Source of the DNA: a bacterium
GTDB taxonomy: Bacteria; Bdellovibrionota_C; UBA2361; CALJRW01
NCBI GenBank assembly: GCA_031385045.1
Contig: JANNBC010000010.1
Location: forward strand, 32,001 to 96,000
DNA: 64,000 nucleotides
Reading direction: 5' to 3'
Part shown: positions 1-64,000 of the stretch, piece after piece
Layout of the letters: each line of letters begins with the position of its first letter
Position numbering within the stretch: the stretch's first letter is position 1
Notes under the pieces: generated by a model
Database searches by the model: none
What the model was told of the DNA's origin: nothing
What the model saw: the letters and a program-made list of their open reading frames with translations, nothing else
Program-made: the position numbers and the translations under genes

Positions 1-1
1 A

Positions 2-1231
2 GTATCAGAATCAAATAGTCGATACTTATTCGCCTCGCTTCTTGTTTTGTTCTCTTTTTATTTATCCCAGATTCATTTTTTAATTCGTCCCGTCGTTTTT
101 AGTTTCTTATCTTTTCAGATTATTCTGGGAGTGTTCGAAGTAATTGCCAAAAAACAATTTGCCAGCAAATTTGATTTTCTAAAGGTTGCCCTGATTGTTA
201 TCTTTTGGGTTAATACACATCCAAGTTTTTTATTAGTCTGGATTCTCTTTCTTTGTTTATTGATCGATCGATGTTGGGGAGAAAAGAATGGTCTTAGGTT
301 ATCTTTTAGTTTTTATCTTAAACTTTTCTGTTTGATCTTAGTCTCAACACTCCTTAATCCGAAACCTTTGGAGCTTTATTCTTCAATGTTAAGTCTAAGT
401 GTTGGGCAGGCTGGAAATCCGATTTTTGAAGAGTGGCAGGCTCCCAAATGGCCGATGGTGGTAGTCATACTACTACCAATCCTGTTAATTGTTAGTACGT
501 TTTTCTGGGGACAGAGGCGTTTAATAGCGAAGAATTTATGGTTAGTTTTGTTCACAATTATTCTCGGCTTGATGGCAATTAAAGCAGTGCGCTTTGTACC
601 TTATTATGCGATGGCGATAGTGCCAGTTATTTATTTACTGTTGCCTAGTGTATTTTTACCTAAAGACAATCAACGCAGGCCGTATTCCATAACCTGGGAG
701 ATTATTGTCACAGCTTGGACTAGGCTTAATCAGCGAGAACAAGGAAGAAGTGCCGGGAGCATTGGTCTGCTAATTGCTTTTAGTCTGCTACTGGCTTCCT
801 TTTTCTTTCAGAGGATTCCTGGATATCAAGGAGATTTAGGCCCTAGTAAAGAAGTGTTTCCCTATGCCGCAGTTAGCAGTATTTTGCAGAAGAGTGCTAG
901 TCAGTCCGAGGTTCGTGTTCTAAATGACATAAACTTTGGAGGTTTTTTAATTGGTTGGGGTGGGAATAAAATTAGAGCTTTTGTTGATGATCGAGCTTCG
1001 CTACATGGGATTGAGCGATATCAGGAAATGTCAGCTTATCTGACCCCTCAAAAAATTAAAAAATATGCACTTCAGTATGGTGCTGATTATCTTTTATTAG
1101 AATATAATCAGCGCAATCAAACGCTGATCGACTATTTTAAATTATATCAAAAAGACAGTATAGTCTTGTTAACGCAGCAAGCAATTTTAATTGAGACAAA
1201 ACTACTAGGGGATTTTTCGAAAGATGTCTAA
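2..1231 (+). CDS. Polytopic membrane protein, possibly GT-C-like; 5'-truncated by the window edge
   Basis: Frame is open from nt 2; many hydrophobic segments, then a soluble tail (LLNP...EEW, NDINFGGFL, FVDDR); stop overlaps the next start. Confidence 0.55.
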   Translation, partial: VSESNSRYLFASLLVLFSFYLSQIHFLIRPVVFSFLSFQIILGVFEVIAKKQFASKFDFLKVALIVIFWVNTHPSFLLVWILFLCLLIDRCWGEKNGLRLSFSFYLKLFCLILVSTLLNPKPLELYSSMLSLSVGQAGNPIFEEWQAPKWPMVVVILLPILLIVSTFFWGQRRLIAKNLWLVLFTIILGLMAIKAVRFVPYYAMAIVPVIYLLLPSVFLPKDNQRRPYSITWEIIVTAWTRLNQREQGRSAGSIGLLIAFSLLLASFFFQRIPGYQGDLGPSKEVFPYAAVSSILQKSASQSEVRVLNDINFGGFLIGWGGNKIRAFVDDRASLHGIERYQEMSAYLTPQKIKKYALQYGADYLLLEYNQRNQTLIDYFKLYQKDSIVLLTQQAILIETKLLGDFSKDV

Positions 1232-2480
1232 GGATCATAAACTTTCTACTAAATATTCTGTTTTCTTTATTTTACTTTGTCTTTTGGGATCTTGGATTTC
1301 CTGGCAGACTGTAATTGTTCACTTTCAGACTAAAAATGGCTTAGCTGGCGCCGGCGGAGTTTGTAATATTAGCCAAGAGTTTAATTGTCAGGCAGTTGTT
1401 AATAGTAATTGGTCGACAATTGCAGGTTTGCCACTAGGAGCTTTTGGAATTGTATTTTACTTAAGTTTGATTTGCTTGCTTTTGCAATCCTACTACTCCA
1501 AATTTTGGTCGCAGCGTCAATTATTTATTCTTTATACTCCGGCTCTAATCCTTTCCGCGCTAGCTTCGATCTTCTTGTTTTGTATTTCTAAGTTTGTTGT
1601 TCAAGTTATTTGTCCTTTGTGCTTGATGTTGTATTTGGTTAGTTTCTTGCTGTTAATTTTAGTCATTGTTGTGATTAGGCAGAGTGAAGGTACAGTTCTC
1701 GCTGTTGTCTTTCGGGAATATCGTCAGCTGATTATTGATTTTAAGAATGCTTTAGTTCAAATCAAAATAGCAGCTCTGGGAGAATATTTACTTAGTCTGG
1801 GATTAATTGCTGTGACAATTCTGGGTATTATGGTTGCACTACGATTTTCAGAGTATAATTATAAGACTCAAGTAGTTTCTTGGCCGGTAAAAGAAAAATT
1901 GGCAATTGATCTGAAATTGGAGCCAGGGATAAATTCTGATTATTATTTTGGAGATCTTACAGCTCCAATTCAGATTGTGGAGTTCGCTGATTTTCAATGT
2001 CCCTTTTGTAGAATGCTTGGCAGTCAAGTTAAAGATTGGCTAAGTGGCTATCAAGGCAAATATTATTTTGTCTATCTAAACTATCCACTCGATCAATCTT
2101 GTAATCCCGATATGAAACGTCCTCTCCATCAGGTAGCTTGCTACCTAGCTGAACTTAGTCGTTGCGCTGGTGAGCAAGGGAAATTTTGGGAGGCCTACTA
2201 TTATTTGGTCCGACTAGATGAGGAGTCTTTTCAGGGTGGGGTGCGCGAAGGGGAAGAGCAAATCTTACAGAAACTTCTGCCGTTTGCTGGATTAGAAGAG
2301 TCCGCCGTTAGATCTTGTTTGGATTCAGGGCGCCAAATAGTTAATATTCAAGAGGACATTCAGCGCGCTCGAATGCACCAAGTAACGGGAACACCAGCAC
2401 TTTTTATTAATGGTCAAAAAGTTAGTAATATCTCGGAAAGAACCATTCATAATATTATGGATAAAATTTTAGAAAAATGA
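1224..2480 (+). CDS. VKOR domain fused to a DsbA/thioredoxin-like domain
   Basis: VKOR pattern C-x7-C..V..S.WS..AGLPLG and CPLC in TM helices; C-terminal EFADFQCPFC and GTPALFING. Confidence 0.85.
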   Translation: MSKDHKLSTKYSVFFILLCLLGSWISWQTVIVHFQTKNGLAGAGGVCNISQEFNCQAVVNSNWSTIAGLPLGAFGIVFYLSLICLLLQSYYSKFWSQRQLFILYTPALILSALASIFLFCISKFVVQVICPLCLMLYLVSFLLLILVIVVIRQSEGTVLAVVFREYRQLIIDFKNALVQIKIAALGEYLLSLGLIAVTILGIMVALRFSEYNYKTQVVSWPVKEKLAIDLKLEPGINSDYYFGDLTAPIQIVEFADFQCPFCRMLGSQVKDWLSGYQGKYYFVYLNYPLDQSCNPDMKRPLHQVACYLAELSRCAGEQGKFWEAYYYLVRLDEESFQGGVREGEEQILQKLLPFAGLEESAVRSCLDSGRQIVNIQEDIQRARMHQVTGTPALFINGQKVSNISERTIHNIMDKILEK

Positions 2481-2483
2481 TTA

Positions 2484-3563
2484 ATGCGTGAAATTTTTCT
2501 AAATTCCGAAGTTGATCGCATTTACGTTTCTATTGTTCATTATAATTCCTTAACGGCGCATAATCCAACTATCATTCGTAAGTCACTAGAGGCTCTGCTC
2601 TTACAAAGTGAATTCACTCTTGGTAAAAATTTGTTTATTCGAATTTGTGATAATGGATCAACAGATCAAACTGCTAATTTTTTACAAGATTTGGTTGCCG
2701 GACGAGATATTTACTTTCAAAACAATCCCGAAAATTTAGGATTCTCAGGGGCTCACAATCAAAGTGTTTATAAGTTCTTAAACTCTAATTGTAATTATTT
2801 ATTAATTCTTAATCCTGATTTAGTTTTGGACCCTAAGGCTATTTCTGAATTACTTGCTGGATTAAAAGCAAATCCACAAGCAGGGATTGCTGGCGCCAAG
2901 CTTTATCGCGGGGATGATAATTTAAATTTAGTTTCACCTCTGACTTTAGATTCTGCGGGAATGATCCTAACTAATAATTTACGACATCTAGATCGTGGCT
3001 CTGATCAGCCAGATCTGGGACAGTTTGATTTGCCAGAATTTGTTTTTGGGATCACTGGTGCCTGTCAGTTAATTAAGAAGGCTGCTGTTCAGAAATTATT
3101 ATTACCAGTTAATCCCTATCAAAACTGCCTCTATCAGATTTATCCGCAACTTCAAGCTGGCCTGGCTGAGCGCTATGAGTTATTTGATGAATCTTTTTTT
3201 GCCTATCGTGAAGATGCTGATTTATGCTGGCGAGCTAATAACCAAGGCATAAAATCATTCTATCAACCAAGGGCTACCGGCATTCATCGTCGGGTAGTCT
3301 TACCAACTAATCGTAAAAAGTTATCCTCTGATTTAAATTATCTCGGTGTGCGTAATCGATTTCTTTTACAGATTAATAATTATTCCTTTGGCAAGAAACC
3401 TCAAGCGCTACTTCCCGGTATTGTTTTTCGAAATTTGCTAGTGATTGTTGCCAGTCTTACAGTGGAAAGAACATCTTGGCGAGCATTCTTAGATCTTCGC
3501 AAGCTATTTTTGCGCGCCTATAAAAATAGAAAAGTTCTTTTGGGGAGGTTAGTAAATGAATAA
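2484..3563 (+). CDS. Family 2 glycosyltransferase
   Basis: IVHYNS, DNGSTD, NLGFSGAHN, LILNPD, FFAYREDADLCWR motifs. Confidence 0.9.
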   Translation: MREIFLNSEVDRIYVSIVHYNSLTAHNPTIIRKSLEALLLQSEFTLGKNLFIRICDNGSTDQTANFLQDLVAGRDIYFQNNPENLGFSGAHNQSVYKFLNSNCNYLLILNPDLVLDPKAISELLAGLKANPQAGIAGAKLYRGDDNLNLVSPLTLDSAGMILTNNLRHLDRGSDQPDLGQFDLPEFVFGITGACQLIKKAAVQKLLLPVNPYQNCLYQIYPQLQAGLAERYELFDESFFAYREDADLCWRANNQGIKSFYQPRATGIHRRVVLPTNRKKLSSDLNYLGVRNRFLLQINNYSFGKKPQALLPGIVFRNLLVIVASLTVERTSWRAFLDLRKLFLRAYKNRKVLLGRLVNE

Positions 3564-4356
3564 ATTTGAAAATATTAGAGTGTTGATTACAGGAGCTTCT
3601 TCTGGAATTGGAGCAGAGTTTGCTAAGCAATTGGCAAAACTTGGGGCTAGCTTATTGTTAGTAGCACGGCGCGAGGACTTATTGCTTAAACTACAAGCTG
3701 AATTAATAGCAGCTGGAGCAAAAAAGGTAGAATATCTAGTTGCCGATTTAACTAATCCTACAGATTTAGCAAATCTGGTTACAAGAATTAATATAGAGCA
3801 GATTGACTTACTAATTAATAATGCCGGTAAGGGATCTTTTGGTTATTTTGAAACTCTAGCACTAGGTGATGAGTTAAATCAGATTAATCTTAATATTGTT
3901 GCGCCAGTTACTTTAGCGCATGCAGTTATTCCTCAAATGAAAGCTCGTAAATTTGGTGCAATTATTTCGGTATCTTCGATTGCTGCTTTTCAACCACTAC
4001 CATTAATGGCTACCTATGCTGCAACTAAATCATTTAATTTTATGCATGCTATTGCTCTTAGGGAAGAGCTGCGGCCTTTTGGAGTTAAAGTTTTAACTTT
4101 ATGTCCTGGACCAACAGCTACAGAATTTGGGGGAGTTGCTCGAGTACCTGGTACAATTAGTGGTATTGCCCGGGATGATGTGCAGATGGTTGTCAGTAAA
4201 ACTCTACGAGCGCTTGCTGGCAACTCCGCTTTTGTAGTTACTGGCACAAGATCTTTTTGGATGTCTTTGATGTCTAGGTTACTTCCAAAGTCTCTTACAA
4301 GTAGGCTTGTAGCAAATGGGCTTAGAAAGACTTTAGCTCAAGCTAATTTGCCATAG
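3556..4356 (+). CDS. Short-chain dehydrogenase/reductase
   Basis: TGASSGIG, NNAG, catalytic YAATK, LCPGPTATEF. Confidence 0.92.
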   Translation: MNKFENIRVLITGASSGIGAEFAKQLAKLGASLLLVARREDLLLKLQAELIAAGAKKVEYLVADLTNPTDLANLVTRINIEQIDLLINNAGKGSFGYFETLALGDELNQINLNIVAPVTLAHAVIPQMKARKFGAIISVSSIAAFQPLPLMATYAATKSFNFMHAIALREELRPFGVKVLTLCPGPTATEFGGVARVPGTISGIARDDVQMVVSKTLRALAGNSAFVVTGTRSFWMSLMSRLLPKSLTSRLVANGLRKTLAQANLP

Positions 4357-4452
4357 AAAGATAGAATTTTTTAATGTAAACCAACGTTCTATTTTAGCTT
4401 CTTGCTAAAAAGAACTAAAAATTAAGTGTTAAGTATCCGAAGATCTAGCTGA

Positions 4453-5898
4453 ATGACTAAAGAATTTTCAGCCCTACAAAGTTATGAATTTCAGCCAGAT
4501 ACTGTTCTGAAGGGCCGATTCTTGGTGAAGCAAAAAATTGCCACAGGTGGAATGGGAAATGTTTTTCTTTGCCAAGACTTAGCCGTAGGAATTCCTGTCG
4601 CGATTAAAATTTTACATCGTGTATTTCAAAACGATCTTGAGTACCTAAAAAGATTTAGCCAGGAAGTCGCCATCGCTTCACAGATTGAACATCCTAATGT
4701 TGTTAAGATTTTTGAACTCTTTCAGTCTACCGATCTAGTCTTTTTCTCCATGGAATATGTTTATGGTGAGTCATTAGATTTGCGCCTTAGAAGGAGTGAT
4801 TACTCCACGCAAGAGATTTCACGATTGATTATAGAAATAGCAGATGGCTTAAATGCGATCCATAAGCATAGTTTAATTCATCGGGATTTAAAGCCTGGAA
4901 ATATTATGTGTCAACCAGATCGTTCACATAAGATTATTGATTTTGGTGTTAGCAAATCTCCGACTTCTAAGTTGACGAAAAAAAATGTGCGCGTTGGTTC
5001 GATCTCGTATATTGCTCCAGAAATTTGGTTAGGTAAAAAAGCTGGACCATATTCTGATTTATATAGCTTGGGATGTCTGTTGTATGAAGTAGTAAATGGG
5101 CACGTACCTTTTCTTTCTGAGAATCCTTTAGAATTAATGAAGCAGCATTGCTCATTGCCCGTACCAGAATTTAAAAACGAAGTATCTCCCTGGATCCATG
5201 AGATCATCTTAAAATTATTAGCTAAAAATCCCATTGAAAGGCCAACTACAGAGGAGTTAATTGGACTTGTGCGAGCTAATAATCTGGAAAGCCAAAGTAT
5301 TCAGATTTTTGATTCTAATCATGATGCGCGCACAGTGCGGAGCGGTCAGTCAATGATTACAGTTGTGGATGGTTGGCAGGCGAATAAAGGGACTTTTGGC
5401 GCAGGTAGTTCTAAGCCGAAGGATCAAGATCCTTTAAGAACTCAGCGGCAACTAGTCCTTTCGTTAAAGGCAACTAGGCCTGCTCATTTAGAAAAAACAT
5501 TTAATAAGCTCGAACAAAATCGTCGCGGGAAAACCTTAGTCTTAAAACTTCCGATGAATTCTGCCTTGATTTTTAATTTTGAATTACCATCTAAAGATTT
5601 TTTATTCCTTGGTATCTTTTTAGGTTCGCTCAACTTATTTGATTGGTATTTAACTCATCAGGGAGTTAGTACTTTTGGCTTAATGGCGGAGGGAAACGAT
5701 TTCTTAAAGAGTATGATGATTAAGTTTGGCCCCAAAGAAGCATTACTATATGCCAAAGGAACAACAATTTTCATCGTCTTTTTATTAACGATTATGGCTC
5801 GTAAATCCAAGATGGTTAAAGATCTTGTTGGTTTCTTATCCTTAGTCTATTTAACTGCCGCTATTATTCCGTGGATTTATATACTTTATTATAAGTAG
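4453..5898 (+). CDS. Hanks-type Ser/Thr protein kinase with a C-terminal multi-TM (DUF5658-like) domain
   Basis: GGMGNVF, VAIK, HRDLKPGN, DFG, YIAPE, SDLYSLG; C-terminal TM helices with FDWYLT..G....AEGN. Confidence 0.88.
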   Translation: MTKEFSALQSYEFQPDTVLKGRFLVKQKIATGGMGNVFLCQDLAVGIPVAIKILHRVFQNDLEYLKRFSQEVAIASQIEHPNVVKIFELFQSTDLVFFSMEYVYGESLDLRLRRSDYSTQEISRLIIEIADGLNAIHKHSLIHRDLKPGNIMCQPDRSHKIIDFGVSKSPTSKLTKKNVRVGSISYIAPEIWLGKKAGPYSDLYSLGCLLYEVVNGHVPFLSENPLELMKQHCSLPVPEFKNEVSPWIHEIILKLLAKNPIERPTTEELIGLVRANNLESQSIQIFDSNHDARTVRSGQSMITVVDGWQANKGTFGAGSSKPKDQDPLRTQRQLVLSLKATRPAHLEKTFNKLEQNRRGKTLVLKLPMNSALIFNFELPSKDFLFLGIFLGSLNLFDWYLTHQGVSTFGLMAEGNDFLKSMMIKFGPKEALLYAKGTTIFIVFLLTIMARKSKMVKDLVGFLSLVYLTAAIIPWIYILYYK

Positions 5899-5945
5899 CA
5901 CGATAAATTTTAAATAATCTTGTTGTGGTAAGGTGTGAGTTCTAA

Positions 5946-7403
5946 TTAGAGCTTGGGGCCGAGTAGTGTAGAGTATTTTTCAAGTTGCTTTCTTTGGTTC
6001 TTAATTAGCGTACTTAACTGTCGTTGTTGCTCTTTTACTGCCAGTGGTCCTGTGCTTCCCATAACTTTTCGCCTTTTGATAATATTTTTAGGATCAATAT
6101 AGGCATATAAATCGGCAGTAAATTTTTGTGAAAACTTTCGATACTCAGCAAGTGGTAGATCTAAAAGATATTTTTTTTGTTTAATTGCCAAAGGCACTAA
6201 TTGCCCAACAATCTGATGAGCATCTCGAAAGCTTAGGCCCTTAGTCGTTAGGTAGTCAGCTAGGTCCGTGGCGTTGGAGTAATCTGCATAGACTTCCTTG
6301 GAAATTTTTGTAGAGTTAAATTTTGTTTTTCGGAGTAATTGATTGATTAAAACTAATGATTGATTCCAGGTTTTTACTGAGTCGAAAAGCGGTTCTTTGT
6401 CTTCTTGTAGATCTTTGAAATATGTCTGTGAAAGTCCTTTTAGGATGGTTAACAATCTAATCAGGTTACCATTAATTCGCCCAGACTTGCCTCGCACCAG
6501 TTCCAGTAAATCAGGATTTTTCTTTTGAGGCATCATGGAGCTTGTTTGGCAAAACTCATCGGGTAATTCTACAAAGGAAAACTCTTGAGAGGCCCAAAGA
6601 ATTAATTCTTCGCTTAGTCCTGAGAGATGCGTGAAACTAATAGCTGCTGCTGATAAGTATTCCAGTAAATGATCCCGGTCACTAACGCTATCCATGCTGT
6701 TAGCTGTTGGGCTACTAAAATTTAAAAGTCTTGCAGTGTATTCTCGATCGATTGCTAGCCCACTGCCAGCAAGCGCTCCGGCACCTAATGGACAACGGTT
6801 GAGTCTCTCCCAGCTGGATAATAATCGCTCCAGGTCGCGATTGAATTTCCAAGCATAGGCTAGAAGATAATGGCTAAGTAGTACTGGTTGAGCGCGTTGT
6901 AAGTGAGTGTAGCCAGGAATCATTTGATCGGCAGCCTGCGTAGCTATTGTAGCCAGAGTTTCGATTAGTTGAAGCAAGTTGTTGGCAGTTGTAACTAATT
7001 GGCGCCGTAAGTAGAGTCGAATATCAAGGGCTACTTGGTCATTTCGACTACGACCTGTATGAAGCTTGCCAGCTACTGCTCCAATTTTTTTATGGAGCAA
7101 GTCTTCGATGTTCATGTGCACATCTTCTAGTGACTCAGAGAATTTTAGTTTGCCTTGTTGAAATTCTTTTTGTAGATGCTTTAAACCTTTAATTATTTTT
7201 TGACCTTCACTTGGACTAACTAGTTTACTTTTAATTAACATTTGGCAGTGGGCAATAGACCCGAGGAGATCATCCTCCGCTAATTCTTGATCAAAACTAA
7301 TTGAAGCATTGAAGGAATCAAAAAGTTGAGATGTTTTTTCTCTTAGCCGACTGTTTCTTAAAACCATATCTGATCTTATTTCAAAGTTTCTTTTTGATTC
7401 CAA
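5946..7403 (-). CDS. argH: Argininosuccinate lyase (true start may be a little downstream)
   Basis: EDVHMNIE, LHTGRSRNDQ, PGYTHLQRAQP, SSMMPQKKNPD; follows argG. Confidence 0.97.
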   Translation of the reverse strand: MESKRNFEIRSDMVLRNSRLREKTSQLFDSFNASISFDQELAEDDLLGSIAHCQMLIKSKLVSPSEGQKIIKGLKHLQKEFQQGKLKFSESLEDVHMNIEDLLHKKIGAVAGKLHTGRSRNDQVALDIRLYLRRQLVTTANNLLQLIETLATIATQAADQMIPGYTHLQRAQPVLLSHYLLAYAWKFNRDLERLLSSWERLNRCPLGAGALAGSGLAIDREYTARLLNFSSPTANSMDSVSDRDHLLEYLSAAAISFTHLSGLSEELILWASQEFSFVELPDEFCQTSSMMPQKKNPDLLELVRGKSGRINGNLIRLLTILKGLSQTYFKDLQEDKEPLFDSVKTWNQSLVLINQLLRKTKFNSTKISKEVYADYSNATDLADYLTTKGLSFRDAHQIVGQLVPLAIKQKKYLLDLPLAEYRKFSQKFTADLYAYIDPKNIIKRRKVMGSTGPLAVKEQQRQLSTLIKNQRKQLEKYSTLLGPKL

Positions 7404-8647
7404 TAATTCTGAAGTCGTAAAACATTGATGTCAATAAAACCTCGAGCAAGAGTTTGATCGTATCCCCCTGCTTCATGCATGCTAGCAATTTTTTCAGAAT
7501 ATAAGCTATTTGGAGAATAACGACCAATCACGGTGATATTTCCTTTGTAGAGACTTAAGCGGACAAAGCCATTAACCGCCCCTTGTGAATTATCAATGTC
7601 TTTCTGCATCAACTCACGTTCTGGGGAGACCCAATATCCAGAGTAAACACGTTCTGCTAAGTCGATTGAGGTATGTAAATTGCGACGAATAACCTCACGA
7701 TCAAGGCACAGCGCCTCTAAATCCTGATGAGCAGTAAATAAGATTGTTCCAGCAGGAGTTTCGTACACTCCCCGTGACTTCATCCCGACATAGCGGCTTT
7801 CCACTAAGTCAATTCGACCAATTCCATTGTTTGCGCCAATTTCATTTAGTTTTTGAAAGATTGCTAGCGGTTCATTAATTGATTCACCGTATTCAATTTT
7901 TTCAGCAATGCCCATCTCGGTTGTAGCAAAGCTTTTAATTAATTTTAACTTAATGGGATTACCTGCTTTAAACTCCAACTCTAAATATGAGTCTTGATCT
8001 GGAGATTCCTGAGGAGATTTGGTCATCTCAAACATTGAAGGGCGTGGAATGGCCATTGGATCTTCTAACATCCCCGCTTCGTAGCTGATGTGTAACATAT
8101 TATCATCAGTACTCCATGGTTCTTTTTTAGTTTGCTTAACAGGGATATTGTGATCTTCCGCATATTTTAAAAGATCATCACGACCTTTAAATTTCTCTAA
8201 GAATTCCGAATCCTTCCAAGGAGCAAAGATTTGAGCTTTGGGCATCATCGTTCGGTAAATAAATTCAAAACGAATTTGATCATTACCTTTGCCAGTAGCG
8301 CCATGTGCTAAGATGTTGGCGTTATATTTCTTAGCAATGGCAACTTGACCAAGAGCAGTTACTGGCCTGGCTAGCGCTGTCCCCAAAAGATATCGTCCCT
8401 CATATTTAAGGTTGGCTCGAATAGCAGGTTGAATATAATTAAGTAGAAAGTCTTCCCGTAAATCGACAATTTCTACCGCTTCGGCACCTAGTAAAAGTGC
8501 TTTTTCACGAGCAGCCTCGAAATCACATTTCTGACCTAGATCGGCCATATAGGCGATTACCTGACAGTTTTTTTCGTGGATCAGATATTTTAAGATAATT
8601 GAGGTATCTAGACCACCAGAATAGGCTAGGACTACTTTTTGAGACAT
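7376..8647 (-). CDS. argG: Argininosuccinate synthase
   Basis: MSQKVVLAYSGGLDTS start at 8647, HGATGKGNDQIRFE, GMKSRGVYETP. Confidence 0.97.
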   Translation of the reverse strand: MSQKVVLAYSGGLDTSIILKYLIHEKNCQVIAYMADLGQKCDFEAAREKALLLGAEAVEIVDLREDFLLNYIQPAIRANLKYEGRYLLGTALARPVTALGQVAIAKKYNANILAHGATGKGNDQIRFEFIYRTMMPKAQIFAPWKDSEFLEKFKGRDDLLKYAEDHNIPVKQTKKEPWSTDDNMLHISYEAGMLEDPMAIPRPSMFEMTKSPQESPDQDSYLELEFKAGNPIKLKLIKSFATTEMGIAEKIEYGESINEPLAIFQKLNEIGANNGIGRIDLVESRYVGMKSRGVYETPAGTILFTAHQDLEALCLDREVIRRNLHTSIDLAERVYSGYWVSPERELMQKDIDNSQGAVNGFVRLSLYKGNITVIGRYSPNSLYSEKIASMHEAGGYDQTLARGFIDINVLRLQNYWNQKETLK

Positions 8648-8812
8648 GTTTAAATTGTAATTAAAAATTGGAATCAGCATACTTGATTTTTAGTTTTTTA
8701 AAAACTAAAAAATGTTTCTTTAATAAACGGGATGCTGACTTTCTTGCTGATAGTTGCTAATCTGGCTCAGCTAGTTTGCTACTAGATGTCTAATTTTGAA
8801 ATTTACTAGAAG

Positions 8813-9481
8813 ATGGATCATAAACAATTAGTTGGGCAACATGTCGCAAGATTTCTTATGAACGATCAATTAGTAGGCGTTGGTACTGGTTCAACTGTGA
8901 GTTATGCAATTGAAGCCATGGCCAAACGCATTGCAACAGAGAAATTGCAGGTATCCTTTGTTTCTACTTCTTTTCAGACCTCCCTGCACTTATCGAGTCT
9001 AGGGCTGACTGTTTTAGATATCAGCAATGTGAATCATTTAGATTGGGGCTTTGATGGTGCAGATGCTGTTGACTCTGAGCGGAATGCAATTAAAGGTAAG
9101 GGTGGAGCAATGCTTCGTGAGAAAATTATGGCAGTAAGATGCCAAGAATATTATCTAATCATCGATCAGTCTAAGCTGTGTCCCAATATTGTGAAACACT
9201 GCCCTGTACCTGTAGAGATTCTCCCCGATGCCTTGGTGACAGTTGAAGCTAAGTTAAAGTCAATGCCAATTGCCAACCTTGATTTAAGAATGTCGGCGAA
9301 TATTCATGGCCCCGTAGTTACTGAAAAGGGAAATTTTATTATTGATGTTGATTTCCTGGAGTTTAGTCCTAGTCTTGAAGGTGATCTAAAGAAGATAGTT
9401 GGCGTAGTTGAAACTGGTTTGTTCTTGAATTATGCTACCAAAGTATTTGTGGCCGAAGGACTGACAGTTCGTGAATTTTAG
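8813..9481 (+). CDS. rpiA: Ribose-5-phosphate isomerase A
   Basis: GVGTGSTV, DGADAVD, IKGKGGAMLREK, GVVETGLF. Confidence 0.95.
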   Translation: MDHKQLVGQHVARFLMNDQLVGVGTGSTVSYAIEAMAKRIATEKLQVSFVSTSFQTSLHLSSLGLTVLDISNVNHLDWGFDGADAVDSERNAIKGKGGAMLREKIMAVRCQEYYLIIDQSKLCPNIVKHCPVPVEILPDALVTVEAKLKSMPIANLDLRMSANIHGPVVTEKGNFIIDVDFLEFSPSLEGDLKKIVGVVETGLFLNYATKVFVAEGLTVREF

Positions 9482-9545
9482 AGTGCTATTTATTAATTTG
9501 TAGGCACTTACAAGCCATATAAAAATTTTATATTCAACATTAAAC

Positions 9546-10919
9546 ATGAGCAATACAAGAATCGAAAAAGATACGATGGGTGAAATGTCTGTTCCCGTAG
9601 AGGCGCTCTATGGAGCTTCCACGCAACGGGCAGTTCTAAATTTCCCAATTAGCGGGCTTCGCTTTTCCAGGGCAATGATTAAAGCATTGGGGGCAATTAA
9701 GCTTTCTGCTGCTAAGGCAAATCTAGAGCTTGGAGCATTAGATGCGAAATTATTTGATCCAATTGCCAGTGCCTGTGAAGAAGTCATTGCTGGTAAACTT
9801 GATCAGCATTTCGTAGTAGATATTTTCCAAACTGGCTCAGGTACTTCCACCAACATGAATGCCAACGAGGTGATTGCAAATCGTGCTGGGCAAATTGCTG
9901 GAAGTAAGATTCATCCCAATGACCACGTGAATATGGCGCAATCCTCTAACGATGTAATTCCAACAGCCATTCACGTATCTTGTGCTATGGCAATTAACGA
10001 AGAATTAATTCCTGCCCTAGAGTATTTAAAAAAACATTTAGATCTGAAAGCTGTTGAGTTTAAGGATATTTTAAAGTCCGGACGAACTCACTTGCAGGAT
10101 GCTACTCCAATTACTCTTGGTCAAGAGTTCTCCGGCTACGTAACGCAAGTTGGTAATGGTGTTGCTCGAATTAAACGTTCACTGGTTTCGTTAAATGAAT
10201 TAGCACTTGGTGGTACTGCTGTTGGAACTGGATTAAACACAGATCGCCAATTTCCTGCTTTAGCAATTAAGAAATTATCTGAATTATTAAAAATAGATTT
10301 TGTAGAAGCACCAAACCACTTTGAAGCCCAGGGGGCGCGCGATGCTGTGGTTGAAATGAGTGGGCAGTTAAGAACTGTTGCCTGTTCTTTAATGAAGATT
10401 GCTGAAGATCTACGGTGGTTAGCTAGTGGCCCGCGCTGTGGACTCGGTGAATTAAATCTTCCAGAAATACAACCAGGTTCCAGCATTATGCCAGCAAAGG
10501 TTAATCCTGTTATTTGTGAATCGGTAATGATGGTTGCGACGCAAGTGATTGGCAATGATACCGCAATTGCGTTAGCTGGTCAGCGTGGAAATTTTGAGCT
10601 TAATGTAATGCTTCCTGTTATTGCTTATAATTTAGATCAATCCGTTAGCCTTTTAGCTAGCGTTTCCAGGAATTTTGTAGATAAATGTATTCAGGGAATT
10701 ACTGCTAATCCTGAAGTTTGTCTAAAGTATGCCGAATCTAGTTTGGCAACTTGTACTTCACTAGCTCCAATTATTGGTTATGATCAAGCAGCCGCGGTTG
10801 CTAAGTTAGCTCATAAAAAGAACCTAACTGTTCGGGAAGCCGCCTTAGAATTAAAAGTCTTACCAGAGGTAGAACTAAATCAAGCTCTTAATTTAATGGC
10901 GATGACTAAGCCAGCTTAG
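9546..10919 (+). CDS. fumC: Class II fumarate hydratase
   Basis: QTGSGTSTNMNANEV, HPNDHVNMAQSSND, GRTHLQDATP, GSSIMPAKVNP. Confidence 0.96.
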   Translation: MSNTRIEKDTMGEMSVPVEALYGASTQRAVLNFPISGLRFSRAMIKALGAIKLSAAKANLELGALDAKLFDPIASACEEVIAGKLDQHFVVDIFQTGSGTSTNMNANEVIANRAGQIAGSKIHPNDHVNMAQSSNDVIPTAIHVSCAMAINEELIPALEYLKKHLDLKAVEFKDILKSGRTHLQDATPITLGQEFSGYVTQVGNGVARIKRSLVSLNELALGGTAVGTGLNTDRQFPALAIKKLSELLKIDFVEAPNHFEAQGARDAVVEMSGQLRTVACSLMKIAEDLRWLASGPRCGLGELNLPEIQPGSSIMPAKVNPVICESVMMVATQVIGNDTAIALAGQRGNFELNVMLPVIAYNLDQSVSLLASVSRNFVDKCIQGITANPEVCLKYAESSLATCTSLAPIIGYDQAAAVAKLAHKKNLTVREAALELKVLPEVELNQALNLMAMTKPA

Positions 10920-10958
10920 TTTTTGCTGATAAGTTAGGTGGAAGGATTTGCTTCCTAT

Positions 10959-11513
10959 CTAATGAAATTGACTCTTGCTCATCTCCGGGACTGTTTTGCT
11001 TTCAGTATTAATAAATTTCTTAAGGCTACGACTAATAATTTTTGTTTTATCTTGGTGGTTGCCAGATCGACGATCGATTTCTTGAGATAAAACTTTCGCA
11101 AAAAATAGTCGACGATTGGGAGCAATCTTTGGTGAGAGATGCCAAACTAAAGCTGAGGGTATCGCAATTAGCAGAACTCCAGTGGAGGCCATATAAAAAG
11201 TTGCTCCACTGTAAGCAAGTTGTAGTCCAAAGATAACAGCGAGCAGTAGCCCTAGAAGTGATAATAAATAGTAAGGAGTTTGAAGATTAGATCGTTGAAT
11301 ACAAAGTTTCTCATCGCCGATACTAAAGTCTAGTAGATCTTCTAAATAACTTTCTAAAACTTCATTGGGGATAAATGCTAAATTAGTTTGTAGGCAGTTA
11401 GGTGTCTTATTAATTAGAAAGTTGTAGAAGGGGATTTGGGATTCCAATTCGAGAAGACTTTTCCCTATTAAAGTGTAATGTTGTTTAAGGTTGCCTGATT
11501 TTGATAGATCCAT
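10959..11513 (-). CDS. Hypothetical protein with two TM helices
   Basis: 184-aa ORF with two central hydrophobic segments; no family recognised. Confidence 0.6.
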   Translation of the reverse strand: MDLSKSGNLKQHYTLIGKSLLELESQIPFYNFLINKTPNCLQTNLAFIPNEVLESYLEDLLDFSIGDEKLCIQRSNLQTPYYLLSLLGLLLAVIFGLQLAYSGATFYMASTGVLLIAIPSALVWHLSPKIAPNRRLFFAKVLSQEIDRRSGNHQDKTKIISRSLKKFINTESKTVPEMSKSQFH

Positions 11514-11554
11514 TCTTGGTTTATATCAAAATACACCAAAATTGTTTAGTACTC

Positions 11555-11662
11555 TTATTTCTTATTATTACTTGGTCGTCTAACAGGCACAGGTACGGGA
11601 ACTTTCGGTGGAAGAAAGAAATCCGCTAAGATATCAAGTATATATTCCCAGACTTTATTCAT
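11555..11662 (-). CDS. Small protein of 35 aa with a PVPVPVRR motif (not in the ORF track)
   Basis: Hand translation: MNKVWEYILDILADFFLPPKVPVPVPVRRPSNNKK*; co-oriented with both neighbours. Confidence 0.7.
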   Translation of the reverse strand: MNKVWEYILDILADFFLPPKVPVPVPVRRPSNNKK

Positions 11663-11836
11663 TATTTCTTACCATCGACTGCTTAAATCAAGTTCTTAAG
11701 TTTTTAGATGAAAAAACACTGAAATAGCTTCAATTAATAGTTGAACCAGTAAAATTAAATTTGCGGTTCAACTATCTGGTTGTTAAAGTTGCATGGCCAG
11801 GACTTTAGTAATCTTAAGCCAAGATCCTCAAAATTC

Positions 11837-12196
11837 TTAGTGAGTATTAGTGTGTTTTGTAAAATACCATGGAGCAACGCGATTTTTTCCTCTGCGCGGC
11901 ATTGCCTTGATGGTATTGCTGACAAAAGTAGGATCTAAGTCTAATTCCTTGCAGGTCCAAGCAAAGCTAAATGGGGCTAATGGCTCAGCATCATTGTCAT
12001 TTTCAGTATTTTTTTCTGAACCAAAAAGCCATTCTTCGGCTTGTTTTAAGTCTTTCTGATCGTTACCGACATAATCAAGGATTGCTCTTTCTAACATCGA
12101 CATCAAAAGGTTTCTTTCCGGGGTTCCGTAAGGGCTGGGCTCTGAATTAAGTGGGCTATTATAATCAAAATCAATCATTCTGTTACTTTTACTCAT
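11837..12196 (-). CDS. Hypothetical protein (PERNLLMSMLERAILD...FSFAWTCKELDLDP)
   Basis: 119-aa ORF with a strong AGGAG RBS; function unknown. Confidence 0.7.
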   Translation of the reverse strand: MSKSNRMIDFDYNSPLNSEPSPYGTPERNLLMSMLERAILDYVGNDQKDLKQAEEWLFGSEKNTENDNDAEPLAPFSFAWTCKELDLDPTFVSNTIKAMPRRGKNRVAPWYFTKHTNTH

Positions 12197-12364
12197 TATT
12201 ATCTCCTAATACCTGTGCAATTAAGTACTAGCCTTATTTGCCAGTGCAAAACCTGAAGACTAAGACAAACTTGACTGAATAGTTAATGGTCAGTCTTCTG
12301 TTTGTTTTAGTCTTCTATGACAAAAACTTAGTGTCATATTAGGGAGACGAGGGGCTTGGAATGT

Positions 12365-13615
12365 TTATTCAACTAATTCTAAAACTTTATGGGAAAGTTG
12401 ATTGATTTCAATTAGATAACGAAAAGCTTGGTATTCTGTGACTAGTTCATCATCATTATTATTACTGATTGCTAATTGTGGAAAGTTCTCTAGTACTCCA
12501 GCGATTTCTTGGAAAAGTTCTGGATTAGTCTTACTTAGTGCTTGCAGTTTTTCTTTGTCGATTTTCTTAGCAAGTTTCTGAAGTTGATAGATTTCTCCTA
12601 GGCCAATTCTATATAGTTTTTGTAGGAAATAAGTTTCGTATATTTGGAGAATATTATTGTGAAAGTGATTTACAACAACCTCAAGTCCAATGTTAATCGC
12701 GCCGGTTACTTGTTCCGCGCAAAAATTAATTTGTTCAAAATCATCTAATGGTAGTCTCCAGCGAACCATAGCTGAGTTGATAAGCATTGTTAGTTCGGCA
12801 TCTAATTCTGAAGTGTCGCCTTTTAGACCCCATAGCTGAGTTAGTGGTTGTAAATCTGAAGCTTCAAAGGCTGGTGTTGGTAGATTCTTTGGATTAAAGT
12901 TTTGAATAAACTTCTTGCTTGTATCGGGAGATTGTTTGCTATCAAATTTTAGCGGAGTGTTTAGTTCCATTGCTCTTTCCCAGCTTGGAAAACCTTCGGA
13001 TTCTAATCTTTTTTGTTTTTCTTGAAAGGAATCTTCTTCTAGCTGGCTGACAGTCGCAATGCTTGGTACGCTAATTAGTTGATAAAAAATTCGTGGATCT
13101 AGATCGAAGATCATTGCTAAGAAGCGGTTTAATAAGAAGTTCCGATGATGATCTGGTATTTTGACATTGACCCAAGTGTATCCCAGGTCGGGAGTAAAAT
13201 AATCACCAGCCGGAGGTTCGTCTGTTGGTTCTTCGTTGACATGAAAATTAACGTATTTTCCTAGTAGAAAAGCCACGATTTTTAAGTCCGAGGCACTAAG
13301 GATTTTTTCTAAGATTTCTATGTCCGGAGTATCCCCGGCACAGTCAGGTAGCTCTAGCCAATGCCAGAAATTTTCCTCATTAAAACTATCAGCATTCCAG
13401 CAATCCAAATCAAGGAAAAGCTGGCATTGCTCTACGGTACATAGTTCTAATAGTTCAAAACATTCGCTTAGGCCGTTTTGTTTAATTGTTAGGTAAAGCG
13501 CTTGAGCGGGAAGCTGTTTAACATAGAGCTCAGGAGAATCAGACTGAAATATTTTTTTCAGTAAATTCTTCTGGTTATAGTGACTCTTAAATGCAATGTC
13601 ATGTTTAAAGTTCAT
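12365..13615 (-). CDS. DUF6178-like protein
   Basis: VKQLPAQALY...ELLELCTVEQCQLFLDLDCW and RLESEGFP motifs; ATG at 13615 preferred over TTG at 13648. Confidence 0.65.
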   Translation of the reverse strand: MNFKHDIAFKSHYNQKNLLKKIFQSDSPELYVKQLPAQALYLTIKQNGLSECFELLELCTVEQCQLFLDLDCWNADSFNEENFWHWLELPDCAGDTPDIEILEKILSASDLKIVAFLLGKYVNFHVNEEPTDEPPAGDYFTPDLGYTWVNVKIPDHHRNFLLNRFLAMIFDLDPRIFYQLISVPSIATVSQLEEDSFQEKQKRLESEGFPSWERAMELNTPLKFDSKQSPDTSKKFIQNFNPKNLPTPAFEASDLQPLTQLWGLKGDTSELDAELTMLINSAMVRWRLPLDDFEQINFCAEQVTGAINIGLEVVVNHFHNNILQIYETYFLQKLYRIGLGEIYQLQKLAKKIDKEKLQALSKTNPELFQEIAGVLENFPQLAISNNNDDELVTEYQAFRYLIEINQLSHKVLELVE

Positions 13616-13657
13616 GTAGTCACTATTTATATTGTTTTTGCGGTACAAAATCGAAGA

Positions 13658-13683
13658 TCCTCCATAGCCTTAGCGAAGGAGGA
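13658..13683. repeat. REP-like GC-rich palindrome
   Basis: TCCTCC-ATAGCCTTAGCGAA-GGAGGA; related half-sites at 22759-22770, 23732-23746 and 23775-23789. Confidence 0.55.
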
Positions 13684-13773
13684 CTGGAGACCAGTATTTG
13701 TACTCGCCGTAAATTTAATATTTTTTGGATAAGATTTTTGAAATTTACGATACAATTAGTCTTAGCTAATGAC

Positions 13774-14340
13774 TTACTCATTTTTCTTAGAAACTTTTGG
13801 TGTAAAAATTACAAAAATTTGCTTACCTGGCTTTGGAGATTGCGAATCAATATCAGCAATATCTTCCAAGGCAATAGCTACTTCTTTAAATTTTTCAATT
13901 CCACGATCCATAAAAGCAATTTCTCGACCTTTAAAGAGCATCGAGAATTTAACCTTATCGCCTTTTTCTAAAAAGCCTCGGGCGCGTTCAACTTTAGTTT
14001 TGAAATCACCTTTGTCTGTAGTGTAGCGAATGCGAAGTTCTTTGATGACGACTTCCGAGCGTTTCTTTTTAGAGTCTGCTTCTTTCTTTTGTTCGCGGTA
14101 TTTAAACTTACCGTAGTCCATGATCTTGCAAACTGGAGGTGCAGCTTTTGGCGCGACTTCTACTAAATCTAGTCCTAGGCTTTCGGCACGATCTAGTGCT
14201 TCTCGTGTTGAAATAATGCCTAGCTGCTCACCGCTTTCGGATATTACTCTAACTTGGGGAACTTTAATGCGGTGGTTGATACGATGTTGGTCGTTGGTAA
14301 CAGTAGCCGGATTGAATCTCGGCCGGTAATTTGAACTCAA
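13774..14340 (-). CDS. infC: Translation initiation factor IF-3 (TTG start)
   Basis: INHRIKVPQVRVI, GLDLVEVAP...PPVCKIMDYGKFKY, FKGRE; GGAG 7 nt upstream of TTG. Confidence 0.96.
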   Translation of the reverse strand: MSSNYRPRFNPATVTNDQHRINHRIKVPQVRVISESGEQLGIISTREALDRAESLGLDLVEVAPKAAPPVCKIMDYGKFKYREQKKEADSKKKRSEVVIKELRIRYTTDKGDFKTKVERARGFLEKGDKVKFSMLFKGREIAFMDRGIEKFKEVAIALEDIADIDSQSPKPGKQIFVIFTPKVSKKNE

Positions 14341-14620
14341 ATAGGATCTCCAAAAAAAGCTAGTTTCAGATACGAATTTTGCACTTAAGATGAGAATATT
14401 AAGAGCGGAAAATCTGAAATTGCCATAAAATTAAAGCAAGAAAATAGGATGAAATTCTTGCGCAATTGGCTTCTATTTTTACAGCACTTGGAAATTAATT
14501 CAAGTGCCGAAACTACATTTGCTAAGATTCTAGGGTTTGATTGCTATAATTGAGTGATTTTGAGAGGCAGACCCGCAGTTTTTTAGTGATTACCAATCTA
14601 AAAGTTGCTAATACTGCACT

Positions 14621-16648
14621 ATGTATGTCACTCCAGACCTAGGTTTAGTTCAGGGTACTTTGTCATTGCTAGATGCAGAATCCTTTAATACTGGGCGTAA
14701 ACTTACCAAAGTATCGCTGGATCTTGGTGTGCTTATCTCAAAATCTAAGGATTCTAAGCTCCAGCCGACACGCGCTACATTTGAAGATGCTTTTCCTCAA
14801 CTCCTTACCGGGCTTTCTGAAAAATTTCGTTATTATCCCGAACAAGCCTTTGCGATTAGTCGAATTTTAGCAGATTCCACCAATAAGTTTTTATTAAATG
14901 ACACCGGAGGAGGCAAGACAGCAATTGCCTTAGCTTGTGCTCAAAACGTAATCGCTAGCGGTGGGCGAGTCTTGTTTTTAAGTCGCAAGCGACACCTAGT
15001 TAATCAGATTTGTAAGGATGCGCTCGATTATACAAATTTAACTTCAGCTGAGATTGCTAATTTAAATGGAATGACTCCTGAGAAGCGAAGTAAAGCCTAT
15101 GCTGATAGTAAGCATAAATTATTTTTAACTACGGCTGAAACTGGACGCAATGATCTTGCTAGTAAAGTAAATCAGGGTCGGGTTGATCCCTTATCTTTTG
15201 ACTTGATAATTTTTGATGAGGCTCACACCATGGATCAGGGTGAGCGTAAGAATAGGAAAGGGCAAGATGCTTATAATCTAATTTTTGCAAATTCCAGAAA
15301 GCTACCACAGGTGCTTTTAATGTCTGCGTCGATTCTCGATCTTAGTGCCGAAAAAAAATCAGCAGAAGATTTGATTTTTGGTATTCAGACTTTTTTAAAG
15401 CGGGCGCAAATTGCTGAAGTAATCAAAATTGAATTACCAGGTGTGCCAGTTGTAAGTAAAAATATTTTTTGTCCTTTGAAAGAAGCTTTTGAAATCCTAG
15501 TTTCTAAGTTAGATCGACAAATTGATTATTATACAGAACGCCTAGCTAAGGATTATCAAGAGAAAATTTTGCTGGCAATCCAAGGCTTAAGTCCAAGTCA
15601 GCGTTTTCAATTTGAAGATTTGGATTCCGAGCAAGAGTACTTTCAGAAGATTACAAAAACTTGCCCACCATATTTCCAGCGTGGTCGGCACGCGTCTTTC
15701 TTGTCCAGCCTGAATGAATTGGATTCCAAACGAGACTTTCCAGTTTCACTTTTTGATACCTATTTAAGATATCAAACTTATAATGAAGCCATTCGGCTAC
15801 GCGAGTATTTAACTTCCTACGGAGGGTATGCTTATTTGCAGTACATGGGGTCTTTGATTTGGGATCAACGCTCGGAGCAGAAATTTGGCGCCCATCGTTG
15901 GAACTTAGTTTCGCGACTATGTTTTGATGAGGAACATAGTGCCTTTCGTGAAGTCTTTGATCAGTTAGCCCAAGGCACTCCATTTCAAACTCTGCTGACT
16001 AAGGACGACTTGTCATGCTTAGATCCTGAGCTGAAATATAATCGAGAAAGTAAGTCGAGGTTTGTTGTCATGGCGCGCGAGGCCTATCTAGCAACAGGTA
16101 ATAATCAGATTTTAAATCGAGGATATTTTGACCATCCTAAAATTGGAAAACTATTAGAAACTGTTCAGGATTATTTTGAATTGCCTGAGCAAGGAAAAAA
16201 AATGTTGGTTTGTACGGACTTAGTAGAACATGTCTTTTTTCTTAAGCAGTTATTAGTAGAGAGATTAGCTCTTTCCTCTAGCGCAGTTACAACTGCTGTC
16301 GGAAGCGGTCAACATTCAACTAAGCTTGGCAAGGATAGTCTTGCAAATATTCTTGCTTTTCAAGATCCAGCTGGCCCATCAATCCTAGTTGCCACAGTGC
16401 CATTAATTGCCTTGGGTACAGATGTCAAAGGGGCTCGTGGGATTCTTAGTTTTCGTCCTCAAGATAAGCCAGTGACTGTGCAACAGTTAGAAGGGCGAGT
16501 GCGCCGGCAACTTGATTTTAACAAGATGAGCCCTAATGACTATGGATATTTCTATACACTCTATTCCCGATTTGATTCTGCAAAAGTTAAGATCTTAGAA
16601 GCTAGACAAAGATTACAAAAAGAAATCTTGGCGGCATTATCATTGTAA
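14621..16648 (+). CDS. SF2 DEAH-box helicase, Hef/Mph1/FANCM-like
   Basis: Walker A DTGGGKT, IFDEAH, motif III SAS, helical insert, DHPK before the second RecA domain, motif VI QLEGRVRR. Confidence 0.75.
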   Translation: MYVTPDLGLVQGTLSLLDAESFNTGRKLTKVSLDLGVLISKSKDSKLQPTRATFEDAFPQLLTGLSEKFRYYPEQAFAISRILADSTNKFLLNDTGGGKTAIALACAQNVIASGGRVLFLSRKRHLVNQICKDALDYTNLTSAEIANLNGMTPEKRSKAYADSKHKLFLTTAETGRNDLASKVNQGRVDPLSFDLIIFDEAHTMDQGERKNRKGQDAYNLIFANSRKLPQVLLMSASILDLSAEKKSAEDLIFGIQTFLKRAQIAEVIKIELPGVPVVSKNIFCPLKEAFEILVSKLDRQIDYYTERLAKDYQEKILLAIQGLSPSQRFQFEDLDSEQEYFQKITKTCPPYFQRGRHASFLSSLNELDSKRDFPVSLFDTYLRYQTYNEAIRLREYLTSYGGYAYLQYMGSLIWDQRSEQKFGAHRWNLVSRLCFDEEHSAFREVFDQLAQGTPFQTLLTKDDLSCLDPELKYNRESKSRFVVMAREAYLATGNNQILNRGYFDHPKIGKLLETVQDYFELPEQGKKMLVCTDLVEHVFFLKQLLVERLALSSSAVTTAVGSGQHSTKLGKDSLANILAFQDPAGPSILVATVPLIALGTDVKGARGILSFRPQDKPVTVQQLEGRVRRQLDFNKMSPNDYGYFYTLYSRFDSAKVKILEARQRLQKEILAALSL

Positions 16649-16737
16649 GAATAGAAGCAAAAAAAGCTCCTAACTTAAAGGCATTTTTTTGCCGCCATTT
16701 AAGTATAGATATTTATTACCATGGGCGTTTTCAGCAT

Positions 16738-18672
16738 TTAGTATAGCTCTTGAGCATCAATGCAAATTTGTCCTTGATACTTTCCTTTGGTAGAAATTCG
16801 GACACTCCCAATAACTGTGAGTTGGATTTTATTTGCCTGATCGCTAGTAAGCATTTCGCCGATTTTAGGTTTTATTAAATCCATCGGGATAAAGACATCA
16901 GTTTCATAATTTAGCAGACTATTTTGCTGTTCTAAGACTCGAAGTCTCCAGATATCTAAATCTTTTAATTTTTTAGCCTCGAGAACTTTTAAATTATTAA
17001 GGATAAATAATGGTTTAGGGAAACCATTCCCAAAGGGTGCTAGGGTTGACATGCATCGAATAAATTCTGGCGTCAGTTGTGCTAGGCTTAAAGGCAGAGC
17101 GACAGATTCTAAATTGCTAGGAGTTATTTGCTGCTTGGTGCATTCTTCCTGAAATCTTTCTTGAAAAATTGCTAAGGAATTAGCCTTAATCGTAAGTCCA
17201 GCCGCCATGGAATGACCACCGAATTTAATGATTACTTCAGGATTAGTTTTTTTGATGGTCGCTAAAATTTCTACTAAATTAATTCCTTTGACGCTTCTTC
17301 CTGAGCCTTGTCCTGCTTGACAAAAAACAATCGCTGGGCATTGATAGATTTGGCTTACTTTGCTTGCTAGCAATCCTAATACGCCTTTTCGAAAACCCTC
17401 TTCTTTTGTCCCACTAACAGCAATCCCTGGAGGAAGGCTCTCCCTGGAGTTTAGTTTTTTAATCAGTGTACGAGTAGCCAAGCTTTGAATTCCCTTGCGG
17501 ATATTATTAATTTTAATCAAAGTCTCAATCCCCGCTTTACGAATAGTGGGATTTTTTTCAAAAAAGATTTTGGTGACTAGTAGTGGATCGGCAATTCGAC
17601 CTTGGGCATTAATTACTGGAGAAATATAATAGCCAATGATGTCGGAAACTTGGTAAATTATTTCTTCTTTCTCAAATTTTTCTAAGCTGGGAGTCAGATT
17701 AATTTTTTGACCAAAGACTTCTTTGATAAATGGGTCTTGCGAAGTGAGTAGGTTTTTAATCCCAAGTGCTGTAATCGCTCTATTGCCGGGAGTGTTGAGT
17801 GGTGCGACATCACCAATTGTGGCAATCAAAGCCAAAATGGAACAGAGGTTTAAATCGATTTTAATATTTTCTTGCAGTGCTTGTTGCAAGCCATAAGCAA
17901 ATAAATAGGTTATTCCTCCTGTGGCAAATGGTTCAGAGAGGTAAGGTTTGAAGTTATCACAAGGGTTTACAAAGATTGTTTCTTGGCGCGGGGAGTCTTG
18001 GGATAAAAGATGATGATCTAGGGTTATGCTATTTCTAATTTGGCCTAGCTCACGTTTATTACTTGTACCCATATCTAAACAAAATAAAAGGCCATCATGC
18101 TTGTGGAGTTCTGTTAATAGTAATATTTTCCAAGCTGTCTGTTGAGTAGCTTGAAAAAAAGGGTCGTCCTCTGCTTGTACTGCTAAATGTTTAGCAAAAG
18201 ATTCGGAGAAGTTTTTTTTAACAAAAATTAGAATTTCATCTGAGGATAAGTTGTCTTTCGTAAAAAAAGTTTCGATTAGAATCTTTTCTTCTGCAAGTTG
18301 TTGATTAAAGAAGCTTTGAGCATCCGAAGTTATTCTTGAATTAAGACCATAGCCTTCTGTTTCACGAACTGGAGTAGTGTAAATATATTTCAGGTTTAAA
18401 GCTTTGCAAGCTAAAATAATTTGCAGCGCAGAAGTGATGCCATCAGTGTCATAGTCCGAAGCAATTGCAATTGGTCGTCCCCATTCAGCAAATTTACAAA
18501 AAGTTTTAATTGCTTTTGGTAAGTTTTTCATTTCGAGGTATCTCTCGAGTGGGACTTCTTCGGGGCGTAATAATTCTCTAGTTTCGTTAGACATCAAAGG
18601 GTGACCTTGAGAACGCAGATAACGACTAAGAATGTCGGTAGGAGAGCAGCTCGGTGATTGCGCATGGATCAT
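16738..18672 (-). CDS. recJ: RecJ-like DHH/DHHA1 single-stranded DNA exonuclease
   Basis: SDYDTDGITS, LDMGTS, LDHH, TIGDVAPL, INAQGR, GSGRS, FGGHSMAAGL, LAPFGNGFPKP. Confidence 0.85.
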   Translation of the reverse strand: MIHAQSPSCSPTDILSRYLRSQGHPLMSNETRELLRPEEVPLERYLEMKNLPKAIKTFCKFAEWGRPIAIASDYDTDGITSALQIILACKALNLKYIYTTPVRETEGYGLNSRITSDAQSFFNQQLAEEKILIETFFTKDNLSSDEILIFVKKNFSESFAKHLAVQAEDDPFFQATQQTAWKILLLTELHKHDGLLFCLDMGTSNKRELGQIRNSITLDHHLLSQDSPRQETIFVNPCDNFKPYLSEPFATGGITYLFAYGLQQALQENIKIDLNLCSILALIATIGDVAPLNTPGNRAITALGIKNLLTSQDPFIKEVFGQKINLTPSLEKFEKEEIIYQVSDIIGYYISPVINAQGRIADPLLVTKIFFEKNPTIRKAGIETLIKINNIRKGIQSLATRTLIKKLNSRESLPPGIAVSGTKEEGFRKGVLGLLASKVSQIYQCPAIVFCQAGQGSGRSVKGINLVEILATIKKTNPEVIIKFGGHSMAAGLTIKANSLAIFQERFQEECTKQQITPSNLESVALPLSLAQLTPEFIRCMSTLAPFGNGFPKPLFILNNLKVLEAKKLKDLDIWRLRVLEQQNSLLNYETDVFIPMDLIKPKIGEMLTSDQANKIQLTVIGSVRISTKGKYQGQICIDAQELY

Positions 18673-18792
18673 AATGACATCCTATCGCTTCCTGAGACAC
18701 TAAGCTAACTGAATGATTTAGCTGGGGTTTTGATTATTTACAGACATTCAGCTAAAAATGAGTTGGTCGGACGTTTTATAAATTAGGAAATA

Positions 18793-19785
18793 ATGATTTT
18801 TTCATTTTCAACATATTGGTATCTCTACCTAACATTCTTTCTGTTAATTTTTGCCCTACTTTATGTCGACTTAGTTTTCCTTAACAAAAAAGACTCCGTG
18901 ATGTCCATGAAAAAAGCTGGAATCTTAACAGCTTTTTGGGTTTCTTTAGCATTGGTTTTTGGAGCTGCTGTTTATTTCTTCGTTCTTTGGCAACAAGATA
19001 CTTATACGATTGGGAGTAATATTATCCCGTCAGCTGTTTTTGCTAAAACCATTTTCTTTGATTTTGTCACAGCCTATTTAGTGGAAGAGGTGTTATCTGT
19101 TGATAATATGTTTGTCTTTATCCTCTTATTTTCCTTCTTTAAAATAGAGAGTAGGTATCAACATCGTGTATTATTTTATGGGATACTTGGAGCAATTGTT
19201 TTTCGAGCAATTTTTATTTTACTGGCCGCCTATCTGATACACTTCACATGGATTCTCTGGTTCTTTGGAGCTTTTTTATTTTGGACTGGGATTAAGGTCT
19301 TAACTACCAATGAGGATCATAGTCCTACGGAAAGTCCAATTATTAAGTTACTTCAAAAATATCTGCCTTTAACGAAAGAACTTCATGGGGATAGTTTTTT
19401 TATTAAGCAAAATGATAAATGGTTGGCTACTCCATTATTTTTAGCACTGTGTGCTGTAGAGTTATCTGATTTAACTTTTGCTGTTGATTCTATTCCAGCT
19501 GTAGTGGCCATAACTAAAGAGCCGTTTATTATGTATAGCTCCAATATCTTTGCTATTTTGGGGCTCCGTTCCATGTATTTCTTATTAGCAGGACTGATGC
19601 CAATGTTTCATTACTTTAAGTACGGATTGGGAACCATTCTAATTTTCATTGCAATCAAGATGACCTTGATTCACTATTTTGCCCCTGGCTTTCCAAGTTA
19701 TGTTTCCTTGATTGTTATTATAGTGATTTTAGTAAGTAGTCTTGTGGCATCTTTGGTTTTTCCTAAAACTGAAAAATCTTTGTAG
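18793..19785 (+). CDS. TerC/Alx family membrane protein
   Basis: LSVDNMFVF, QHRVLFYGILGAIVFR, ELSDLTFAVDSIPA, SNIFAILGLRSMYF. Confidence 0.93.
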   Translation: MIFSFSTYWYLYLTFFLLIFALLYVDLVFLNKKDSVMSMKKAGILTAFWVSLALVFGAAVYFFVLWQQDTYTIGSNIIPSAVFAKTIFFDFVTAYLVEEVLSVDNMFVFILLFSFFKIESRYQHRVLFYGILGAIVFRAIFILLAAYLIHFTWILWFFGAFLFWTGIKVLTTNEDHSPTESPIIKLLQKYLPLTKELHGDSFFIKQNDKWLATPLFLALCAVELSDLTFAVDSIPAVVAITKEPFIMYSSNIFAILGLRSMYFLLAGLMPMFHYFKYGLGTILIFIAIKMTLIHYFAPGFPSYVSLIVIIVILVSSLVASLVFPKTEKSL

Positions 19786-19789
19786 CGGA

Positions 19790-19819
19790 CTAGGCCAAGC
19801 GCGAGCTCGCTTGGCCTAG
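19790..19819. terminator. GC-rich hairpin between convergent genes; probable bidirectional terminator or REP-like palindrome
   Basis: CTAGGCCAAGCG/CGCTTGGCCTAG 12-bp perfect stem, 4 nt after the TerC stop; no long U-tract. Confidence 0.55.
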
Positions 19820-19833
19820 GTTTACTCTCTGGA

Positions 19834-22020
19834 TTATTTTTTAAGACTGTCGGCATTCTTAATCAATTCTAACATCTCCCGACGGTAGCCTTCTTTGTCT
19901 GCTCCCAAGTTCTTCTCGGCTAATTTTAAAACATCAACATAAGTGTAGTCTCCTAGGAATTGGCTATGTCGAAGAAGCGCGGCAAAGTAACTAGTCGCTG
20001 CGATAAAATTAAAATCAGTACTTGGTTCTTTTTCTGATTTGACAATCGGAAAAGTAAGTAACTCTGATTTATCTCCAGTTGGAGCTTTGAAGCGGACTTT
20101 TAAGAATGCTAATTCCTCACTTAGGTCCTTTTTAGCAATCAAGGCTTCTTTCGATTTAGGCTGATAGCGATATTCTAAATTTAGTTTTTCTGCCAGGGCT
20201 GTGCCAGTTAAAACAACTTCGTACAGTGCTGTCACTGTATGACTTGACCCAATTTCTCCAGCATCAACTTGATCGTTATTAAAATCTTCCTTTTGAAGAA
20301 GGCGATTATCATATCCAATCAAGCGATAATGGGAGACGTGTTCTGGGTTAAATTCAATTTGTAGTTTTACATCTTTTGCCACCACTTCAATGGTTCCAAA
20401 CAAGTCTTGTTCGAAAACTTTTCGGGCTTCACCAAAGCTATCAATATAAAAATAATTTCCATTACCTTTATTTGCCAATTGTTCCATCATGCCTTCGTTA
20501 TAGTTGCCTGTTCCAAAGCCAATCGTAGTAAGCGTAATGTTACTTTTTCTTTTTTCGGAAATTAGATTTACTAATTCTTCCGTACTAGTTGTCCCCACAT
20601 TAAAGTCACCATCAGTAGCAAGGATTACACGATTTACTCCATTAGGGATGTAATATTTACTAGCTAATTGATAAGCTTCTTCAATCCCCGCACTGCCATA
20701 AGTACTACCGCCTGAAGATAGTCCTTCAATCGCTTTTAGAATCTGATCTTTCTCGTTAATGCTAGTGCCTGCTAGCAGTGTACCTGCAGAGCCAGCATAG
20801 GTTACAATCGAGACTTTGTCCGTCGGTCTCATTTTATTAGTTAATAGTGTTAGTGACTGTTTAACTAAGCCAAGTTTATCATCTGCTTGCATTGAACCAG
20901 AAACGTCAATTAAAAAAACTAAATGCCAAGGTTTTTCTTCAATACGCGCGTCTTTTGCTTTTATCCCTAGTTTTAGTAAGAATTTTTCTTTCTCAAGTGG
21001 GGATGGGGCGAATTCATAATTTAAACTAAATGGTTTTTCGTATTGAGCTGGATAGTCATACTTAAAGTAATTAATAAATTCTTCCGCGCGGATTGAATCT
21101 GTTGGGGGCATTTGTCCCATTCGTAAGAAGCGGCGAGTATTAGTGTAACTTCCAGTGTCAACATCAATGCTAAAAGTGGAGATCGCCTCTTGGTGCACAG
21201 CGATTATTGGATTTTCAGTATACTTTGTGTATCTTTCACTGGAGCTAGTCTGTGCCAGTTGATCGTAAGCACCAGCTAGTAGGCCTCCTGATACTTCAGC
21301 AATAGCTTGGCTTGGAACTGGAGCATTCGCTAGATCGGACCGTTCTTTTCTTAAACCTTTTAGATCGTCTTTGTTAGCTGAGATTGAGGCCAGAGCTTGT
21401 TTTGTTCCTTCAAGTTTTATTTCTAACTCTTCTTGTGGCGCATTCGCTCCATCAAGTGGAGCAATTTTGTTTGCTTCTTTTGGCTTGTTACTACCGAGAT
21501 CAAGCTCTTGGCTTAGCTTAGCACGTGGCACTTCTGGAGATAGCATTCTTGATTCAGTCTCCATAGATTTTTTCTGCTCATCAAATGCTTTAGTTTCATT
21601 TTTTGCAACGCGATTTAAATCGTCTTGTTTGTGATTATTTGACGTTGAGAATGAAGCTTGTTTTGTTATGACTTCTGGATTTTCTTGATAGATTTTTAAT
21701 GTGAGTAAGAGCATTGCGGTTGTTGCCACTCCGCTAAAAATTATCTTTTGGGATTTTGTGAATTGCATAATTAATCTCCTAATAAAGGTATGTTGGTATT
21801 CATTGTGAATACTTTCCATAACTTTGACCGAGAAGTTACTATTTAGTTCGAAATTTTTTTGATTAATATTATTTTCAAGATTAATTAATTCTTGATAAGC
21901 TTGAAACTTTTTTGAGAGTTCTGGATTGGCTTTAATGATCGCTAATAATTCCTTGCTTTCTTCGGAGCCCAGACGACCTTCGACTAAATCAATAAACTTG
22001 TTAGTTATTTCGTGCTTCAT
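19834..22020 (-). CDS. Anti-sigma-like N-terminus plus TM, fused to a YfbK-type vWA domain (DUF3520-like C-terminus)
   Basis: STFSIDVDTGSY, MIDAS DVSGSM, ILATDGDFNVG, YRLIGYDNR, DAGEIG; lies 1 nt downstream of the ECF sigma gene. Confidence 0.88.
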   Translation of the reverse strand: MKHEITNKFIDLVEGRLGSEESKELLAIIKANPELSKKFQAYQELINLENNINQKNFELNSNFSVKVMESIHNEYQHTFIRRLIMQFTKSQKIIFSGVATTAMLLLTLKIYQENPEVITKQASFSTSNNHKQDDLNRVAKNETKAFDEQKKSMETESRMLSPEVPRAKLSQELDLGSNKPKEANKIAPLDGANAPQEELEIKLEGTKQALASISANKDDLKGLRKERSDLANAPVPSQAIAEVSGGLLAGAYDQLAQTSSSERYTKYTENPIIAVHQEAISTFSIDVDTGSYTNTRRFLRMGQMPPTDSIRAEEFINYFKYDYPAQYEKPFSLNYEFAPSPLEKEKFLLKLGIKAKDARIEEKPWHLVFLIDVSGSMQADDKLGLVKQSLTLLTNKMRPTDKVSIVTYAGSAGTLLAGTSINEKDQILKAIEGLSSGGSTYGSAGIEEAYQLASKYYIPNGVNRVILATDGDFNVGTTSTEELVNLISEKRKSNITLTTIGFGTGNYNEGMMEQLANKGNGNYFYIDSFGEARKVFEQDLFGTIEVVAKDVKLQIEFNPEHVSHYRLIGYDNRLLQKEDFNNDQVDAGEIGSSHTVTALYEVVLTGTALAEKLNLEYRYQPKSKEALIAKKDLSEELAFLKVRFKAPTGDKSELLTFPIVKSEKEPSTDFNFIAATSYFAALLRHSQFLGDYTYVDVLKLAEKNLGADKEGYRREMLELIKNADSLKK

Positions 22021-22021
22021 T

Positions 22022-22579
22022 TTATTTTTCTCCTCGGGTCATTGGTCGTTCCATACACTCAACTAGTAAAAGTCGAGCGCGATTAATACGAGATCTTACT
22101 GTGCCAATTGGCACTCCACTTAGTTCAGCTACAAATTCATAGCTTTGGCCATCAAGCGCCACTAATACTAGTGCTTCCCTAAATTTATCTTTAAGTTTTG
22201 ACAGGCAGCTATAGAGTTTGCCAAATAACTCTCGATCTAAGGCGATGTCTTCCGGAGATTTTAAATGCTGGATCTCTATTTGGTTTCGACCAGTTTCTGC
22301 TGAGCGTTGATTCTTAAACTCCTTGGAGTGGAAGTAGGCATTAGTGACATTTAAGGCAATTCGAATTAGCCACGTAGAAAACTTAGATTCAAATCGAAAA
22401 GAGCGAATGCCTCGAAAGGCCTTGATGAAAGTTTCTTGAGCTAAATCTTCGGCGATGTCATGTTTTAGGCCCTGCTTGGAAATTATTCGATAGATTAAGT
22501 TTTGATGAAGACTGATTAAATGCCGATATTCCTCAGTCTCGCCACTTTGAACTTTCTTAATTAGTTGATTTTCGTCCAT
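22022..22579 (-). CDS. ECF RNA polymerase sigma factor
   Basis: AEDLAQETFIKAF, FSTWLIRIALN, SYE.VAE..GVPIGTVRSRINRAR. Confidence 0.93.
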   Translation of the reverse strand: MDENQLIKKVQSGETEEYRHLISLHQNLIYRIISKQGLKHDIAEDLAQETFIKAFRGIRSFRFESKFSTWLIRIALNVTNAYFHSKEFKNQRSAETGRNQIEIQHLKSPEDIALDRELFGKLYSCLSKLKDKFREALVLVALDGQSYEFVAELSGVPIGTVRSRINRARLLLVECMERPMTRGEK

Positions 22580-22599
22580 GGTATCTGAATTAAACTGGA

Positions 22600-22669
22600 T
22601 ATACTAAAACCCATTGGGTTTTTCCTAACAGCTTTGTATTTTTGGTAATTTTCAATGTCGCTTAGTATA
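22600..22669. mobile_element. 70-bp MITE-like element with TATACTAA...TTAGTATA ends; short inverted form of 28476-28688
   Basis: Reverse complement matches 28476-28513 joined to 28657-28688 at 67/70 nt. Confidence 0.65.
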
Positions 22670-23054
22670 TTTCTAGCTTTACTTGATTGCTTAGATAGTA
22701 ACAACTTGGAAAAGTTCGAAAAATTATTCGATATTTTTTACGGGGTACTGTGAGTAGAATCCACCGTAGCAGTTTAAGGTTAGCATGTATGCATATTTAT
22801 GAGACTATTAGTAGTTTCGTAAGGTTTAGAAGTATCTCCTGTAAAATCAATAAATTATCCTAATAAATAGATATTAGACATAGAGTGTCTAGCTAGCGCC
22901 TGATTCTAAATCTAATTATTTAATTGGATCAATTTTATAAAATGGATGGACTGTAAGGAAGAAGTTTAAACAGCCAATTAAGATAAAGACCAGAACTCTA
23001 GTGGTTTTTGTTTTCTTATTGTTGTTTGCAGTTATAACTTAACAGCGGGGGTAC

Positions 23055-23534
23055 ATGTTTAACTATAGATCAATTAGAAGTTTTTTTTTGACACTGATCA
23101 GCCTTACATTATTTTCTGTAAGTAGCGTTTTTGCACAGCAGAGTTATGACCCGGCAAATGTTTCGCAGAAAATACCTGCTGCAAATAGTTATAACTATTC
23201 AACGTCGATTTCACAAAGATATAGCTCGTTTCAGCTGACCTTCGGGACAGTTCGTCCGATAGTAGCGCATCGCCCAAATGCTTTAAACTTAGCACTTTTC
23301 GGATATAGACTGGCTACAGATGCTCCTTCTGTGAGAAAGCCGTTTAGTTCACTTCCTGGGCATTTAAGTCTTACTAACACTTTTGCTCAGACTGCACCAA
23401 ATTACACAGTGAATACTTTAGTTACTTTTGATCCTCGCAAATTGGCTACAGGTACTTACTATTTCTACTTTACCTATGGCACACAGGAAGGGGATGAAGA
23501 GAATTATATTTATCAAATAAAGATTACCACTTAG
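23055..23534 (+). CDS. Secreted hypothetical protein, probably beta-rich
   Basis: Signal peptide ending VFA-QQ; Thr/Tyr/Ser-rich; G-rich RBS. Confidence 0.7.
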   Translation: MFNYRSIRSFFLTLISLTLFSVSSVFAQQSYDPANVSQKIPAANSYNYSTSISQRYSSFQLTFGTVRPIVAHRPNALNLALFGYRLATDAPSVRKPFSSLPGHLSLTNTFAQTAPNYTVNTLVTFDPRKLATGTYYFYFTYGTQEGDEENYIYQIKITT

Positions 23535-23663
23535 TTATATTATTAAACTTTTGTGACTAATTTATCCTATATCCTAGTCGATATTAAATAAGGTTCATTC
23601 ATAGCTACATAGGCAAGCAATTAGTCTTCTCGAAATCTAAGACTCAATTACTACTAAGTTTTG

Positions 23664-23839
23664 TATAGTGTCAGTGTTTTTTGTTCGCTTTGCGAACATC
23701 TATTGAGCACTATAGTGTGTGGATGCGTAGAATCCACCGTCGCCACGAGGGTGGTAGGGTTATTAAGTTTTTGTGTGGCTATGGTGGATATAGTGTTAAT
23801 GTTTTTTGTTCGCTTTGCGAACATCTATTGAACACTATA
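23664..23839. repeat. Two direct 51-bp palindromic units (23664-23714, 23789-23839) flanking a 74-bp self-complementary spacer
   Basis: Units are 48/51 identical, each TATAGTG...GTTCGC-TTT-GCGAAC...CACTATA; spacer arms ATCCACCGTCGCCAC and GTGGCTATGGTGGAT. Confidence 0.85.
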
Positions 23840-23864
23840 AATTGAGTGTGTTAATAACAGTGGG

Positions 23865-26036
23865 ATGAAAACACGTCTTACGCTTCCAATTTATTCCTTA
23901 ACCCTATTATTAAGCGCTTTTTTAATTTTTTCGCTGCAGCCGCTCTTTAGTAAAATGATTTTGCCACTTTTGGGGGGTAGTTCGTCTGTTTGGAATACTG
24001 CCATGGTTTTCTTTCAGGCAGTGCTTTTAATGGGTTATGGGTATGCTCATTTAACAACAACTTACTTAAAACCTAAGCAACAGGTGTTGTTGCACATTTT
24101 ATTATTAATACTCTTTACTATTTTTTTACCCTTAACTGTTGGGGTTAATCCCCAGCCCTCGGCAACCCAACCAATGCTTTGGCAATTAGGTTTAATGTTC
24201 TCAGCAATCGGCGGGCCGTTTTTTATTCTTTCCTCAAGCGCACCACTGCTTCAAAAATGGTTTGCCGCAAGTAATCATAAAAGATCGGCAAATCCATACT
24301 TTTTATATGCAGTGAGTAATGTCGGCAGTATGGGTTCTTTGCTGGCCTATCCTTTTTTATTAGAGCCTTTAACTACTCTAACTCAGCAAAGACACCTTTG
24401 GACTTTTGGTTATGTCAGTTTAATTATTTTAACAATTTTTGCTGCTAGTTTTTTTTGGAAGAGTAATAGTCAGTTAGTAGTAAATGTGAATGTAGGTTCG
24501 AAGCCAACGGTAATACAAGTTATCAGTTGGGTTGGTTATTCTTTTATACCATCTAGTTTGATGTTGGGTTTTACAACATTAATCACTACCGATTTAGCTT
24601 CGGCCCCCTTGTTTTGGGTTGTGCCACTGACAATTTATTTAGGGACTTTTATTATCGCTTTTTCAGAGAAGAAATTAATTAGTGATGACTTTTTGAGACG
24701 CTTGGCGGTCTATGCACTTTCATTTGTGGTGTTGTTCTTTATAACAAACTTAGATCTACCTAAGCTCTTTATGGTTGCTGTGTATTTAATAATATTTTTT
24801 ATTACTGCCCAGTATTGTCATTCGCGTTTGGCAGCTAGATCTCCTAGTTTAAAATATTTAACAACATATTATTTCTATATTTCACTTGGTGGTGTTTTAG
24901 GTGGAATTTTTAATGCTCTGATTGCACCTAATTTATTTGTAATTCCAGCAGAGCTTTGCTTGCCATTAATTGCTATTGTCTGGAGTTTGTTAACAAAGGA
25001 AGACTGGAAGAAGTTTAATTCCTTGAAGATTGGATTAAGAATTGCTTTGTTATTAGTTGCCCCAGTATTCTGTGGCTATGCCTTCTGTTCTACGGATCTT
25101 AGTATTCGTTTAGCTAGTGGGTTCCTGATTCTATTTTTTTTAACATTTGCCACAAGGTATTTGGTTGTTTTTGCTTGGACAATTTTCCTATCCTTAATTT
25201 TATTTCCACCAATTGGCTGGAGCTTTAATCAAAGCGTCATTTTTCGTGCTCGTAATTATTTTGGTATTTTAACAGTTAAAGATTTACCAGCAATTAGATC
25301 TTTTACTCATGGCATCACTTTGCATGGGGCTCAGCCAAAGCTAGCGCAATTTAGGTTATCACCAATTACTTATTATAGCTCTTCTGGGCCAATCGGGGAT
25401 GTCTTTCGTTCCTTGGAGCAAAGTGCACTGCCTCAGCAAATTGGAGTTCTTGGCTTAGGTGTGGGAAGTGTTGCTTGCTATCAAAAGCCAGAACGGAGTT
25501 TTGATTTTTATGAGATAGATCCTGAGGTAATTAACATTGCCGAAGATCCAAATTATTTTACTTACCTTAAAGATTGTGGCAGCCCTTATAAAATATTTTT
25601 AGGTGATGCCCGGCTCAAGATTGTGGAGGCCGATTCTCGGAAGTATGATCTAATCTTAGTTGATGCTTTTAGCTCAGATAATATCCCAGTCCATATTATG
25701 ACCAAAGAAGCATTTCAACTCTATCTTGAAAAATTAAAGGATGATGGACTTATTGCTATGAATATTTCTAATCGTTATCTAGATCTGAGACCTGTGCTTG
25801 CAAGTATTGCTAAGGAGCTGGGCTTAGAGATGCGGATTAAGATAGATCGTAAAGATCTCCCTTTGGATCCAGGAATTCCTTATCATAAGAGTATCTACGT
25901 AGTCTTTACTAAGTCAGCAGAACGAATGGCAAAATTTACACCATATTTACAATGGAAACCTTATCAAGGTGATTTGCCACTCGCATGGACAGATGATTAT
26001 GCCAATATTTTAGGAGCGTTTGGGCAGGTTCACTAA
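23865..26036 (+). CDS. Fused membrane domain / spermidine-synthase-like SAM-dependent transferase
   Basis: LPLLGGSSSVWNT..FFQ, NPYFLYAVSN.GS, HGITLHG, GLGVGS, YEIDP, GDAR, DAFSSDNIPVH, WTDDY. Confidence 0.85.
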   Translation: MKTRLTLPIYSLTLLLSAFLIFSLQPLFSKMILPLLGGSSSVWNTAMVFFQAVLLMGYGYAHLTTTYLKPKQQVLLHILLLILFTIFLPLTVGVNPQPSATQPMLWQLGLMFSAIGGPFFILSSSAPLLQKWFAASNHKRSANPYFLYAVSNVGSMGSLLAYPFLLEPLTTLTQQRHLWTFGYVSLIILTIFAASFFWKSNSQLVVNVNVGSKPTVIQVISWVGYSFIPSSLMLGFTTLITTDLASAPLFWVVPLTIYLGTFIIAFSEKKLISDDFLRRLAVYALSFVVLFFITNLDLPKLFMVAVYLIIFFITAQYCHSRLAARSPSLKYLTTYYFYISLGGVLGGIFNALIAPNLFVIPAELCLPLIAIVWSLLTKEDWKKFNSLKIGLRIALLLVAPVFCGYAFCSTDLSIRLASGFLILFFLTFATRYLVVFAWTIFLSLILFPPIGWSFNQSVIFRARNYFGILTVKDLPAIRSFTHGITLHGAQPKLAQFRLSPITYYSSSGPIGDVFRSLEQSALPQQIGVLGLGVGSVACYQKPERSFDFYEIDPEVINIAEDPNYFTYLKDCGSPYKIFLGDARLKIVEADSRKYDLILVDAFSSDNIPVHIMTKEAFQLYLEKLKDDGLIAMNISNRYLDLRPVLASIAKELGLEMRIKIDRKDLPLDPGIPYHKSIYVVFTKSAERMAKFTPYLQWKPYQGDLPLAWTDDYANILGAFGQVH

Positions 26037-27337
26037 GCTTTACTGTGTAAATCTTGGATTAAGGTTTTTGCTAAAGCTATGGTTTCTGGTCGTAGCTCTG
26101 GTACCGCGATACTCTCCCAAAGTGTTCCTTTGCGGAGTGGGCCAATAGTATAAAGATTCGTTACATTTTCTCTGGCGCCAAGAATTCGTCCAACATGATC
26201 TGTCTTAAATCCTAATTTGAGATCATCAATTTGAGCGTAGCCAGAATTTAAGATGCTAGCGATTAGTGGTGATGTTTGAGTAGAAAGACTTTGTGAGCCA
26301 CTGCAATTCATAATTTGATCAGTAATGAGTGAGGTATTATTTTTAAATTTAATAATTGCTTGGCTCTGATCTTTGGTGCTAGTAATTTCTAAAATCCGAC
26401 CTCGCTTAATGATTAGACGACCATCTGATTTTAAAGTTTCTAAGGTGTTAGCAAGTGTTGGTGCTAGTCGATGTCGAGCAACGTCCCAGTAGGGGCGAAG
26501 GTGGCGAATAAATTGTTTTTGAAGAGTGAGATCCCAAGCTTGCCAAGTCTCTTGAGTAATCGGCCTTAAACTATCAATAACAGATCTCCAGTCATTTGTT
26601 CCAATCTGTTGCTTAAAGTGTCTTAGCATTAATAGTGGTGAGCATACTGGCCCATCCCAGTTCATCGGGTGTTGGTTCAGATCGTGGGACATCGGTGTTA
26701 GGCCTCTTCTTGAGACTAAGGTAATTTCTCCTTGGTAATTCTGATTAAAGAGTTCCCAGACGATATCTACTGCAGTTAGCCCGGTCCCAATAATTGTGAT
26801 CTGTTTGTTTTTTAAAAGTGACTGAATTACTCCAGGCTTCCAGGGATCGTTTTGAATGAAATGCTTAGCCGGATTTGAATTAAAGGAGCTTGGTGGAAAG
26901 TTGCCTAGCGCTAAAACTACTAGCTTGCAGTGCAGAGTTTTTGAGGCAAGTTTAACATCCCAAATATTTTGATTTTTGCTAATTGCTAAAGCTTCTCCTT
27001 CAATCAGGTGAGTACCAGCTAGTTGAGACTCGGCAGTAATTTTTTGAAGATAAATTAAATAATCTTGGCGACGTGCAAAGGCCTGATCTTGTAGGGGGCA
27101 ATTTTGGTCTTTAACGAATTTTGAAAAATTTTCTGAGTCGTCGACTAGTGCTGACATTTTCCAGTGAGGCACATTTAAAACAGCGCTACTTGTTGCTTGG
27201 CTATAGGCCAGGCCACCTAAGTGTTTCGCAGGATGAATAATTCCAACTTTCATATTGGGTGCCAAGGTTTTTACGTGGTAACTTAAAAGTATTCCAGAAA
27301 ATCCTCCGCCAATTATGATTAAATCAAATATTTCCAT
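26033..27337 (-). CDS. FAD/NAD(P)-binding oxidoreductase (YdhS-like)
   Basis: IIGGGFSG, GLAY...LNVP..MS, IGTGLTAVD, WDVARHR, GPLRKGTLWESIAVPE. Confidence 0.85.
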   Translation of the reverse strand: MEIFDLIIIGGGFSGILLSYHVKTLAPNMKVGIIHPAKHLGGLAYSQATSSAVLNVPHWKMSALVDDSENFSKFVKDQNCPLQDQAFARRQDYLIYLQKITAESQLAGTHLIEGEALAISKNQNIWDVKLASKTLHCKLVVLALGNFPPSSFNSNPAKHFIQNDPWKPGVIQSLLKNKQITIIGTGLTAVDIVWELFNQNYQGEITLVSRRGLTPMSHDLNQHPMNWDGPVCSPLLMLRHFKQQIGTNDWRSVIDSLRPITQETWQAWDLTLQKQFIRHLRPYWDVARHRLAPTLANTLETLKSDGRLIIKRGRILEITSTKDQSQAIIKFKNNTSLITDQIMNCSGSQSLSTQTSPLIASILNSGYAQIDDLKLGFKTDHVGRILGARENVTNLYTIGPLRKGTLWESIAVPELRPETIALAKTLIQDLHSKA

Positions 27338-27345
27338 GGTTCAGC

Positions 27346-27888
27346 CTAAGCTAAGATCGTTTCTTCCGCACCGTATACTTGCATATTTTTTAGTGGTGGA
27401 GAATATAAATGTAATGTAACTAAGCGCTCTGGCTCTGTGTTTGCGACTAAATGCACATCATCATCAATTGAAGAGACGACAGAATGCTTGGGAATAGTTT
27501 CCGATATCCTTGGAATATATTTACCACAGTTTGTTTTAGTAAATTTAATTTCTAAGCCTTGGCCTTCTAGGACCTTAATGCAGCAAACAGATCCCTGATG
27601 GTCGTGAATTCGACTAGCTTGTCCAGGCTTCCAAGTAAGGACTAGCAACTCCATGTTTTTGCCTAGGAAGAGTCGATTGCGACTGTAGTGTGTCTCGTTT
27701 TCTTCAGCAAAGATTGAATAGTCTTTTGGGGAAATGGAGGTGTCATTTAAAAAGTGATATGCTTCGTCCATGCTTAGTGGCCCTAGCTCATCACGGGCAA
27801 CTAGGTGAAGAATTAGTCTGGAGAGAGATGGGATTGAATCGAGCGGTCTGTCATTCACTTCAGTCTGCTGGGATAAAAAATTAATCAT
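27346..27888 (-). CDS. Cysteine dioxygenase family cupin
   Basis: YSRN, LTWKPGQASRIHDH, VHLV.N, TLHLYSPP; ATG at 27888 preferred. Confidence 0.88.
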   Translation of the reverse strand: MINFLSQQTEVNDRPLDSIPSLSRLILHLVARDELGPLSMDEAYHFLNDTSISPKDYSIFAEENETHYSRNRLFLGKNMELLVLTWKPGQASRIHDHQGSVCCIKVLEGQGLEIKFTKTNCGKYIPRISETIPKHSVVSSIDDDVHLVANTEPERLVTLHLYSPPLKNMQVYGAEETILA

Positions 27889-27909
27889 GACTAACTTAGT
27901 ATTATTTAT

Positions 27910-27934
27910 TTTTACTTTCGTCAAGATAGTAAAA
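27910..27934. promoter_or_regulatory. Putative operator palindrome overlapping a TTGAC -35-like hexamer upstream of the CDO gene
   Basis: TTTTACTTTC-GTCAA-GATAGTAAAA; arms 9/10 complementary; the centre reads TTGAC on the minus strand. Confidence 0.35.
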
Positions 27935-27992
27935 TTTATTGATTGAATCAATTTCTCAATCTTTTAAGTAATCGATTAGTTTTTATTAATAA

Positions 27993-28388
27993 CTAAAGCA
28001 GGTCAGCAATTGTCTTTTTTTCAAGAATCTCAGCTAGTTGATTGCGGATATCTTTAAATACCTTGAGTGCTTTCTTATTTTTTTCTAGGGGGGTACTGAC
28101 ATAGTGAAACTTACTTACGGAGCTAGATGGCGCTAGCATTTCATCGAAAATTCTAATAATTTCTGCTAGGGTAATAGTATTTGCTGGTCTAGCTAGCAGG
28201 AAGCCTCCTCCACGGCCAAGAACAGATGTAAGAATTTTATTTTTTTTTAGTTCGGAAAAAATTTGTTGTAAGAAAAAAGCTGAAGTACCGGAATACTCGG
28301 CTAGTTGAGTAACAGAGCAGGAATGATTGATGCGTGCTAGTTCAGTTAAGGCAATAATTGCATATTCGGATTTAAAAGATAATCTCAT
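27993..28388 (-). CDS. Rrf2 family transcriptional regulator, lacking the C-terminal Cys triad (CymR-like)
   Basis: MRLSFKSEYAIIAL, FLQQIFSELK, GRGGGFLLARPA..ITLAEIIR. Confidence 0.9.
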   Translation of the reverse strand: MRLSFKSEYAIIALTELARINHSCSVTQLAEYSGTSAFFLQQIFSELKKNKILTSVLGRGGGFLLARPANTITLAEIIRIFDEMLAPSSSVSKFHYVSTPLEKNKKALKVFKDIRNQLAEILEKKTIADLL

Positions 28389-28475
28389 CGAAGGTTATAT
28401 ATACAAAAATTAAAACTTAATTTAATTTACTTAAAAATACGCTTAACTACTAGGCTTAATTTTTGTTTTTGAAGT

Positions 28476-28688
28476 TATACTAAGCGACATTGAAAATTAC
28501 CAAAAATATAAAGGCGTTTAGTATATTAAATGCAAAGCACTTGAAGCGACCCTTGGGGTCGCTAAGGTACTCAGCCTTATTTTATAAGGCTGAGTACTAG
28601 GGAAGACGAATATACTAAAACCCAAAACACTGAAAAATCTATTAGATTTTTCCAAGCTGTTAGTAAAAAACCAATGGGTTTTAGTATA
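28476..28688. mobile_element. 213-bp composite palindromic element: two TATACTAA...TTAGTATA units plus two internal hairpins
   Basis: Unit A 28476-28525; unit B 28611-28688 with a 14-bp perfect IR; hairpins at 28545-28563 (8 bp) and 28567-28597 (14 bp perfect). Confidence 0.65.
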
Positions 28689-28955
28689 TCTTCTTTTCCC
28701 AAATAGCTTTAGTTAATAGTTCCTATAAATACTACTAGTTAAGTTTTTGAGAAACATTATATCGTGAGCTTAATTATTACTGATGCTTTGATTCCAGTAG
28801 AAATCCAAAAACTTAATAGAGTGGTGTACTTGGCTAGTTTTCATAGTCATTTAGAGGTAGTGTTTTGGCAACATGGCCAGAACTCAAAAATAGTTGCTGG
28901 CCAAACGTTCTTATTATATGTTGATTTATCTATATCTAATGCTTTTTGATGAGTT

Positions 28956-29443
28956 ATGGCAAAGCCTAAATTAATTATTTTACATCGCAGTTTATATGCT
29001 GATTTAAAGCCTACCTACTGTTTTTAGTTAGCCTGATTGCTGCGATTTATTTTACCGCAATTTATCCGCTTGGCATGCAACCGCTAACGCTTTTTGGAAT
29101 GACTTTGGAGTTTTCAGTCTTTTCTTTAATTTCTCTTTTTTGTTTTATCGCTTTAGTTCAAAAGGTTTTAAATTCCAAATACTATATCGGGGATAGTTAT
29201 GTTCGTTCAGTTCATGGACGTTTATCCTTCCAAAGAAAAGATATTCGAATTGATTTTGTTAATATCAAGGGGATTGAAATTAACGCCAGTCTCTATGATC
29301 GAATATTTAACATTGGTACAGTACTGATTGGGAGTAGTACTGGTGGAGGAATTTATGTTAGCTTTGAAAAAGTTAAAAACCCTGGGCGCATTCGTAATCT
29401 AATAGAATCTCAGATGCAACAAAGAATTAATCAATCCTCTTAG
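28956..29443 (+). CDS. Membrane-anchored bacterial PH-domain (bPH_2/YdbS-like) protein interrupted by a -1 frameshift
   Basis: ATG 28956 reads MAKPKLIILHRSLYADLK then stops at 29025-29027. The -1 frame opens at 29003 and continues AYLLFLVSLIAAIYF... into ORF 29075-29443 (RIFNIGTVLIGS). Confidence 0.65.
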
Positions 29444-29451
29444 TTTTAATT

Positions 29452-30597
29452 CTAGAGGATAGTGTCAGTAATAACTTCTTTTTTCACTTGGATTGCTTCT
29501 TTGAAGATGTAGGTAGCGACTGGTAAGCATAAGACTAGCCCCCAGATTCCAAAGAGCTTGCCACTAACGGTCAATAATATTAATACGACAATTGTATTCA
29601 GTCGCAAGTGATGACCAAAGATCCGCGGGTTAATAACATAGGCTTCTAGTAAGTGGATAATCCAAATTAAGGCAATTGTTAAGAGCATTGTTGGGAAACC
29701 GCCCGATTCCAAGGCTAATAAGCAGATTGGTACCGAGCTTAAAAATACTCCAGCAATTGGGATGAAGCTACAGAAGAAAACAATCAAAGAGATAAACGCG
29801 ATTTCTCCGCGAATGTTAATAATCCAAATTCCGATTGCCGTCATTAGAGTATTGAGAATAGCAATGAAGAATTGAGCTTGAAAAGCTTTTCCAAGAGTTT
29901 TCCCAAAGCTATAGATACTATTAGAAACTTCCTCGTAAACAAACCTTAGCTTGGTTTGACGTAAAGAACGTGTGCCTTGGGTTAGTTTTGGTAAGTCCAG
30001 TACAATTAAGAATGAGAAAAGTAGTGATAGTAAAAACGAAGAACTAATTGCTAGAAGGACTGAGCCAATATTCTTCGCTGCATCCAATGACTTTTTTAAA
30101 GAGTTCCCCGGATTCTCTTCGCCGACACCAATTAATGGTTGTAGAAAACTTGCTAAGGTTGAATGTTTGAAGTCCCAATCTGTTTGTTCTGGATCTATCT
30201 GCTGAACGTCAGGTAGGAGTTCTGCAAAGATTGGATAGGTGTTTTTTATTCTGACTAACTCTGCGTCTAAGGTTTTGGCATAGGTTGAAAAGTTATTCAC
30301 AAAGCCAATCGCCTGTTCTTTCACGTTTGGAAAGAACAGTGCTCCAACCATTACAATTAATGATAGAAAAACAATTCCCACTACTGTCACTCTAATCGGG
30401 CGATTACTAATCCAGGGCTTTAGACGATCAACAGCATGGGACTGGATATAAGCAAATATAAACGTTAGGAACATTAATAAGAAAAACGAGCGTAGTAAGA
30501 ATACAATACCAAACAGTCCTCCCCAAACAGTTAGTCGGGATAGAAAAGAAAGAATTAGTTCTGTTTTATTTGTTTTGCTAATGTTTGTTCGTTCCAT
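29452..30597 (-). CDS. AI-2E family transporter
   Basis: Multi-TM; FCSFIPIAG, EAYVINPRIFG, GKLFGIWGLVLCLP. Confidence 0.9.
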   Translation of the reverse strand: MERTNISKTNKTELILSFLSRLTVWGGLFGIVFLLRSFFLLMFLTFIFAYIQSHAVDRLKPWISNRPIRVTVVGIVFLSLIVMVGALFFPNVKEQAIGFVNNFSTYAKTLDAELVRIKNTYPIFAELLPDVQQIDPEQTDWDFKHSTLASFLQPLIGVGEENPGNSLKKSLDAAKNIGSVLLAISSSFLLSLLFSFLIVLDLPKLTQGTRSLRQTKLRFVYEEVSNSIYSFGKTLGKAFQAQFFIAILNTLMTAIGIWIINIRGEIAFISLIVFFCSFIPIAGVFLSSVPICLLALESGGFPTMLLTIALIWIIHLLEAYVINPRIFGHHLRLNTIVVLILLTVSGKLFGIWGLVLCLPVATYIFKEAIQVKKEVITDTIL

Positions 30598-30684
30598 AAT
30601 ATCTTACATTGAAGCATAATATTTTTAATTACAAAAGGTATGCTGTTAGTAAAAAAATCATACTTATAGTAGTACTGCAATTCT

Positions 30685-32235
30685 ATGCAAAATAGTTACG
30701 ATCAACTTATTTACAATAGTTATCCCCGTCCCGAGACGCATCCGGCGCATTTAGCCACGATTGCCGAGCTTCTGGGTCTTACTGCTCCAGCCTTAAAGGC
30801 GATGCGTATTTTAGAGTTAGGTGCTGGAACTGGTGGTAATTTAATACCTTTAGCGGAGCGTTTTCCTGAAAGCTATTTCTTAGGAATAGATTTATCAGCG
30901 AAGCAAGTGGCCTTTGGTCAGAAGCAGATTACGGCTTTAGGTTTAAATAATATTGAACTTCGAGAACAGAGTATTTTAGATTTCCCAGAAGACGCTGGTG
31001 CTTTTGATTATATTATTTGTCATGGTGTTTTTTCTTGGGTTGCTACCGAGGTTCAAGATAAGATTTTAGAAATATTTTCTAAGCATTTAACAACTGAGGG
31101 ATTGGGCTACCTTAGCTATAATACGCTTCCTGGTTGGCGCATTAATGGTGCTGCTCGTGAAATGATGCAATATCATGTCAGTGAAATTGAAACTCCAGAG
31201 GAGCAGGTTCAGCAAGCTAAAGCCTTAGTTCAGTTCTTAGCAAATAGCCAAGTGCTCCCAGATTCGCCATATGCGCAATTTTTGCAACAATTATCTGCCG
31301 AGCTAAAAGATGTACCACCTTATTATTTATTTCATGAGTATTTAGAAGCTGAGAATCAAGCTTTCTATTTCCATGAGTTTATTTCTAAATTGGACGCTAC
31401 CCAATTAGCTTATGTTGGAGATGCTCATTTTGCTTTGATGTCCTTAGTCGATTTACCAGAAGTAACTCAGCAGATTTTAACTGGCTTGGATGATCGTTTA
31501 AAGCTAGAGCAATACTTAGATTTTATTCGTAACCGTAAGTTGCGGGAGAGTATTATTTGTCATGCAGGCCGGGAGATTCAGTCGCCCGTTTCTTTGGGGC
31601 GCATTAAGCAATTATATTGTTCGGCAGATTTAACAATGGTTGAGTCGCTTTTTACAGAGGAGGTGACAGTTTTTAATTCTGAAAATGGTGGTGAGTTAAG
31701 TACGGCGAACCCAGTTACAATTGCAGCTTTAAAAACTTTAAGTGCCATCTGGCCAGAACAACTAAGATTGGATTTGCTAACTCAAAAGGCAGTTGCAGAA
31801 GTTGCTATTTTTATACCTAGTGCTGAGTTACCAGCACTGACTGGGCAGTTCCAAGAAGAAATGTTTTATTACTATTCTGGAAATCTTCTAGATTTTAGAT
31901 CTACTGAGTTTCTTGCTACTCGCCAGATTGACGGCTCTCCCAAGGCTACGCCACTTGCTCGCTATCAGGCTGTTAGGCAGGGTAATGTAACTTCCTTGCG
32001 TCACAAATCCGTTAACTTAGAATCAATTACACGACAGATTTTAACTCTCTTAGATGGCACTCGAGATCGGACCGCAATTTTAGCTGAATTAATTAAATTG
32101 CGAGCCAAGGGAGAACTGTTCTTATTTGCGGAAGGCAAGGATTCTGTTGACGAAGAATTTAAAAGTATCTTAGAAACAATTGTCGATCGAAGTTTAGTAC
32201 TGCTTGCTAAGCATTCCTTTTTGCTGAAAGCCTAG
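30685..32235 (+). CDS. Class I SAM-dependent methyltransferase with methyltransferase regulatory domain
   Basis: YD..Y.S.P...THP, ILELGAGTGGN, FDYIICHGVFSWV, SYNTLPGW, YLFHEYL, EQYLDFIRNR. Confidence 0.87.
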   Translation: MQNSYDQLIYNSYPRPETHPAHLATIAELLGLTAPALKAMRILELGAGTGGNLIPLAERFPESYFLGIDLSAKQVAFGQKQITALGLNNIELREQSILDFPEDAGAFDYIICHGVFSWVATEVQDKILEIFSKHLTTEGLGYLSYNTLPGWRINGAAREMMQYHVSEIETPEEQVQQAKALVQFLANSQVLPDSPYAQFLQQLSAELKDVPPYYLFHEYLEAENQAFYFHEFISKLDATQLAYVGDAHFALMSLVDLPEVTQQILTGLDDRLKLEQYLDFIRNRKLRESIICHAGREIQSPVSLGRIKQLYCSADLTMVESLFTEEVTVFNSENGGELSTANPVTIAALKTLSAIWPEQLRLDLLTQKAVAEVAIFIPSAELPALTGQFQEEMFYYYSGNLLDFRSTEFLATRQIDGSPKATPLARYQAVRQGNVTSLRHKSVNLESITRQILTLLDGTRDRTAILAELIKLRAKGELFLFAEGKDSVDEEFKSILETIVDRSLVLLAKHSFLLKA

Positions 32236-32245
32236 CTTGTCGAGG

Positions 32246-33235
32246 TTACTTAATTCCTGACTTGACTAGAAAATCTATCGCGGGCTTAATTAATTGTTCG
32301 AAAGAATGCTTTAAGTCATCATCAAAAATTCCTGTCGTTAGTCGGTGTCTAAAGACATAAGGGGCTAAGAACTTAAAATCGTCCTCGGTTACATAGTCGC
32401 GATGATTGACGATTGCCCAGGCCAGTAATCCCTTTTGAAAAAGTAAGGCGGATCTAGTTGATAGTCCAAATTGAAAATTAGGATTATTTCTAGAGGCTTG
32501 CGTTACTTTAATGATTGCTTCTTGGATATTTGTACTTATTTTTACCTGAGCAAGTAATGAACGAAGTTTTAAGATCTCATTTCGAGTGCAAACAGGTGAT
32601 AAGTTCTTAGCTTTTTCTTCAATTGAACTATGGACTGTGAGGATTTCTAGTTCCGTTTTTTGATCGACGTAGGTCATCGGCACTTTTAACAAGAAGCGAT
32701 CTAGTTGAACTAAAGGAAGTGGGTAAGTACCAGCAAGGTCTAGGGGATTTTGTGTTCCAATAACAAAAAACAAATCATCTAAGCGGTAAGTTTGATTGTC
32801 AATTGTAACTTGTTTCTCCGCCATACATTCTAAAAATGCAGCTTGGACTTTTGGACCAGTTCGATTGATTTCGTCTGCTAAGACAATATGTGAAAATACT
32901 GGCCCCGCTTGAAATTTGAATTCCGCAGATTTAGGATCGAAAATATTAACACCAAGCACGTCTCCGGGAAGTAAATCGGGAGTAAATTGAATCCGCTTAA
33001 AAGAATGAAGACGGTCATTGCCAGTAGAGTCAATTAATTGACCTAAGGTTTTAGCTAGTGTTGTTTTACCAGAACCTGGATAGTCTTCTAGTAAAATATG
33101 CCCATCAGCAAATAGCGCGGCAAGCACCAGTTTGATAGTTTCTTCTTTGCCTTTGATGATGGAGGAAAGCTCGCTGACTAGTTTATTGCTTATTTCAAAG
33201 GCTTGTTCAAAGCCAAAAGTTTGATGATCATTCAT
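32246..33235 (-). CDS. MoxR family AAA+ ATPase
   Basis: GHILLEDYPGSGKT, RIQFTPDLLPGD, LADEINR, TQNP, GTYPLP..QLDRF. Confidence 0.94.
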   Translation of the reverse strand: MNDHQTFGFEQAFEISNKLVSELSSIIKGKEETIKLVLAALFADGHILLEDYPGSGKTTLAKTLGQLIDSTGNDRLHSFKRIQFTPDLLPGDVLGVNIFDPKSAEFKFQAGPVFSHIVLADEINRTGPKVQAAFLECMAEKQVTIDNQTYRLDDLFFVIGTQNPLDLAGTYPLPLVQLDRFLLKVPMTYVDQKTELEILTVHSSIEEKAKNLSPVCTRNEILKLRSLLAQVKISTNIQEAIIKVTQASRNNPNFQFGLSTRSALLFQKGLLAWAIVNHRDYVTEDDFKFLAPYVFRHRLTTGIFDDDLKHSFEQLIKPAIDFLVKSGIK

Positions 33236-35090
33236 ATTCAGTAAATATTTCTTTAATTAAATTTTTGATCAAGGAAAGATTATCTTTGCCCTGAACTGTT
33301 GTTAAATAATTATTAGGCCCGCGAAGAGTAAGATACTCGGCCTCGCTATCTGAAGTGTAAGTTAATTTAAATTGAGTAGTTTTACCAGAAGCTAAATCAA
33401 AGTTAGTTTGTTCTAGGAGTTTAATTAATTCAGTTGGTAAGCCTTCGCTGTTAACAGGAAACTTTAAATTATTATTTAATATTCCTGCTGGTTGAGTTTT
33501 AAAAAGTTTTTCAATCAAGGCTGGCTGATTGGACTCAGGGCTTATCGGAATTAACTGAGCTAGGGCTTGAGCTTTGAGCGCTTGGTCGAATTCAATTTTT
33601 GGCTCATTAATAACTTGCTGTAGGATTTGTCGCGCTTCTTCTTTAGAACCTGTCTGCGCTAAGTTAAATGCTAGATAGGTTTGATAGTAGAATTTAGCAT
33701 TAGGCCTAGTGTCAAGTTTTTCTTGCGCTGTAATTACACGGCGGGCAGTACTTTTCGGTAGATTTTGAAAATAGAATCCTAAGCTCGGATAATCTAAAAG
33801 ACTATCGGTATGTCTGACATCAAGATCTTCAAATTTATTTAGTACGCTTAGTAATAGTAATTTAGCTTTGCGATTATACCAACTTGCCTGGATAGAATTT
33901 GTAAATATTTTTTTCCAAGTAGCTAGCTTATCTAAAAAAGTTTCTTGGGGAGTAGTTCTTAGTTGGTTATTGTACGCTAATAGGCTTTTAGAATAGTCGC
34001 TATAGATTGCCGATTGCAGGTCGGCGATATCTGTTCCAATGCTTCCAAACCATTGTTGATGTTCAATGGCATTTTGAAGGTGTGTGATGGCGGAAGCGGG
34101 ATCTCCTTGGTAGTAGCGAATTCTTGCTAAAATTAATTCTAGTAGCGATTGATGCTCTTCGTTGTTTTTTAGAGGATATTGAGCAAAGCAGCTTTGAAAA
34201 TTCTTTAAAGCAATTTCAGCGAGCTTCAGGCGTAATCCTTCGATATGGATCACCGCTAGATTTAAACTTGGTAAGATATGTTCGCAGCCATCTGGTAGTC
34301 GGACAGCACTCTCCCAGGAATTGGCGGCCTGGTCTTCTTTAAACAACTCCCGATATACTTCTCCCATGTTATTGAGTGGAGTTGCTGAGCGCCCATAGCT
34401 GCCTAATGATTTTTCAAAATCATAGGCTTTTAAGAGTGTTTGAATACCTTTTTCTTTTTCTCCGATTACAGAATAAAGAATCCCCAGAATATTAAGATTG
34501 TTTCCAATCGCCGAGCCAGCACGAATTCCATTTTTTGCTTCTTCAATTCCTTTCTCTGGTTGTTTTAATTTAAAATAGATCCATGCTCTACTAGATTGCA
34601 AATAAGGATCGCTATAGCCGTAGGATTCATATTCATTAAGATTATCCAAAGCTTGTTGATATAGATCTAAATTCTGTCTCACAGCACCAAGCTGCCTTAA
34701 TATTTCAGAATGGAGTAATTGTTGTCGGTAATCGACGTAAGGAGGTTTGCCAAAATCCTCAAATAATATTTTTTCAGCTTTTTTAAAGTATTTTAAAGCT
34801 AGGCGATAATGACCCACATTGGTCATGTAATAATTTCCTAGCATGTTAAGTGCTAAGATTGAGCGAGGATCTTTTTTTAGAGCGACAGTTAGTTTGCTTC
34901 TTGCTGTAAGTGGTTGGTCGTAGATTAAAACTGAGGCCTCGCGAATTAATGTTTCCACAGACTTTTCTTGATCGTCACGATTGTCAGTTGTTGGATTCAG
35001 ATCGAAAGGATCCCAGAATTCATTGTTACCATTTTGAGCGGAAGCAAATATTGGTAGGAGTAATAAAAAAATTAGAATTATTTTATTCAC
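33228..35090 (-). CDS. Exported tetratricopeptide-repeat protein
   Basis: Signal peptide (ASA-Q); TPR-like helices (ALNMLGNYY, NLNILGILY, PLNNMGEVY). Confidence 0.78.
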   Translation of the reverse strand: MNKIILIFLLLLPIFASAQNGNNEFWDPFDLNPTTDNRDDQEKSVETLIREASVLIYDQPLTARSKLTVALKKDPRSILALNMLGNYYMTNVGHYRLALKYFKKAEKILFEDFGKPPYVDYRQQLLHSEILRQLGAVRQNLDLYQQALDNLNEYESYGYSDPYLQSSRAWIYFKLKQPEKGIEEAKNGIRAGSAIGNNLNILGILYSVIGEKEKGIQTLLKAYDFEKSLGSYGRSATPLNNMGEVYRELFKEDQAANSWESAVRLPDGCEHILPSLNLAVIHIEGLRLKLAEIALKNFQSCFAQYPLKNNEEHQSLLELILARIRYYQGDPASAITHLQNAIEHQQWFGSIGTDIADLQSAIYSDYSKSLLAYNNQLRTTPQETFLDKLATWKKIFTNSIQASWYNRKAKLLLLSVLNKFEDLDVRHTDSLLDYPSLGFYFQNLPKSTARRVITAQEKLDTRPNAKFYYQTYLAFNLAQTGSKEEARQILQQVINEPKIEFDQALKAQALAQLIPISPESNQPALIEKLFKTQPAGILNNNLKFPVNSEGLPTELIKLLEQTNFDLASGKTTQFKLTYTSDSEAEYLTLRGPNNYLTTVQGKDNLSLIKNLIKEIFTEYE

Positions 35091-37279
35091 TTAGATTTAA
35101 TTTGAAAAATTGAATTTGGATTTAGAATCACTAGTATTTTTTGTTTCCTATTTAATGAGTGATAGAAATCTTGCAGTAGCTTTTCCATTGATCGATTCTC
35201 AGGATTAGCTTTCGCGGCATAGATGATTTGATTTAAAACTTTAGCTAGTTCTTGATCGACAACAGGAAAAGAGTTTTGAATTCGAATTAAATAATCCAGT
35301 TTTGTTTCTCCCGATCTAATTGGATAGCCTAAGTCTTGAAGCATTAGGCATAAGGTACGGTAGATTTTTTTTAGCTTATCTTCTGAGTTGCCTGAAAGTT
35401 TCCAGCTAAGTAATAAATATATTTTAATGAGATAGAAGATTAGCAAAATTAGGGAAATGATTAGAAGCACCTTTTTGATTTGAAGATATCCCAATAGTGT
35501 TTCAAAGGTTTTCGATTCTTTTAATTCTGGGTCTAACAATTCATCGTTAATAATTTCTTCGTCGTTACCTAGTGAGTCAATTAAATTATCTAGTAGGCTT
35601 TGATCGACGGGAGTTTCTGCATGGCTCTCAACTTGTTTTGGTTGAGTGTCAAAGGGAACCCAGCCAATTGTATCAATGTAAACTTCAGCCCAAGCATGTC
35701 TGTCACTCATTCGCAGCAAGATATGACCATCCTTTGCTTGACTAAAGTCGGTCATATAGCCAGTCCCAATTCGACTGGGGATTCCTAAGGCGCGAAGTAA
35801 ATAAACTGTGGCATGAGCAAAGTGCACGCAATAGCCACGAAGATCTCCAAATAGAAACTGGGCAGTTGGGTCCTGATCTTTAGTGGTCTCATGATTCGGA
35901 GTTAAGGTATAGATGGCATTGTTATTTAAATAATTAAGTATACTAAGAACCATATCTAAGCGATTGACGGCATTGGTAGTTAGTTTCTCAGCTAGTTCTT
36001 GGTAGCGAGGATCGGCATGCTTTTCTGTATAATGCTCCCAGGTTTTTGAGTCCCAATCTTTTGCCCCGAGTTGTAGTTCTTTAACTTGTTCCACATTGTA
36101 GGTCGGAGCTAAGGAAGTTACTTTATAGGCACCTTTGAAGTTATGATCTTTGTTTTGTAAGCGAAGTGGTCGGATTGTTTTTGGATAATCTAAACCAAAA
36201 GCGAGTTGGTGATCTCCCAGTAAATAAATTTTCTGAACTACTTCTTGGCGGGCACTAGCATTATCTAGTTCAACTTTTCTAACATATGTTTGATATGTTG
36301 AGGTGCGGGGAACATCTAGATCGTATTCTTGGTTTGCAAGTACTAACTCATTTTTTTTAAGCTGGGAGAGTGCTGACTCACGCAAGTACATCATTGGCGA
36401 ATGAGGGTTTAGCAAATAGTCATTTTCTAATCGCACCAAAGCTGCTGGTTGATTAGAGCCTCCTAGGGCAGAATAAAAGTTTAGCGGGCTAACCCCAGAT
36501 TCATTGGAGCTTCCAACTCCATTTTGAACAGCAATTTCGTATTTGCCTTGATGTACATTAAATACGGCATAGGTAATAAGCAGAAAAAAGCCAATGATCA
36601 AAGCAATGCTTCCGAGGTTAAAAAACTTAAAGCGTCGCTCTGTGCGAATTTGGTTAAAGACTAAGTTGGTTTCTTTTTTTTCAATGGAGAGGTTGCCTAG
36701 TAAAAATAGATAAGCAATTAATAAGCTGATTACAGCAAATCCAATCCCTGTAATGATACCTAGTGGTGGAGCGCTTAGTTGCCAAGCAAGGTCATTAACT
36801 ATTTTAATTAAATCAAAGCGATAGTTTTGATGTAAAGAGAAGAAAGTTAAGCAGGCTACTAAGATTAGAAAAACTTCTGCCGTTGCGTAGCTTTTGATCC
36901 TTAAGATTAGGTAGGCTGACCAAAGATTAATGATAAAAATTAAAGCTAGAAGATCTAAATGAGTAAAGATATTAATAAATAAAAATAGGTTAGAACTTGG
37001 TGCTAAAAAATTTAGCAAGTAAAAGCAAAGTTGGTAGGCAATAATTGCTAGAATAGAGATAGTTCCTAATGCTAGTAGCTTCAAGCCTTTTTCTGCAAAG
37101 ATAAATCCAAGCGAAACACCTAGTAAAGAGATTGGTATTACTAAGAATAGGCTGGTATCTAGATTGACAATCTGATTGGTGGCCAGGAGGATGACGCTAA
37201 TTAGTAAGAAGCGTAGGGTAATTAGGAAAATTAACTTTTGATTAAACATATTTACTGATAATTTTATCTGCCCCAGCAA
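35087..37279 (-). CDS. Membrane-anchored transglutaminase-like protein (TgpA-like); start probably at ATG 37249
   Basis: N-terminal TM bundle; catalytic triad motifs GYCVHFA, HAWAEVY, GWVPFD. Confidence 0.88.
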   Translation of the reverse strand: MLGQIKLSVNMFNQKLIFLITLRFLLISVILLATNQIVNLDTSLFLVIPISLLGVSLGFIFAEKGLKLLALGTISILAIIAYQLCFYLLNFLAPSSNLFLFINIFTHLDLLALIFIINLWSAYLILRIKSYATAEVFLILVACLTFFSLHQNYRFDLIKIVNDLAWQLSAPPLGIITGIGFAVISLLIAYLFLLGNLSIEKKETNLVFNQIRTERRFKFFNLGSIALIIGFFLLITYAVFNVHQGKYEIAVQNGVGSSNESGVSPLNFYSALGGSNQPAALVRLENDYLLNPHSPMMYLRESALSQLKKNELVLANQEYDLDVPRTSTYQTYVRKVELDNASARQEVVQKIYLLGDHQLAFGLDYPKTIRPLRLQNKDHNFKGAYKVTSLAPTYNVEQVKELQLGAKDWDSKTWEHYTEKHADPRYQELAEKLTTNAVNRLDMVLSILNYLNNNAIYTLTPNHETTKDQDPTAQFLFGDLRGYCVHFAHATVYLLRALGIPSRIGTGYMTDFSQAKDGHILLRMSDRHAWAEVYIDTIGWVPFDTQPKQVESHAETPVDQSLLDNLIDSLGNDEEIINDELLDPELKESKTFETLLGYLQIKKVLLIISLILLIFYLIKIYLLLSWKLSGNSEDKLKKIYRTLCLMLQDLGYPIRSGETKLDYLIRIQNSFPVVDQELAKVLNQIIYAAKANPENRSMEKLLQDFYHSLNRKQKILVILNPNSIFQIKSK

Positions 37280-38426
37280 TGTAAGAGATTTTAGATTTGT
37301 AAAATAGAAATTTATTCAAAGGAGATATTGGTATTATTGATTTTTTAGAAGTCATAATTAGCACTTTAACGTTTTTAGATTTGCAAAGTGCTAGTAATGC
37401 TTTGCTAATAGGGTTGTTTTCCATCATAAAAACAGCAATTTCTAGGCAACTATGATCTTTGCCCAGTAGCTGCGTAAATTTTATTTTATTCTTTTCCCAG
37501 CTTTGCGGTTCTGCTGACCAGATGTTTGCTAGCAGCAGATCTTTTGCTGCCTCTAAATCGTTTAATGCTGCTGGGTACTTGCCAGAAGAGTCAAAAATAA
37601 ATTCTAAATCTTTCTTCTGGATTTGTTCTAAATAGTTTAGGCAATGACGAGCCAGTTCCGGTTCTTCTTTGCCCGCAAACAAAAAGACAAGAGACTTGCC
37701 TGCTGGCAGGGCTGTATCTTCCGGGTGACGGGCAATTAATTCTTGACTCCGAGCAAAAATCTTCCAGACTATTTTACTAATTCCGTCGCTTGGATGATAT
37801 TTTTTTAAGTCGTAATAATCTCCTAGTTTTTTTTGTGGAATATTAATCCTGTCGCCCGCCGTTAAGCTGGAAAAAACTAATGGTAGTTCTGGTGTAAAGA
37901 GTCTCGGTGGTTCCACTCGAATGGCAGGATAGTCTTGTGGAGTTTGAGTACTAGTAATAGTTGCTAGGTTAAAAAGATCGCTTACTGTAAATTGTATATT
38001 TGCTAATTGCCAGTCGCCATGATGTGGAAAATTTACTTGATACTCAGTGCTAAGTTCTAATTCTTTTGTTTTTAAAACTAGTAGGGGCGGTGAAAATTTA
38101 GAATTTTGAAAATTAAGTTTGATTTTTACCTGACATAAGGGAAAGATTTGTAGATTTTTAATTTTTAACTCTAGATAGGCTGGTCGATCTAGGTATTGAG
38201 TGGCTGTCTTATTTTTTCTAGCTAATTGCAAGTCGAGTTTTCGTTTTAGGATTACAAAGTTTACGATGACGATAGTTGTAATAATTAGAACTAAACCAAT
38301 CAATGAATAAGCAAAAATTGTTGCTAAGAGATCTGTTTTGGCAATTAGGCTTAGACAGTAGCCACTTGCTAAAAGTAAGATTAGGGCATTTAGAGTTAGC
38401 GGAAATAAACGACGGATATTTTTCAT
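37242..38426 (-). CDS. DUF58 domain protein
   Basis: Two N-terminal TM helices; GDYYDLKKYHPSDGISKIVWKIFAR; in an operon with MoxR and transglutaminase. Confidence 0.85.
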   Translation of the reverse strand: MKNIRRLFPLTLNALILLLASGYCLSLIAKTDLLATIFAYSLIGLVLIITTIVIVNFVILKRKLDLQLARKNKTATQYLDRPAYLELKIKNLQIFPLCQVKIKLNFQNSKFSPPLLVLKTKELELSTEYQVNFPHHGDWQLANIQFTVSDLFNLATITSTQTPQDYPAIRVEPPRLFTPELPLVFSSLTAGDRINIPQKKLGDYYDLKKYHPSDGISKIVWKIFARSQELIARHPEDTALPAGKSLVFLFAGKEEPELARHCLNYLEQIQKKDLEFIFDSSGKYPAALNDLEAAKDLLLANIWSAEPQSWEKNKIKFTQLLGKDHSCLEIAVFMMENNPISKALLALCKSKNVKVLIMTSKKSIIPISPLNKFLFYKSKISYIAGADKIISKYV

Positions 38427-38439
38427 TGATAAGAGATAT

Positions 38440-38584
38440 TATAATAAGTCCCAAAAGTAATTTCCGTTAGGAATTACTTTTGGAACTTATTATCCCCCAG
38501 AGGGATTATAAAATCATATAGTTATGACAAAAATCACTAAACTAACTTTTCATTATTCGGAAATTACTTTTTGTCATAACTATA
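38440..38584. mobile_element. 145-bp structured repeat, MITE-like, copy 1
   Basis: About 92% identical to 63542-63684; TATA termini; imperfect 27-bp TIRs; three internal hairpins. Confidence 0.8.
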
Positions 38585-38629
38585 TAGGAGTTCTATTATT
38601 TCCGAAATAGAGACGTGAATGAGGAGTTC

Positions 38630-39715
38630 TTAATTTAAAGCCAGGTCTGGGTTTTTGACAACTTCTGCAAGCAGATTGATAAATTGTTTACGTGCCAGAG
38701 AGTCTGCCATCCACATGTGTGGACCATCAATTAACTTTTCTTGAACATTATAGACAAAAGCTGTTCGTTCAACCTCGTTCTTGGAGATTGTAAAATCATT
38801 TTTAGTGCCAACAACTGTAATTGGAACTCCACTAGCTTTTACTTGTTCTGGATTGATTGGCATCATTGCTTGAACATTTGCCAAGAAGCTCTCTGGGGAA
38901 AGCTTGCAACCTTTTGGTACGTTTTCTGGGGTAGTTGAGAAAAGGACTTTAGCAGCAACACGCTCATTTTTCATAGCAGTCGTGGCATTAAAAGTTATAT
39001 TAGCTTTTATAAAATCCCAAGGGCTTTGTAGGGCGAAGCGCAGGTTCGCCATCAACATTCCAGCTGGTGGAACTGAGGCTAGTAAAGTAGCGGAAGCAAT
39101 GTTTGCAGAACTTTTAGAGGCAAGATATTTTTGAACCAAATATCCGCCAAAGGAGTGACCTACTAGATGAATCTTAGTAATTCCGCTAGCCTCTAAGCTT
39201 TTAATTACAGTCTCAAGGTTTTTTAAATAGCGAGTTAAGGAGAAGTTAATCTTGGGGCTATTAAGAGAGGCCTCTGTCTTTGACTGATTATTATCCTTGC
39301 TTCTACCATGACCTTCTTGGCTAAACGCAAAGCTATTAATTCCTTGAGCCGCTAATTCTTTCATCGCTGGAAAATTCATTGTGGCAGTTGACCAGAATCC
39401 GGGAACAAATAAAACGGCAGTGTCTTTCTTGACCTCTGGGCCTAGAGCTTTGACTTGAATTACATGGAGTGCAGTTTTATTTTCGGTTTCAATAAAGCCG
39501 TGTGATGGTTCATAATTAAGTTTTCGAGATGGTGGAAGGGAGTCAGTTGTTAAATCGTAAAGTTTGGCTCCTAATCTGTTAGTGACTAATGGTTTTGCCT
39601 CTTTAGACACAACTGAGCCAACTGCATTGGCAGATGGTATTCTTAAAATGTCTTTTACTGTCGAGACCATTATCCCTTTATTCTTTAGATGTTCTATAGT
39701 AGACCGAAGATGCAC
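38630..39715 (-). CDS. Alpha/beta-fold hydrolase
   Basis: LFVPGFW, GHGRS, nucleophile elbow GHSFGG, Asp in KND, His in GPHM; start uncertain. Confidence 0.85.
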   Translation of the reverse strand: MHLRSTIEHLKNKGIMVSTVKDILRIPSANAVGSVVSKEAKPLVTNRLGAKLYDLTTDSLPPSRKLNYEPSHGFIETENKTALHVIQVKALGPEVKKDTAVLFVPGFWSTATMNFPAMKELAAQGINSFAFSQEGHGRSKDNNQSKTEASLNSPKINFSLTRYLKNLETVIKSLEASGITKIHLVGHSFGGYLVQKYLASKSSANIASATLLASVPPAGMLMANLRFALQSPWDFIKANITFNATTAMKNERVAAKVLFSTTPENVPKGCKLSPESFLANVQAMMPINPEQVKASGVPITVVGTKNDFTISKNEVERTAFVYNVQEKLIDGPHMWMADSLARKQFINLLAEVVKNPDLALN

Positions 39716-39771
39716 CCTTAGATCTTACAAGGGAAATTTCGTACTTATTTAACTCATTCTTTAGCTAAATT

Positions 39772-40572
39772 TTGATTAATTTCGATAAAAACTCCTTCCA
39801 GCACTGTTTTGTAGATTGGCATGTGCATTTCTATCCAAATTATGACTATGCTCGAGCTATTGGAGCTGTTTTTAGTAAGCTTAAAGAGTATCGTAAGCAA
39901 GTTGCCGTAGAAAGTGGGGCGCTAGCAATTTTAGTTCTAACGGAACGGGACGATTGTACTTTTTATGGAGACTTAGCCAGTTATTTCATAGACTTAGGCC
40001 CTGCTTTTAAAATAAGCAAATTAGATCTTGGTGTGTTGATCTATAATGCCGAAGATTCGCTAGTAATTTTCCCTGGTCGGCAGATTAATACTAAGGAGCG
40101 AGTGGAGTTACTAAGTCTAGGTAGTGATCACTTGATTCCCTCAGGCTTAGATTTAGCAACTACCCTGCAAAAAATCATTGCTGGTTCGGGGCTTCCCGTC
40201 ATTAATTGGGCACCTGGGAAATGGTTATTCACTAGAGGTCGTTTGATTAAAAAGTTAATCCTAAATTCTAAGGGTAATCTATTTCTTTGTGATACCAGCC
40301 TTCGTCCTAAATACTTTCCTAGACCAAGCTTAATGCGCTTAGCCGAGTCTAGGGGCATTCCTGTGATTAATGGTTCTGATCCCTTGCCCCATGAAGATGA
40401 GCAGGGGCTAATCTTTTCATACCTTGCCTATTATCAGGTGGAGTTTAATCTAGCAGAGCCCTTAGAAAGTTTTAAAAAATTAATTATCCAAAAACCTCAG
40501 CAACTCTTAGGTGCGAGGTCCTCACTTTGGCAATTATTTCAAAGACTAAAACGTTATAAATCTAAAAGTTAA
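39772..40572 (+). CDS. PHP-like metal-binding hypothetical protein
   Basis: VDWHVH near the N-terminus, LTER, GRQI, GSDPLP. Confidence 0.55.
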   Translation: MINFDKNSFQHCFVDWHVHFYPNYDYARAIGAVFSKLKEYRKQVAVESGALAILVLTERDDCTFYGDLASYFIDLGPAFKISKLDLGVLIYNAEDSLVIFPGRQINTKERVELLSLGSDHLIPSGLDLATTLQKIIAGSGLPVINWAPGKWLFTRGRLIKKLILNSKGNLFLCDTSLRPKYFPRPSLMRLAESRGIPVINGSDPLPHEDEQGLIFSYLAYYQVEFNLAEPLESFKKLIIQKPQQLLGARSSLWQLFQRLKRYKSKS

Positions 40573-40577
40573 ATCTT

Positions 40578-41612
40578 ATGCTTGAATCTCAGCGTTCGTT
40601 TAAATCTGATAATTATTCTGGAATTCACCCCGAGGTTTTACAGGCGATAGTTGAAGCTAATCAAGGGCATGCCACTGCCTATGCCGAAGACTCTCTAAGT
40701 ATTGAGGTCAAGGCTTTAATCCAAAAAATATTTCAGAAGCCTTGTGAGGTAGTTTATGTGCTAAATGGCACTGGTGCCAATGTTTTATCATTAAAACTTT
40801 GTTTGCGACCGGGGGAGTCAGTACTACTTGCTGATTCTTCACATTTAAATGTTAATGAAAGTGGAGCACCAGAGTCGGTAACAGGAGCTAAATTATTAGC
40901 AGTGAAAACAAACTCTAATTCAAAAATTACTCCCGAGGCAGTTCGCAAAAAATATCAAGCAGAAACTTTAAACTCTTATCATGCAACCTTGCCTAAAGTC
41001 TTATCAATTTCTCAAGCAACGGAATTAGGGACAGTTTATTCGATTGCCGAATTGCAAGCTTTAAAGACTTTATGTCTAGAGCTTGATTTATATCTGCATA
41101 TTGATGCTTGTCGTATTTATAACGCAGCTGAATATTTAAAGGTGGAATTATCAGAAATTACTTCCCAAGTCGGCGCCGATCTAATTAGTTTTGGGGGGAC
41201 AAAAAATGGAGCGATGTTAGCAGAGGCTGTGGTAATTTTTAACCCGGAACTACAAAAAAACTATCGTTATATTCAAAAAAATACTTTGCAACTTTATTCT
41301 AAAAATCGTTATGCAGCGGCACAATACAAAGCTTTGCTACAAAATGATCTCTGGCTGCGATCGGCAAGGCAAGCAAACTCTTTGGCGCGGAATTTAGAAA
41401 AACAAATTCTTAGCATTCCTAATTTAAAGGTTGTTTATCCAGTTGAGGCAAATATGTTGTTCTTGGAGACGACTAGAGAGTTAGCTAATCTTTTGCTAGC
41501 AAAAGGACTTTGTTATCTCTGGTCAGAAGATCCTTGCGTCGTCCGTTTGGTTTTAAGTTTTGATAATACAGAGGCAGATCTGATTGAATTATTAAATCTG
41601 ATTAATTCCTAA
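40578..41612 (+). CDS. Low-specificity L-threonine aldolase (PLP-dependent)
   Basis: FKSDNYSGIHP, NGTGAN, SQATELGTVYS, LHIDACR, SFGGTKNG. Confidence 0.9.
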   Translation: MLESQRSFKSDNYSGIHPEVLQAIVEANQGHATAYAEDSLSIEVKALIQKIFQKPCEVVYVLNGTGANVLSLKLCLRPGESVLLADSSHLNVNESGAPESVTGAKLLAVKTNSNSKITPEAVRKKYQAETLNSYHATLPKVLSISQATELGTVYSIAELQALKTLCLELDLYLHIDACRIYNAAEYLKVELSEITSQVGADLISFGGTKNGAMLAEAVVIFNPELQKNYRYIQKNTLQLYSKNRYAAAQYKALLQNDLWLRSARQANSLARNLEKQILSIPNLKVVYPVEANMLFLETTRELANLLLAKGLCYLWSEDPCVVRLVLSFDNTEADLIELLNLINS

Positions 41613-42517
41613 TCTAATTCTAAAACCTGCTCTTTTTTCTTTTCAGCTCGGGAGACTAATCCTGAAGTAATAATTACAATTAGTGCTCCAATAATCTGCC
41701 AGAAGCCTAGTCTTTCTCCAAAAAAGACCCAAGCAATCGGGACAGCAATTAATGGACCAGTTGCTCTAAGGGCAGAAGACTTCCAGCCATCTAGTCCTTG
41801 AAGGGAAGCGTAGAGCAGAGGAATTGCAATTACATAAAACATGATCGCGTGAATTCCAATATATCCCCAACCTGCTAAGTGATCCGCCGTGAAAATTAGC
41901 GGACAGAAAAATAATGCCAGTGGTGCCGTTAGTAGACCTCCAGCAGTCTCAGTAATTGTTGATGTTTGAACTGGGGTTAAGAATTTAGTCACTTGCGGTG
42001 CATAACGATAGGAAAGACCTGCCGTGATTACAGCTATAATAATAATTAAGTCTCCAAAATCCACACCACTAACCATAGTTACTTCTCCCATAGACAGTAA
42101 AGCTGCTCCAAGAATATGAATAACTAATAAAAGTAAATGCTTATTGGAGGGTCGTTTTCCATCTAAAACCCAGACCCAGAAAATTACTAAGTAGGGTTCC
42201 ATTTTTGTCAGGATTACTGCTTTAATTCCTGAGCTCATGGAAAGTCCAATTGTAAATAAAATATTAGAAACAACCGGTCGGCAAAGAGTTAGTTTGCAGA
42301 GAGGGATGATTACTTGGCGAATATTTTGCCATTTAGGAATTTGTTTCCGAATAATTAAATAACTCCAAGAGATAATACCTGCAAATAAAACACCAACTGT
42401 TGCCGCTAGGACTGGATCGATCACGGCAACCCCTTGTACCTTAAACAAGGTCGAAGTGCTGGAGAGGCAACTAGAGAGAATTGCAAATAGAATATATCGA
42501 GATGAATTTTGAGACAT
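41609..42517 (-). CDS. DMT/EamA family transporter
   Basis: About ten TM segments, FFGERL; ATG at 42517 overlaps the upstream TAA (TAATG). Confidence 0.85.
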   Translation of the reverse strand: MSQNSSRYILFAILSSCLSSTSTLFKVQGVAVIDPVLAATVGVLFAGIISWSYLIIRKQIPKWQNIRQVIIPLCKLTLCRPVVSNILFTIGLSMSSGIKAVILTKMEPYLVIFWVWVLDGKRPSNKHLLLLVIHILGAALLSMGEVTMVSGVDFGDLIIIIAVITAGLSYRYAPQVTKFLTPVQTSTITETAGGLLTAPLALFFCPLIFTADHLAGWGYIGIHAIMFYVIAIPLLYASLQGLDGWKSSALRATGPLIAVPIAWVFFGERLGFWQIIGALIVIITSGLVSRAEKKKEQVLELD

Positions 42518-45500
42518 TAGACAAGATGTTTTGCTAAAGAGTCTTTGTTGGGGAGTCGTTCTTTTGAAGAGTTCTTCGGAGTTTGTTTTTTTAGTAGCAG
42601 TTTTTTTGCAAAATAAGAATAACAAATTTTTTTGATACCAGTAAGCTTTTGATTAGTTAGTAAGGGGCGTCCCTCCCTATCTATTTCATCTTCTAAGGCT
42701 ACTTCGGCTATATTCATTTGCATTAGGATTTGCATGAAAAATAATAGTTGTTCATCTTCCCAGCTTTTTTGAGAAGTGAAGACTCTTAAGAAGTTTACTT
42801 TTATAATCCTCATTAGTCTTATTTCGGTTAGCGCTCGTGGTGTTAGCTCTGCTTCTATTTTGTTGTCTGCTAGTATTAAATCTTGTAAATCTGAAATTTC
42901 ATAATTTAGAATTTGTTGAGTGATCTTAAAAATTTCTGTTTTTGATTTATCCCTCAGTGGCTCTAGCGCTGAGAGTAGATCTAGTTTGTCGGCAAGAATC
43001 CGTTTTAAATCTTGCAAATCTCCAAGTAGGGCTAGGATTTCAACTCTTGGCTGTGGGTTGTCAATTTGAGTAGGAGAATTCGGAATAATAATTTCGCTTA
43101 CAGAAATTTTATTTAGAAGTAAGATGGTCTGGAGTAAGATATCTAGTTCTTTTAAGGGAGCTAATGGTTTGTTTAAAGTTAACTCTAGATCTTTTAGAAT
43201 GATTTTTTCTAGAATTTGAATTAAGTCTTCACCTGCTAATTCTGCCGTTAGTAGTTTTTTTAGAACTGGTTCTTCTACTAAAAGTAATTCTAATTTTAGG
43301 ATTAATTCTTCTAGTTTTGGTTCAGTGCTTAATCGCTTTGGTGCCAAGAGCAACTCAGCTTCACTAATTGCAAGTGGAGTGCCACGGATACTAGCTTCTG
43401 GAGAAGCTAATCCCGAGGTAGTTTCTAATATTCTCTGGTAGATAGTTTTTGTTATTATTTCTAAATCTTCTTCTTTGAAGTCGGTAATCTCTTTAGTTTT
43501 ATTAGTATCTAAGGAGTCTTTAATTTCAGTTATTAGCTCCATTAGTAATTTTTTAGGACAACTTTCTAGAAATTCTAATATTCTTTCTGCGTCTTGGAGC
43601 CCATCTTCTGTAATCTTAGGGTCTGGGCAACTCTCAATCAGTAGGATTAAGTTTTGTTTTGCTATCTGAGCTTCTATCGGAATATCTGTCTCTGGTAAAT
43701 TTATTAATGTAGCTAGGGCTTTTGCAAGGTTTGGTAAAAACTCTTCGCTAGCTACTTCAATAATTAAATCACCTTCTGAAGAAATAGTTGTGAGTCGCGT
43801 TGCCAATTCCGAATCGACTATAGTTATTACTTGGTTTGATTGACTTTTTATACTGTCAGGAAGTTGTTCCCCTTTTTCAAAAGCTAGATTTGCTGTAGTA
43901 GATAATTGAGTAGTGCTAAGTTCTAGTAAGTGCTTGGAGTTTAAATCAGGCAAAATCTCTTCCTGCCTATGGATTTCTTGCAGACTATTAATTACAAGCG
44001 AATCATTACCTTGGCGTAAGCCATTTTCAGGATTGTCTGGCAGATGGTTTTCTTTTTCAAGAGTTGGGTTTGCTGTAGTAGATAATTGAGTAGTGCTTAG
44101 TTCCAGAAATTGTTTGGAGTTTAAATCAGGCAAAATCTCTTCCTGCCTTTGTATTTCTTGCAGACTATTAATTACAAGCGAATCTTTACCTTGGGGTAAG
44201 TCATTTTCAGGATTGTCTGGCAGATGGTTTTCTTTTTCAAGAGTTAGATTTGCCGTCGTGGGAAGTACAGTTGAGATTTGATCCAGTAGTTGTTGAGAGT
44301 TTGATTCCGGCACTACTTCAGCTCGTCTAATTATTTCTGGTCGGCTATTACTCGCTAGTGGATCGGCGTCTGTTTGATTATTAACCTGGGCATCTCTAGC
44401 ATTTATTAATGATGTAGTTGGAAGTATTGACTGAGTTACAACTACTTCTACTAATTGCTTCAAGTCTGAATCTATTGGTAGCTGTTCCGATTTCACTTTT
44501 TCAAGTAGCTGTCTTTCTTTCTTATTAGAAGGAGGAGGCTCTCCTTCTGAGGGATCTTTTGCTAGATTTAAGGGTGTCGCTTTTTCTGAGGGTAAATCAA
44601 AAAGCGAAGTTGTTGTTCTTAGGGGAATTATTTGTGGGCTGATGAACTCCGGCTCTTTGGTTCTTAGCAACTCTGTTGCGGGCACTTTCAGATCTGCTAC
44701 TTCGCTAATTATTTTTGCTGGTAGTTCTTGTGATGAAGCTAAGGGACTGACGACAGAAGCTTGTGGGGTAATAATAGTTTTAAATTCAATTAAGGGATCA
44801 GATGCTTTTAATTCAAAAACTAAAGGGAGTGCTTCATTAAAATTTATATGCTGATTTGTAGGTGGAACGGCATTAAGGATCTTAGGAGTCTCTGTGTCAT
44901 TTGATGATAGGTCTTGTCGCGCTATGGTTTCATTTGGGAGCATGACAGTTGTTTTTATCTGTAGAGATGGGGAGGTGTCTTCTATTGATAGCGTAGTAGG
45001 TTGAATTTTAGACTTTGGGTTTGTTGGTTCTATTTGTAATTCAGATTTATCCTTAGAGTTGGCGGCCGTAAGACTTTCTGGAGTAATTAGTATTTGTCTT
45101 GACTCTAAAGCTTGAAAGTTGGGACTTTCTTTTGAAGCTACAGGCACTACTTCTTTTTCTGGCTTTTCTAAGTACTTTGTCTCGGATTCTTTCTTTGCTT
45201 GTCCTGAGGTTTTTATTTCACTTGTCGCGATAGATTCGGGAGTATCATTAGCATTTAAGTTAGAAATATTTTTTTCTTTTATCTCAGGTTTACTTTCTTT
45301 TTCAGGGATAGCTATTTCTTTGGTACTCTTAGTAATTTCTCTCTTGGCTGTCTGAGTTGTTCCTTCATTTATTGATTGTTGGGGGGGGGATAATTCTTGT
45401 TGGCGATTAATTGTTGGAAGGGTTGCATCGCTTGGAATTTCTATGGAATAAAATTGAACACTTAATCCCTTGTGACTAGCAACCTCTTGAATTCTTTTTT

Positions 45501-45861
45501 GGGGAATTTGCTCAAAAGATACTGCTAGAATGCCATTTGTTAGAAGTGAGTTATGGTTTTGTAAGCTTAGTTCGGTTAAAATGCCTGTGTCACCGGAGAA
45601 GGCTTCATTGATAATGCGACCCGAGGAATCTTTTTTAAAATTATTTACTAAGCTGTATTTGTCTGAGAAGACTAAAGTTTGCGAGGCGTTCCCTGATTCT
45701 AAGGCTTCTAGTGCCTGAGTAAGTTGAGCTAAATATTCTGGGGGTTCATTTTTATTAACTTCACTAAGCTTTTCTCCAAAGCAGTACCATTCGCCATCAA
45801 TTTTGCGATAATCAATTGTTTCACTACTTGGTGTTTTGGTAGCAATTTCTGGTTCTGGCAT
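42517..45861 (-). CDS. Large acidic low-complexity hypothetical protein with a 60-aa tandem repeat
   Basis: 1114-aa ORF; E/S/T/P-rich middle, L/E-rich helical C-terminus; no signal peptide. Confidence 0.7.
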   Translation of the reverse strand: MPEPEIATKTPSSETIDYRKIDGEWYCFGEKLSEVNKNEPPEYLAQLTQALEALESGNASQTLVFSDKYSLVNNFKKDSSGRIINEAFSGDTGILTELSLQNHNSLLTNGILAVSFEQIPQKRIQEVASHKGLSVQFYSIEIPSDATLPTINRQQELSPPQQSINEGTTQTAKREITKSTKEIAIPEKESKPEIKEKNISNLNANDTPESIATSEIKTSGQAKKESETKYLEKPEKEVVPVASKESPNFQALESRQILITPESLTAANSKDKSELQIEPTNPKSKIQPTTLSIEDTSPSLQIKTTVMLPNETIARQDLSSNDTETPKILNAVPPTNQHINFNEALPLVFELKASDPLIEFKTIITPQASVVSPLASSQELPAKIISEVADLKVPATELLRTKEPEFISPQIIPLRTTTSLFDLPSEKATPLNLAKDPSEGEPPPSNKKERQLLEKVKSEQLPIDSDLKQLVEVVVTQSILPTTSLINARDAQVNNQTDADPLASNSRPEIIRRAEVVPESNSQQLLDQISTVLPTTANLTLEKENHLPDNPENDLPQGKDSLVINSLQEIQRQEEILPDLNSKQFLELSTTQLSTTANPTLEKENHLPDNPENGLRQGNDSLVINSLQEIHRQEEILPDLNSKHLLELSTTQLSTTANLAFEKGEQLPDSIKSQSNQVITIVDSELATRLTTISSEGDLIIEVASEEFLPNLAKALATLINLPETDIPIEAQIAKQNLILLIESCPDPKITEDGLQDAERILEFLESCPKKLLMELITEIKDSLDTNKTKEITDFKEEDLEIITKTIYQRILETTSGLASPEASIRGTPLAISEAELLLAPKRLSTEPKLEELILKLELLLVEEPVLKKLLTAELAGEDLIQILEKIILKDLELTLNKPLAPLKELDILLQTILLLNKISVSEIIIPNSPTQIDNPQPRVEILALLGDLQDLKRILADKLDLLSALEPLRDKSKTEIFKITQQILNYEISDLQDLILADNKIEAELTPRALTEIRLMRIIKVNFLRVFTSQKSWEDEQLLFFMQILMQMNIAEVALEDEIDREGRPLLTNQKLTGIKKICYSYFAKKLLLKKQTPKNSSKERLPNKDSLAKHLV
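43873..44259. repeat. Intragenic tandem repeat, 180-bp period, about 2.1 copies
   Basis: TTAN.TLEKENHLPDNPEN.L.QG.DSLVINSLQEI.RQEEILPDLNSK..LELSTTQLS occurs twice plus a partial third copy; DNA near-identical at offset 180. Confidence 0.92.
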
Positions 45862-45930
45862 TAACCCTCATTTTTCATCAGTGCACGTAGTAGTGCTTTA
45901 CCGATAACACACTGTAATTTTTAAAAATTT

Positions 45931-46007
45931 ATTAATCTCTCATAGCTCATCGGGATTAGAAAGAAATTTTATTTCTTTCTAATCACTGATGAAATATGTG
46001 GGTTAAT
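45931..46007. repeat. Long intergenic inverted repeat
   Basis: 14-bp perfect core GATTAGAAAGAAAT/ATTTCTTTCTAATC, extended by TCATCGG/CTGATGA and ATTAATC/GGTTAAT. Confidence 0.7.
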
Positions 46008-46058
46008 ACCAGTTATAGCATAACTCATTTTTTGAGCTAATTTTCTGATTTTGGTCAA

Positions 46059-48392
46059 TTAGTATTTAGGTACAGCTACTGGAAGTAGTTTAGCACTAAT
46101 TAGTTCTGCTCTTCTAGGGCCGTAGTTTTGCGATGAGGCAATAAAATTATTATTACAGGCAACCCGTGCCCTAACTAAGTTGCACTCTCTTGGAGTATTG
46201 CTTTGCTCCACCTGTAAAGGATCGTCAATTTGAAATAGCCAAGGGTTCGGACCAGCAACTGTCTCTTCAATCTCTGGCATTTTAATATCACTAGCAAGCG
46301 ACTGATACTTTAAATGATAGTCGTGAAAATTTGGAAAGTCTAAATCAGGATTAGCGGTTGTGCTTACAGCGGAGCTTGGTGTTGTGTAAGTATAAGAATG
46401 TAATTGTAATGCTGGTGCTACGGGAGGGGTAGGATTAGCTGGCCCAATATCTAAATCAAAAATATCAATATCTACAAATCCTATGATTTGATAAGGAGCG
46501 TCGATATTAATACTTGGTTTTGATTTGTTTCTTCCAATGCAAGGCGAGGCATATTGACCTACTTCGGCAATGATTGGGATTTTAGTTTGCCAGATATTAT
46601 TTAGTTTGTCAGGGTTTTTTGGTTTGGGAGTAACGGTAAAGGATTGTCCAGTATAATCTTTAAATTCATCTTGTTTATTTGGAGTGTATTCGCTTGGCTC
46701 AAAATGTTTTTTTTGTTCATTAAGATCAGTTAAGCAGCCGGCCACATTACTAGCCGTTAGCAGATCTGTTCCATTGCAATCGAGTTTCATTCTTCTTGAT
46801 TGGCATAATCCATTACTAAATTGATCGCGAAGTAATGTTGGATAGCTAATTTGATCTATCTTTGTAGGGTCGTTATTTTCCAGTCTGGCTTCGTTAAAGA
46901 ATATCTTAGCTGGTTTGGTAAATAAATTTGTTGCTAGGTTAATAGGAGGAAGGATATTAACTGGCAGTCTTGTATAGGGAAGTGGCCTGTCAGGTAGTAA
47001 CTCTAAATTTGGAAAGTTGGCTAGACTGGCAAGCCCTAAAGTTCGATTAGAACTCATTGTGATTTCATTCTGCAGAAAATCCAATTTCCCAAAGAAGTAA
47101 GAAGTTTTCGCTTGTTTTTGAGTCATAATATCCCAGATGGCATCCCCACTAATTTTATGGGTTAATCCCTGATGGAAAATATTAAATTCTTGACCAATCA
47201 CTGCCTCTGTTTGATTAAAATAGATTAAATCCATAGCTAGCTGAGATTCGCTGGTAACATTAATCTTAGTTGATCCAACAACGCCATAATGATCGCTGAT
47301 GTGGCTGTAGGCATAATTGCTCCAACCACCAAAGGTTTTATACTCATTACTATAGCTAGAATTGTCCGGATCTAAGCTATAGTTTAATTCTCGCTTAATA
47401 TTACATTCATTAATATCTTTACTACATGGCCCATAGAAAAAAGATGGTCTAACGCCAAATAGATTCTTTTTAAATGCTTCTGATCTTTTCTGTTCAGCAT
47501 CAGCACGATCTTTATATCCGTAATAACTCAGGTAGTCGTTGGCAACTCCATTTTTTGGCTTGATAAATGGACCCACGCCTTCCAAGGCTTCCTCGTAGCT
47601 AACTGAGAATGGTAAGAAGTTTTTTACTGCTGGTAGGTAACGATCTGATCTTGTAAACAATCGATCGCCGTAACAAATATCTGCCGGGTTAAAACTACCT
47701 TCTTCGTTTAGTAAAGCACAGGCTGGAATAGCAAAAGGAGCAATTGGAACGTTATTAATTGGACCAGAGCGAGCTATCGCTTTTGCTTTAATTAATGCTG
47801 AGTTAGAATTTCCAACTTCGAAGCCCACAATGCTACTAATACCTTTAAGTGTCATTTCCACGACTAAAGAATTAATTACTAATTGTGCTGGGATTCCAGG
47901 GTTCTCCTCCTGCCATAGAAGATTCACTTCTTCAAAGTACTGCTTGTCAGTCTCTGGTTTTTCTCGACTAATCCAGCCATGGTAAATTACTACTTCTAGA
48001 TCATTATCTTCAGATATATAGCTCGTACGATTCGTTTTAGATTGCGGATTAACAGGTGGTAGAACTTTTAATGAGATTTGATGATAGCCTTTGTTATGTA
48101 AACTAAAGTTATGACCAATTGTTGTTAGCGCCGCCTTATAGGCATTTTCTAGGCAGGCATCTTCTGGGCAAAGTTGTTGAGTGCCAGCAATTGCCGCTGC
48201 TTCAGCAATTGATTGGAGCTGAGTATAGGCCGCTAGGCGAGCATTGTTAAAATATAAATATCCAACTGTAGATAGAACTAAGAGAATACTTACTGCCATC
48301 CAGATAAAAAAGCTACCTGATTCATCTTGAGTTCTGATTTGTAGCAAGACACCACTATGATTATTTAAATTATTTTGATAATGGGCAATCAT
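46059..48392 (-). CDS. TadG-like pseudopilin with a large Cys-containing C-terminal domain
   Basis: ESG-SFFIWMAV hydrophobic N-terminus, QLQSIAEAAAIAG, AKAIA, IAPFAIPAC, IIGFV. Confidence 0.7.
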   Translation of the reverse strand: MIAHYQNNLNNHSGVLLQIRTQDESGSFFIWMAVSILLVLSTVGYLYFNNARLAAYTQLQSIAEAAAIAGTQQLCPEDACLENAYKAALTTIGHNFSLHNKGYHQISLKVLPPVNPQSKTNRTSYISEDNDLEVVIYHGWISREKPETDKQYFEEVNLLWQEENPGIPAQLVINSLVVEMTLKGISSIVGFEVGNSNSALIKAKAIARSGPINNVPIAPFAIPACALLNEEGSFNPADICYGDRLFTRSDRYLPAVKNFLPFSVSYEEALEGVGPFIKPKNGVANDYLSYYGYKDRADAEQKRSEAFKKNLFGVRPSFFYGPCSKDINECNIKRELNYSLDPDNSSYSNEYKTFGGWSNYAYSHISDHYGVVGSTKINVTSESQLAMDLIYFNQTEAVIGQEFNIFHQGLTHKISGDAIWDIMTQKQAKTSYFFGKLDFLQNEITMSSNRTLGLASLANFPNLELLPDRPLPYTRLPVNILPPINLATNLFTKPAKIFFNEARLENNDPTKIDQISYPTLLRDQFSNGLCQSRRMKLDCNGTDLLTASNVAGCLTDLNEQKKHFEPSEYTPNKQDEFKDYTGQSFTVTPKPKNPDKLNNIWQTKIPIIAEVGQYASPCIGRNKSKPSINIDAPYQIIGFVDIDIFDLDIGPANPTPPVAPALQLHSYTYTTPSSAVSTTANPDLDFPNFHDYHLKYQSLASDIKMPEIEETVAGPNPWLFQIDDPLQVEQSNTPRECNLVRARVACNNNFIASSQNYGPRRAELISAKLLPVAVPKY

Positions 48393-48918
48393 GGTAATTT
48401 TTTGGTTCTAAAGTCATAATTCGAAAATATTCTTTGTTATGAATACAGAGAAAGTCAGTCAGGCCAAATGTTAAGGCTCCTATCGTGCAATTAATTTTAA
48501 CATTCACAGTAAATGTGAGTAGCACATTCTCTTTTGGGAACTTTGAGGCGATATTATCATCATCAAAATTTCTTAAGCTAGTTTGCCTTGGGATACAGAT
48601 CCGGGCAGTGAATGGAAGAATCTCAGGGCTGACTTCAGTGGTGTGGACTTGAAAATTATTAAGGATATTTTCCCATTTAATTTTTAATTGATCGGCTTCA
48701 ATCAACTTCCCATTTATGTCGACCATCGGTAATAACTCCCCAGTTGCTACGTCTAAAAGCAATTCTTCTGTTACATAATTAATCGATGCTTTATCAATAA
48801 AAATCAAACTAAGCTGAATTGTTGTAAACAAGACACTAGCAAAAATTGGAAAGATCAAAGCGAACTCAATAAAAGCAGCGCCCTTGATGGAATTAGTTTT
48901 GCTTAAGTCCTGGAACAT
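48370..48918 (-). CDS. TadE-like pseudopilin
   Basis: Prepilin motif KG-AAFIEFALIFP. Confidence 0.8.
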   Translation of the reverse strand: MFQDLSKTNSIKGAAFIEFALIFPIFASVLFTTIQLSLIFIDKASINYVTEELLLDVATGELLPMVDINGKLIEADQLKIKWENILNNFQVHTTEVSPEILPFTARICIPRQTSLRNFDDDNIASKFPKENVLLTFTVNVKINCTIGALTFGLTDFLCIHNKEYFRIMTLEPKNYHDCPLSK

Positions 48919-49622
48919 TATGTACGCTCACAAAAAGTATTACTGGCGGCAATGCTTTCTGCTACTGGTTTCCATTGATAAGGAGTATAGCCAGTCATTC
49001 TTGGGCATCCCTCGGAACTATTTATACCTCCAGGTTTTAATGGATTTGAGGGGCTCAGTGTTTTAGCTGTATTAAATTTACCCACAAGATCGTCTCGGTC
49101 AAAGCTTGTTGGAATTGGTGTGAGGAGTGTCTGGCAATTTTTATTTGAGCCAGAGATCCCTAGGATGGAGGTTGGCTCTTTGAGTTTAATACCCATCCAG
49201 ACATAGCCGGTGATTATTTGAAAATTATTTTGAGCAGTACTGCCGATTGCATCGGCATAAAGGTCAACTTTAATAGTATAATCATCGAGGTTTAAGTTTG
49301 AATCGCTTAATTTTAGAAAGTCTTTAATTAGTTTCTTTATCTGACTATCCTCTGAGTTGGTATCTTGTGTTAGGTCTTTTAGGGTGTCCTCGTCATCTGG
49401 AAGAAATTCAATGTTTTGTAGTGTGTCATCGTTGCTACAACTTGATGCTTCGCTAATTCCAACAGCCGTTTGCTGAAGAATTCGGCTTAAATCGGCATTT
49501 TTCTTTAAATATCCAGAAAATTCGATAATTCCAAAGGTTGCTAGGATTAGAAAGGAGGTTGCAACAACCCCCTCAATCATTACACCGCCAAATTCTGAAA
49601 GGTTTCCTTTTGATTTAAACAC
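48918..49622 (-). CDS. TadE/TadF-like pseudopilin
   Basis: FG-GVMIEGVVATSFLILATFGIIEF prepilin-like motif; coupled to the next gene. Confidence 0.7.
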   Translation of the reverse strand: MFKSKGNLSEFGGVMIEGVVATSFLILATFGIIEFSGYLKKNADLSRILQQTAVGISEASSCSNDDTLQNIEFLPDDEDTLKDLTQDTNSEDSQIKKLIKDFLKLSDSNLNLDDYTIKVDLYADAIGSTAQNNFQIITGYVWMGIKLKEPTSILGISGSNKNCQTLLTPIPTSFDRDDLVGKFNTAKTLSPSNPLKPGGINSSEGCPRMTGYTPYQWKPVAESIAASNTFCERT

Positions 49623-49772
49623 AGTTAATATTGTAGAATTCTATAGTGATAAGGATCATAAATTATTTCTTATTTTTACTATATCACTTACATAAAGGTA
49701 AGATGATATTTAGATGCACCAAAATCCAATTCGGCTTTTGATACGTGTCGACTGTTTTTTAAAGAATGTTTA

Positions 49773-50531
49773 ATGCTTAATAAAGACAAAATCTCCGAAA
49801 GAAGGGCTAATTTACGAGAGGCTTTTCACCAAAGACGCTTTTTATTGCCTAATCTAGTGACTCTTGGGAATCTTTTTTGTGGATTCTTGTCTATTATATA
49901 CGCCAGTAGTGGTCGGTATGAAAAAGCTGTTTTGGCAATTTTTGTTGGTGCTCTGCTAGATGCCCTTGATGGTCGAGTAGCTAGAAGATTTGATGCCTCC
50001 TCCAAGTTCGGTTTGGAATTTGATTCTTTATCAGATTTAGTAACCTTTGGAGTTGCTCCAGCCTTCTTGATGTATCAGTGGTGCTTTAAAACTGGTGCCG
50101 ATGAATTTGGAGTTATTGTTTGTTTTATTTATGTCATTTGCGCTGCTGCGCGCTTGGCTAGGTTTAACGTTGTTGATAGTGGCAGTAAGGATTTTACTGG
50201 AATGCCCTCTCCCGCAGCCGCGGCGATGATCGTCTCAGTAGTTAATTTATTTCCAAGTATTGCCTTGCCGACTTTTTCTGTAGCTTTAGGAAGTGCCTAT
50301 ATTTTAATTGTTGCCTATCTGATGGTTTGTCATATCCCATATTCTAGTGGCAAGAAATTTAAGTTTAAAAACCAGCTTAGTTTTGTAATCTTAGTTGGAG
50401 CCTTAATCGCGATGCTTTGGTATGAGCCCCGTTTAACAGTATTTCTTCTAGCTTTAACTTACTGTTTAAGTGGACCAGTTAAATTACTTCCTTTTTTTAG
50501 CAAGAAGCAAGCTCCAGCTACTCCTATCTAG
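49773..50531 (+). CDS. pssA: CDP-diacylglycerol--serine O-phosphatidyltransferase
   Basis: LPNLVTLGN, DALDGRVAR...G.EFDSLSDLVTFGVAPA, RLARFN, FTGMPSP. Confidence 0.93.
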   Translation: MLNKDKISERRANLREAFHQRRFLLPNLVTLGNLFCGFLSIIYASSGRYEKAVLAIFVGALLDALDGRVARRFDASSKFGLEFDSLSDLVTFGVAPAFLMYQWCFKTGADEFGVIVCFIYVICAAARLARFNVVDSGSKDFTGMPSPAAAAMIVSVVNLFPSIALPTFSVALGSAYILIVAYLMVCHIPYSSGKKFKFKNQLSFVILVGALIAMLWYEPRLTVFLLALTYCLSGPVKLLPFFSKKQAPATPI

Positions 50532-51163
50532 TGTGTAGCTTTGCGGTAATATTTAACTTCAGCTGGCATTAGATTTAACCAGATATTTTTTTTGCTGGTG
50601 CGATTGAAGTAATGTTGATTATCTAAAAATTTCACTAATTCTCTACGACGAGTTTGTTCTTTTAGCGGCAGGATTTGTCCTAGTTCTTTGCACCCCCAGT
50701 ATGAAAAATAGCTTAATTTAGCCTCTTCCTTAGAGAGTTGATGAAACTTCTTGAAAATATCTTCGGCAAGTTCTGCTGGAAAGTTTAAGAACGGTATTGA
50801 GCAAACAATAAAATCATAATAGTTTTCCTTCTCAATATCTTGAACTGGGCCTTCAAAGATTTCGATGTTTTTGCGGTTTATAAGGTAATTTTCATCAGTT
50901 TCTAGGTATTTGCGTAAAATATCGCAAAGCATTGGATTCATCTCGCAGAGTGTTAGATGATCTTGCGGGCGAAGTTTTTTAAGGATTTGTTTAGTAATTG
51001 GGCCAGTGCCGGCGCCTGCTTCCAAGATTTTTACAGGTCTGTTATCGTGTGCAGTAATGATTTCAGTTAGAGCTTTTGATAAAAAGCTGGAGCTGGGCAT
51101 TAAGGTTCCTGTGGCCGCAAAATCTTTGGCCATAGACTTCATTAGCGCAAATTGTTTTTCCAT
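50528..51163 (-). CDS. Phospholipid N-methyltransferase-like SAM-dependent methyltransferase
   Basis: GTLMPSSSFL, ILEAGAGTGPIT, SIPFLNFP, IWLNLMPA pattern typical of the PmtA/OlsG-like family. Confidence 0.72.
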   Translation of the reverse strand: MEKQFALMKSMAKDFAATGTLMPSSSFLSKALTEIITAHDNRPVKILEAGAGTGPITKQILKKLRPQDHLTLCEMNPMLCDILRKYLETDENYLINRKNIEIFEGPVQDIEKENYYDFIVCSIPFLNFPAELAEDIFKKFHQLSKEEAKLSYFSYWGCKELGQILPLKEQTRRRELVKFLDNQHYFNRTSKKNIWLNLMPAEVKYYRKATH

Positions 51164-51178
51164 ATTTAATTACAGATT

Positions 51179-52600
51179 ATGTTGTATAATTTTTTAGACA
51201 CTAACCTTACTTTAGATTTTTCAAAATCTCAATTTTCCAGCTATTTAGCAAATTGCCCTAAAACTCTCTGGATCAAGGCTCTAGCAGATCTGAGGTTATT
51301 AGAAGCTGGTGAGCTTGTAAATCGCAGTGAAGGACGGATGGTTGGTCATTATTGGCTTCGTGATTCAGCGCTCAGTCCAAGTCCTGAAATTAAGCAAGAA
51401 ATCGATAGCTTAATTGTCGAAGTTTCTGAATTTGTTCAGAAAATTGATGCTGGTAAAATCCTGAGTTCGGCCGGAAAAGCTTTTGAGAAGATTCTATTAG
51501 TTGGGATCGGAGGCTCAGCACTAGGACCGCAATTTATTGCTAGAGCTTTGCAGTATAAGTCCAAGCGTCAGTTATTCTTTTTTGATAATACGGATCCTGA
51601 AGGATTTGAAGATACGTTAAATGTTATTGGAGATTTAAGTACGACATTAGTCTTAGTTGTGACTAAGTCAGGTGGTACACCAGAAACTGCTAATGGTTGT
51701 AGGGTTGCCGAGTATGCTTTTCAGGAACAAGGTTTAGCTTTTGCACCCAATGCTGTTGCCGTGACTATGCCAAATAGTAAGTTAGAAAACATTGCTAAAG
51801 ATCAAAATTGGTTAAAGGTAGTACATTTATCTGATTGGGTTGGTGGAAGAACTAGTATCTGGTCGGCTGTTGGTCTCTTGCCATTTGCATTATTAGGCTT
51901 TGATTTAAAGCAATTTTTAACAGGTGCTAAGGATATGGATTTGCTTGGTAGATCTGAGCAGATTGAATTTAATCCTTCTCTATTACTAGCCACGTATTGG
52001 TTGCAAGAGGCGCAAGGTAAGGGTGCTAAGTCTTTGGTAGTCTTGCCCTACTCAGATCGCTTAGAGTTATTTAGTAAATACTTGCAACAGTTAATCATGG
52101 AAAGCTTAGGCAAGGAACACAATCTTAGTGGTCAAGTTGTTAATCAAGGATTAACTGTTTTTGGAAATAAAGGTTCCACAGATCAACATTCTTACGTTCA
52201 GCAACTTCGCAGTGGTACTAATAATTTCTTTGCGATCTTTATTAAACCAATTAAAGTTAATTCTAAGTATAACCTCAAGATTGGTGATAATCATATTAGT
52301 GATTATTTAAGTGGTTTTTTGCTTGGAACTCGCCAAGCACTTTTTGAAAATGGACGTAATAGCTTAACAATCACAATTCCAGAAGTGAATGAATATTACT
52401 TAGGATCTTTAGTTGCCTTGTTTGAAAGAGCAGTTAGTTTTTATGCTAGCTTTGTTGATGTTAATGCTTACGATCAGCCAGGAGTTGAAGCTGGTAAGAA
52501 GGCCGCGGATTATTATTTAAAAATGTTTAGTTCCACTGGTACTTTATCTGAAAGTTTAGACGCTGGGGATTTAAATTTAATTCCAAAGCTTAAGCATTAG
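51179..52600 (+). CDS. pgi: Glucose-6-phosphate isomerase
   Basis: GIGGSALGP, TKSGGTPET, VGGRTS, QQLIMESLGK, GSTDQH, YDQPGVEAGK. Confidence 0.95.
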   Translation: MLYNFLDTNLTLDFSKSQFSSYLANCPKTLWIKALADLRLLEAGELVNRSEGRMVGHYWLRDSALSPSPEIKQEIDSLIVEVSEFVQKIDAGKILSSAGKAFEKILLVGIGGSALGPQFIARALQYKSKRQLFFFDNTDPEGFEDTLNVIGDLSTTLVLVVTKSGGTPETANGCRVAEYAFQEQGLAFAPNAVAVTMPNSKLENIAKDQNWLKVVHLSDWVGGRTSIWSAVGLLPFALLGFDLKQFLTGAKDMDLLGRSEQIEFNPSLLLATYWLQEAQGKGAKSLVVLPYSDRLELFSKYLQQLIMESLGKEHNLSGQVVNQGLTVFGNKGSTDQHSYVQQLRSGTNNFFAIFIKPIKVNSKYNLKIGDNHISDYLSGFLLGTRQALFENGRNSLTITIPEVNEYYLGSLVALFERAVSFYASFVDVNAYDQPGVEAGKKAADYYLKMFSSTGTLSESLDAGDLNLIPKLKH

Positions 52601-52647
52601 TTTTTTTGGGGAATTAATATTGCTTGCTAGGGAGCAAGGTGATGTGA

Positions 52648-54168
52648 TTAGGGAGTTTTTAGCTTAAATACTTTGGTGTCGCCTTGGCTATAAATTTCCT
52701 GATAGCTTGCTTGGAGTAGTTTGGGAGAGGCGATTACTTTTGCGGAACGTTGATTAATTATTAGTAGTGGAACGCCAGCCTTAACTTTCTGTTTAAGGCT
52801 TCTCATGCTTGTGACATGAAAATTCTCTTGTTCTGTAATACTTAGTTTTTGTCCAATATTTAAACCAAAGTTATTAACGATCTCTGGCACAAAGCTTGCT
52901 TGCGAATTAAATAAATATCCCGGCCAAATTGCCACTAATTCTTTTTTTTCTGGATTTAACTTAGCTAGTTCTAGCGCTAAAGCATCGAGCTCAAAAATAC
53001 TATGAGGAGGAACAAGGGCGGTGCCTTTGTAGCCTTGGTTTGTTTTTGATGCTTGCTCGGTAAATGAGCGGAGATCGCTTGAAAATCCCCAACCATAGGT
53101 GAATGTAATGATTAATAATCCAAGTAAGTATAATTGCTTGCCAAAGCCTCTAGTTAAAAGGGGATTGATTAGTAGAATGATATTTGTAATTAAGAAGGGA
53201 ATTAAAATTGAAAAGTATTGTACCTGACTGGGAGTAGGGACAAAACTGATTAGTAATAATGCTCCAATAAATAATAAAGACCAATCAAAGCGGAGACGTT
53301 TAATGGAAGTTAATATCGCAGAGATGATTGCTGTCCAAATAAGGAGTGGAATTTGCAAGCTTGCAAATTTAATTGCGGCTCTAAGGCCTAATAGTCCCTG
53401 AAGAATTAATTTTTTTTGCTCTAATGCTTCTGCAATTGACCAGTTAGATCTTAAGAGATGATAACCTAAGTTGTTAAACCAAAATTTTTCTGGATTAAGA
53501 CAACAAAGAACTAACATTGGTGACCCGCCAACTAGTCCCCCAAAAATAAAAGGTAGTAATAGTCTCCGGTTTTTAAAGAATATAATTAGAACACAAGCCG
53601 GAGCTAATATTGCCACATAAGAGCGACAGCCAATTGCCGAGGCTAGAAAGATCCCCGCTAAAAATCCACGTAAGCGATTTGGAGTGACGGCAATTAAATA
53701 GTAACTCGTATAAAGCAACACTGCGGTTAGTCCATAGTTTTTAATTGGCAAGAACCAGTTAAGAGCTAGGGCGGAGGTATTAAATAAGATTAATCCAGTA
53801 AGGGCTGAAAAAGTTCTACAGTTATTTCGTAAACGTGCAAAAATTAACAATCCAATTAATGAAAATAAAAGTGAAGTAAAGATTCGAGCGCTAAGCCAAC
53901 TGGCACCAAAGATTTTAAACCAACTGGCAATGATATAAGGCTGATAGGGTGCTTGTGGGTAAAAGAAATCTAAGTAAGGAACTTTGCCCTGGGATACTAG
54001 TTCTGCTGCTAATAAATAGAACCCTTCATCTGGTGCAACGTAGCGAGCTGTGCCGAGAGTGCTGATCCATAAAAACTGTGTGATAAGTAATAATGGATAA
54101 ATTAAACTGTTTTTTGTCCAGACAGAGTTAGAGCAGTAGGAGTCATGTCTTATCACTTTGGAATTCAT
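52648..54168 (-). CDS. GT-C fold glycosyltransferase (ArnT/PMT-like)
   Basis: TM1 followed by PDEGFY...G.VPYLDFFYPQAP, then many TM helices. Confidence 0.8.
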   Translation of the reverse strand: MNSKVIRHDSYCSNSVWTKNSLIYPLLLITQFLWISTLGTARYVAPDEGFYLLAAELVSQGKVPYLDFFYPQAPYQPYIIASWFKIFGASWLSARIFTSLLFSLIGLLIFARLRNNCRTFSALTGLILFNTSALALNWFLPIKNYGLTAVLLYTSYYLIAVTPNRLRGFLAGIFLASAIGCRSYVAILAPACVLIIFFKNRRLLLPFIFGGLVGGSPMLVLCCLNPEKFWFNNLGYHLLRSNWSIAEALEQKKLILQGLLGLRAAIKFASLQIPLLIWTAIISAILTSIKRLRFDWSLLFIGALLLISFVPTPSQVQYFSILIPFLITNIILLINPLLTRGFGKQLYLLGLLIITFTYGWGFSSDLRSFTEQASKTNQGYKGTALVPPHSIFELDALALELAKLNPEKKELVAIWPGYLFNSQASFVPEIVNNFGLNIGQKLSITEQENFHVTSMRSLKQKVKAGVPLLIINQRSAKVIASPKLLQASYQEIYSQGDTKVFKLKTP

Positions 54169-54408
54169 CAGACTGATTGTTGGCTATATTTGAGTTAAGT
54201 GGTTTTCTTACTTGTAAGTCAAGGGGGATTAGAGCACTTCAAGCTAAACTTTTCAACTAAAGCTTTATTGATTGGAATAATAATTTTAATTATTTCAGTG
54301 CGTTAAGGAAAGTTCTTGGAGAGTTACTTGGCCTCTAAAGATTAGACACATTTTAGAATTTGTGATTTCATATCGTCAGATTAATCAAACTCTTTTCGTA
54401 GTACTTCC

Positions 54409-55764
54409 ATGACAAAAAAAATAATCCTCATTTCAATCTTTATTCTGCTAGTTGCGGGGGTATCCTTTTATCTGATGGGTGCTAATAAGAATCTGACAGT
54501 TAGTCCAGTTGCTGCAAGCTCCGAGTCTGATTTTGTTCTACCAGCAACAGATAATATCGTCTTCTTAGTGATAGATACTTTGCGGGCGGATCACTTACCT
54601 TTTTATGGTTATAATGTTGATACAGCTCCATTTTTATCGGAGTTAGCCGCAAAATCAATTGTATTTGAAAATGCCTTTTCTGCTAGCTCCACCACAGCTC
54701 CTTCCATGGCCTCAGTTTTTACTTCTGTCTATCCGTCTCAACATGGAGTGTTGATGGGGATGCAAGCAACCAAGCGTTTGAAGCAACAGTTAGATGAGCC
54801 GTATCAGGATCTTTCGATTAATAAAATTCCAGCAGAGTTATTAACCTTAGGTGAGATGATGAAGCAGTCTGGATTTAAGACTTATGGTGTTGCTGATAAT
54901 TTAAATATTGATCATCAAATTGGCTATATCGAAGGCTTTGATAAATTTAAAACTTTTCAATACGAGGGAGCTGCCAATTTAAATAATGTTGCCATGGAAT
55001 ATTATCCCGATCTACAAAATTCCAAACATTTTTTATACTTGCACTATATGGATCCGCATATTCCATATCATCAGCGCGAGCCTTGGTTTGATAAAAATCA
55101 CCCCAATCCTAAAATTGCTGCCTATGATAGTGAAATCCGTTATGCCGATGAGCATATTAAAAAAATCTTTGAGCAGTACAATGTTTTAGAAAACTCCTTA
55201 GTAGTTTTTCTATCTGATCATGGTGAAGAGCTGGGAGATCATGGTGATTATGGTCATGGTAGAAATCTTTATCCAGAAGTTATTCGCGTTCCCTTATTTG
55301 TTTATCATCGCAACTTAAAACCAGCGCGAGTTAAACAGCCAGTGTCAACAATTGATGTTTTACCGACCTTAGCTAAGGTTACTAAAATGGAAGCACAGCC
55401 TTATTGGGAAGGGGAATCACTAACCACCTATTTTAATGATCATGATTTTGTTAAGCCCCGCACGACATTCTCCCAATTATTAGGCCCTAAAGAGTATGTG
55501 CGAGAATTGTTTATGGCAGCGCATGATCAAGATCATTGGTTATACATTGACGCAATTAGTCAGGAGCGCAAAGAGTTATTTCATCTTTCCGAAGATCCAC
55601 TTGCTTTGGAAGATTTATTATTAGCTTATCCTAATAAATCAACTGAGCTTTCTTCGGAGCTTGAGGTTCTCTCCAAGAAGAGCCCAATCAGCGCACCAGA
55701 AAAAGTCGATATTAAGATGAATAAAAAGACAGTCAATAAATTAAAAACTTTAGGATATTTCTAA
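54409..55764 (+). CDS. Exported sulfatase-like hydrolase/transferase (alkaline phosphatase superfamily, Thr at the nucleophile position)
   Basis: N-terminal anchor; IDTLRADHL, STTAPSMAS, HYMDPH, SDHGE, C-terminal LKTLGYF. Confidence 0.88.
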   Translation: MTKKIILISIFILLVAGVSFYLMGANKNLTVSPVAASSESDFVLPATDNIVFLVIDTLRADHLPFYGYNVDTAPFLSELAAKSIVFENAFSASSTTAPSMASVFTSVYPSQHGVLMGMQATKRLKQQLDEPYQDLSINKIPAELLTLGEMMKQSGFKTYGVADNLNIDHQIGYIEGFDKFKTFQYEGAANLNNVAMEYYPDLQNSKHFLYLHYMDPHIPYHQREPWFDKNHPNPKIAAYDSEIRYADEHIKKIFEQYNVLENSLVVFLSDHGEELGDHGDYGHGRNLYPEVIRVPLFVYHRNLKPARVKQPVSTIDVLPTLAKVTKMEAQPYWEGESLTTYFNDHDFVKPRTTFSQLLGPKEYVRELFMAAHDQDHWLYIDAISQERKELFHLSEDPLALEDLLLAYPNKSTELSSELEVLSKKSPISAPEKVDIKMNKKTVNKLKTLGYF

Positions 55765-55786
55765 TCATTAGTTTAAAAAAGTTTTT

Positions 55787-57151
55787 TTACTGAAAGCCTG
55801 TATAAAAAGAGGCTCTAGAAATCCGATTATTAGGAAGCTTTTCCGAGGTGTTACAAATACCATTAAAGATTTTAGGATTGCCATAGATCCAGATACTCTT
55901 TTCATTATAGACAATGACTTCTTCTCGACAGTCTCCTAGAATATCAAAGTGTTGAGTGTAGTGTTCATCGTAACGGCGACTTGGTAGTCTTGCTGGAGGG
56001 AAAGGAAATTTAGCGATTAGTTTTCCTCTCGCGTTATAAAGAGCAGGGTCAGTGACATCTGTTCTAGAGACCAACAAGAAGCTCTGATCTTTAGCACCAT
56101 TCCAGCCATCAACAGTATTAATCATTGTTAGAAAGCCAAAGGGCTCACTCTTCCAGAGTTTATGATTATCAGCATCAATGATCTTAACGATGCCTAATCT
56201 ATTACGATCGACATAGGCAACTTCTTGTTCTGGCTTACCTTGAAAGTGTCCAAAGGTAGTGTGTTGGGCATGACGCATTTTAAAAGTTTGTAAGATTTCA
56301 CCGTCAGGATTTAGTAGGTAGCCATTGCCACTGGCAGCATAGGAAATTGTTTTTTGACCATCATTTTGCATGTCTCCAATATCGATCGCGTCATTATGCA
56401 TCGGAATTTCTGGATGACTCCAAACTAGCGGATTAGAAATATTGGTAAAATCAAACAGACTATATCCAATTAGTAATTCATCAATCCCATCATTATTAAA
56501 ATCATAGGCCATAGGAAAGTGACCAGTGTTTAATCCTGTAGAATATATTTTGGTAAATGTATGATCGTAAATTGAGAAAGAATAGTATCGTGATTTAAGT
56601 AATAGTGCGGGATGATCGCTGCTAAGAAGATTCGCAATAAAAATCACATCCCTTTCGTTACTATCAACTTCAACTTGCTGTATGAGAGAGCCATCAAGTC
56701 CATTTAGTAAATAAAGTTGATTCTGTTGTAAGATTAAGACTTCGCTCTTGCCATCACCATCCCAATCATAGATTTGCACACCAAGATCTCGTGGTGAGTG
56801 ATATGCTCCAAGAATACTTTTCCCCCAGGTCCAAAGAATCTTGCCAGCTAGATCCATTGCTAGCACATGGGTGACATGCTGTCCGCCACGATTTTGGGCA
56901 ACAACGATCTCTGATTTGCCATCACCGGTTAGATCCCCAAAACGAATATTGCGACCAGCATACTTTGTTGGGATATTAATGCTTTTTAGTAGTTTTCCGT
57001 TTTGATTAAGGGTGTTTAGAATTCTTTGCTTTCTTGCTGTTCTTTTTAGCGGTTGGCTAGATTCTAATGGGCAGGCTTCGCTAAATTGTAGAATTATTAA
57101 AACATTTAGTAATAGGAGAATGCGAGAAAAGATAGGGAGTGATACTCGCAT
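55787..57151 (-). CDS. Secreted FG-GAP / PL11 rhamnogalacturonan-lyase-like beta-propeller
   Basis: Signal peptide; repeats GDLTGDGKSEI, YDWDGDGKSEV, YDFNNDGIDEL; HNDA, HAQH; C-terminal DILGDCREEVI. Confidence 0.7.
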   Translation of the reverse strand: MRVSLPIFSRILLLLNVLIILQFSEACPLESSQPLKRTARKQRILNTLNQNGKLLKSINIPTKYAGRNIRFGDLTGDGKSEIVVAQNRGGQHVTHVLAMDLAGKILWTWGKSILGAYHSPRDLGVQIYDWDGDGKSEVLILQQNQLYLLNGLDGSLIQQVEVDSNERDVIFIANLLSSDHPALLLKSRYYSFSIYDHTFTKIYSTGLNTGHFPMAYDFNNDGIDELLIGYSLFDFTNISNPLVWSHPEIPMHNDAIDIGDMQNDGQKTISYAASGNGYLLNPDGEILQTFKMRHAQHTTFGHFQGKPEQEVAYVDRNRLGIVKIIDADNHKLWKSEPFGFLTMINTVDGWNGAKDQSFLLVSRTDVTDPALYNARGKLIAKFPFPPARLPSRRYDEHYTQHFDILGDCREEVIVYNEKSIWIYGNPKIFNGICNTSEKLPNNRISRASFYTGFQ

Positions 57152-57220
57152 GGAAAAATAGTGACTAAAAGGGCTGAGCATCAGCCTACCAAATTCTTTG
57201 AATTTATGTAAGATTACTAA

Positions 57221-57431
57221 CCTGAGTTTTGGATAAGAAAGCGTTATGAGAAAGTCGAAGTGCTTGAATTAATTGAAAAAAGAACCTTTTTTTAATTAAT
57301 GTAAATTGCTAAGGAAAGAAAAATTTCTATTCGCAGCTGATGTAGCACATCAGCGAGACTGGAAATTTTTCTTTCCAACGCAATTTCAAGTAGTTAGACT
57401 TTCGTAATAGCTAGCTTATCCAAAACTCAGG
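57221..57431. mobile_element. 211-bp MITE with 17-bp perfect TIRs and a 7-bp target-site duplication
   Basis: CCTGAGTTTTGGATAAG (57221-57237) and CTTATCCAAAACTCAGG (57415-57431); TTACTAA at 57214-57220 and 57432-57438; no ORF. Confidence 0.8.
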
Positions 57432-57447
57432 TTACTAAGTAAAATTT

Positions 57448-59196
57448 ATGCCCTATAATTCTAAATTACTCAACTCCTTAGCCTATTACCTGTTACTTGT
57501 TACGCTAGTTGCGCTAACTCTTTGGGAGTTAATTTCTAAACGCCTGGGGATAATTTTGGATCCTTATCAGGTGAGATCTGATGCACTGCAACACAATTTT
57601 CCCTATTGGTCTTATCTTAGCAAAGATTATTTTAATGATAACTATATTGCTGACTATTATTTAAACACCATGATTCCTCTGGGGTTAAAAACACTTTTTT
57701 CCAGCTTGGCTCATTTTTTTACACCGATTCAGATTGGAAAATACTTAGCCCTTACATTGGCTATAATTTTTATTATCTTGTTAACTGAGAGTGCCAAGCA
57801 TTTGTCAGGTAAAGTTGCCGGCGCGTTAACGGCATTTTTTACAACAGCCTATCTGGCTAGACACTTTATTTTAGCTGATGCCATTTCCCGATCATTTGGT
57901 TATGTAGTTGTAGCACTTGGCTTGTATGCGATTATTAAAAGACAGCCTTGGACTTTGATGATTGCTGCCTGCCTTGGGGCTCTTTTTTATCCTGCGGCAG
58001 GGGCAATTCTGGCCTGTTATTGTGGGCTAGTTGCTTTCTGGCCTAATACTATTCCTGGTTCGTTCGATGATACAAATCTTTCCCAGAAAATATTTACTCT
58101 ATTAGGTTTAGGAGTTGTCTTGCTTGTTTTATTAGTTCCGATGATTTTAGGAGGAGGGAAGTATGGGGAAAGACTTTATATTAAAAATCAGGTTGAATTC
58201 CCTGAAGCTGGACTTGGTGGAAGATACGCTTTGCAAGATCTGGGGATTAATAAATACCCCCTACCAATCGCGCTTTATCGATCGTTTAATAAAGTTTTTC
58301 TAAACAATAAAGATTTATTTCCTAGCTCAGCAGTTCTAGCTCCAGCTACTTTTAAAGTTAAGGAGAAGAAGAATCATAATTTAAATTCTGATCGCCAATT
58401 AGTTTTTTGGACAATGATCGTGATTGTCTTTAGCGGTATTCTAGTTAATAGTTTCTATCGTAAAAGCAAAATAGATCCAAACTGGATTAGAGTTGGGCAA
58501 TTTTTGTTTTCTGTTGTCGGGATTTACTATTTGGCAGTATTATTATTCCCTCATTTATATATGCCATCACGCTACCCCTTAATTAGTATACCAGCATTAG
58601 CATTAGTTGTAGTTCCAGCCGCGATAGTTAGTTTTATAAGGATTTTCAAGTCCCGAATTCTTGCTTCTGGAATCTTAGTTTTGCTTGTTGCCGTATTGAT
58701 TCATTTATCTGGCATGTATCAGACAAGGCTTAGGGAGCAAATGTCTTATCGAACGAATGCACCAATCTATGACTTTTTGAAGAAGCTTCCTGCTACTACT
58801 TTAATTGCTGGTTGGCCAATTGGGATTATTGATTCAGTTCCCTACTTTTCTGGCCGGGGACCTTTTTTAACAATGGAAACTCATCAAGTTTTTCGTAGTA
58901 AATATTTACTAGAAATGAGAGCTAGGACTTATGCCATAATTGATGCCTATTTTGATAATTCGCTAGGTGCAATCTTGAATTTAAAAAACAAATTTGGCGT
59001 GACGCATTTAATTTTAGAAAAACAATATTTTAAAAAAGCTCCTAAGTATTTTAAGCCTTTTGATAAATATATAAAATCAAAGCCTAACTTAATTAGTAAT
59101 CAGTGGACTCAGATTTATCAATCGCCAGAAGTGAAGTCAGCGATTGTCTTTAAGCATGGTTCCTATGTCGTAATCGATCTTAGTTTATTGAGTTAA
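57448..59196 (+). CDS. Polytopic membrane protein, probably GT-C-like
   Basis: TM1 then SDALQH loop, many TM helices, soluble tail with GVTHLIL; no firm family. Confidence 0.55.
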   Translation: MPYNSKLLNSLAYYLLLVTLVALTLWELISKRLGIILDPYQVRSDALQHNFPYWSYLSKDYFNDNYIADYYLNTMIPLGLKTLFSSLAHFFTPIQIGKYLALTLAIIFIILLTESAKHLSGKVAGALTAFFTTAYLARHFILADAISRSFGYVVVALGLYAIIKRQPWTLMIAACLGALFYPAAGAILACYCGLVAFWPNTIPGSFDDTNLSQKIFTLLGLGVVLLVLLVPMILGGGKYGERLYIKNQVEFPEAGLGGRYALQDLGINKYPLPIALYRSFNKVFLNNKDLFPSSAVLAPATFKVKEKKNHNLNSDRQLVFWTMIVIVFSGILVNSFYRKSKIDPNWIRVGQFLFSVVGIYYLAVLLFPHLYMPSRYPLISIPALALVVVPAAIVSFIRIFKSRILASGILVLLVAVLIHLSGMYQTRLREQMSYRTNAPIYDFLKKLPATTLIAGWPIGIIDSVPYFSGRGPFLTMETHQVFRSKYLLEMRARTYAIIDAYFDNSLGAILNLKNKFGVTHLILEKQYFKKAPKYFKPFDKYIKSKPNLISNQWTQIYQSPEVKSAIVFKHGSYVVIDLSLLS

Positions 59197-59200
59197 GAGC

Positions 59201-61126
59201 TTATTTACTAATCCGTAGAAGCTGTGCCACACATTCTTGAATGCTTAAGGCGTTAGTATCAATCGCTACGTCTGGATTTTTTGGTGCTTCGTAAGGAGCA
59301 CTAATCCCAGTAAAGTTTTTAATTTCTCCTTGTCGAGCTTTTTGATAAAGCAGATGCGGGTCTCTTTTCTCGCAAATCTCTAGTGATGTTGATAGATAAA
59401 CTTCAATAAAACAAGAATCTCCAATAATCTTTCGAGCTTGTTCACGATCTTCCACTGTTGGACTGATAAAGGCGCAAATTACGCTAACACCAGCCTCGTT
59501 AAATAGCTTGGCAACTTCTGCGACGCGACGTAAATTTTCTTGGCGATCTTTGGCGGAGAATCCTAAGTCTTTATTAAGTCCTGTTCGTAGGTTGTCACCA
59601 TCTAGTAAGTAGACCGGGCGATTATTTTCAAATAGCTTTTTCTCAAAAGCCTTTGCAATTGTTGATTTGCCAGATCCTGAAAGTCCAGTAAACCAATATG
59701 TCCGTGCCACATGACCAAACTTCTGTTCGCGATCGCTTCGCTCAATTAAGCCACTTTCATGATGTAGGTTTTGGGATCGAGGTTTTTCAGAATCTGCGCC
59801 TAGTAGTTCTAAATCTTGGCTCGAGCGATCCATGATCATTCCTGCTGCTACCGTCGCAAAATTTTCTGGATCAATTAAAATAAAATTTCCAGTTCCGCGA
59901 TTTGCTTGATAACTATCCAGAAATAGTGGTGCTGTTGATTGCAATGACATTCGGCCGATTTCATTAAGTTCCAGTGCTCCACCTGGCTTACGACTAAGTG
60001 CATTGATGTCAATTTTATACTTAACCTCAGTAATTAAAACTCTAGCTTCATTTACTGTATGACGAATAAAGTATTTTTTATTAATATCTAATGGCTGCTC
60101 TGACATCCAGATAACCATGGCTTCAAAGTTTGTTTCAACCTTAGGGGCATTACCTGGGCGAACTAACATGCTACCTCGTCCTACATCTAGTTGATCTTCC
60201 AAAGTGATAACTACTGATTGATTAGCGCGAGCTTCGCTTAGCTGATGATCCTTATTTAGGACGGAATGTAATTCAATCGTCTTAACTTTACTCTTCTTCA
60301 TGGAAGGTAAGGCTAGGACATCTTCTCCAACGCGAATAACTCCAGAACTTAACATCCCAGCATAACCTCTAAAGTTAGCACTAGGGTTAATAATGCACTG
60401 AACAGGAAAGCGAAAGTCTACTAGGTTGGCATCTGCTTGGTTATAAACATTTTCCAGATACTCAATTAAAGTCTCTCCGTGATACCAAGGCATTTTCTTG
60501 CTAGGAGTCACAATATTATCACCTTCTAGTGCTGATACCGGAATAAAGCGCACGTCTCTAATTCCTAACTTTTCAGCAAAGGCCATATAGTCTTTTTTGA
60601 TCTGCACAAAAACATCTTCGGCATAATCCACCATGTCCATTTTATTGACAGCGACCAAAAGACGAGGAACTCCCATCAGGGAAGCGATAAAAGAATGGCG
60701 ACGAGTTTGAGTAACAATTCCCTTGCGAGCATCAATTAAAATAATTGTCACATCAGCAGTTGAAGCTCCCGTTGCCATGTTGCGAGTGTATTGCTCGTGA
60801 CCTGGTGTGTCGGCTAGGATAAATTTTCTTTTAGGAGTTGAGAAGTAACGGTAAGCAACATCAATTGTAATACCTTGCTCTTGTTCCGCTTTTAATCCAT
60901 CAGTAACCAGGGCTAGTTCCAGAGATTCCTTGCCACGTTTAACAGAACGCTTCATTAGAGAATCTAGTTGATCCTCATAAATGTTTTTAGAGTCATGTAA
61001 CAAACGTCCAATCAGTGTTGATTTACCATCATCTACTGAGCCGGCAGTAGAGAAGCGGAGCATGGAACACTTGGCTGAATCTTCTAAGAATTTAATAATA
61101 CTATGATCTGAATTTTGTTCTTGCAT
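59201..61126 (-). CDS. cysNC: Bifunctional sulfate adenylyltransferase subunit 1 / adenylylsulfate kinase
   Basis: GSVDDGKSTLIGRLL, GITIDVAYRYF, DTPGHEQYTRNM; APS kinase TGLSGSGKST, LDGDNLR, FTGISAPYE. Confidence 0.96.
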   Translation of the reverse strand: MQEQNSDHSIIKFLEDSAKCSMLRFSTAGSVDDGKSTLIGRLLHDSKNIYEDQLDSLMKRSVKRGKESLELALVTDGLKAEQEQGITIDVAYRYFSTPKRKFILADTPGHEQYTRNMATGASTADVTIILIDARKGIVTQTRRHSFIASLMGVPRLLVAVNKMDMVDYAEDVFVQIKKDYMAFAEKLGIRDVRFIPVSALEGDNIVTPSKKMPWYHGETLIEYLENVYNQADANLVDFRFPVQCIINPSANFRGYAGMLSSGVIRVGEDVLALPSMKKSKVKTIELHSVLNKDHQLSEARANQSVVITLEDQLDVGRGSMLVRPGNAPKVETNFEAMVIWMSEQPLDINKKYFIRHTVNEARVLITEVKYKIDINALSRKPGGALELNEIGRMSLQSTAPLFLDSYQANRGTGNFILIDPENFATVAAGMIMDRSSQDLELLGADSEKPRSQNLHHESGLIERSDREQKFGHVARTYWFTGLSGSGKSTIAKAFEKKLFENNRPVYLLDGDNLRTGLNKDLGFSAKDRQENLRRVAEVAKLFNEAGVSVICAFISPTVEDREQARKIIGDSCFIEVYLSTSLEICEKRDPHLLYQKARQGEIKNFTGISAPYEAPKNPDVAIDTNALSIQECVAQLLRISK

Positions 61127-61127
61127 G

Positions 61128-62021
61128 TTAAAAGTAACCCTCTCGTTTTTTCATCTCCATTGATCCATCACGGTCGTGATCGATAATTCTAGTTGCGCGT
61201 TCTGATGTTCTAGTCGTCATCATTTCGGCAATAATATCTTCTACGCTTGTTGCTTCCGATCTAACTGCCCCAGTGCAAGGCGAGCATCCTAGGGTGCGAA
61301 AACGACAAAGGACTTCTTCTGATTTTTCACCAGGAAAAACTTTAGCTGCTTGGTTAACAGGAATTAATTGTTCTCCACGAACCACAACTTCGCGTTTTTT
61401 GGCAAAGTATAATGGGACAATTGGAATTTGCTCTAAGTGGATGTAATGCCAGACATCAAGCTCAGTCCAGTTAGAAATTGGAAAAACTCGAATCGACTCA
61501 CCTTGCGCAACTTTTCCATTATATAAATTCCAAAGCTCGGGTCGTTGGCTACGTGGTTCCCATTGTCCAAAGCGATCACGAAAAGAAAAAACTCTTTCTT
61601 TGGCACGAGAACGTTCTTCGTCACGGCGAGCTCCGCCCATGGCAGCATCAAAATTATATTTCTTTAAACCATCAAGTAGAGCTTTAGTTTTTAACTGTCC
61701 ACAACATTGTTGTGTTCCTAGATCGTAAGGGTTGGTGTTATTGGCAATCGCTTTTTCATTGCGATAGACAAGTAATTCCGCTCCGATTGATTTTGTATAC
61801 TCATCACGAAAGGCATACATCTCGGGAAATTTGAATCCAGTATCAATATGCATTAACGGAAAAGGAATTTTCCCAGGATAGAATGCTTTCTTGGCCAGGT
61901 GCAGAAGTACAGAAGAGTCTTTGCCCACAGAGTAAAGCATTACTGGTCGCTCAAATTGAGCAGCAACCTCGCGCATAATATAAATACTTTCTGATTCTAG
62001 TTGTTGTAGATAAGTGATCAT
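61128..62021 (-). CDS. cysD: Sulfate adenylyltransferase subunit 2
   Basis: [41 protein letters not shown]. Confidence 0.97.
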
Positions 62022-62024
62022 GCG

Positions 62025-63458
62025 TTACATATATCCTAATGTTGTAAGTTCATCAATTTCGCTCTGGTTTAGGTTCTGCTCACCTAATTTTCGAGCTCCA
62101 CCCTTAAAAAACTTGAGTAGCTCATCAGTTTTACGCTTAAAAGTCGGCTTCAGAGAAGAATAATGATCTCCTAGGTTTCTTTCTTCAAAAGGATCTGCTT
62201 TTAAATCATAATATTCATTGCTACTTTCAGTGTGGTGAATATGCTTTTCTTCTAAATCGTGAACCGAAAATATTTCACCACTTTCCCATGGGCCCCTTAA
62301 AGTTCCAGAGTCTTTTGGGCGTCTTTCGGCAAAGGAGTAAGCAACTTTTTGCTCGCCCCACTTTCCAGTTGTTAAAAGCGGTACTAGGGAAATACCCTGA
62401 ACTTTTTGCTCTAAGGATATTTTTGCTCCTGTGAGTTCGATTATTGTGGGAAGATAGTCAACCGTCCGCACTAGATCATTGATTGCCAATGTTTTAAGAC
62501 GCTTATTATTAGCACTAAAGATAAGTGGAACATGCAGTTGCTCTTGATATAAGAACTCACCATGTCCAGCATAGTCGTGATTTCCAAGACCTTCACCATG
62601 GTCAGAAGTAACGATCCAAAGGATGTCATCATCTCCTTTAGATTTAATAAAGTCGGCCAATCGTTTTAGTTGGTCATCAATATAACGGAGCCTAGCGTCG
62701 TAGCGTGTCATTGATTCATAATATTTCTGGCGATCGTTATTATAAAAAGAAAGTGGAATGTTGTGCTTGCTAACGACAAAGTCAATTAATGCTTCGGCCT
62801 CAGGGGTGCCATATTTAGGAAACATATTTAAGTATTCCATTGGGAGAGTGGGGCTATTTTCTTCTGCCCATTCATGAACATCGTAGAGGTGAAGCCATAA
62901 GAAATACTGTTCGGGATTATTGTTTTGCTCTAGCCATTTAATGGCACGGTTAACATTGGGTTCTGCCATTAGATATTGAACTTTAGCTTCTCCGGTAAAA
63001 CGTTTTAAACGAAATTCTTGCTCGGGAGTCGGAAAGCCAACTTTTCCTTCCAAGAATTTAGTCGCAGTGAAAATACCTTGTTTGTAGTTAAGGGAATTGA
63101 GCACTTGGTGTAGGTGAAAGAGTTTAGAGTTCATGCTGTCATGATTTCGCAGTACTTTGTGTTCGTATGGAAAAAGTGAGGTAAACATTGTGCTATGGGA
63201 AGGAGCCGTGTGCGAAGAGGCACTAAAGGCATTCTCAAACTTAACACCTTGTTCCATTAATTGAGATAGAAAGGGACTGGTCTCCCTGATATATCCATAG
63301 CATTTAAGATGATCGGGCCTTAGGGTATCAATTGTTATAAAAACAATCTTTTTAAAAGGGCCAATTGCTTTGTTTTTGTGGCATCCCGCAAATGGAATGG
63401 TAAGTATTCCGAAAAGTATGATGCTTAGGAAAAAAAGCCTATTTTTATAGTTAAACAT
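62025..63458 (-). CDS. Sulfatase-like lipoprotein (Thr at the nucleophile position), directly upstream of cysD
   Basis: Lipobox FAGC; IDTLRPDHL, SHTAPSHST, SDHGE, C-terminal LTTLGYM; 3 nt gap to the cysD start. Confidence 0.88.
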   Translation of the reverse strand: MFNYKNRLFFLSIILFGILTIPFAGCHKNKAIGPFKKIVFITIDTLRPDHLKCYGYIRETSPFLSQLMEQGVKFENAFSASSHTAPSHSTMFTSLFPYEHKVLRNHDSMNSKLFHLHQVLNSLNYKQGIFTATKFLEGKVGFPTPEQEFRLKRFTGEAKVQYLMAEPNVNRAIKWLEQNNNPEQYFLWLHLYDVHEWAEENSPTLPMEYLNMFPKYGTPEAEALIDFVVSKHNIPLSFYNNDRQKYYESMTRYDARLRYIDDQLKRLADFIKSKGDDDILWIVTSDHGEGLGNHDYAGHGEFLYQEQLHVPLIFSANNKRLKTLAINDLVRTVDYLPTIIELTGAKISLEQKVQGISLVPLLTTGKWGEQKVAYSFAERRPKDSGTLRGPWESGEIFSVHDLEEKHIHHTESSNEYYDLKADPFEERNLGDHYSSLKPTFKRKTDELLKFFKGGARKLGEQNLNQSEIDELTTLGYM

Positions 63459-63541
63459 TCTGGATTTTTTCTTGTTTTGAAACAGAAATGTATCGCAAAT
63501 GATTATCCGCTGTCAAAGTTGCTCCTTCTCTTTGGTTAAAG

Positions 63542-63684
63542 TATAGTAACTCCAAAAAGTAATTTCCGTTAGGAATTGCTTTTGGAGTTACTATCCCCCG
63601 GAGGGATAATAAAATCATATAGTTATGACAAAATCACTAAACTAACTTTTGATTATTCGGAAATTACTTTTTGTCATAACTATA
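63542..63684. mobile_element. 143-bp structured repeat, MITE-like, copy 2
   Basis: Same orientation as 38440-38584; differs by 9 substitutions and 2 single-base gaps. Confidence 0.8.
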
Positions 63685-63721
63685 TAGTTTGCTCCGAAAT
63701 TGAATTGAGTGCGAACGTGCA

Positions 63722-64000
63722 ATGTTAGATAAAATCTGCCTTATTTTGATAGCCAGTTTGGCTATTTTTGCTGGAAGTTGCCAGCGTCAAGTCCAAATCC
63801 CTAATTTAAAAGATTTAAACGTACTGTTAATTGTTGTTGATACTCTCGGCGCTAAACATTTAGAGGCCTATAATCGTGAGTTAAAGAATGCTCCCAATAT
63901 AACTCGCCTGGCCGATGAAGGTGTGCTTTTTGAGCAAGCATATTCTGCGGCTCCTTGGACCAAGCCGGCAATCTCTTCTATTTTTACTGGCAAACTTCCC
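63722..64000 (+). CDS. Third sulfatase-like lipoprotein, 3'-truncated by the window edge (not in the ORF track)
   Basis: Hand translation: MLDKICLILIASLAIFAGSCQRQ...LNVLLIVVDTLGAKHL...GVLFEQAYSAAPWTKPAISSIFTGKLP. Confidence 0.85.
   Translation, partial: MLDKICLILIASLAIFAGSCQRQVQIPNLKDLNVLLIVVDTLGAKHLEAYNRELKNAPNITRLADEGVLFEQAYSAAPWTKPAISSIFTGKLP

Follow-up and report, generated by a model that had tools for sequence, protein, structure and literature searches.

Two copies of a noncoding element of about 145 bp lie 25 kb apart in the window, the 64,000-nucleotide stretch of DNA analyzed here, and they differ at positions where both partners of a base pair have changed together. The locus thus raises the question of what kind of element this is and what produced the matched changes. 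A sequence-only reading of the window had inferred that structure was kept by selection or by arm-to-arm conversion, and had proposed either an undescribed MITE family or a structured RNA or single-stranded DNA (ssDNA) switch. The account that we judge probable as a whole is a MITE with 27-bp terminal inverted repeats (TIRs), a TA duplication, probable mobilization in trans by IS630, inner copies of its own ends, and matched changes introduced by template switching. Under this account, an IS630-family transposase would cut the noncoding MITE and paste it in trans into TA, and the inverted inner copies are predicted to fold each end back on itself. One arm would template the other during replication (template switching), yielding matched base changes, and copies with inner arms would spread or persist better, hence the retention of the arms.

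A global alignment of copy 1 (38440-38584, 145 bp) and copy 2 (63542-63684, 143 bp) contains 134 identities in 145 columns (92.4%), in agreement with the earlier estimate of about 92%. The two copies, their parts, and their neighbors are as follows.

38440..38584, + strand: MITE copy 1; the span includes the TA duplicate at either end
37242-38426, - strand: neighboring open reading frame (ORF) of copy 1, no Pfam match; the element lies 13 bp upstream of its start
38630-39715, - strand: neighboring alpha/beta hydrolase ORF of copy 1; the element lies downstream
38440..38466, + strand: terminal inverted repeat A (end A) of copy 1, 27 bp with the TA, PWM score 33.0
38444 and 38452: private changes in end A of copy 1, placed on the tree tip of this copy
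38470..38493, + strand: inner inverted copy of end A in copy 1 (3' arm of hairpin 1), without the terminal TA
38492..38506, + strand: small G+C-rich middle hairpin of copy 1, replaced or expanded in other length classes
38507..38515, + strand: A-rich unpaired linker of copy 1, as conserved as the stems
38516..38533, + strand: copy 1, inner repeat of the 17-18 outermost bases of end B (5' arm of hairpin 3)
38558..38584, - strand: terminal inverted repeat B (end B) of copy 1, PWM score 38.5
63542..63684, + strand: MITE copy 2, both TAs included
62025-63458, - strand: neighboring sulfatase ORF of copy 2; on the other side, a + strand gene runs off the window
63542..63568, + strand: terminal inverted repeat A of copy 2, with a private G-to-C change at 63550
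63572..63594, + strand: inner inverted copy of end A in copy 2; the bulged G is lost and the partner of 63550 is changed (63587)
63617..63633, + strand: copy 2, inner repeat of the outer portion of end B
63658..63684, - strand: terminal inverted repeat B of copy 2

All of the local structure described in the sequence-only reading is present. Hairpin 1 pairs ATAATAAGT with ACTTATTAT in copy 1 and ATAGTAACT with AGTTACTAT in copy 2, where an A-to-G change gives a T-G pair; the middle hairpin lies beyond it, and copy 1 carries an 18-bp perfect inverted repeat (38516-38533/38568-38585). With the family consensus as the reference, each double change is private to one window copy: a G-C pair became A-T in copy 1, and a G-C pair became C-G in copy 2. 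At positions 38484 and 38485 other copies have G, and at 38490 they have C. Folding z-scores are -7.15 for copy 1 and -8.51 for copy 2, and for neither copy did any of 200 shuffles reach the same stability. For copy 1, contigs of an independent run (X2, from a different study than the best-matching run, X1) agree with 38364-38525 and 38528-38615 at every letter, so the odd arms of this copy are no assembly artifact. No join that skips copy 1 was listed for four DNA runs, whose contigs attest presence and not absence, and the locus of neither window copy yielded an ancestral state. No link of the element to a tRNA or tmRNA was found on the contig of the window, and a promoter scan returned 1 site against 1.2 expected.

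The genome of the window, G000 (2.83 Mb, 36.8% G+C, 94.9% complete, 61 contigs), was compared with G001 from the same genus, G002 from the same family, and G032 from another family of the order. The BLASTN search of the genome and its relatives suggested in the earlier reading revealed a dispersed family. The 145-bp class has 15 matches in G000, 12 of them full (143-147 bp), and 70 full copies among 90 matches in the 84 loci taken from G001, where an internal motif matches 134 times (about two thirds of these matches were sampled as loci). Together, the full copies form the 82-copy set used below; partial or contig-end-cut matches (3/15 in G000 and 20/90 in G001) were left out. A matrix of the 27-bp end (consensus TATAGTAATTCCAAAAAGTAATTTCCG) finds 92 ends at ≥20 bits in G000, against 0, 0, and 0 for three column-shuffled matrices, and the end pattern matches 260 times in G001 and 91 times in G002, with 0 matches for reversed controls. 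The two terminal repeats of an element agree at 21/27 positions in copy 1 and 23/27 in copy 2. Paired ends in G000 define length classes of about 55-65, 145, 165-198, 235-270, and 253 bp.

The family is narrowly distributed. By blastn, copy 1 has matches in 3 of 41 genomes (G000, G001, and G002), all of the same family. The exact end pattern occurs at 45 loci across 185,579 genomes, 44 of them from two genomes; by title, 12 loci belong to a "Bdellovibrionota bacterium" MAG, 32 to an "uncultured bacterium" MAG, and 1 to a short Firmicutes contig, which has one end only and no clear partner end. Plasmid records contain no match, and phage records contain one weak match (E value of 3e-3). Rfam gives 0 matches in the window at the gathering threshold. 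Relaxing the search to E≤1 yields 7 Rfam matches, all far below threshold, the best being mir-548 (27.9 bits against 90). The available text of PMC1784062 derives mir-548 from a MITE; the match is curious given that origin and is no evidence of membership. A literature search, mostly of open texts, returned neither an account of the family nor a description of IS630 MITEs in which the two ends fold back. A MITE family absent from the collections searched is thus supported, by the lack of an Rfam match together with the TA duplication and IS630-like ends described below.

Several irregular loci were recorded alongside the full copies. The window itself holds a lone degenerate end at 49683 (- strand; G000 C17:81683; 19.9 bits), partnerless within 2.5 kb and located upstream of ORF 48918-49622. 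A copy of the 145-bp class at G000 C54:208740-209095 is split by an element of ~210 bp with short inverted ends of its own and what looks like a duplication of 8 bp; from G000 C5:5916 onward, a lone end is followed by an insert resembling it. Copies that lack end A and break off at close to one position within inner arm A occur at G000 C31:27949 and C54:121350 and at G001 loci L095, L102, L114, and L116.

The mobility of the element is seen in comparisons between relatives. The genes that flank copy 1 keep their synteny in G001, which lacks the element and has a single TA at the point where the two flanks meet; the site of copy 2 is likewise empty in G001 with one TA at the junction. The search for empty sites proposed earlier thus returned a single TA at both window sites (2/2), which indicates that TA is duplicated on insertion. 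In the reverse comparison, 32 of 67 G001 copies with long flanks have both flanks syntenic in G000, and 31 of these 32 G000 intervals are without any family end listed by the matrix, most junctions being too diverged to read. Among the full copies, 68/82 start and end with TA.

A candidate source of the transposase is encoded by G002. A complete element of ~1.17 kb in this genome has identical 27-bp ends and a 344-amino-acid ORF that scores 205.9 bits on the NCBIfam model NF033545 (IS630 family transposase; cut-off of 100). Of 27 positions, its end shares 20 with end A of copy 1, 23 with end B of copy 1, 22 with end A of copy 2, and 23 with end B of copy 2, and its subterminal bases at the two ends are similar to those of MITE ends B and A. 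Among the loci taken, 7 different left flanks and 3 different right flanks were counted for this element. A transposase 70% identical to that of G002, with a related right end, is present in G001, and metagenome contig L189 encodes a 50%-identical transposase with a similar end. No IS630 transposase was detected in the 61 contigs of the 94.9% complete G000 (0 DDE_3 matches; tblastn without a hit at E≤1), which means that the partner has been lost from this genome, is missing from the assembly, or is a different one. For ISY100, a member of the IS630 family, the available text of PMC2170065 describes a transposase that alone excises the element and inserts it into TA with duplication, 30 bp of each end being sufficient. 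We are highly confident that the element is an IS630-type MITE. It has likely been moved in trans by an IS630-type transposase, for which the G002 enzyme is a candidate, its ends being similar but not identical.

Three loci juxtapose MITE and IS630 sequences. At L013 (G002 C77), a 155-bp MITE adjoins a broken IS630 gene; at L166, a MITE end abuts an IS630 end, the TA being common to both; and at L196 (G032 C144:8980-9834), MITE-type ends enclose the remnant of an IS630 transposase in an 855-bp element that appears to be an IS-to-MITE intermediate. Two other mobile systems were considered. REP/RAYT or IS200/IS605 mobility was set aside on account of the TIRs and TA duplication. IS110 targeting of this MITE family was dismissed because the IS110 end present at 9 contig termini opens with the end motif of another TA-bounded repeat, the second family described below; these termini are the G000 ends of C3, C5, C9, C33, C35, C46, C48, C51, and C54.

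The build of the element is distinctive. Its order is end A, inverted inner A, small G+C-rich hairpin, A-rich linker, inner B, and end B. Inner A is without the terminal TA, and inner B keeps the TA but, in this subfamily, is without the inner part of the end (GTAATTTCCG in copy 1). The sequence-only reading had noted that the outer ends pair with each other and that the element might fold alternatively as a rod. The pairing is real and corresponds to the TIR; the rod is far less stable on the + strand. In the 145-bp class, the local fold beats the end-to-end rod in 78/82 copies (+ strand) by a median of 13 kcal/mol. Folded as RNA, the + strand of copy 1 gives -26.1 kcal/mol for the rod and -45.1 for the local fold, that of copy 2 gives -35.3 and -49.3, and the expected number of end-to-end pairs is 0.0 in both. 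Only on the - strand of copy 2 do the two folds come within 0.6 kcal/mol (rod, -44.4; local, -45.0). An RNAalifold consensus of 51 copies is weak (-11.2) and has the same two outer hairpins.

Inner copies extend beyond the 145-bp class. All 25 longer G000 elements inspected by eye have inner copies of their own end variants, with local end hairpins in the minimum-energy fold of 21/25 and rod-type folds in 4/25. In G002, classes of 150-158 bp likewise have inner copies and local end hairpins and several longer elements are rods, and the autonomous IS630 has no fold-back copy beside its ends. A related MITE family in G032 has 128 ends; 15 of its 16 paired elements fold as rods with only short inner complements and one folds locally; 18/34 loci have no partner end within 450 bp. 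Minimal single-hairpin elements of 55-69 bp and TA-sharing tandem copies also exist, which suggests that the four-repeat build may have begun as two adjacent minimal hairpin elements moving as one unit; some minimal elements could equally be deletions between internal direct repeats.

Two further features of repeat architecture were observed. A second TA-bounded family of ~200 bp in G000, represented in the window at 28469-28669 (C17:60469-60669) and at no fewer than 14 other sites, has ends of the TATACTAAAACC and TATACTA[AG]GCG types and the same build: its two ends fold back on themselves, and between them lie three hairpins and a linker like that of the MITE. The hairpin tips of the longer G000 and G002 classes contain short G+C-rich palindromes with a GCTAAAGC-type core, which make up much of the length variation and are like REP-type inserts.

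The covariation test proposed in the sequence-only reading was carried out by tree and parsimony over the 82 full copies and 37 stem pairs. It counted 9 same-branch double changes that keep Watson-Crick pairing, 5 nonpairing doubles, 12 restorations, and 187 one-sided breaks (50 to G-T, 33 to A-C, and 104 other). The 14 same-branch doubles exceed a null mean of 5.9 (P=0.0004), and slid controls yield 1 to 3 pair-keeping doubles against the 9 observed. Covariation is above chance, yet most changes break pairs, and pair-keeping doubles are a minority (9 against 187 breaks).

The window copies are extreme cases in the family. In both, the consensus bulge and wobble were removed together with the private change. 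In copy 1, a single edit separates the outer part of inner arm A from the reverse complement of end A in the same copy, against 4 edits from the consensus arm; in copy 2, the corresponding figures are 1 and 3. The G000 copy on C6 resembles the window copies in that substitutions, the lost bulge, and the fixed wobble occur together. The reverse direction is represented by copy L100 of the family, whose end A was overwritten by the complement of the inner arm, with a C added and the terminal TA removed; transposition cannot have favored this change. A base was also gained in copy L071. In subfamily A, 4 of the 17 copies with at least 4 outer-stem changes have arms that differ by no more than 2 edits, where random change would give 0.001-0.004 per copy.

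Multibase homogenization of the arms is therefore observed in both directions, and it bears out the conversion half of the earlier inference. According to the available portions of PMC5941160 and PMC8794818, template switching homogenizes the arms of short inverted repeats and generates multibase compensatory changes. We consider it quite probable that the double changes of the window copies were made in this way; stepwise mutation plus selection may be an alternative for single pairs. Conversion is infrequent, since the consensus retains the bulge and the wobble.

The same counts can be read as selection, which forms the first of three alternatives to the template-switching account. Here, the paired arms of an IS630-type MITE would be kept by selection on the element, and the double changes would be selected, with template switching only an optional source. 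The proposed benefits, which are tentative, are that the inner copies serve as extra transposase-binding sites or that they block an ssDNA rod and thereby reduce deletion or nuclease cutting. In subfamily A (56 copies), changes on internal and tip branches number 13 and 98 in the inner arms, which is similar to the true ends (26 and 154; P=0.60) and comprises fewer internal changes than in the loops (42 and 105; P=0.001). Subfamily B (n=26) shows no significant difference, the unpaired linker is conserved equally, and hypermutable loops and intercopy recombination inflate internal counts in a parsimony analysis of 146-bp sequences. Pair-keeping changes are commoner on internal branches (9/36 against 12/172; P=0.003), and the excess of doubles over the slid controls and the null is also in line with selection. 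The build recurs in every length class of the family in three genomes and in the second TA-bounded family with its different ends, but the G032 relatives reached their 128 ends although nearly all of their paired elements are plain rods.

Rates on the tips qualify this picture. Inner arm A has 3.41 tip changes per site, the ends 3.11, and loop 3 3.00, with lower values for inner arm B and the linker; at A/T sites, inner arm B has 1.07 changes per site against 3.95 in loop 3. The data fit some constraint on the inner arms in the lineages that spread, not clearly one acting after insertion. Neutral conversion alone does not account for inner arms that vary less than the loops on internal branches, or for the enrichment of pair-keeping changes on those branches. 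It is conceivable, though we hold it doubtful, that hairpin-ended IS630 MITEs are a recurrent subclass in which inner copies are selected and template switching keeps them in step with a drifting transposase recognition. Selection on the inner arms for spread remains, in our assessment, distinctly less probable than template switching as the source of the double changes.

A second alternative is co-option by the host as a structured RNA, in which the elements would act as terminators, RNase III sites, or mRNA stabilizers, as is reported for Correia elements, and covariation would reflect selection on the transcript. The host-level structured RNA implied in the earlier reading fares poorly against the counts, as one-sided breaks (187) far outnumber pair-keeping doubles (9) and restorations (12), and on tips the decay of inner arm A keeps pace with that of the ends and of loop 3. 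A slight excess of G-T over A-C on the + strand (50 against 33; P=0.08) would favor a transcript, but this excess may be mutational because A-to-G changes also outnumber T-to-C changes outside the long stems, in the loops, linker, and middle hairpin (36 against 14). The A-rich linker on one strand, one terminator-like match in hairpin 1 of copy 1, and the location of copy 1 between two co-oriented genes are compatible with an RNA role. Against it, orientation relative to flanking genes is unbiased (35 against 33 in G001, from rough gene calls by hexamer score), tandem orientation counts are 12 against 18, 1 against 6, and 7 against 3 (all P>0.1), and insertion sites are not common to relatives. 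We regard this alternative as improbable. The third, a two-state RNA or ssDNA switch between local hairpins and the rod, can draw on the near-equal folds of the copy 2 - strand and on the rod-type folds of 4/25 longer G000 and several long G002 elements, but it is very improbable and the earlier suggestion of such a switch is not supported, since the rod is not populated on the + strand, local folds win in nearly all copies, and any MITE requires end-to-end complementarity, which calls for no further explanation.

With the IS630-type MITE as the preferred reading, the element can be placed among described repeats. Every testable defining feature fits a TA/IS630-type MITE, whereas the end-to-end stem-loop, which is typical but not defining, is not the favored fold. 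RUP of Streptococcus pneumoniae and Correia/NEMIS of Neisseria are TA-type MITEs, and RUP is attributed to IS630-Spn1 (PMC2229807, in the text available). Like these, the present element is 100-200 bp long, A+T-rich, noncoding, and intergenic, with TIRs, a TA duplication, and IS630-like ends (PMC2229807; PMC10969869; available portions of both). Compared by description, it differs from them in its inner end copies and in its prevailing local hairpins, where the accessible part of PMC2229807 describes pairing of the 5' and 3' ends, and in its host lineage.

The overall shape is closer to that of CIR1-4 of Caulobacter and Brucella (~110 bp), which, by the description in the available text of the same review (PMC2229807), share the TA termini and two independently folding arms with a linker. 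As characterized there, CIR elements are without TIRs, have a GANTC motif and an alphaproteobacterial host, and are of unknown target duplication and mobility (PMC2229807). The present element, in contrast, has TIRs, a TA duplication, a candidate IS630 partner, and related loci titled Bdellovibrionota, and neither the window copies nor the consensus contains GANTC, although some variants have GAGTC in end A. The bcr1 repeats of the Bacillus cereus group (~155 bp) are likewise mobile at nonconserved positions, with a multiarm fold, compensatory changes, and loss of structure in some copies; the sections available of PMC3184786 report 5-bp direct repeats, a cruciform that keeps a long stem, and transcription, whereas the family described here has a TA duplication and IS630-like ends.

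Comparison with insertion sequences and with mutational systems is also informative. ISY100 and other IS630 insertion sequences similarly have imperfect TIRs of about 24-27 bp and a TA duplication, and the ends of ISY100 alone suffice (PMC2170065, as far as its text is available). The MITE differs in having no transposase gene, and the G002 IS630 differs in having no fold-back copies. Quasi-palindrome template-switch mutation produces, according to the portions available of PMC5941160 and PMC8794818, the same multibase matching of arms in either direction and the same apparent compensation in one step; here, unlike in those cases, it occurs in a mobile family in which one arm is a transposon end, and the reverse event destroys that end (L100). 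The class of element is known, with CIR and bcr1 as partial precedents for the build, and what is unusual is the inverted inner copy of each terminal repeat in this family.

The family provides a clean natural data set of compensatory changes by arm-to-arm copying in both directions and a warning for covariation-based RNA discovery in repeats. In it, a two-armed fold of the CIR type also occurs together with a TA duplication and a candidate IS630 partner, which makes the movement of two-armed repeats testable. The constrained-looking inner arms of spreading lineages hint at an unexplained cis feature for MITE amplification. If the inner copies were selected, CIR-like repeats would gain a mobility mechanism, and covariation in repeats would be possible without an RNA function.

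Other genes of the window were noted in passing. Between 52648 and 64000, sulfatase genes (54409-55764 and 62025-63458) lie beside sulfate-activation genes, which encode a PAPS-reductase domain (61128-62021) and a GTPase plus APS-kinase fusion (59201-61126). Among the 15 ORFs scanned, 6 long ones have no Pfam match at E≤0.001 (37242-38426, 39772-40572, 42517-45861, 46059-48392, 23865-26036, and 57448-59196).
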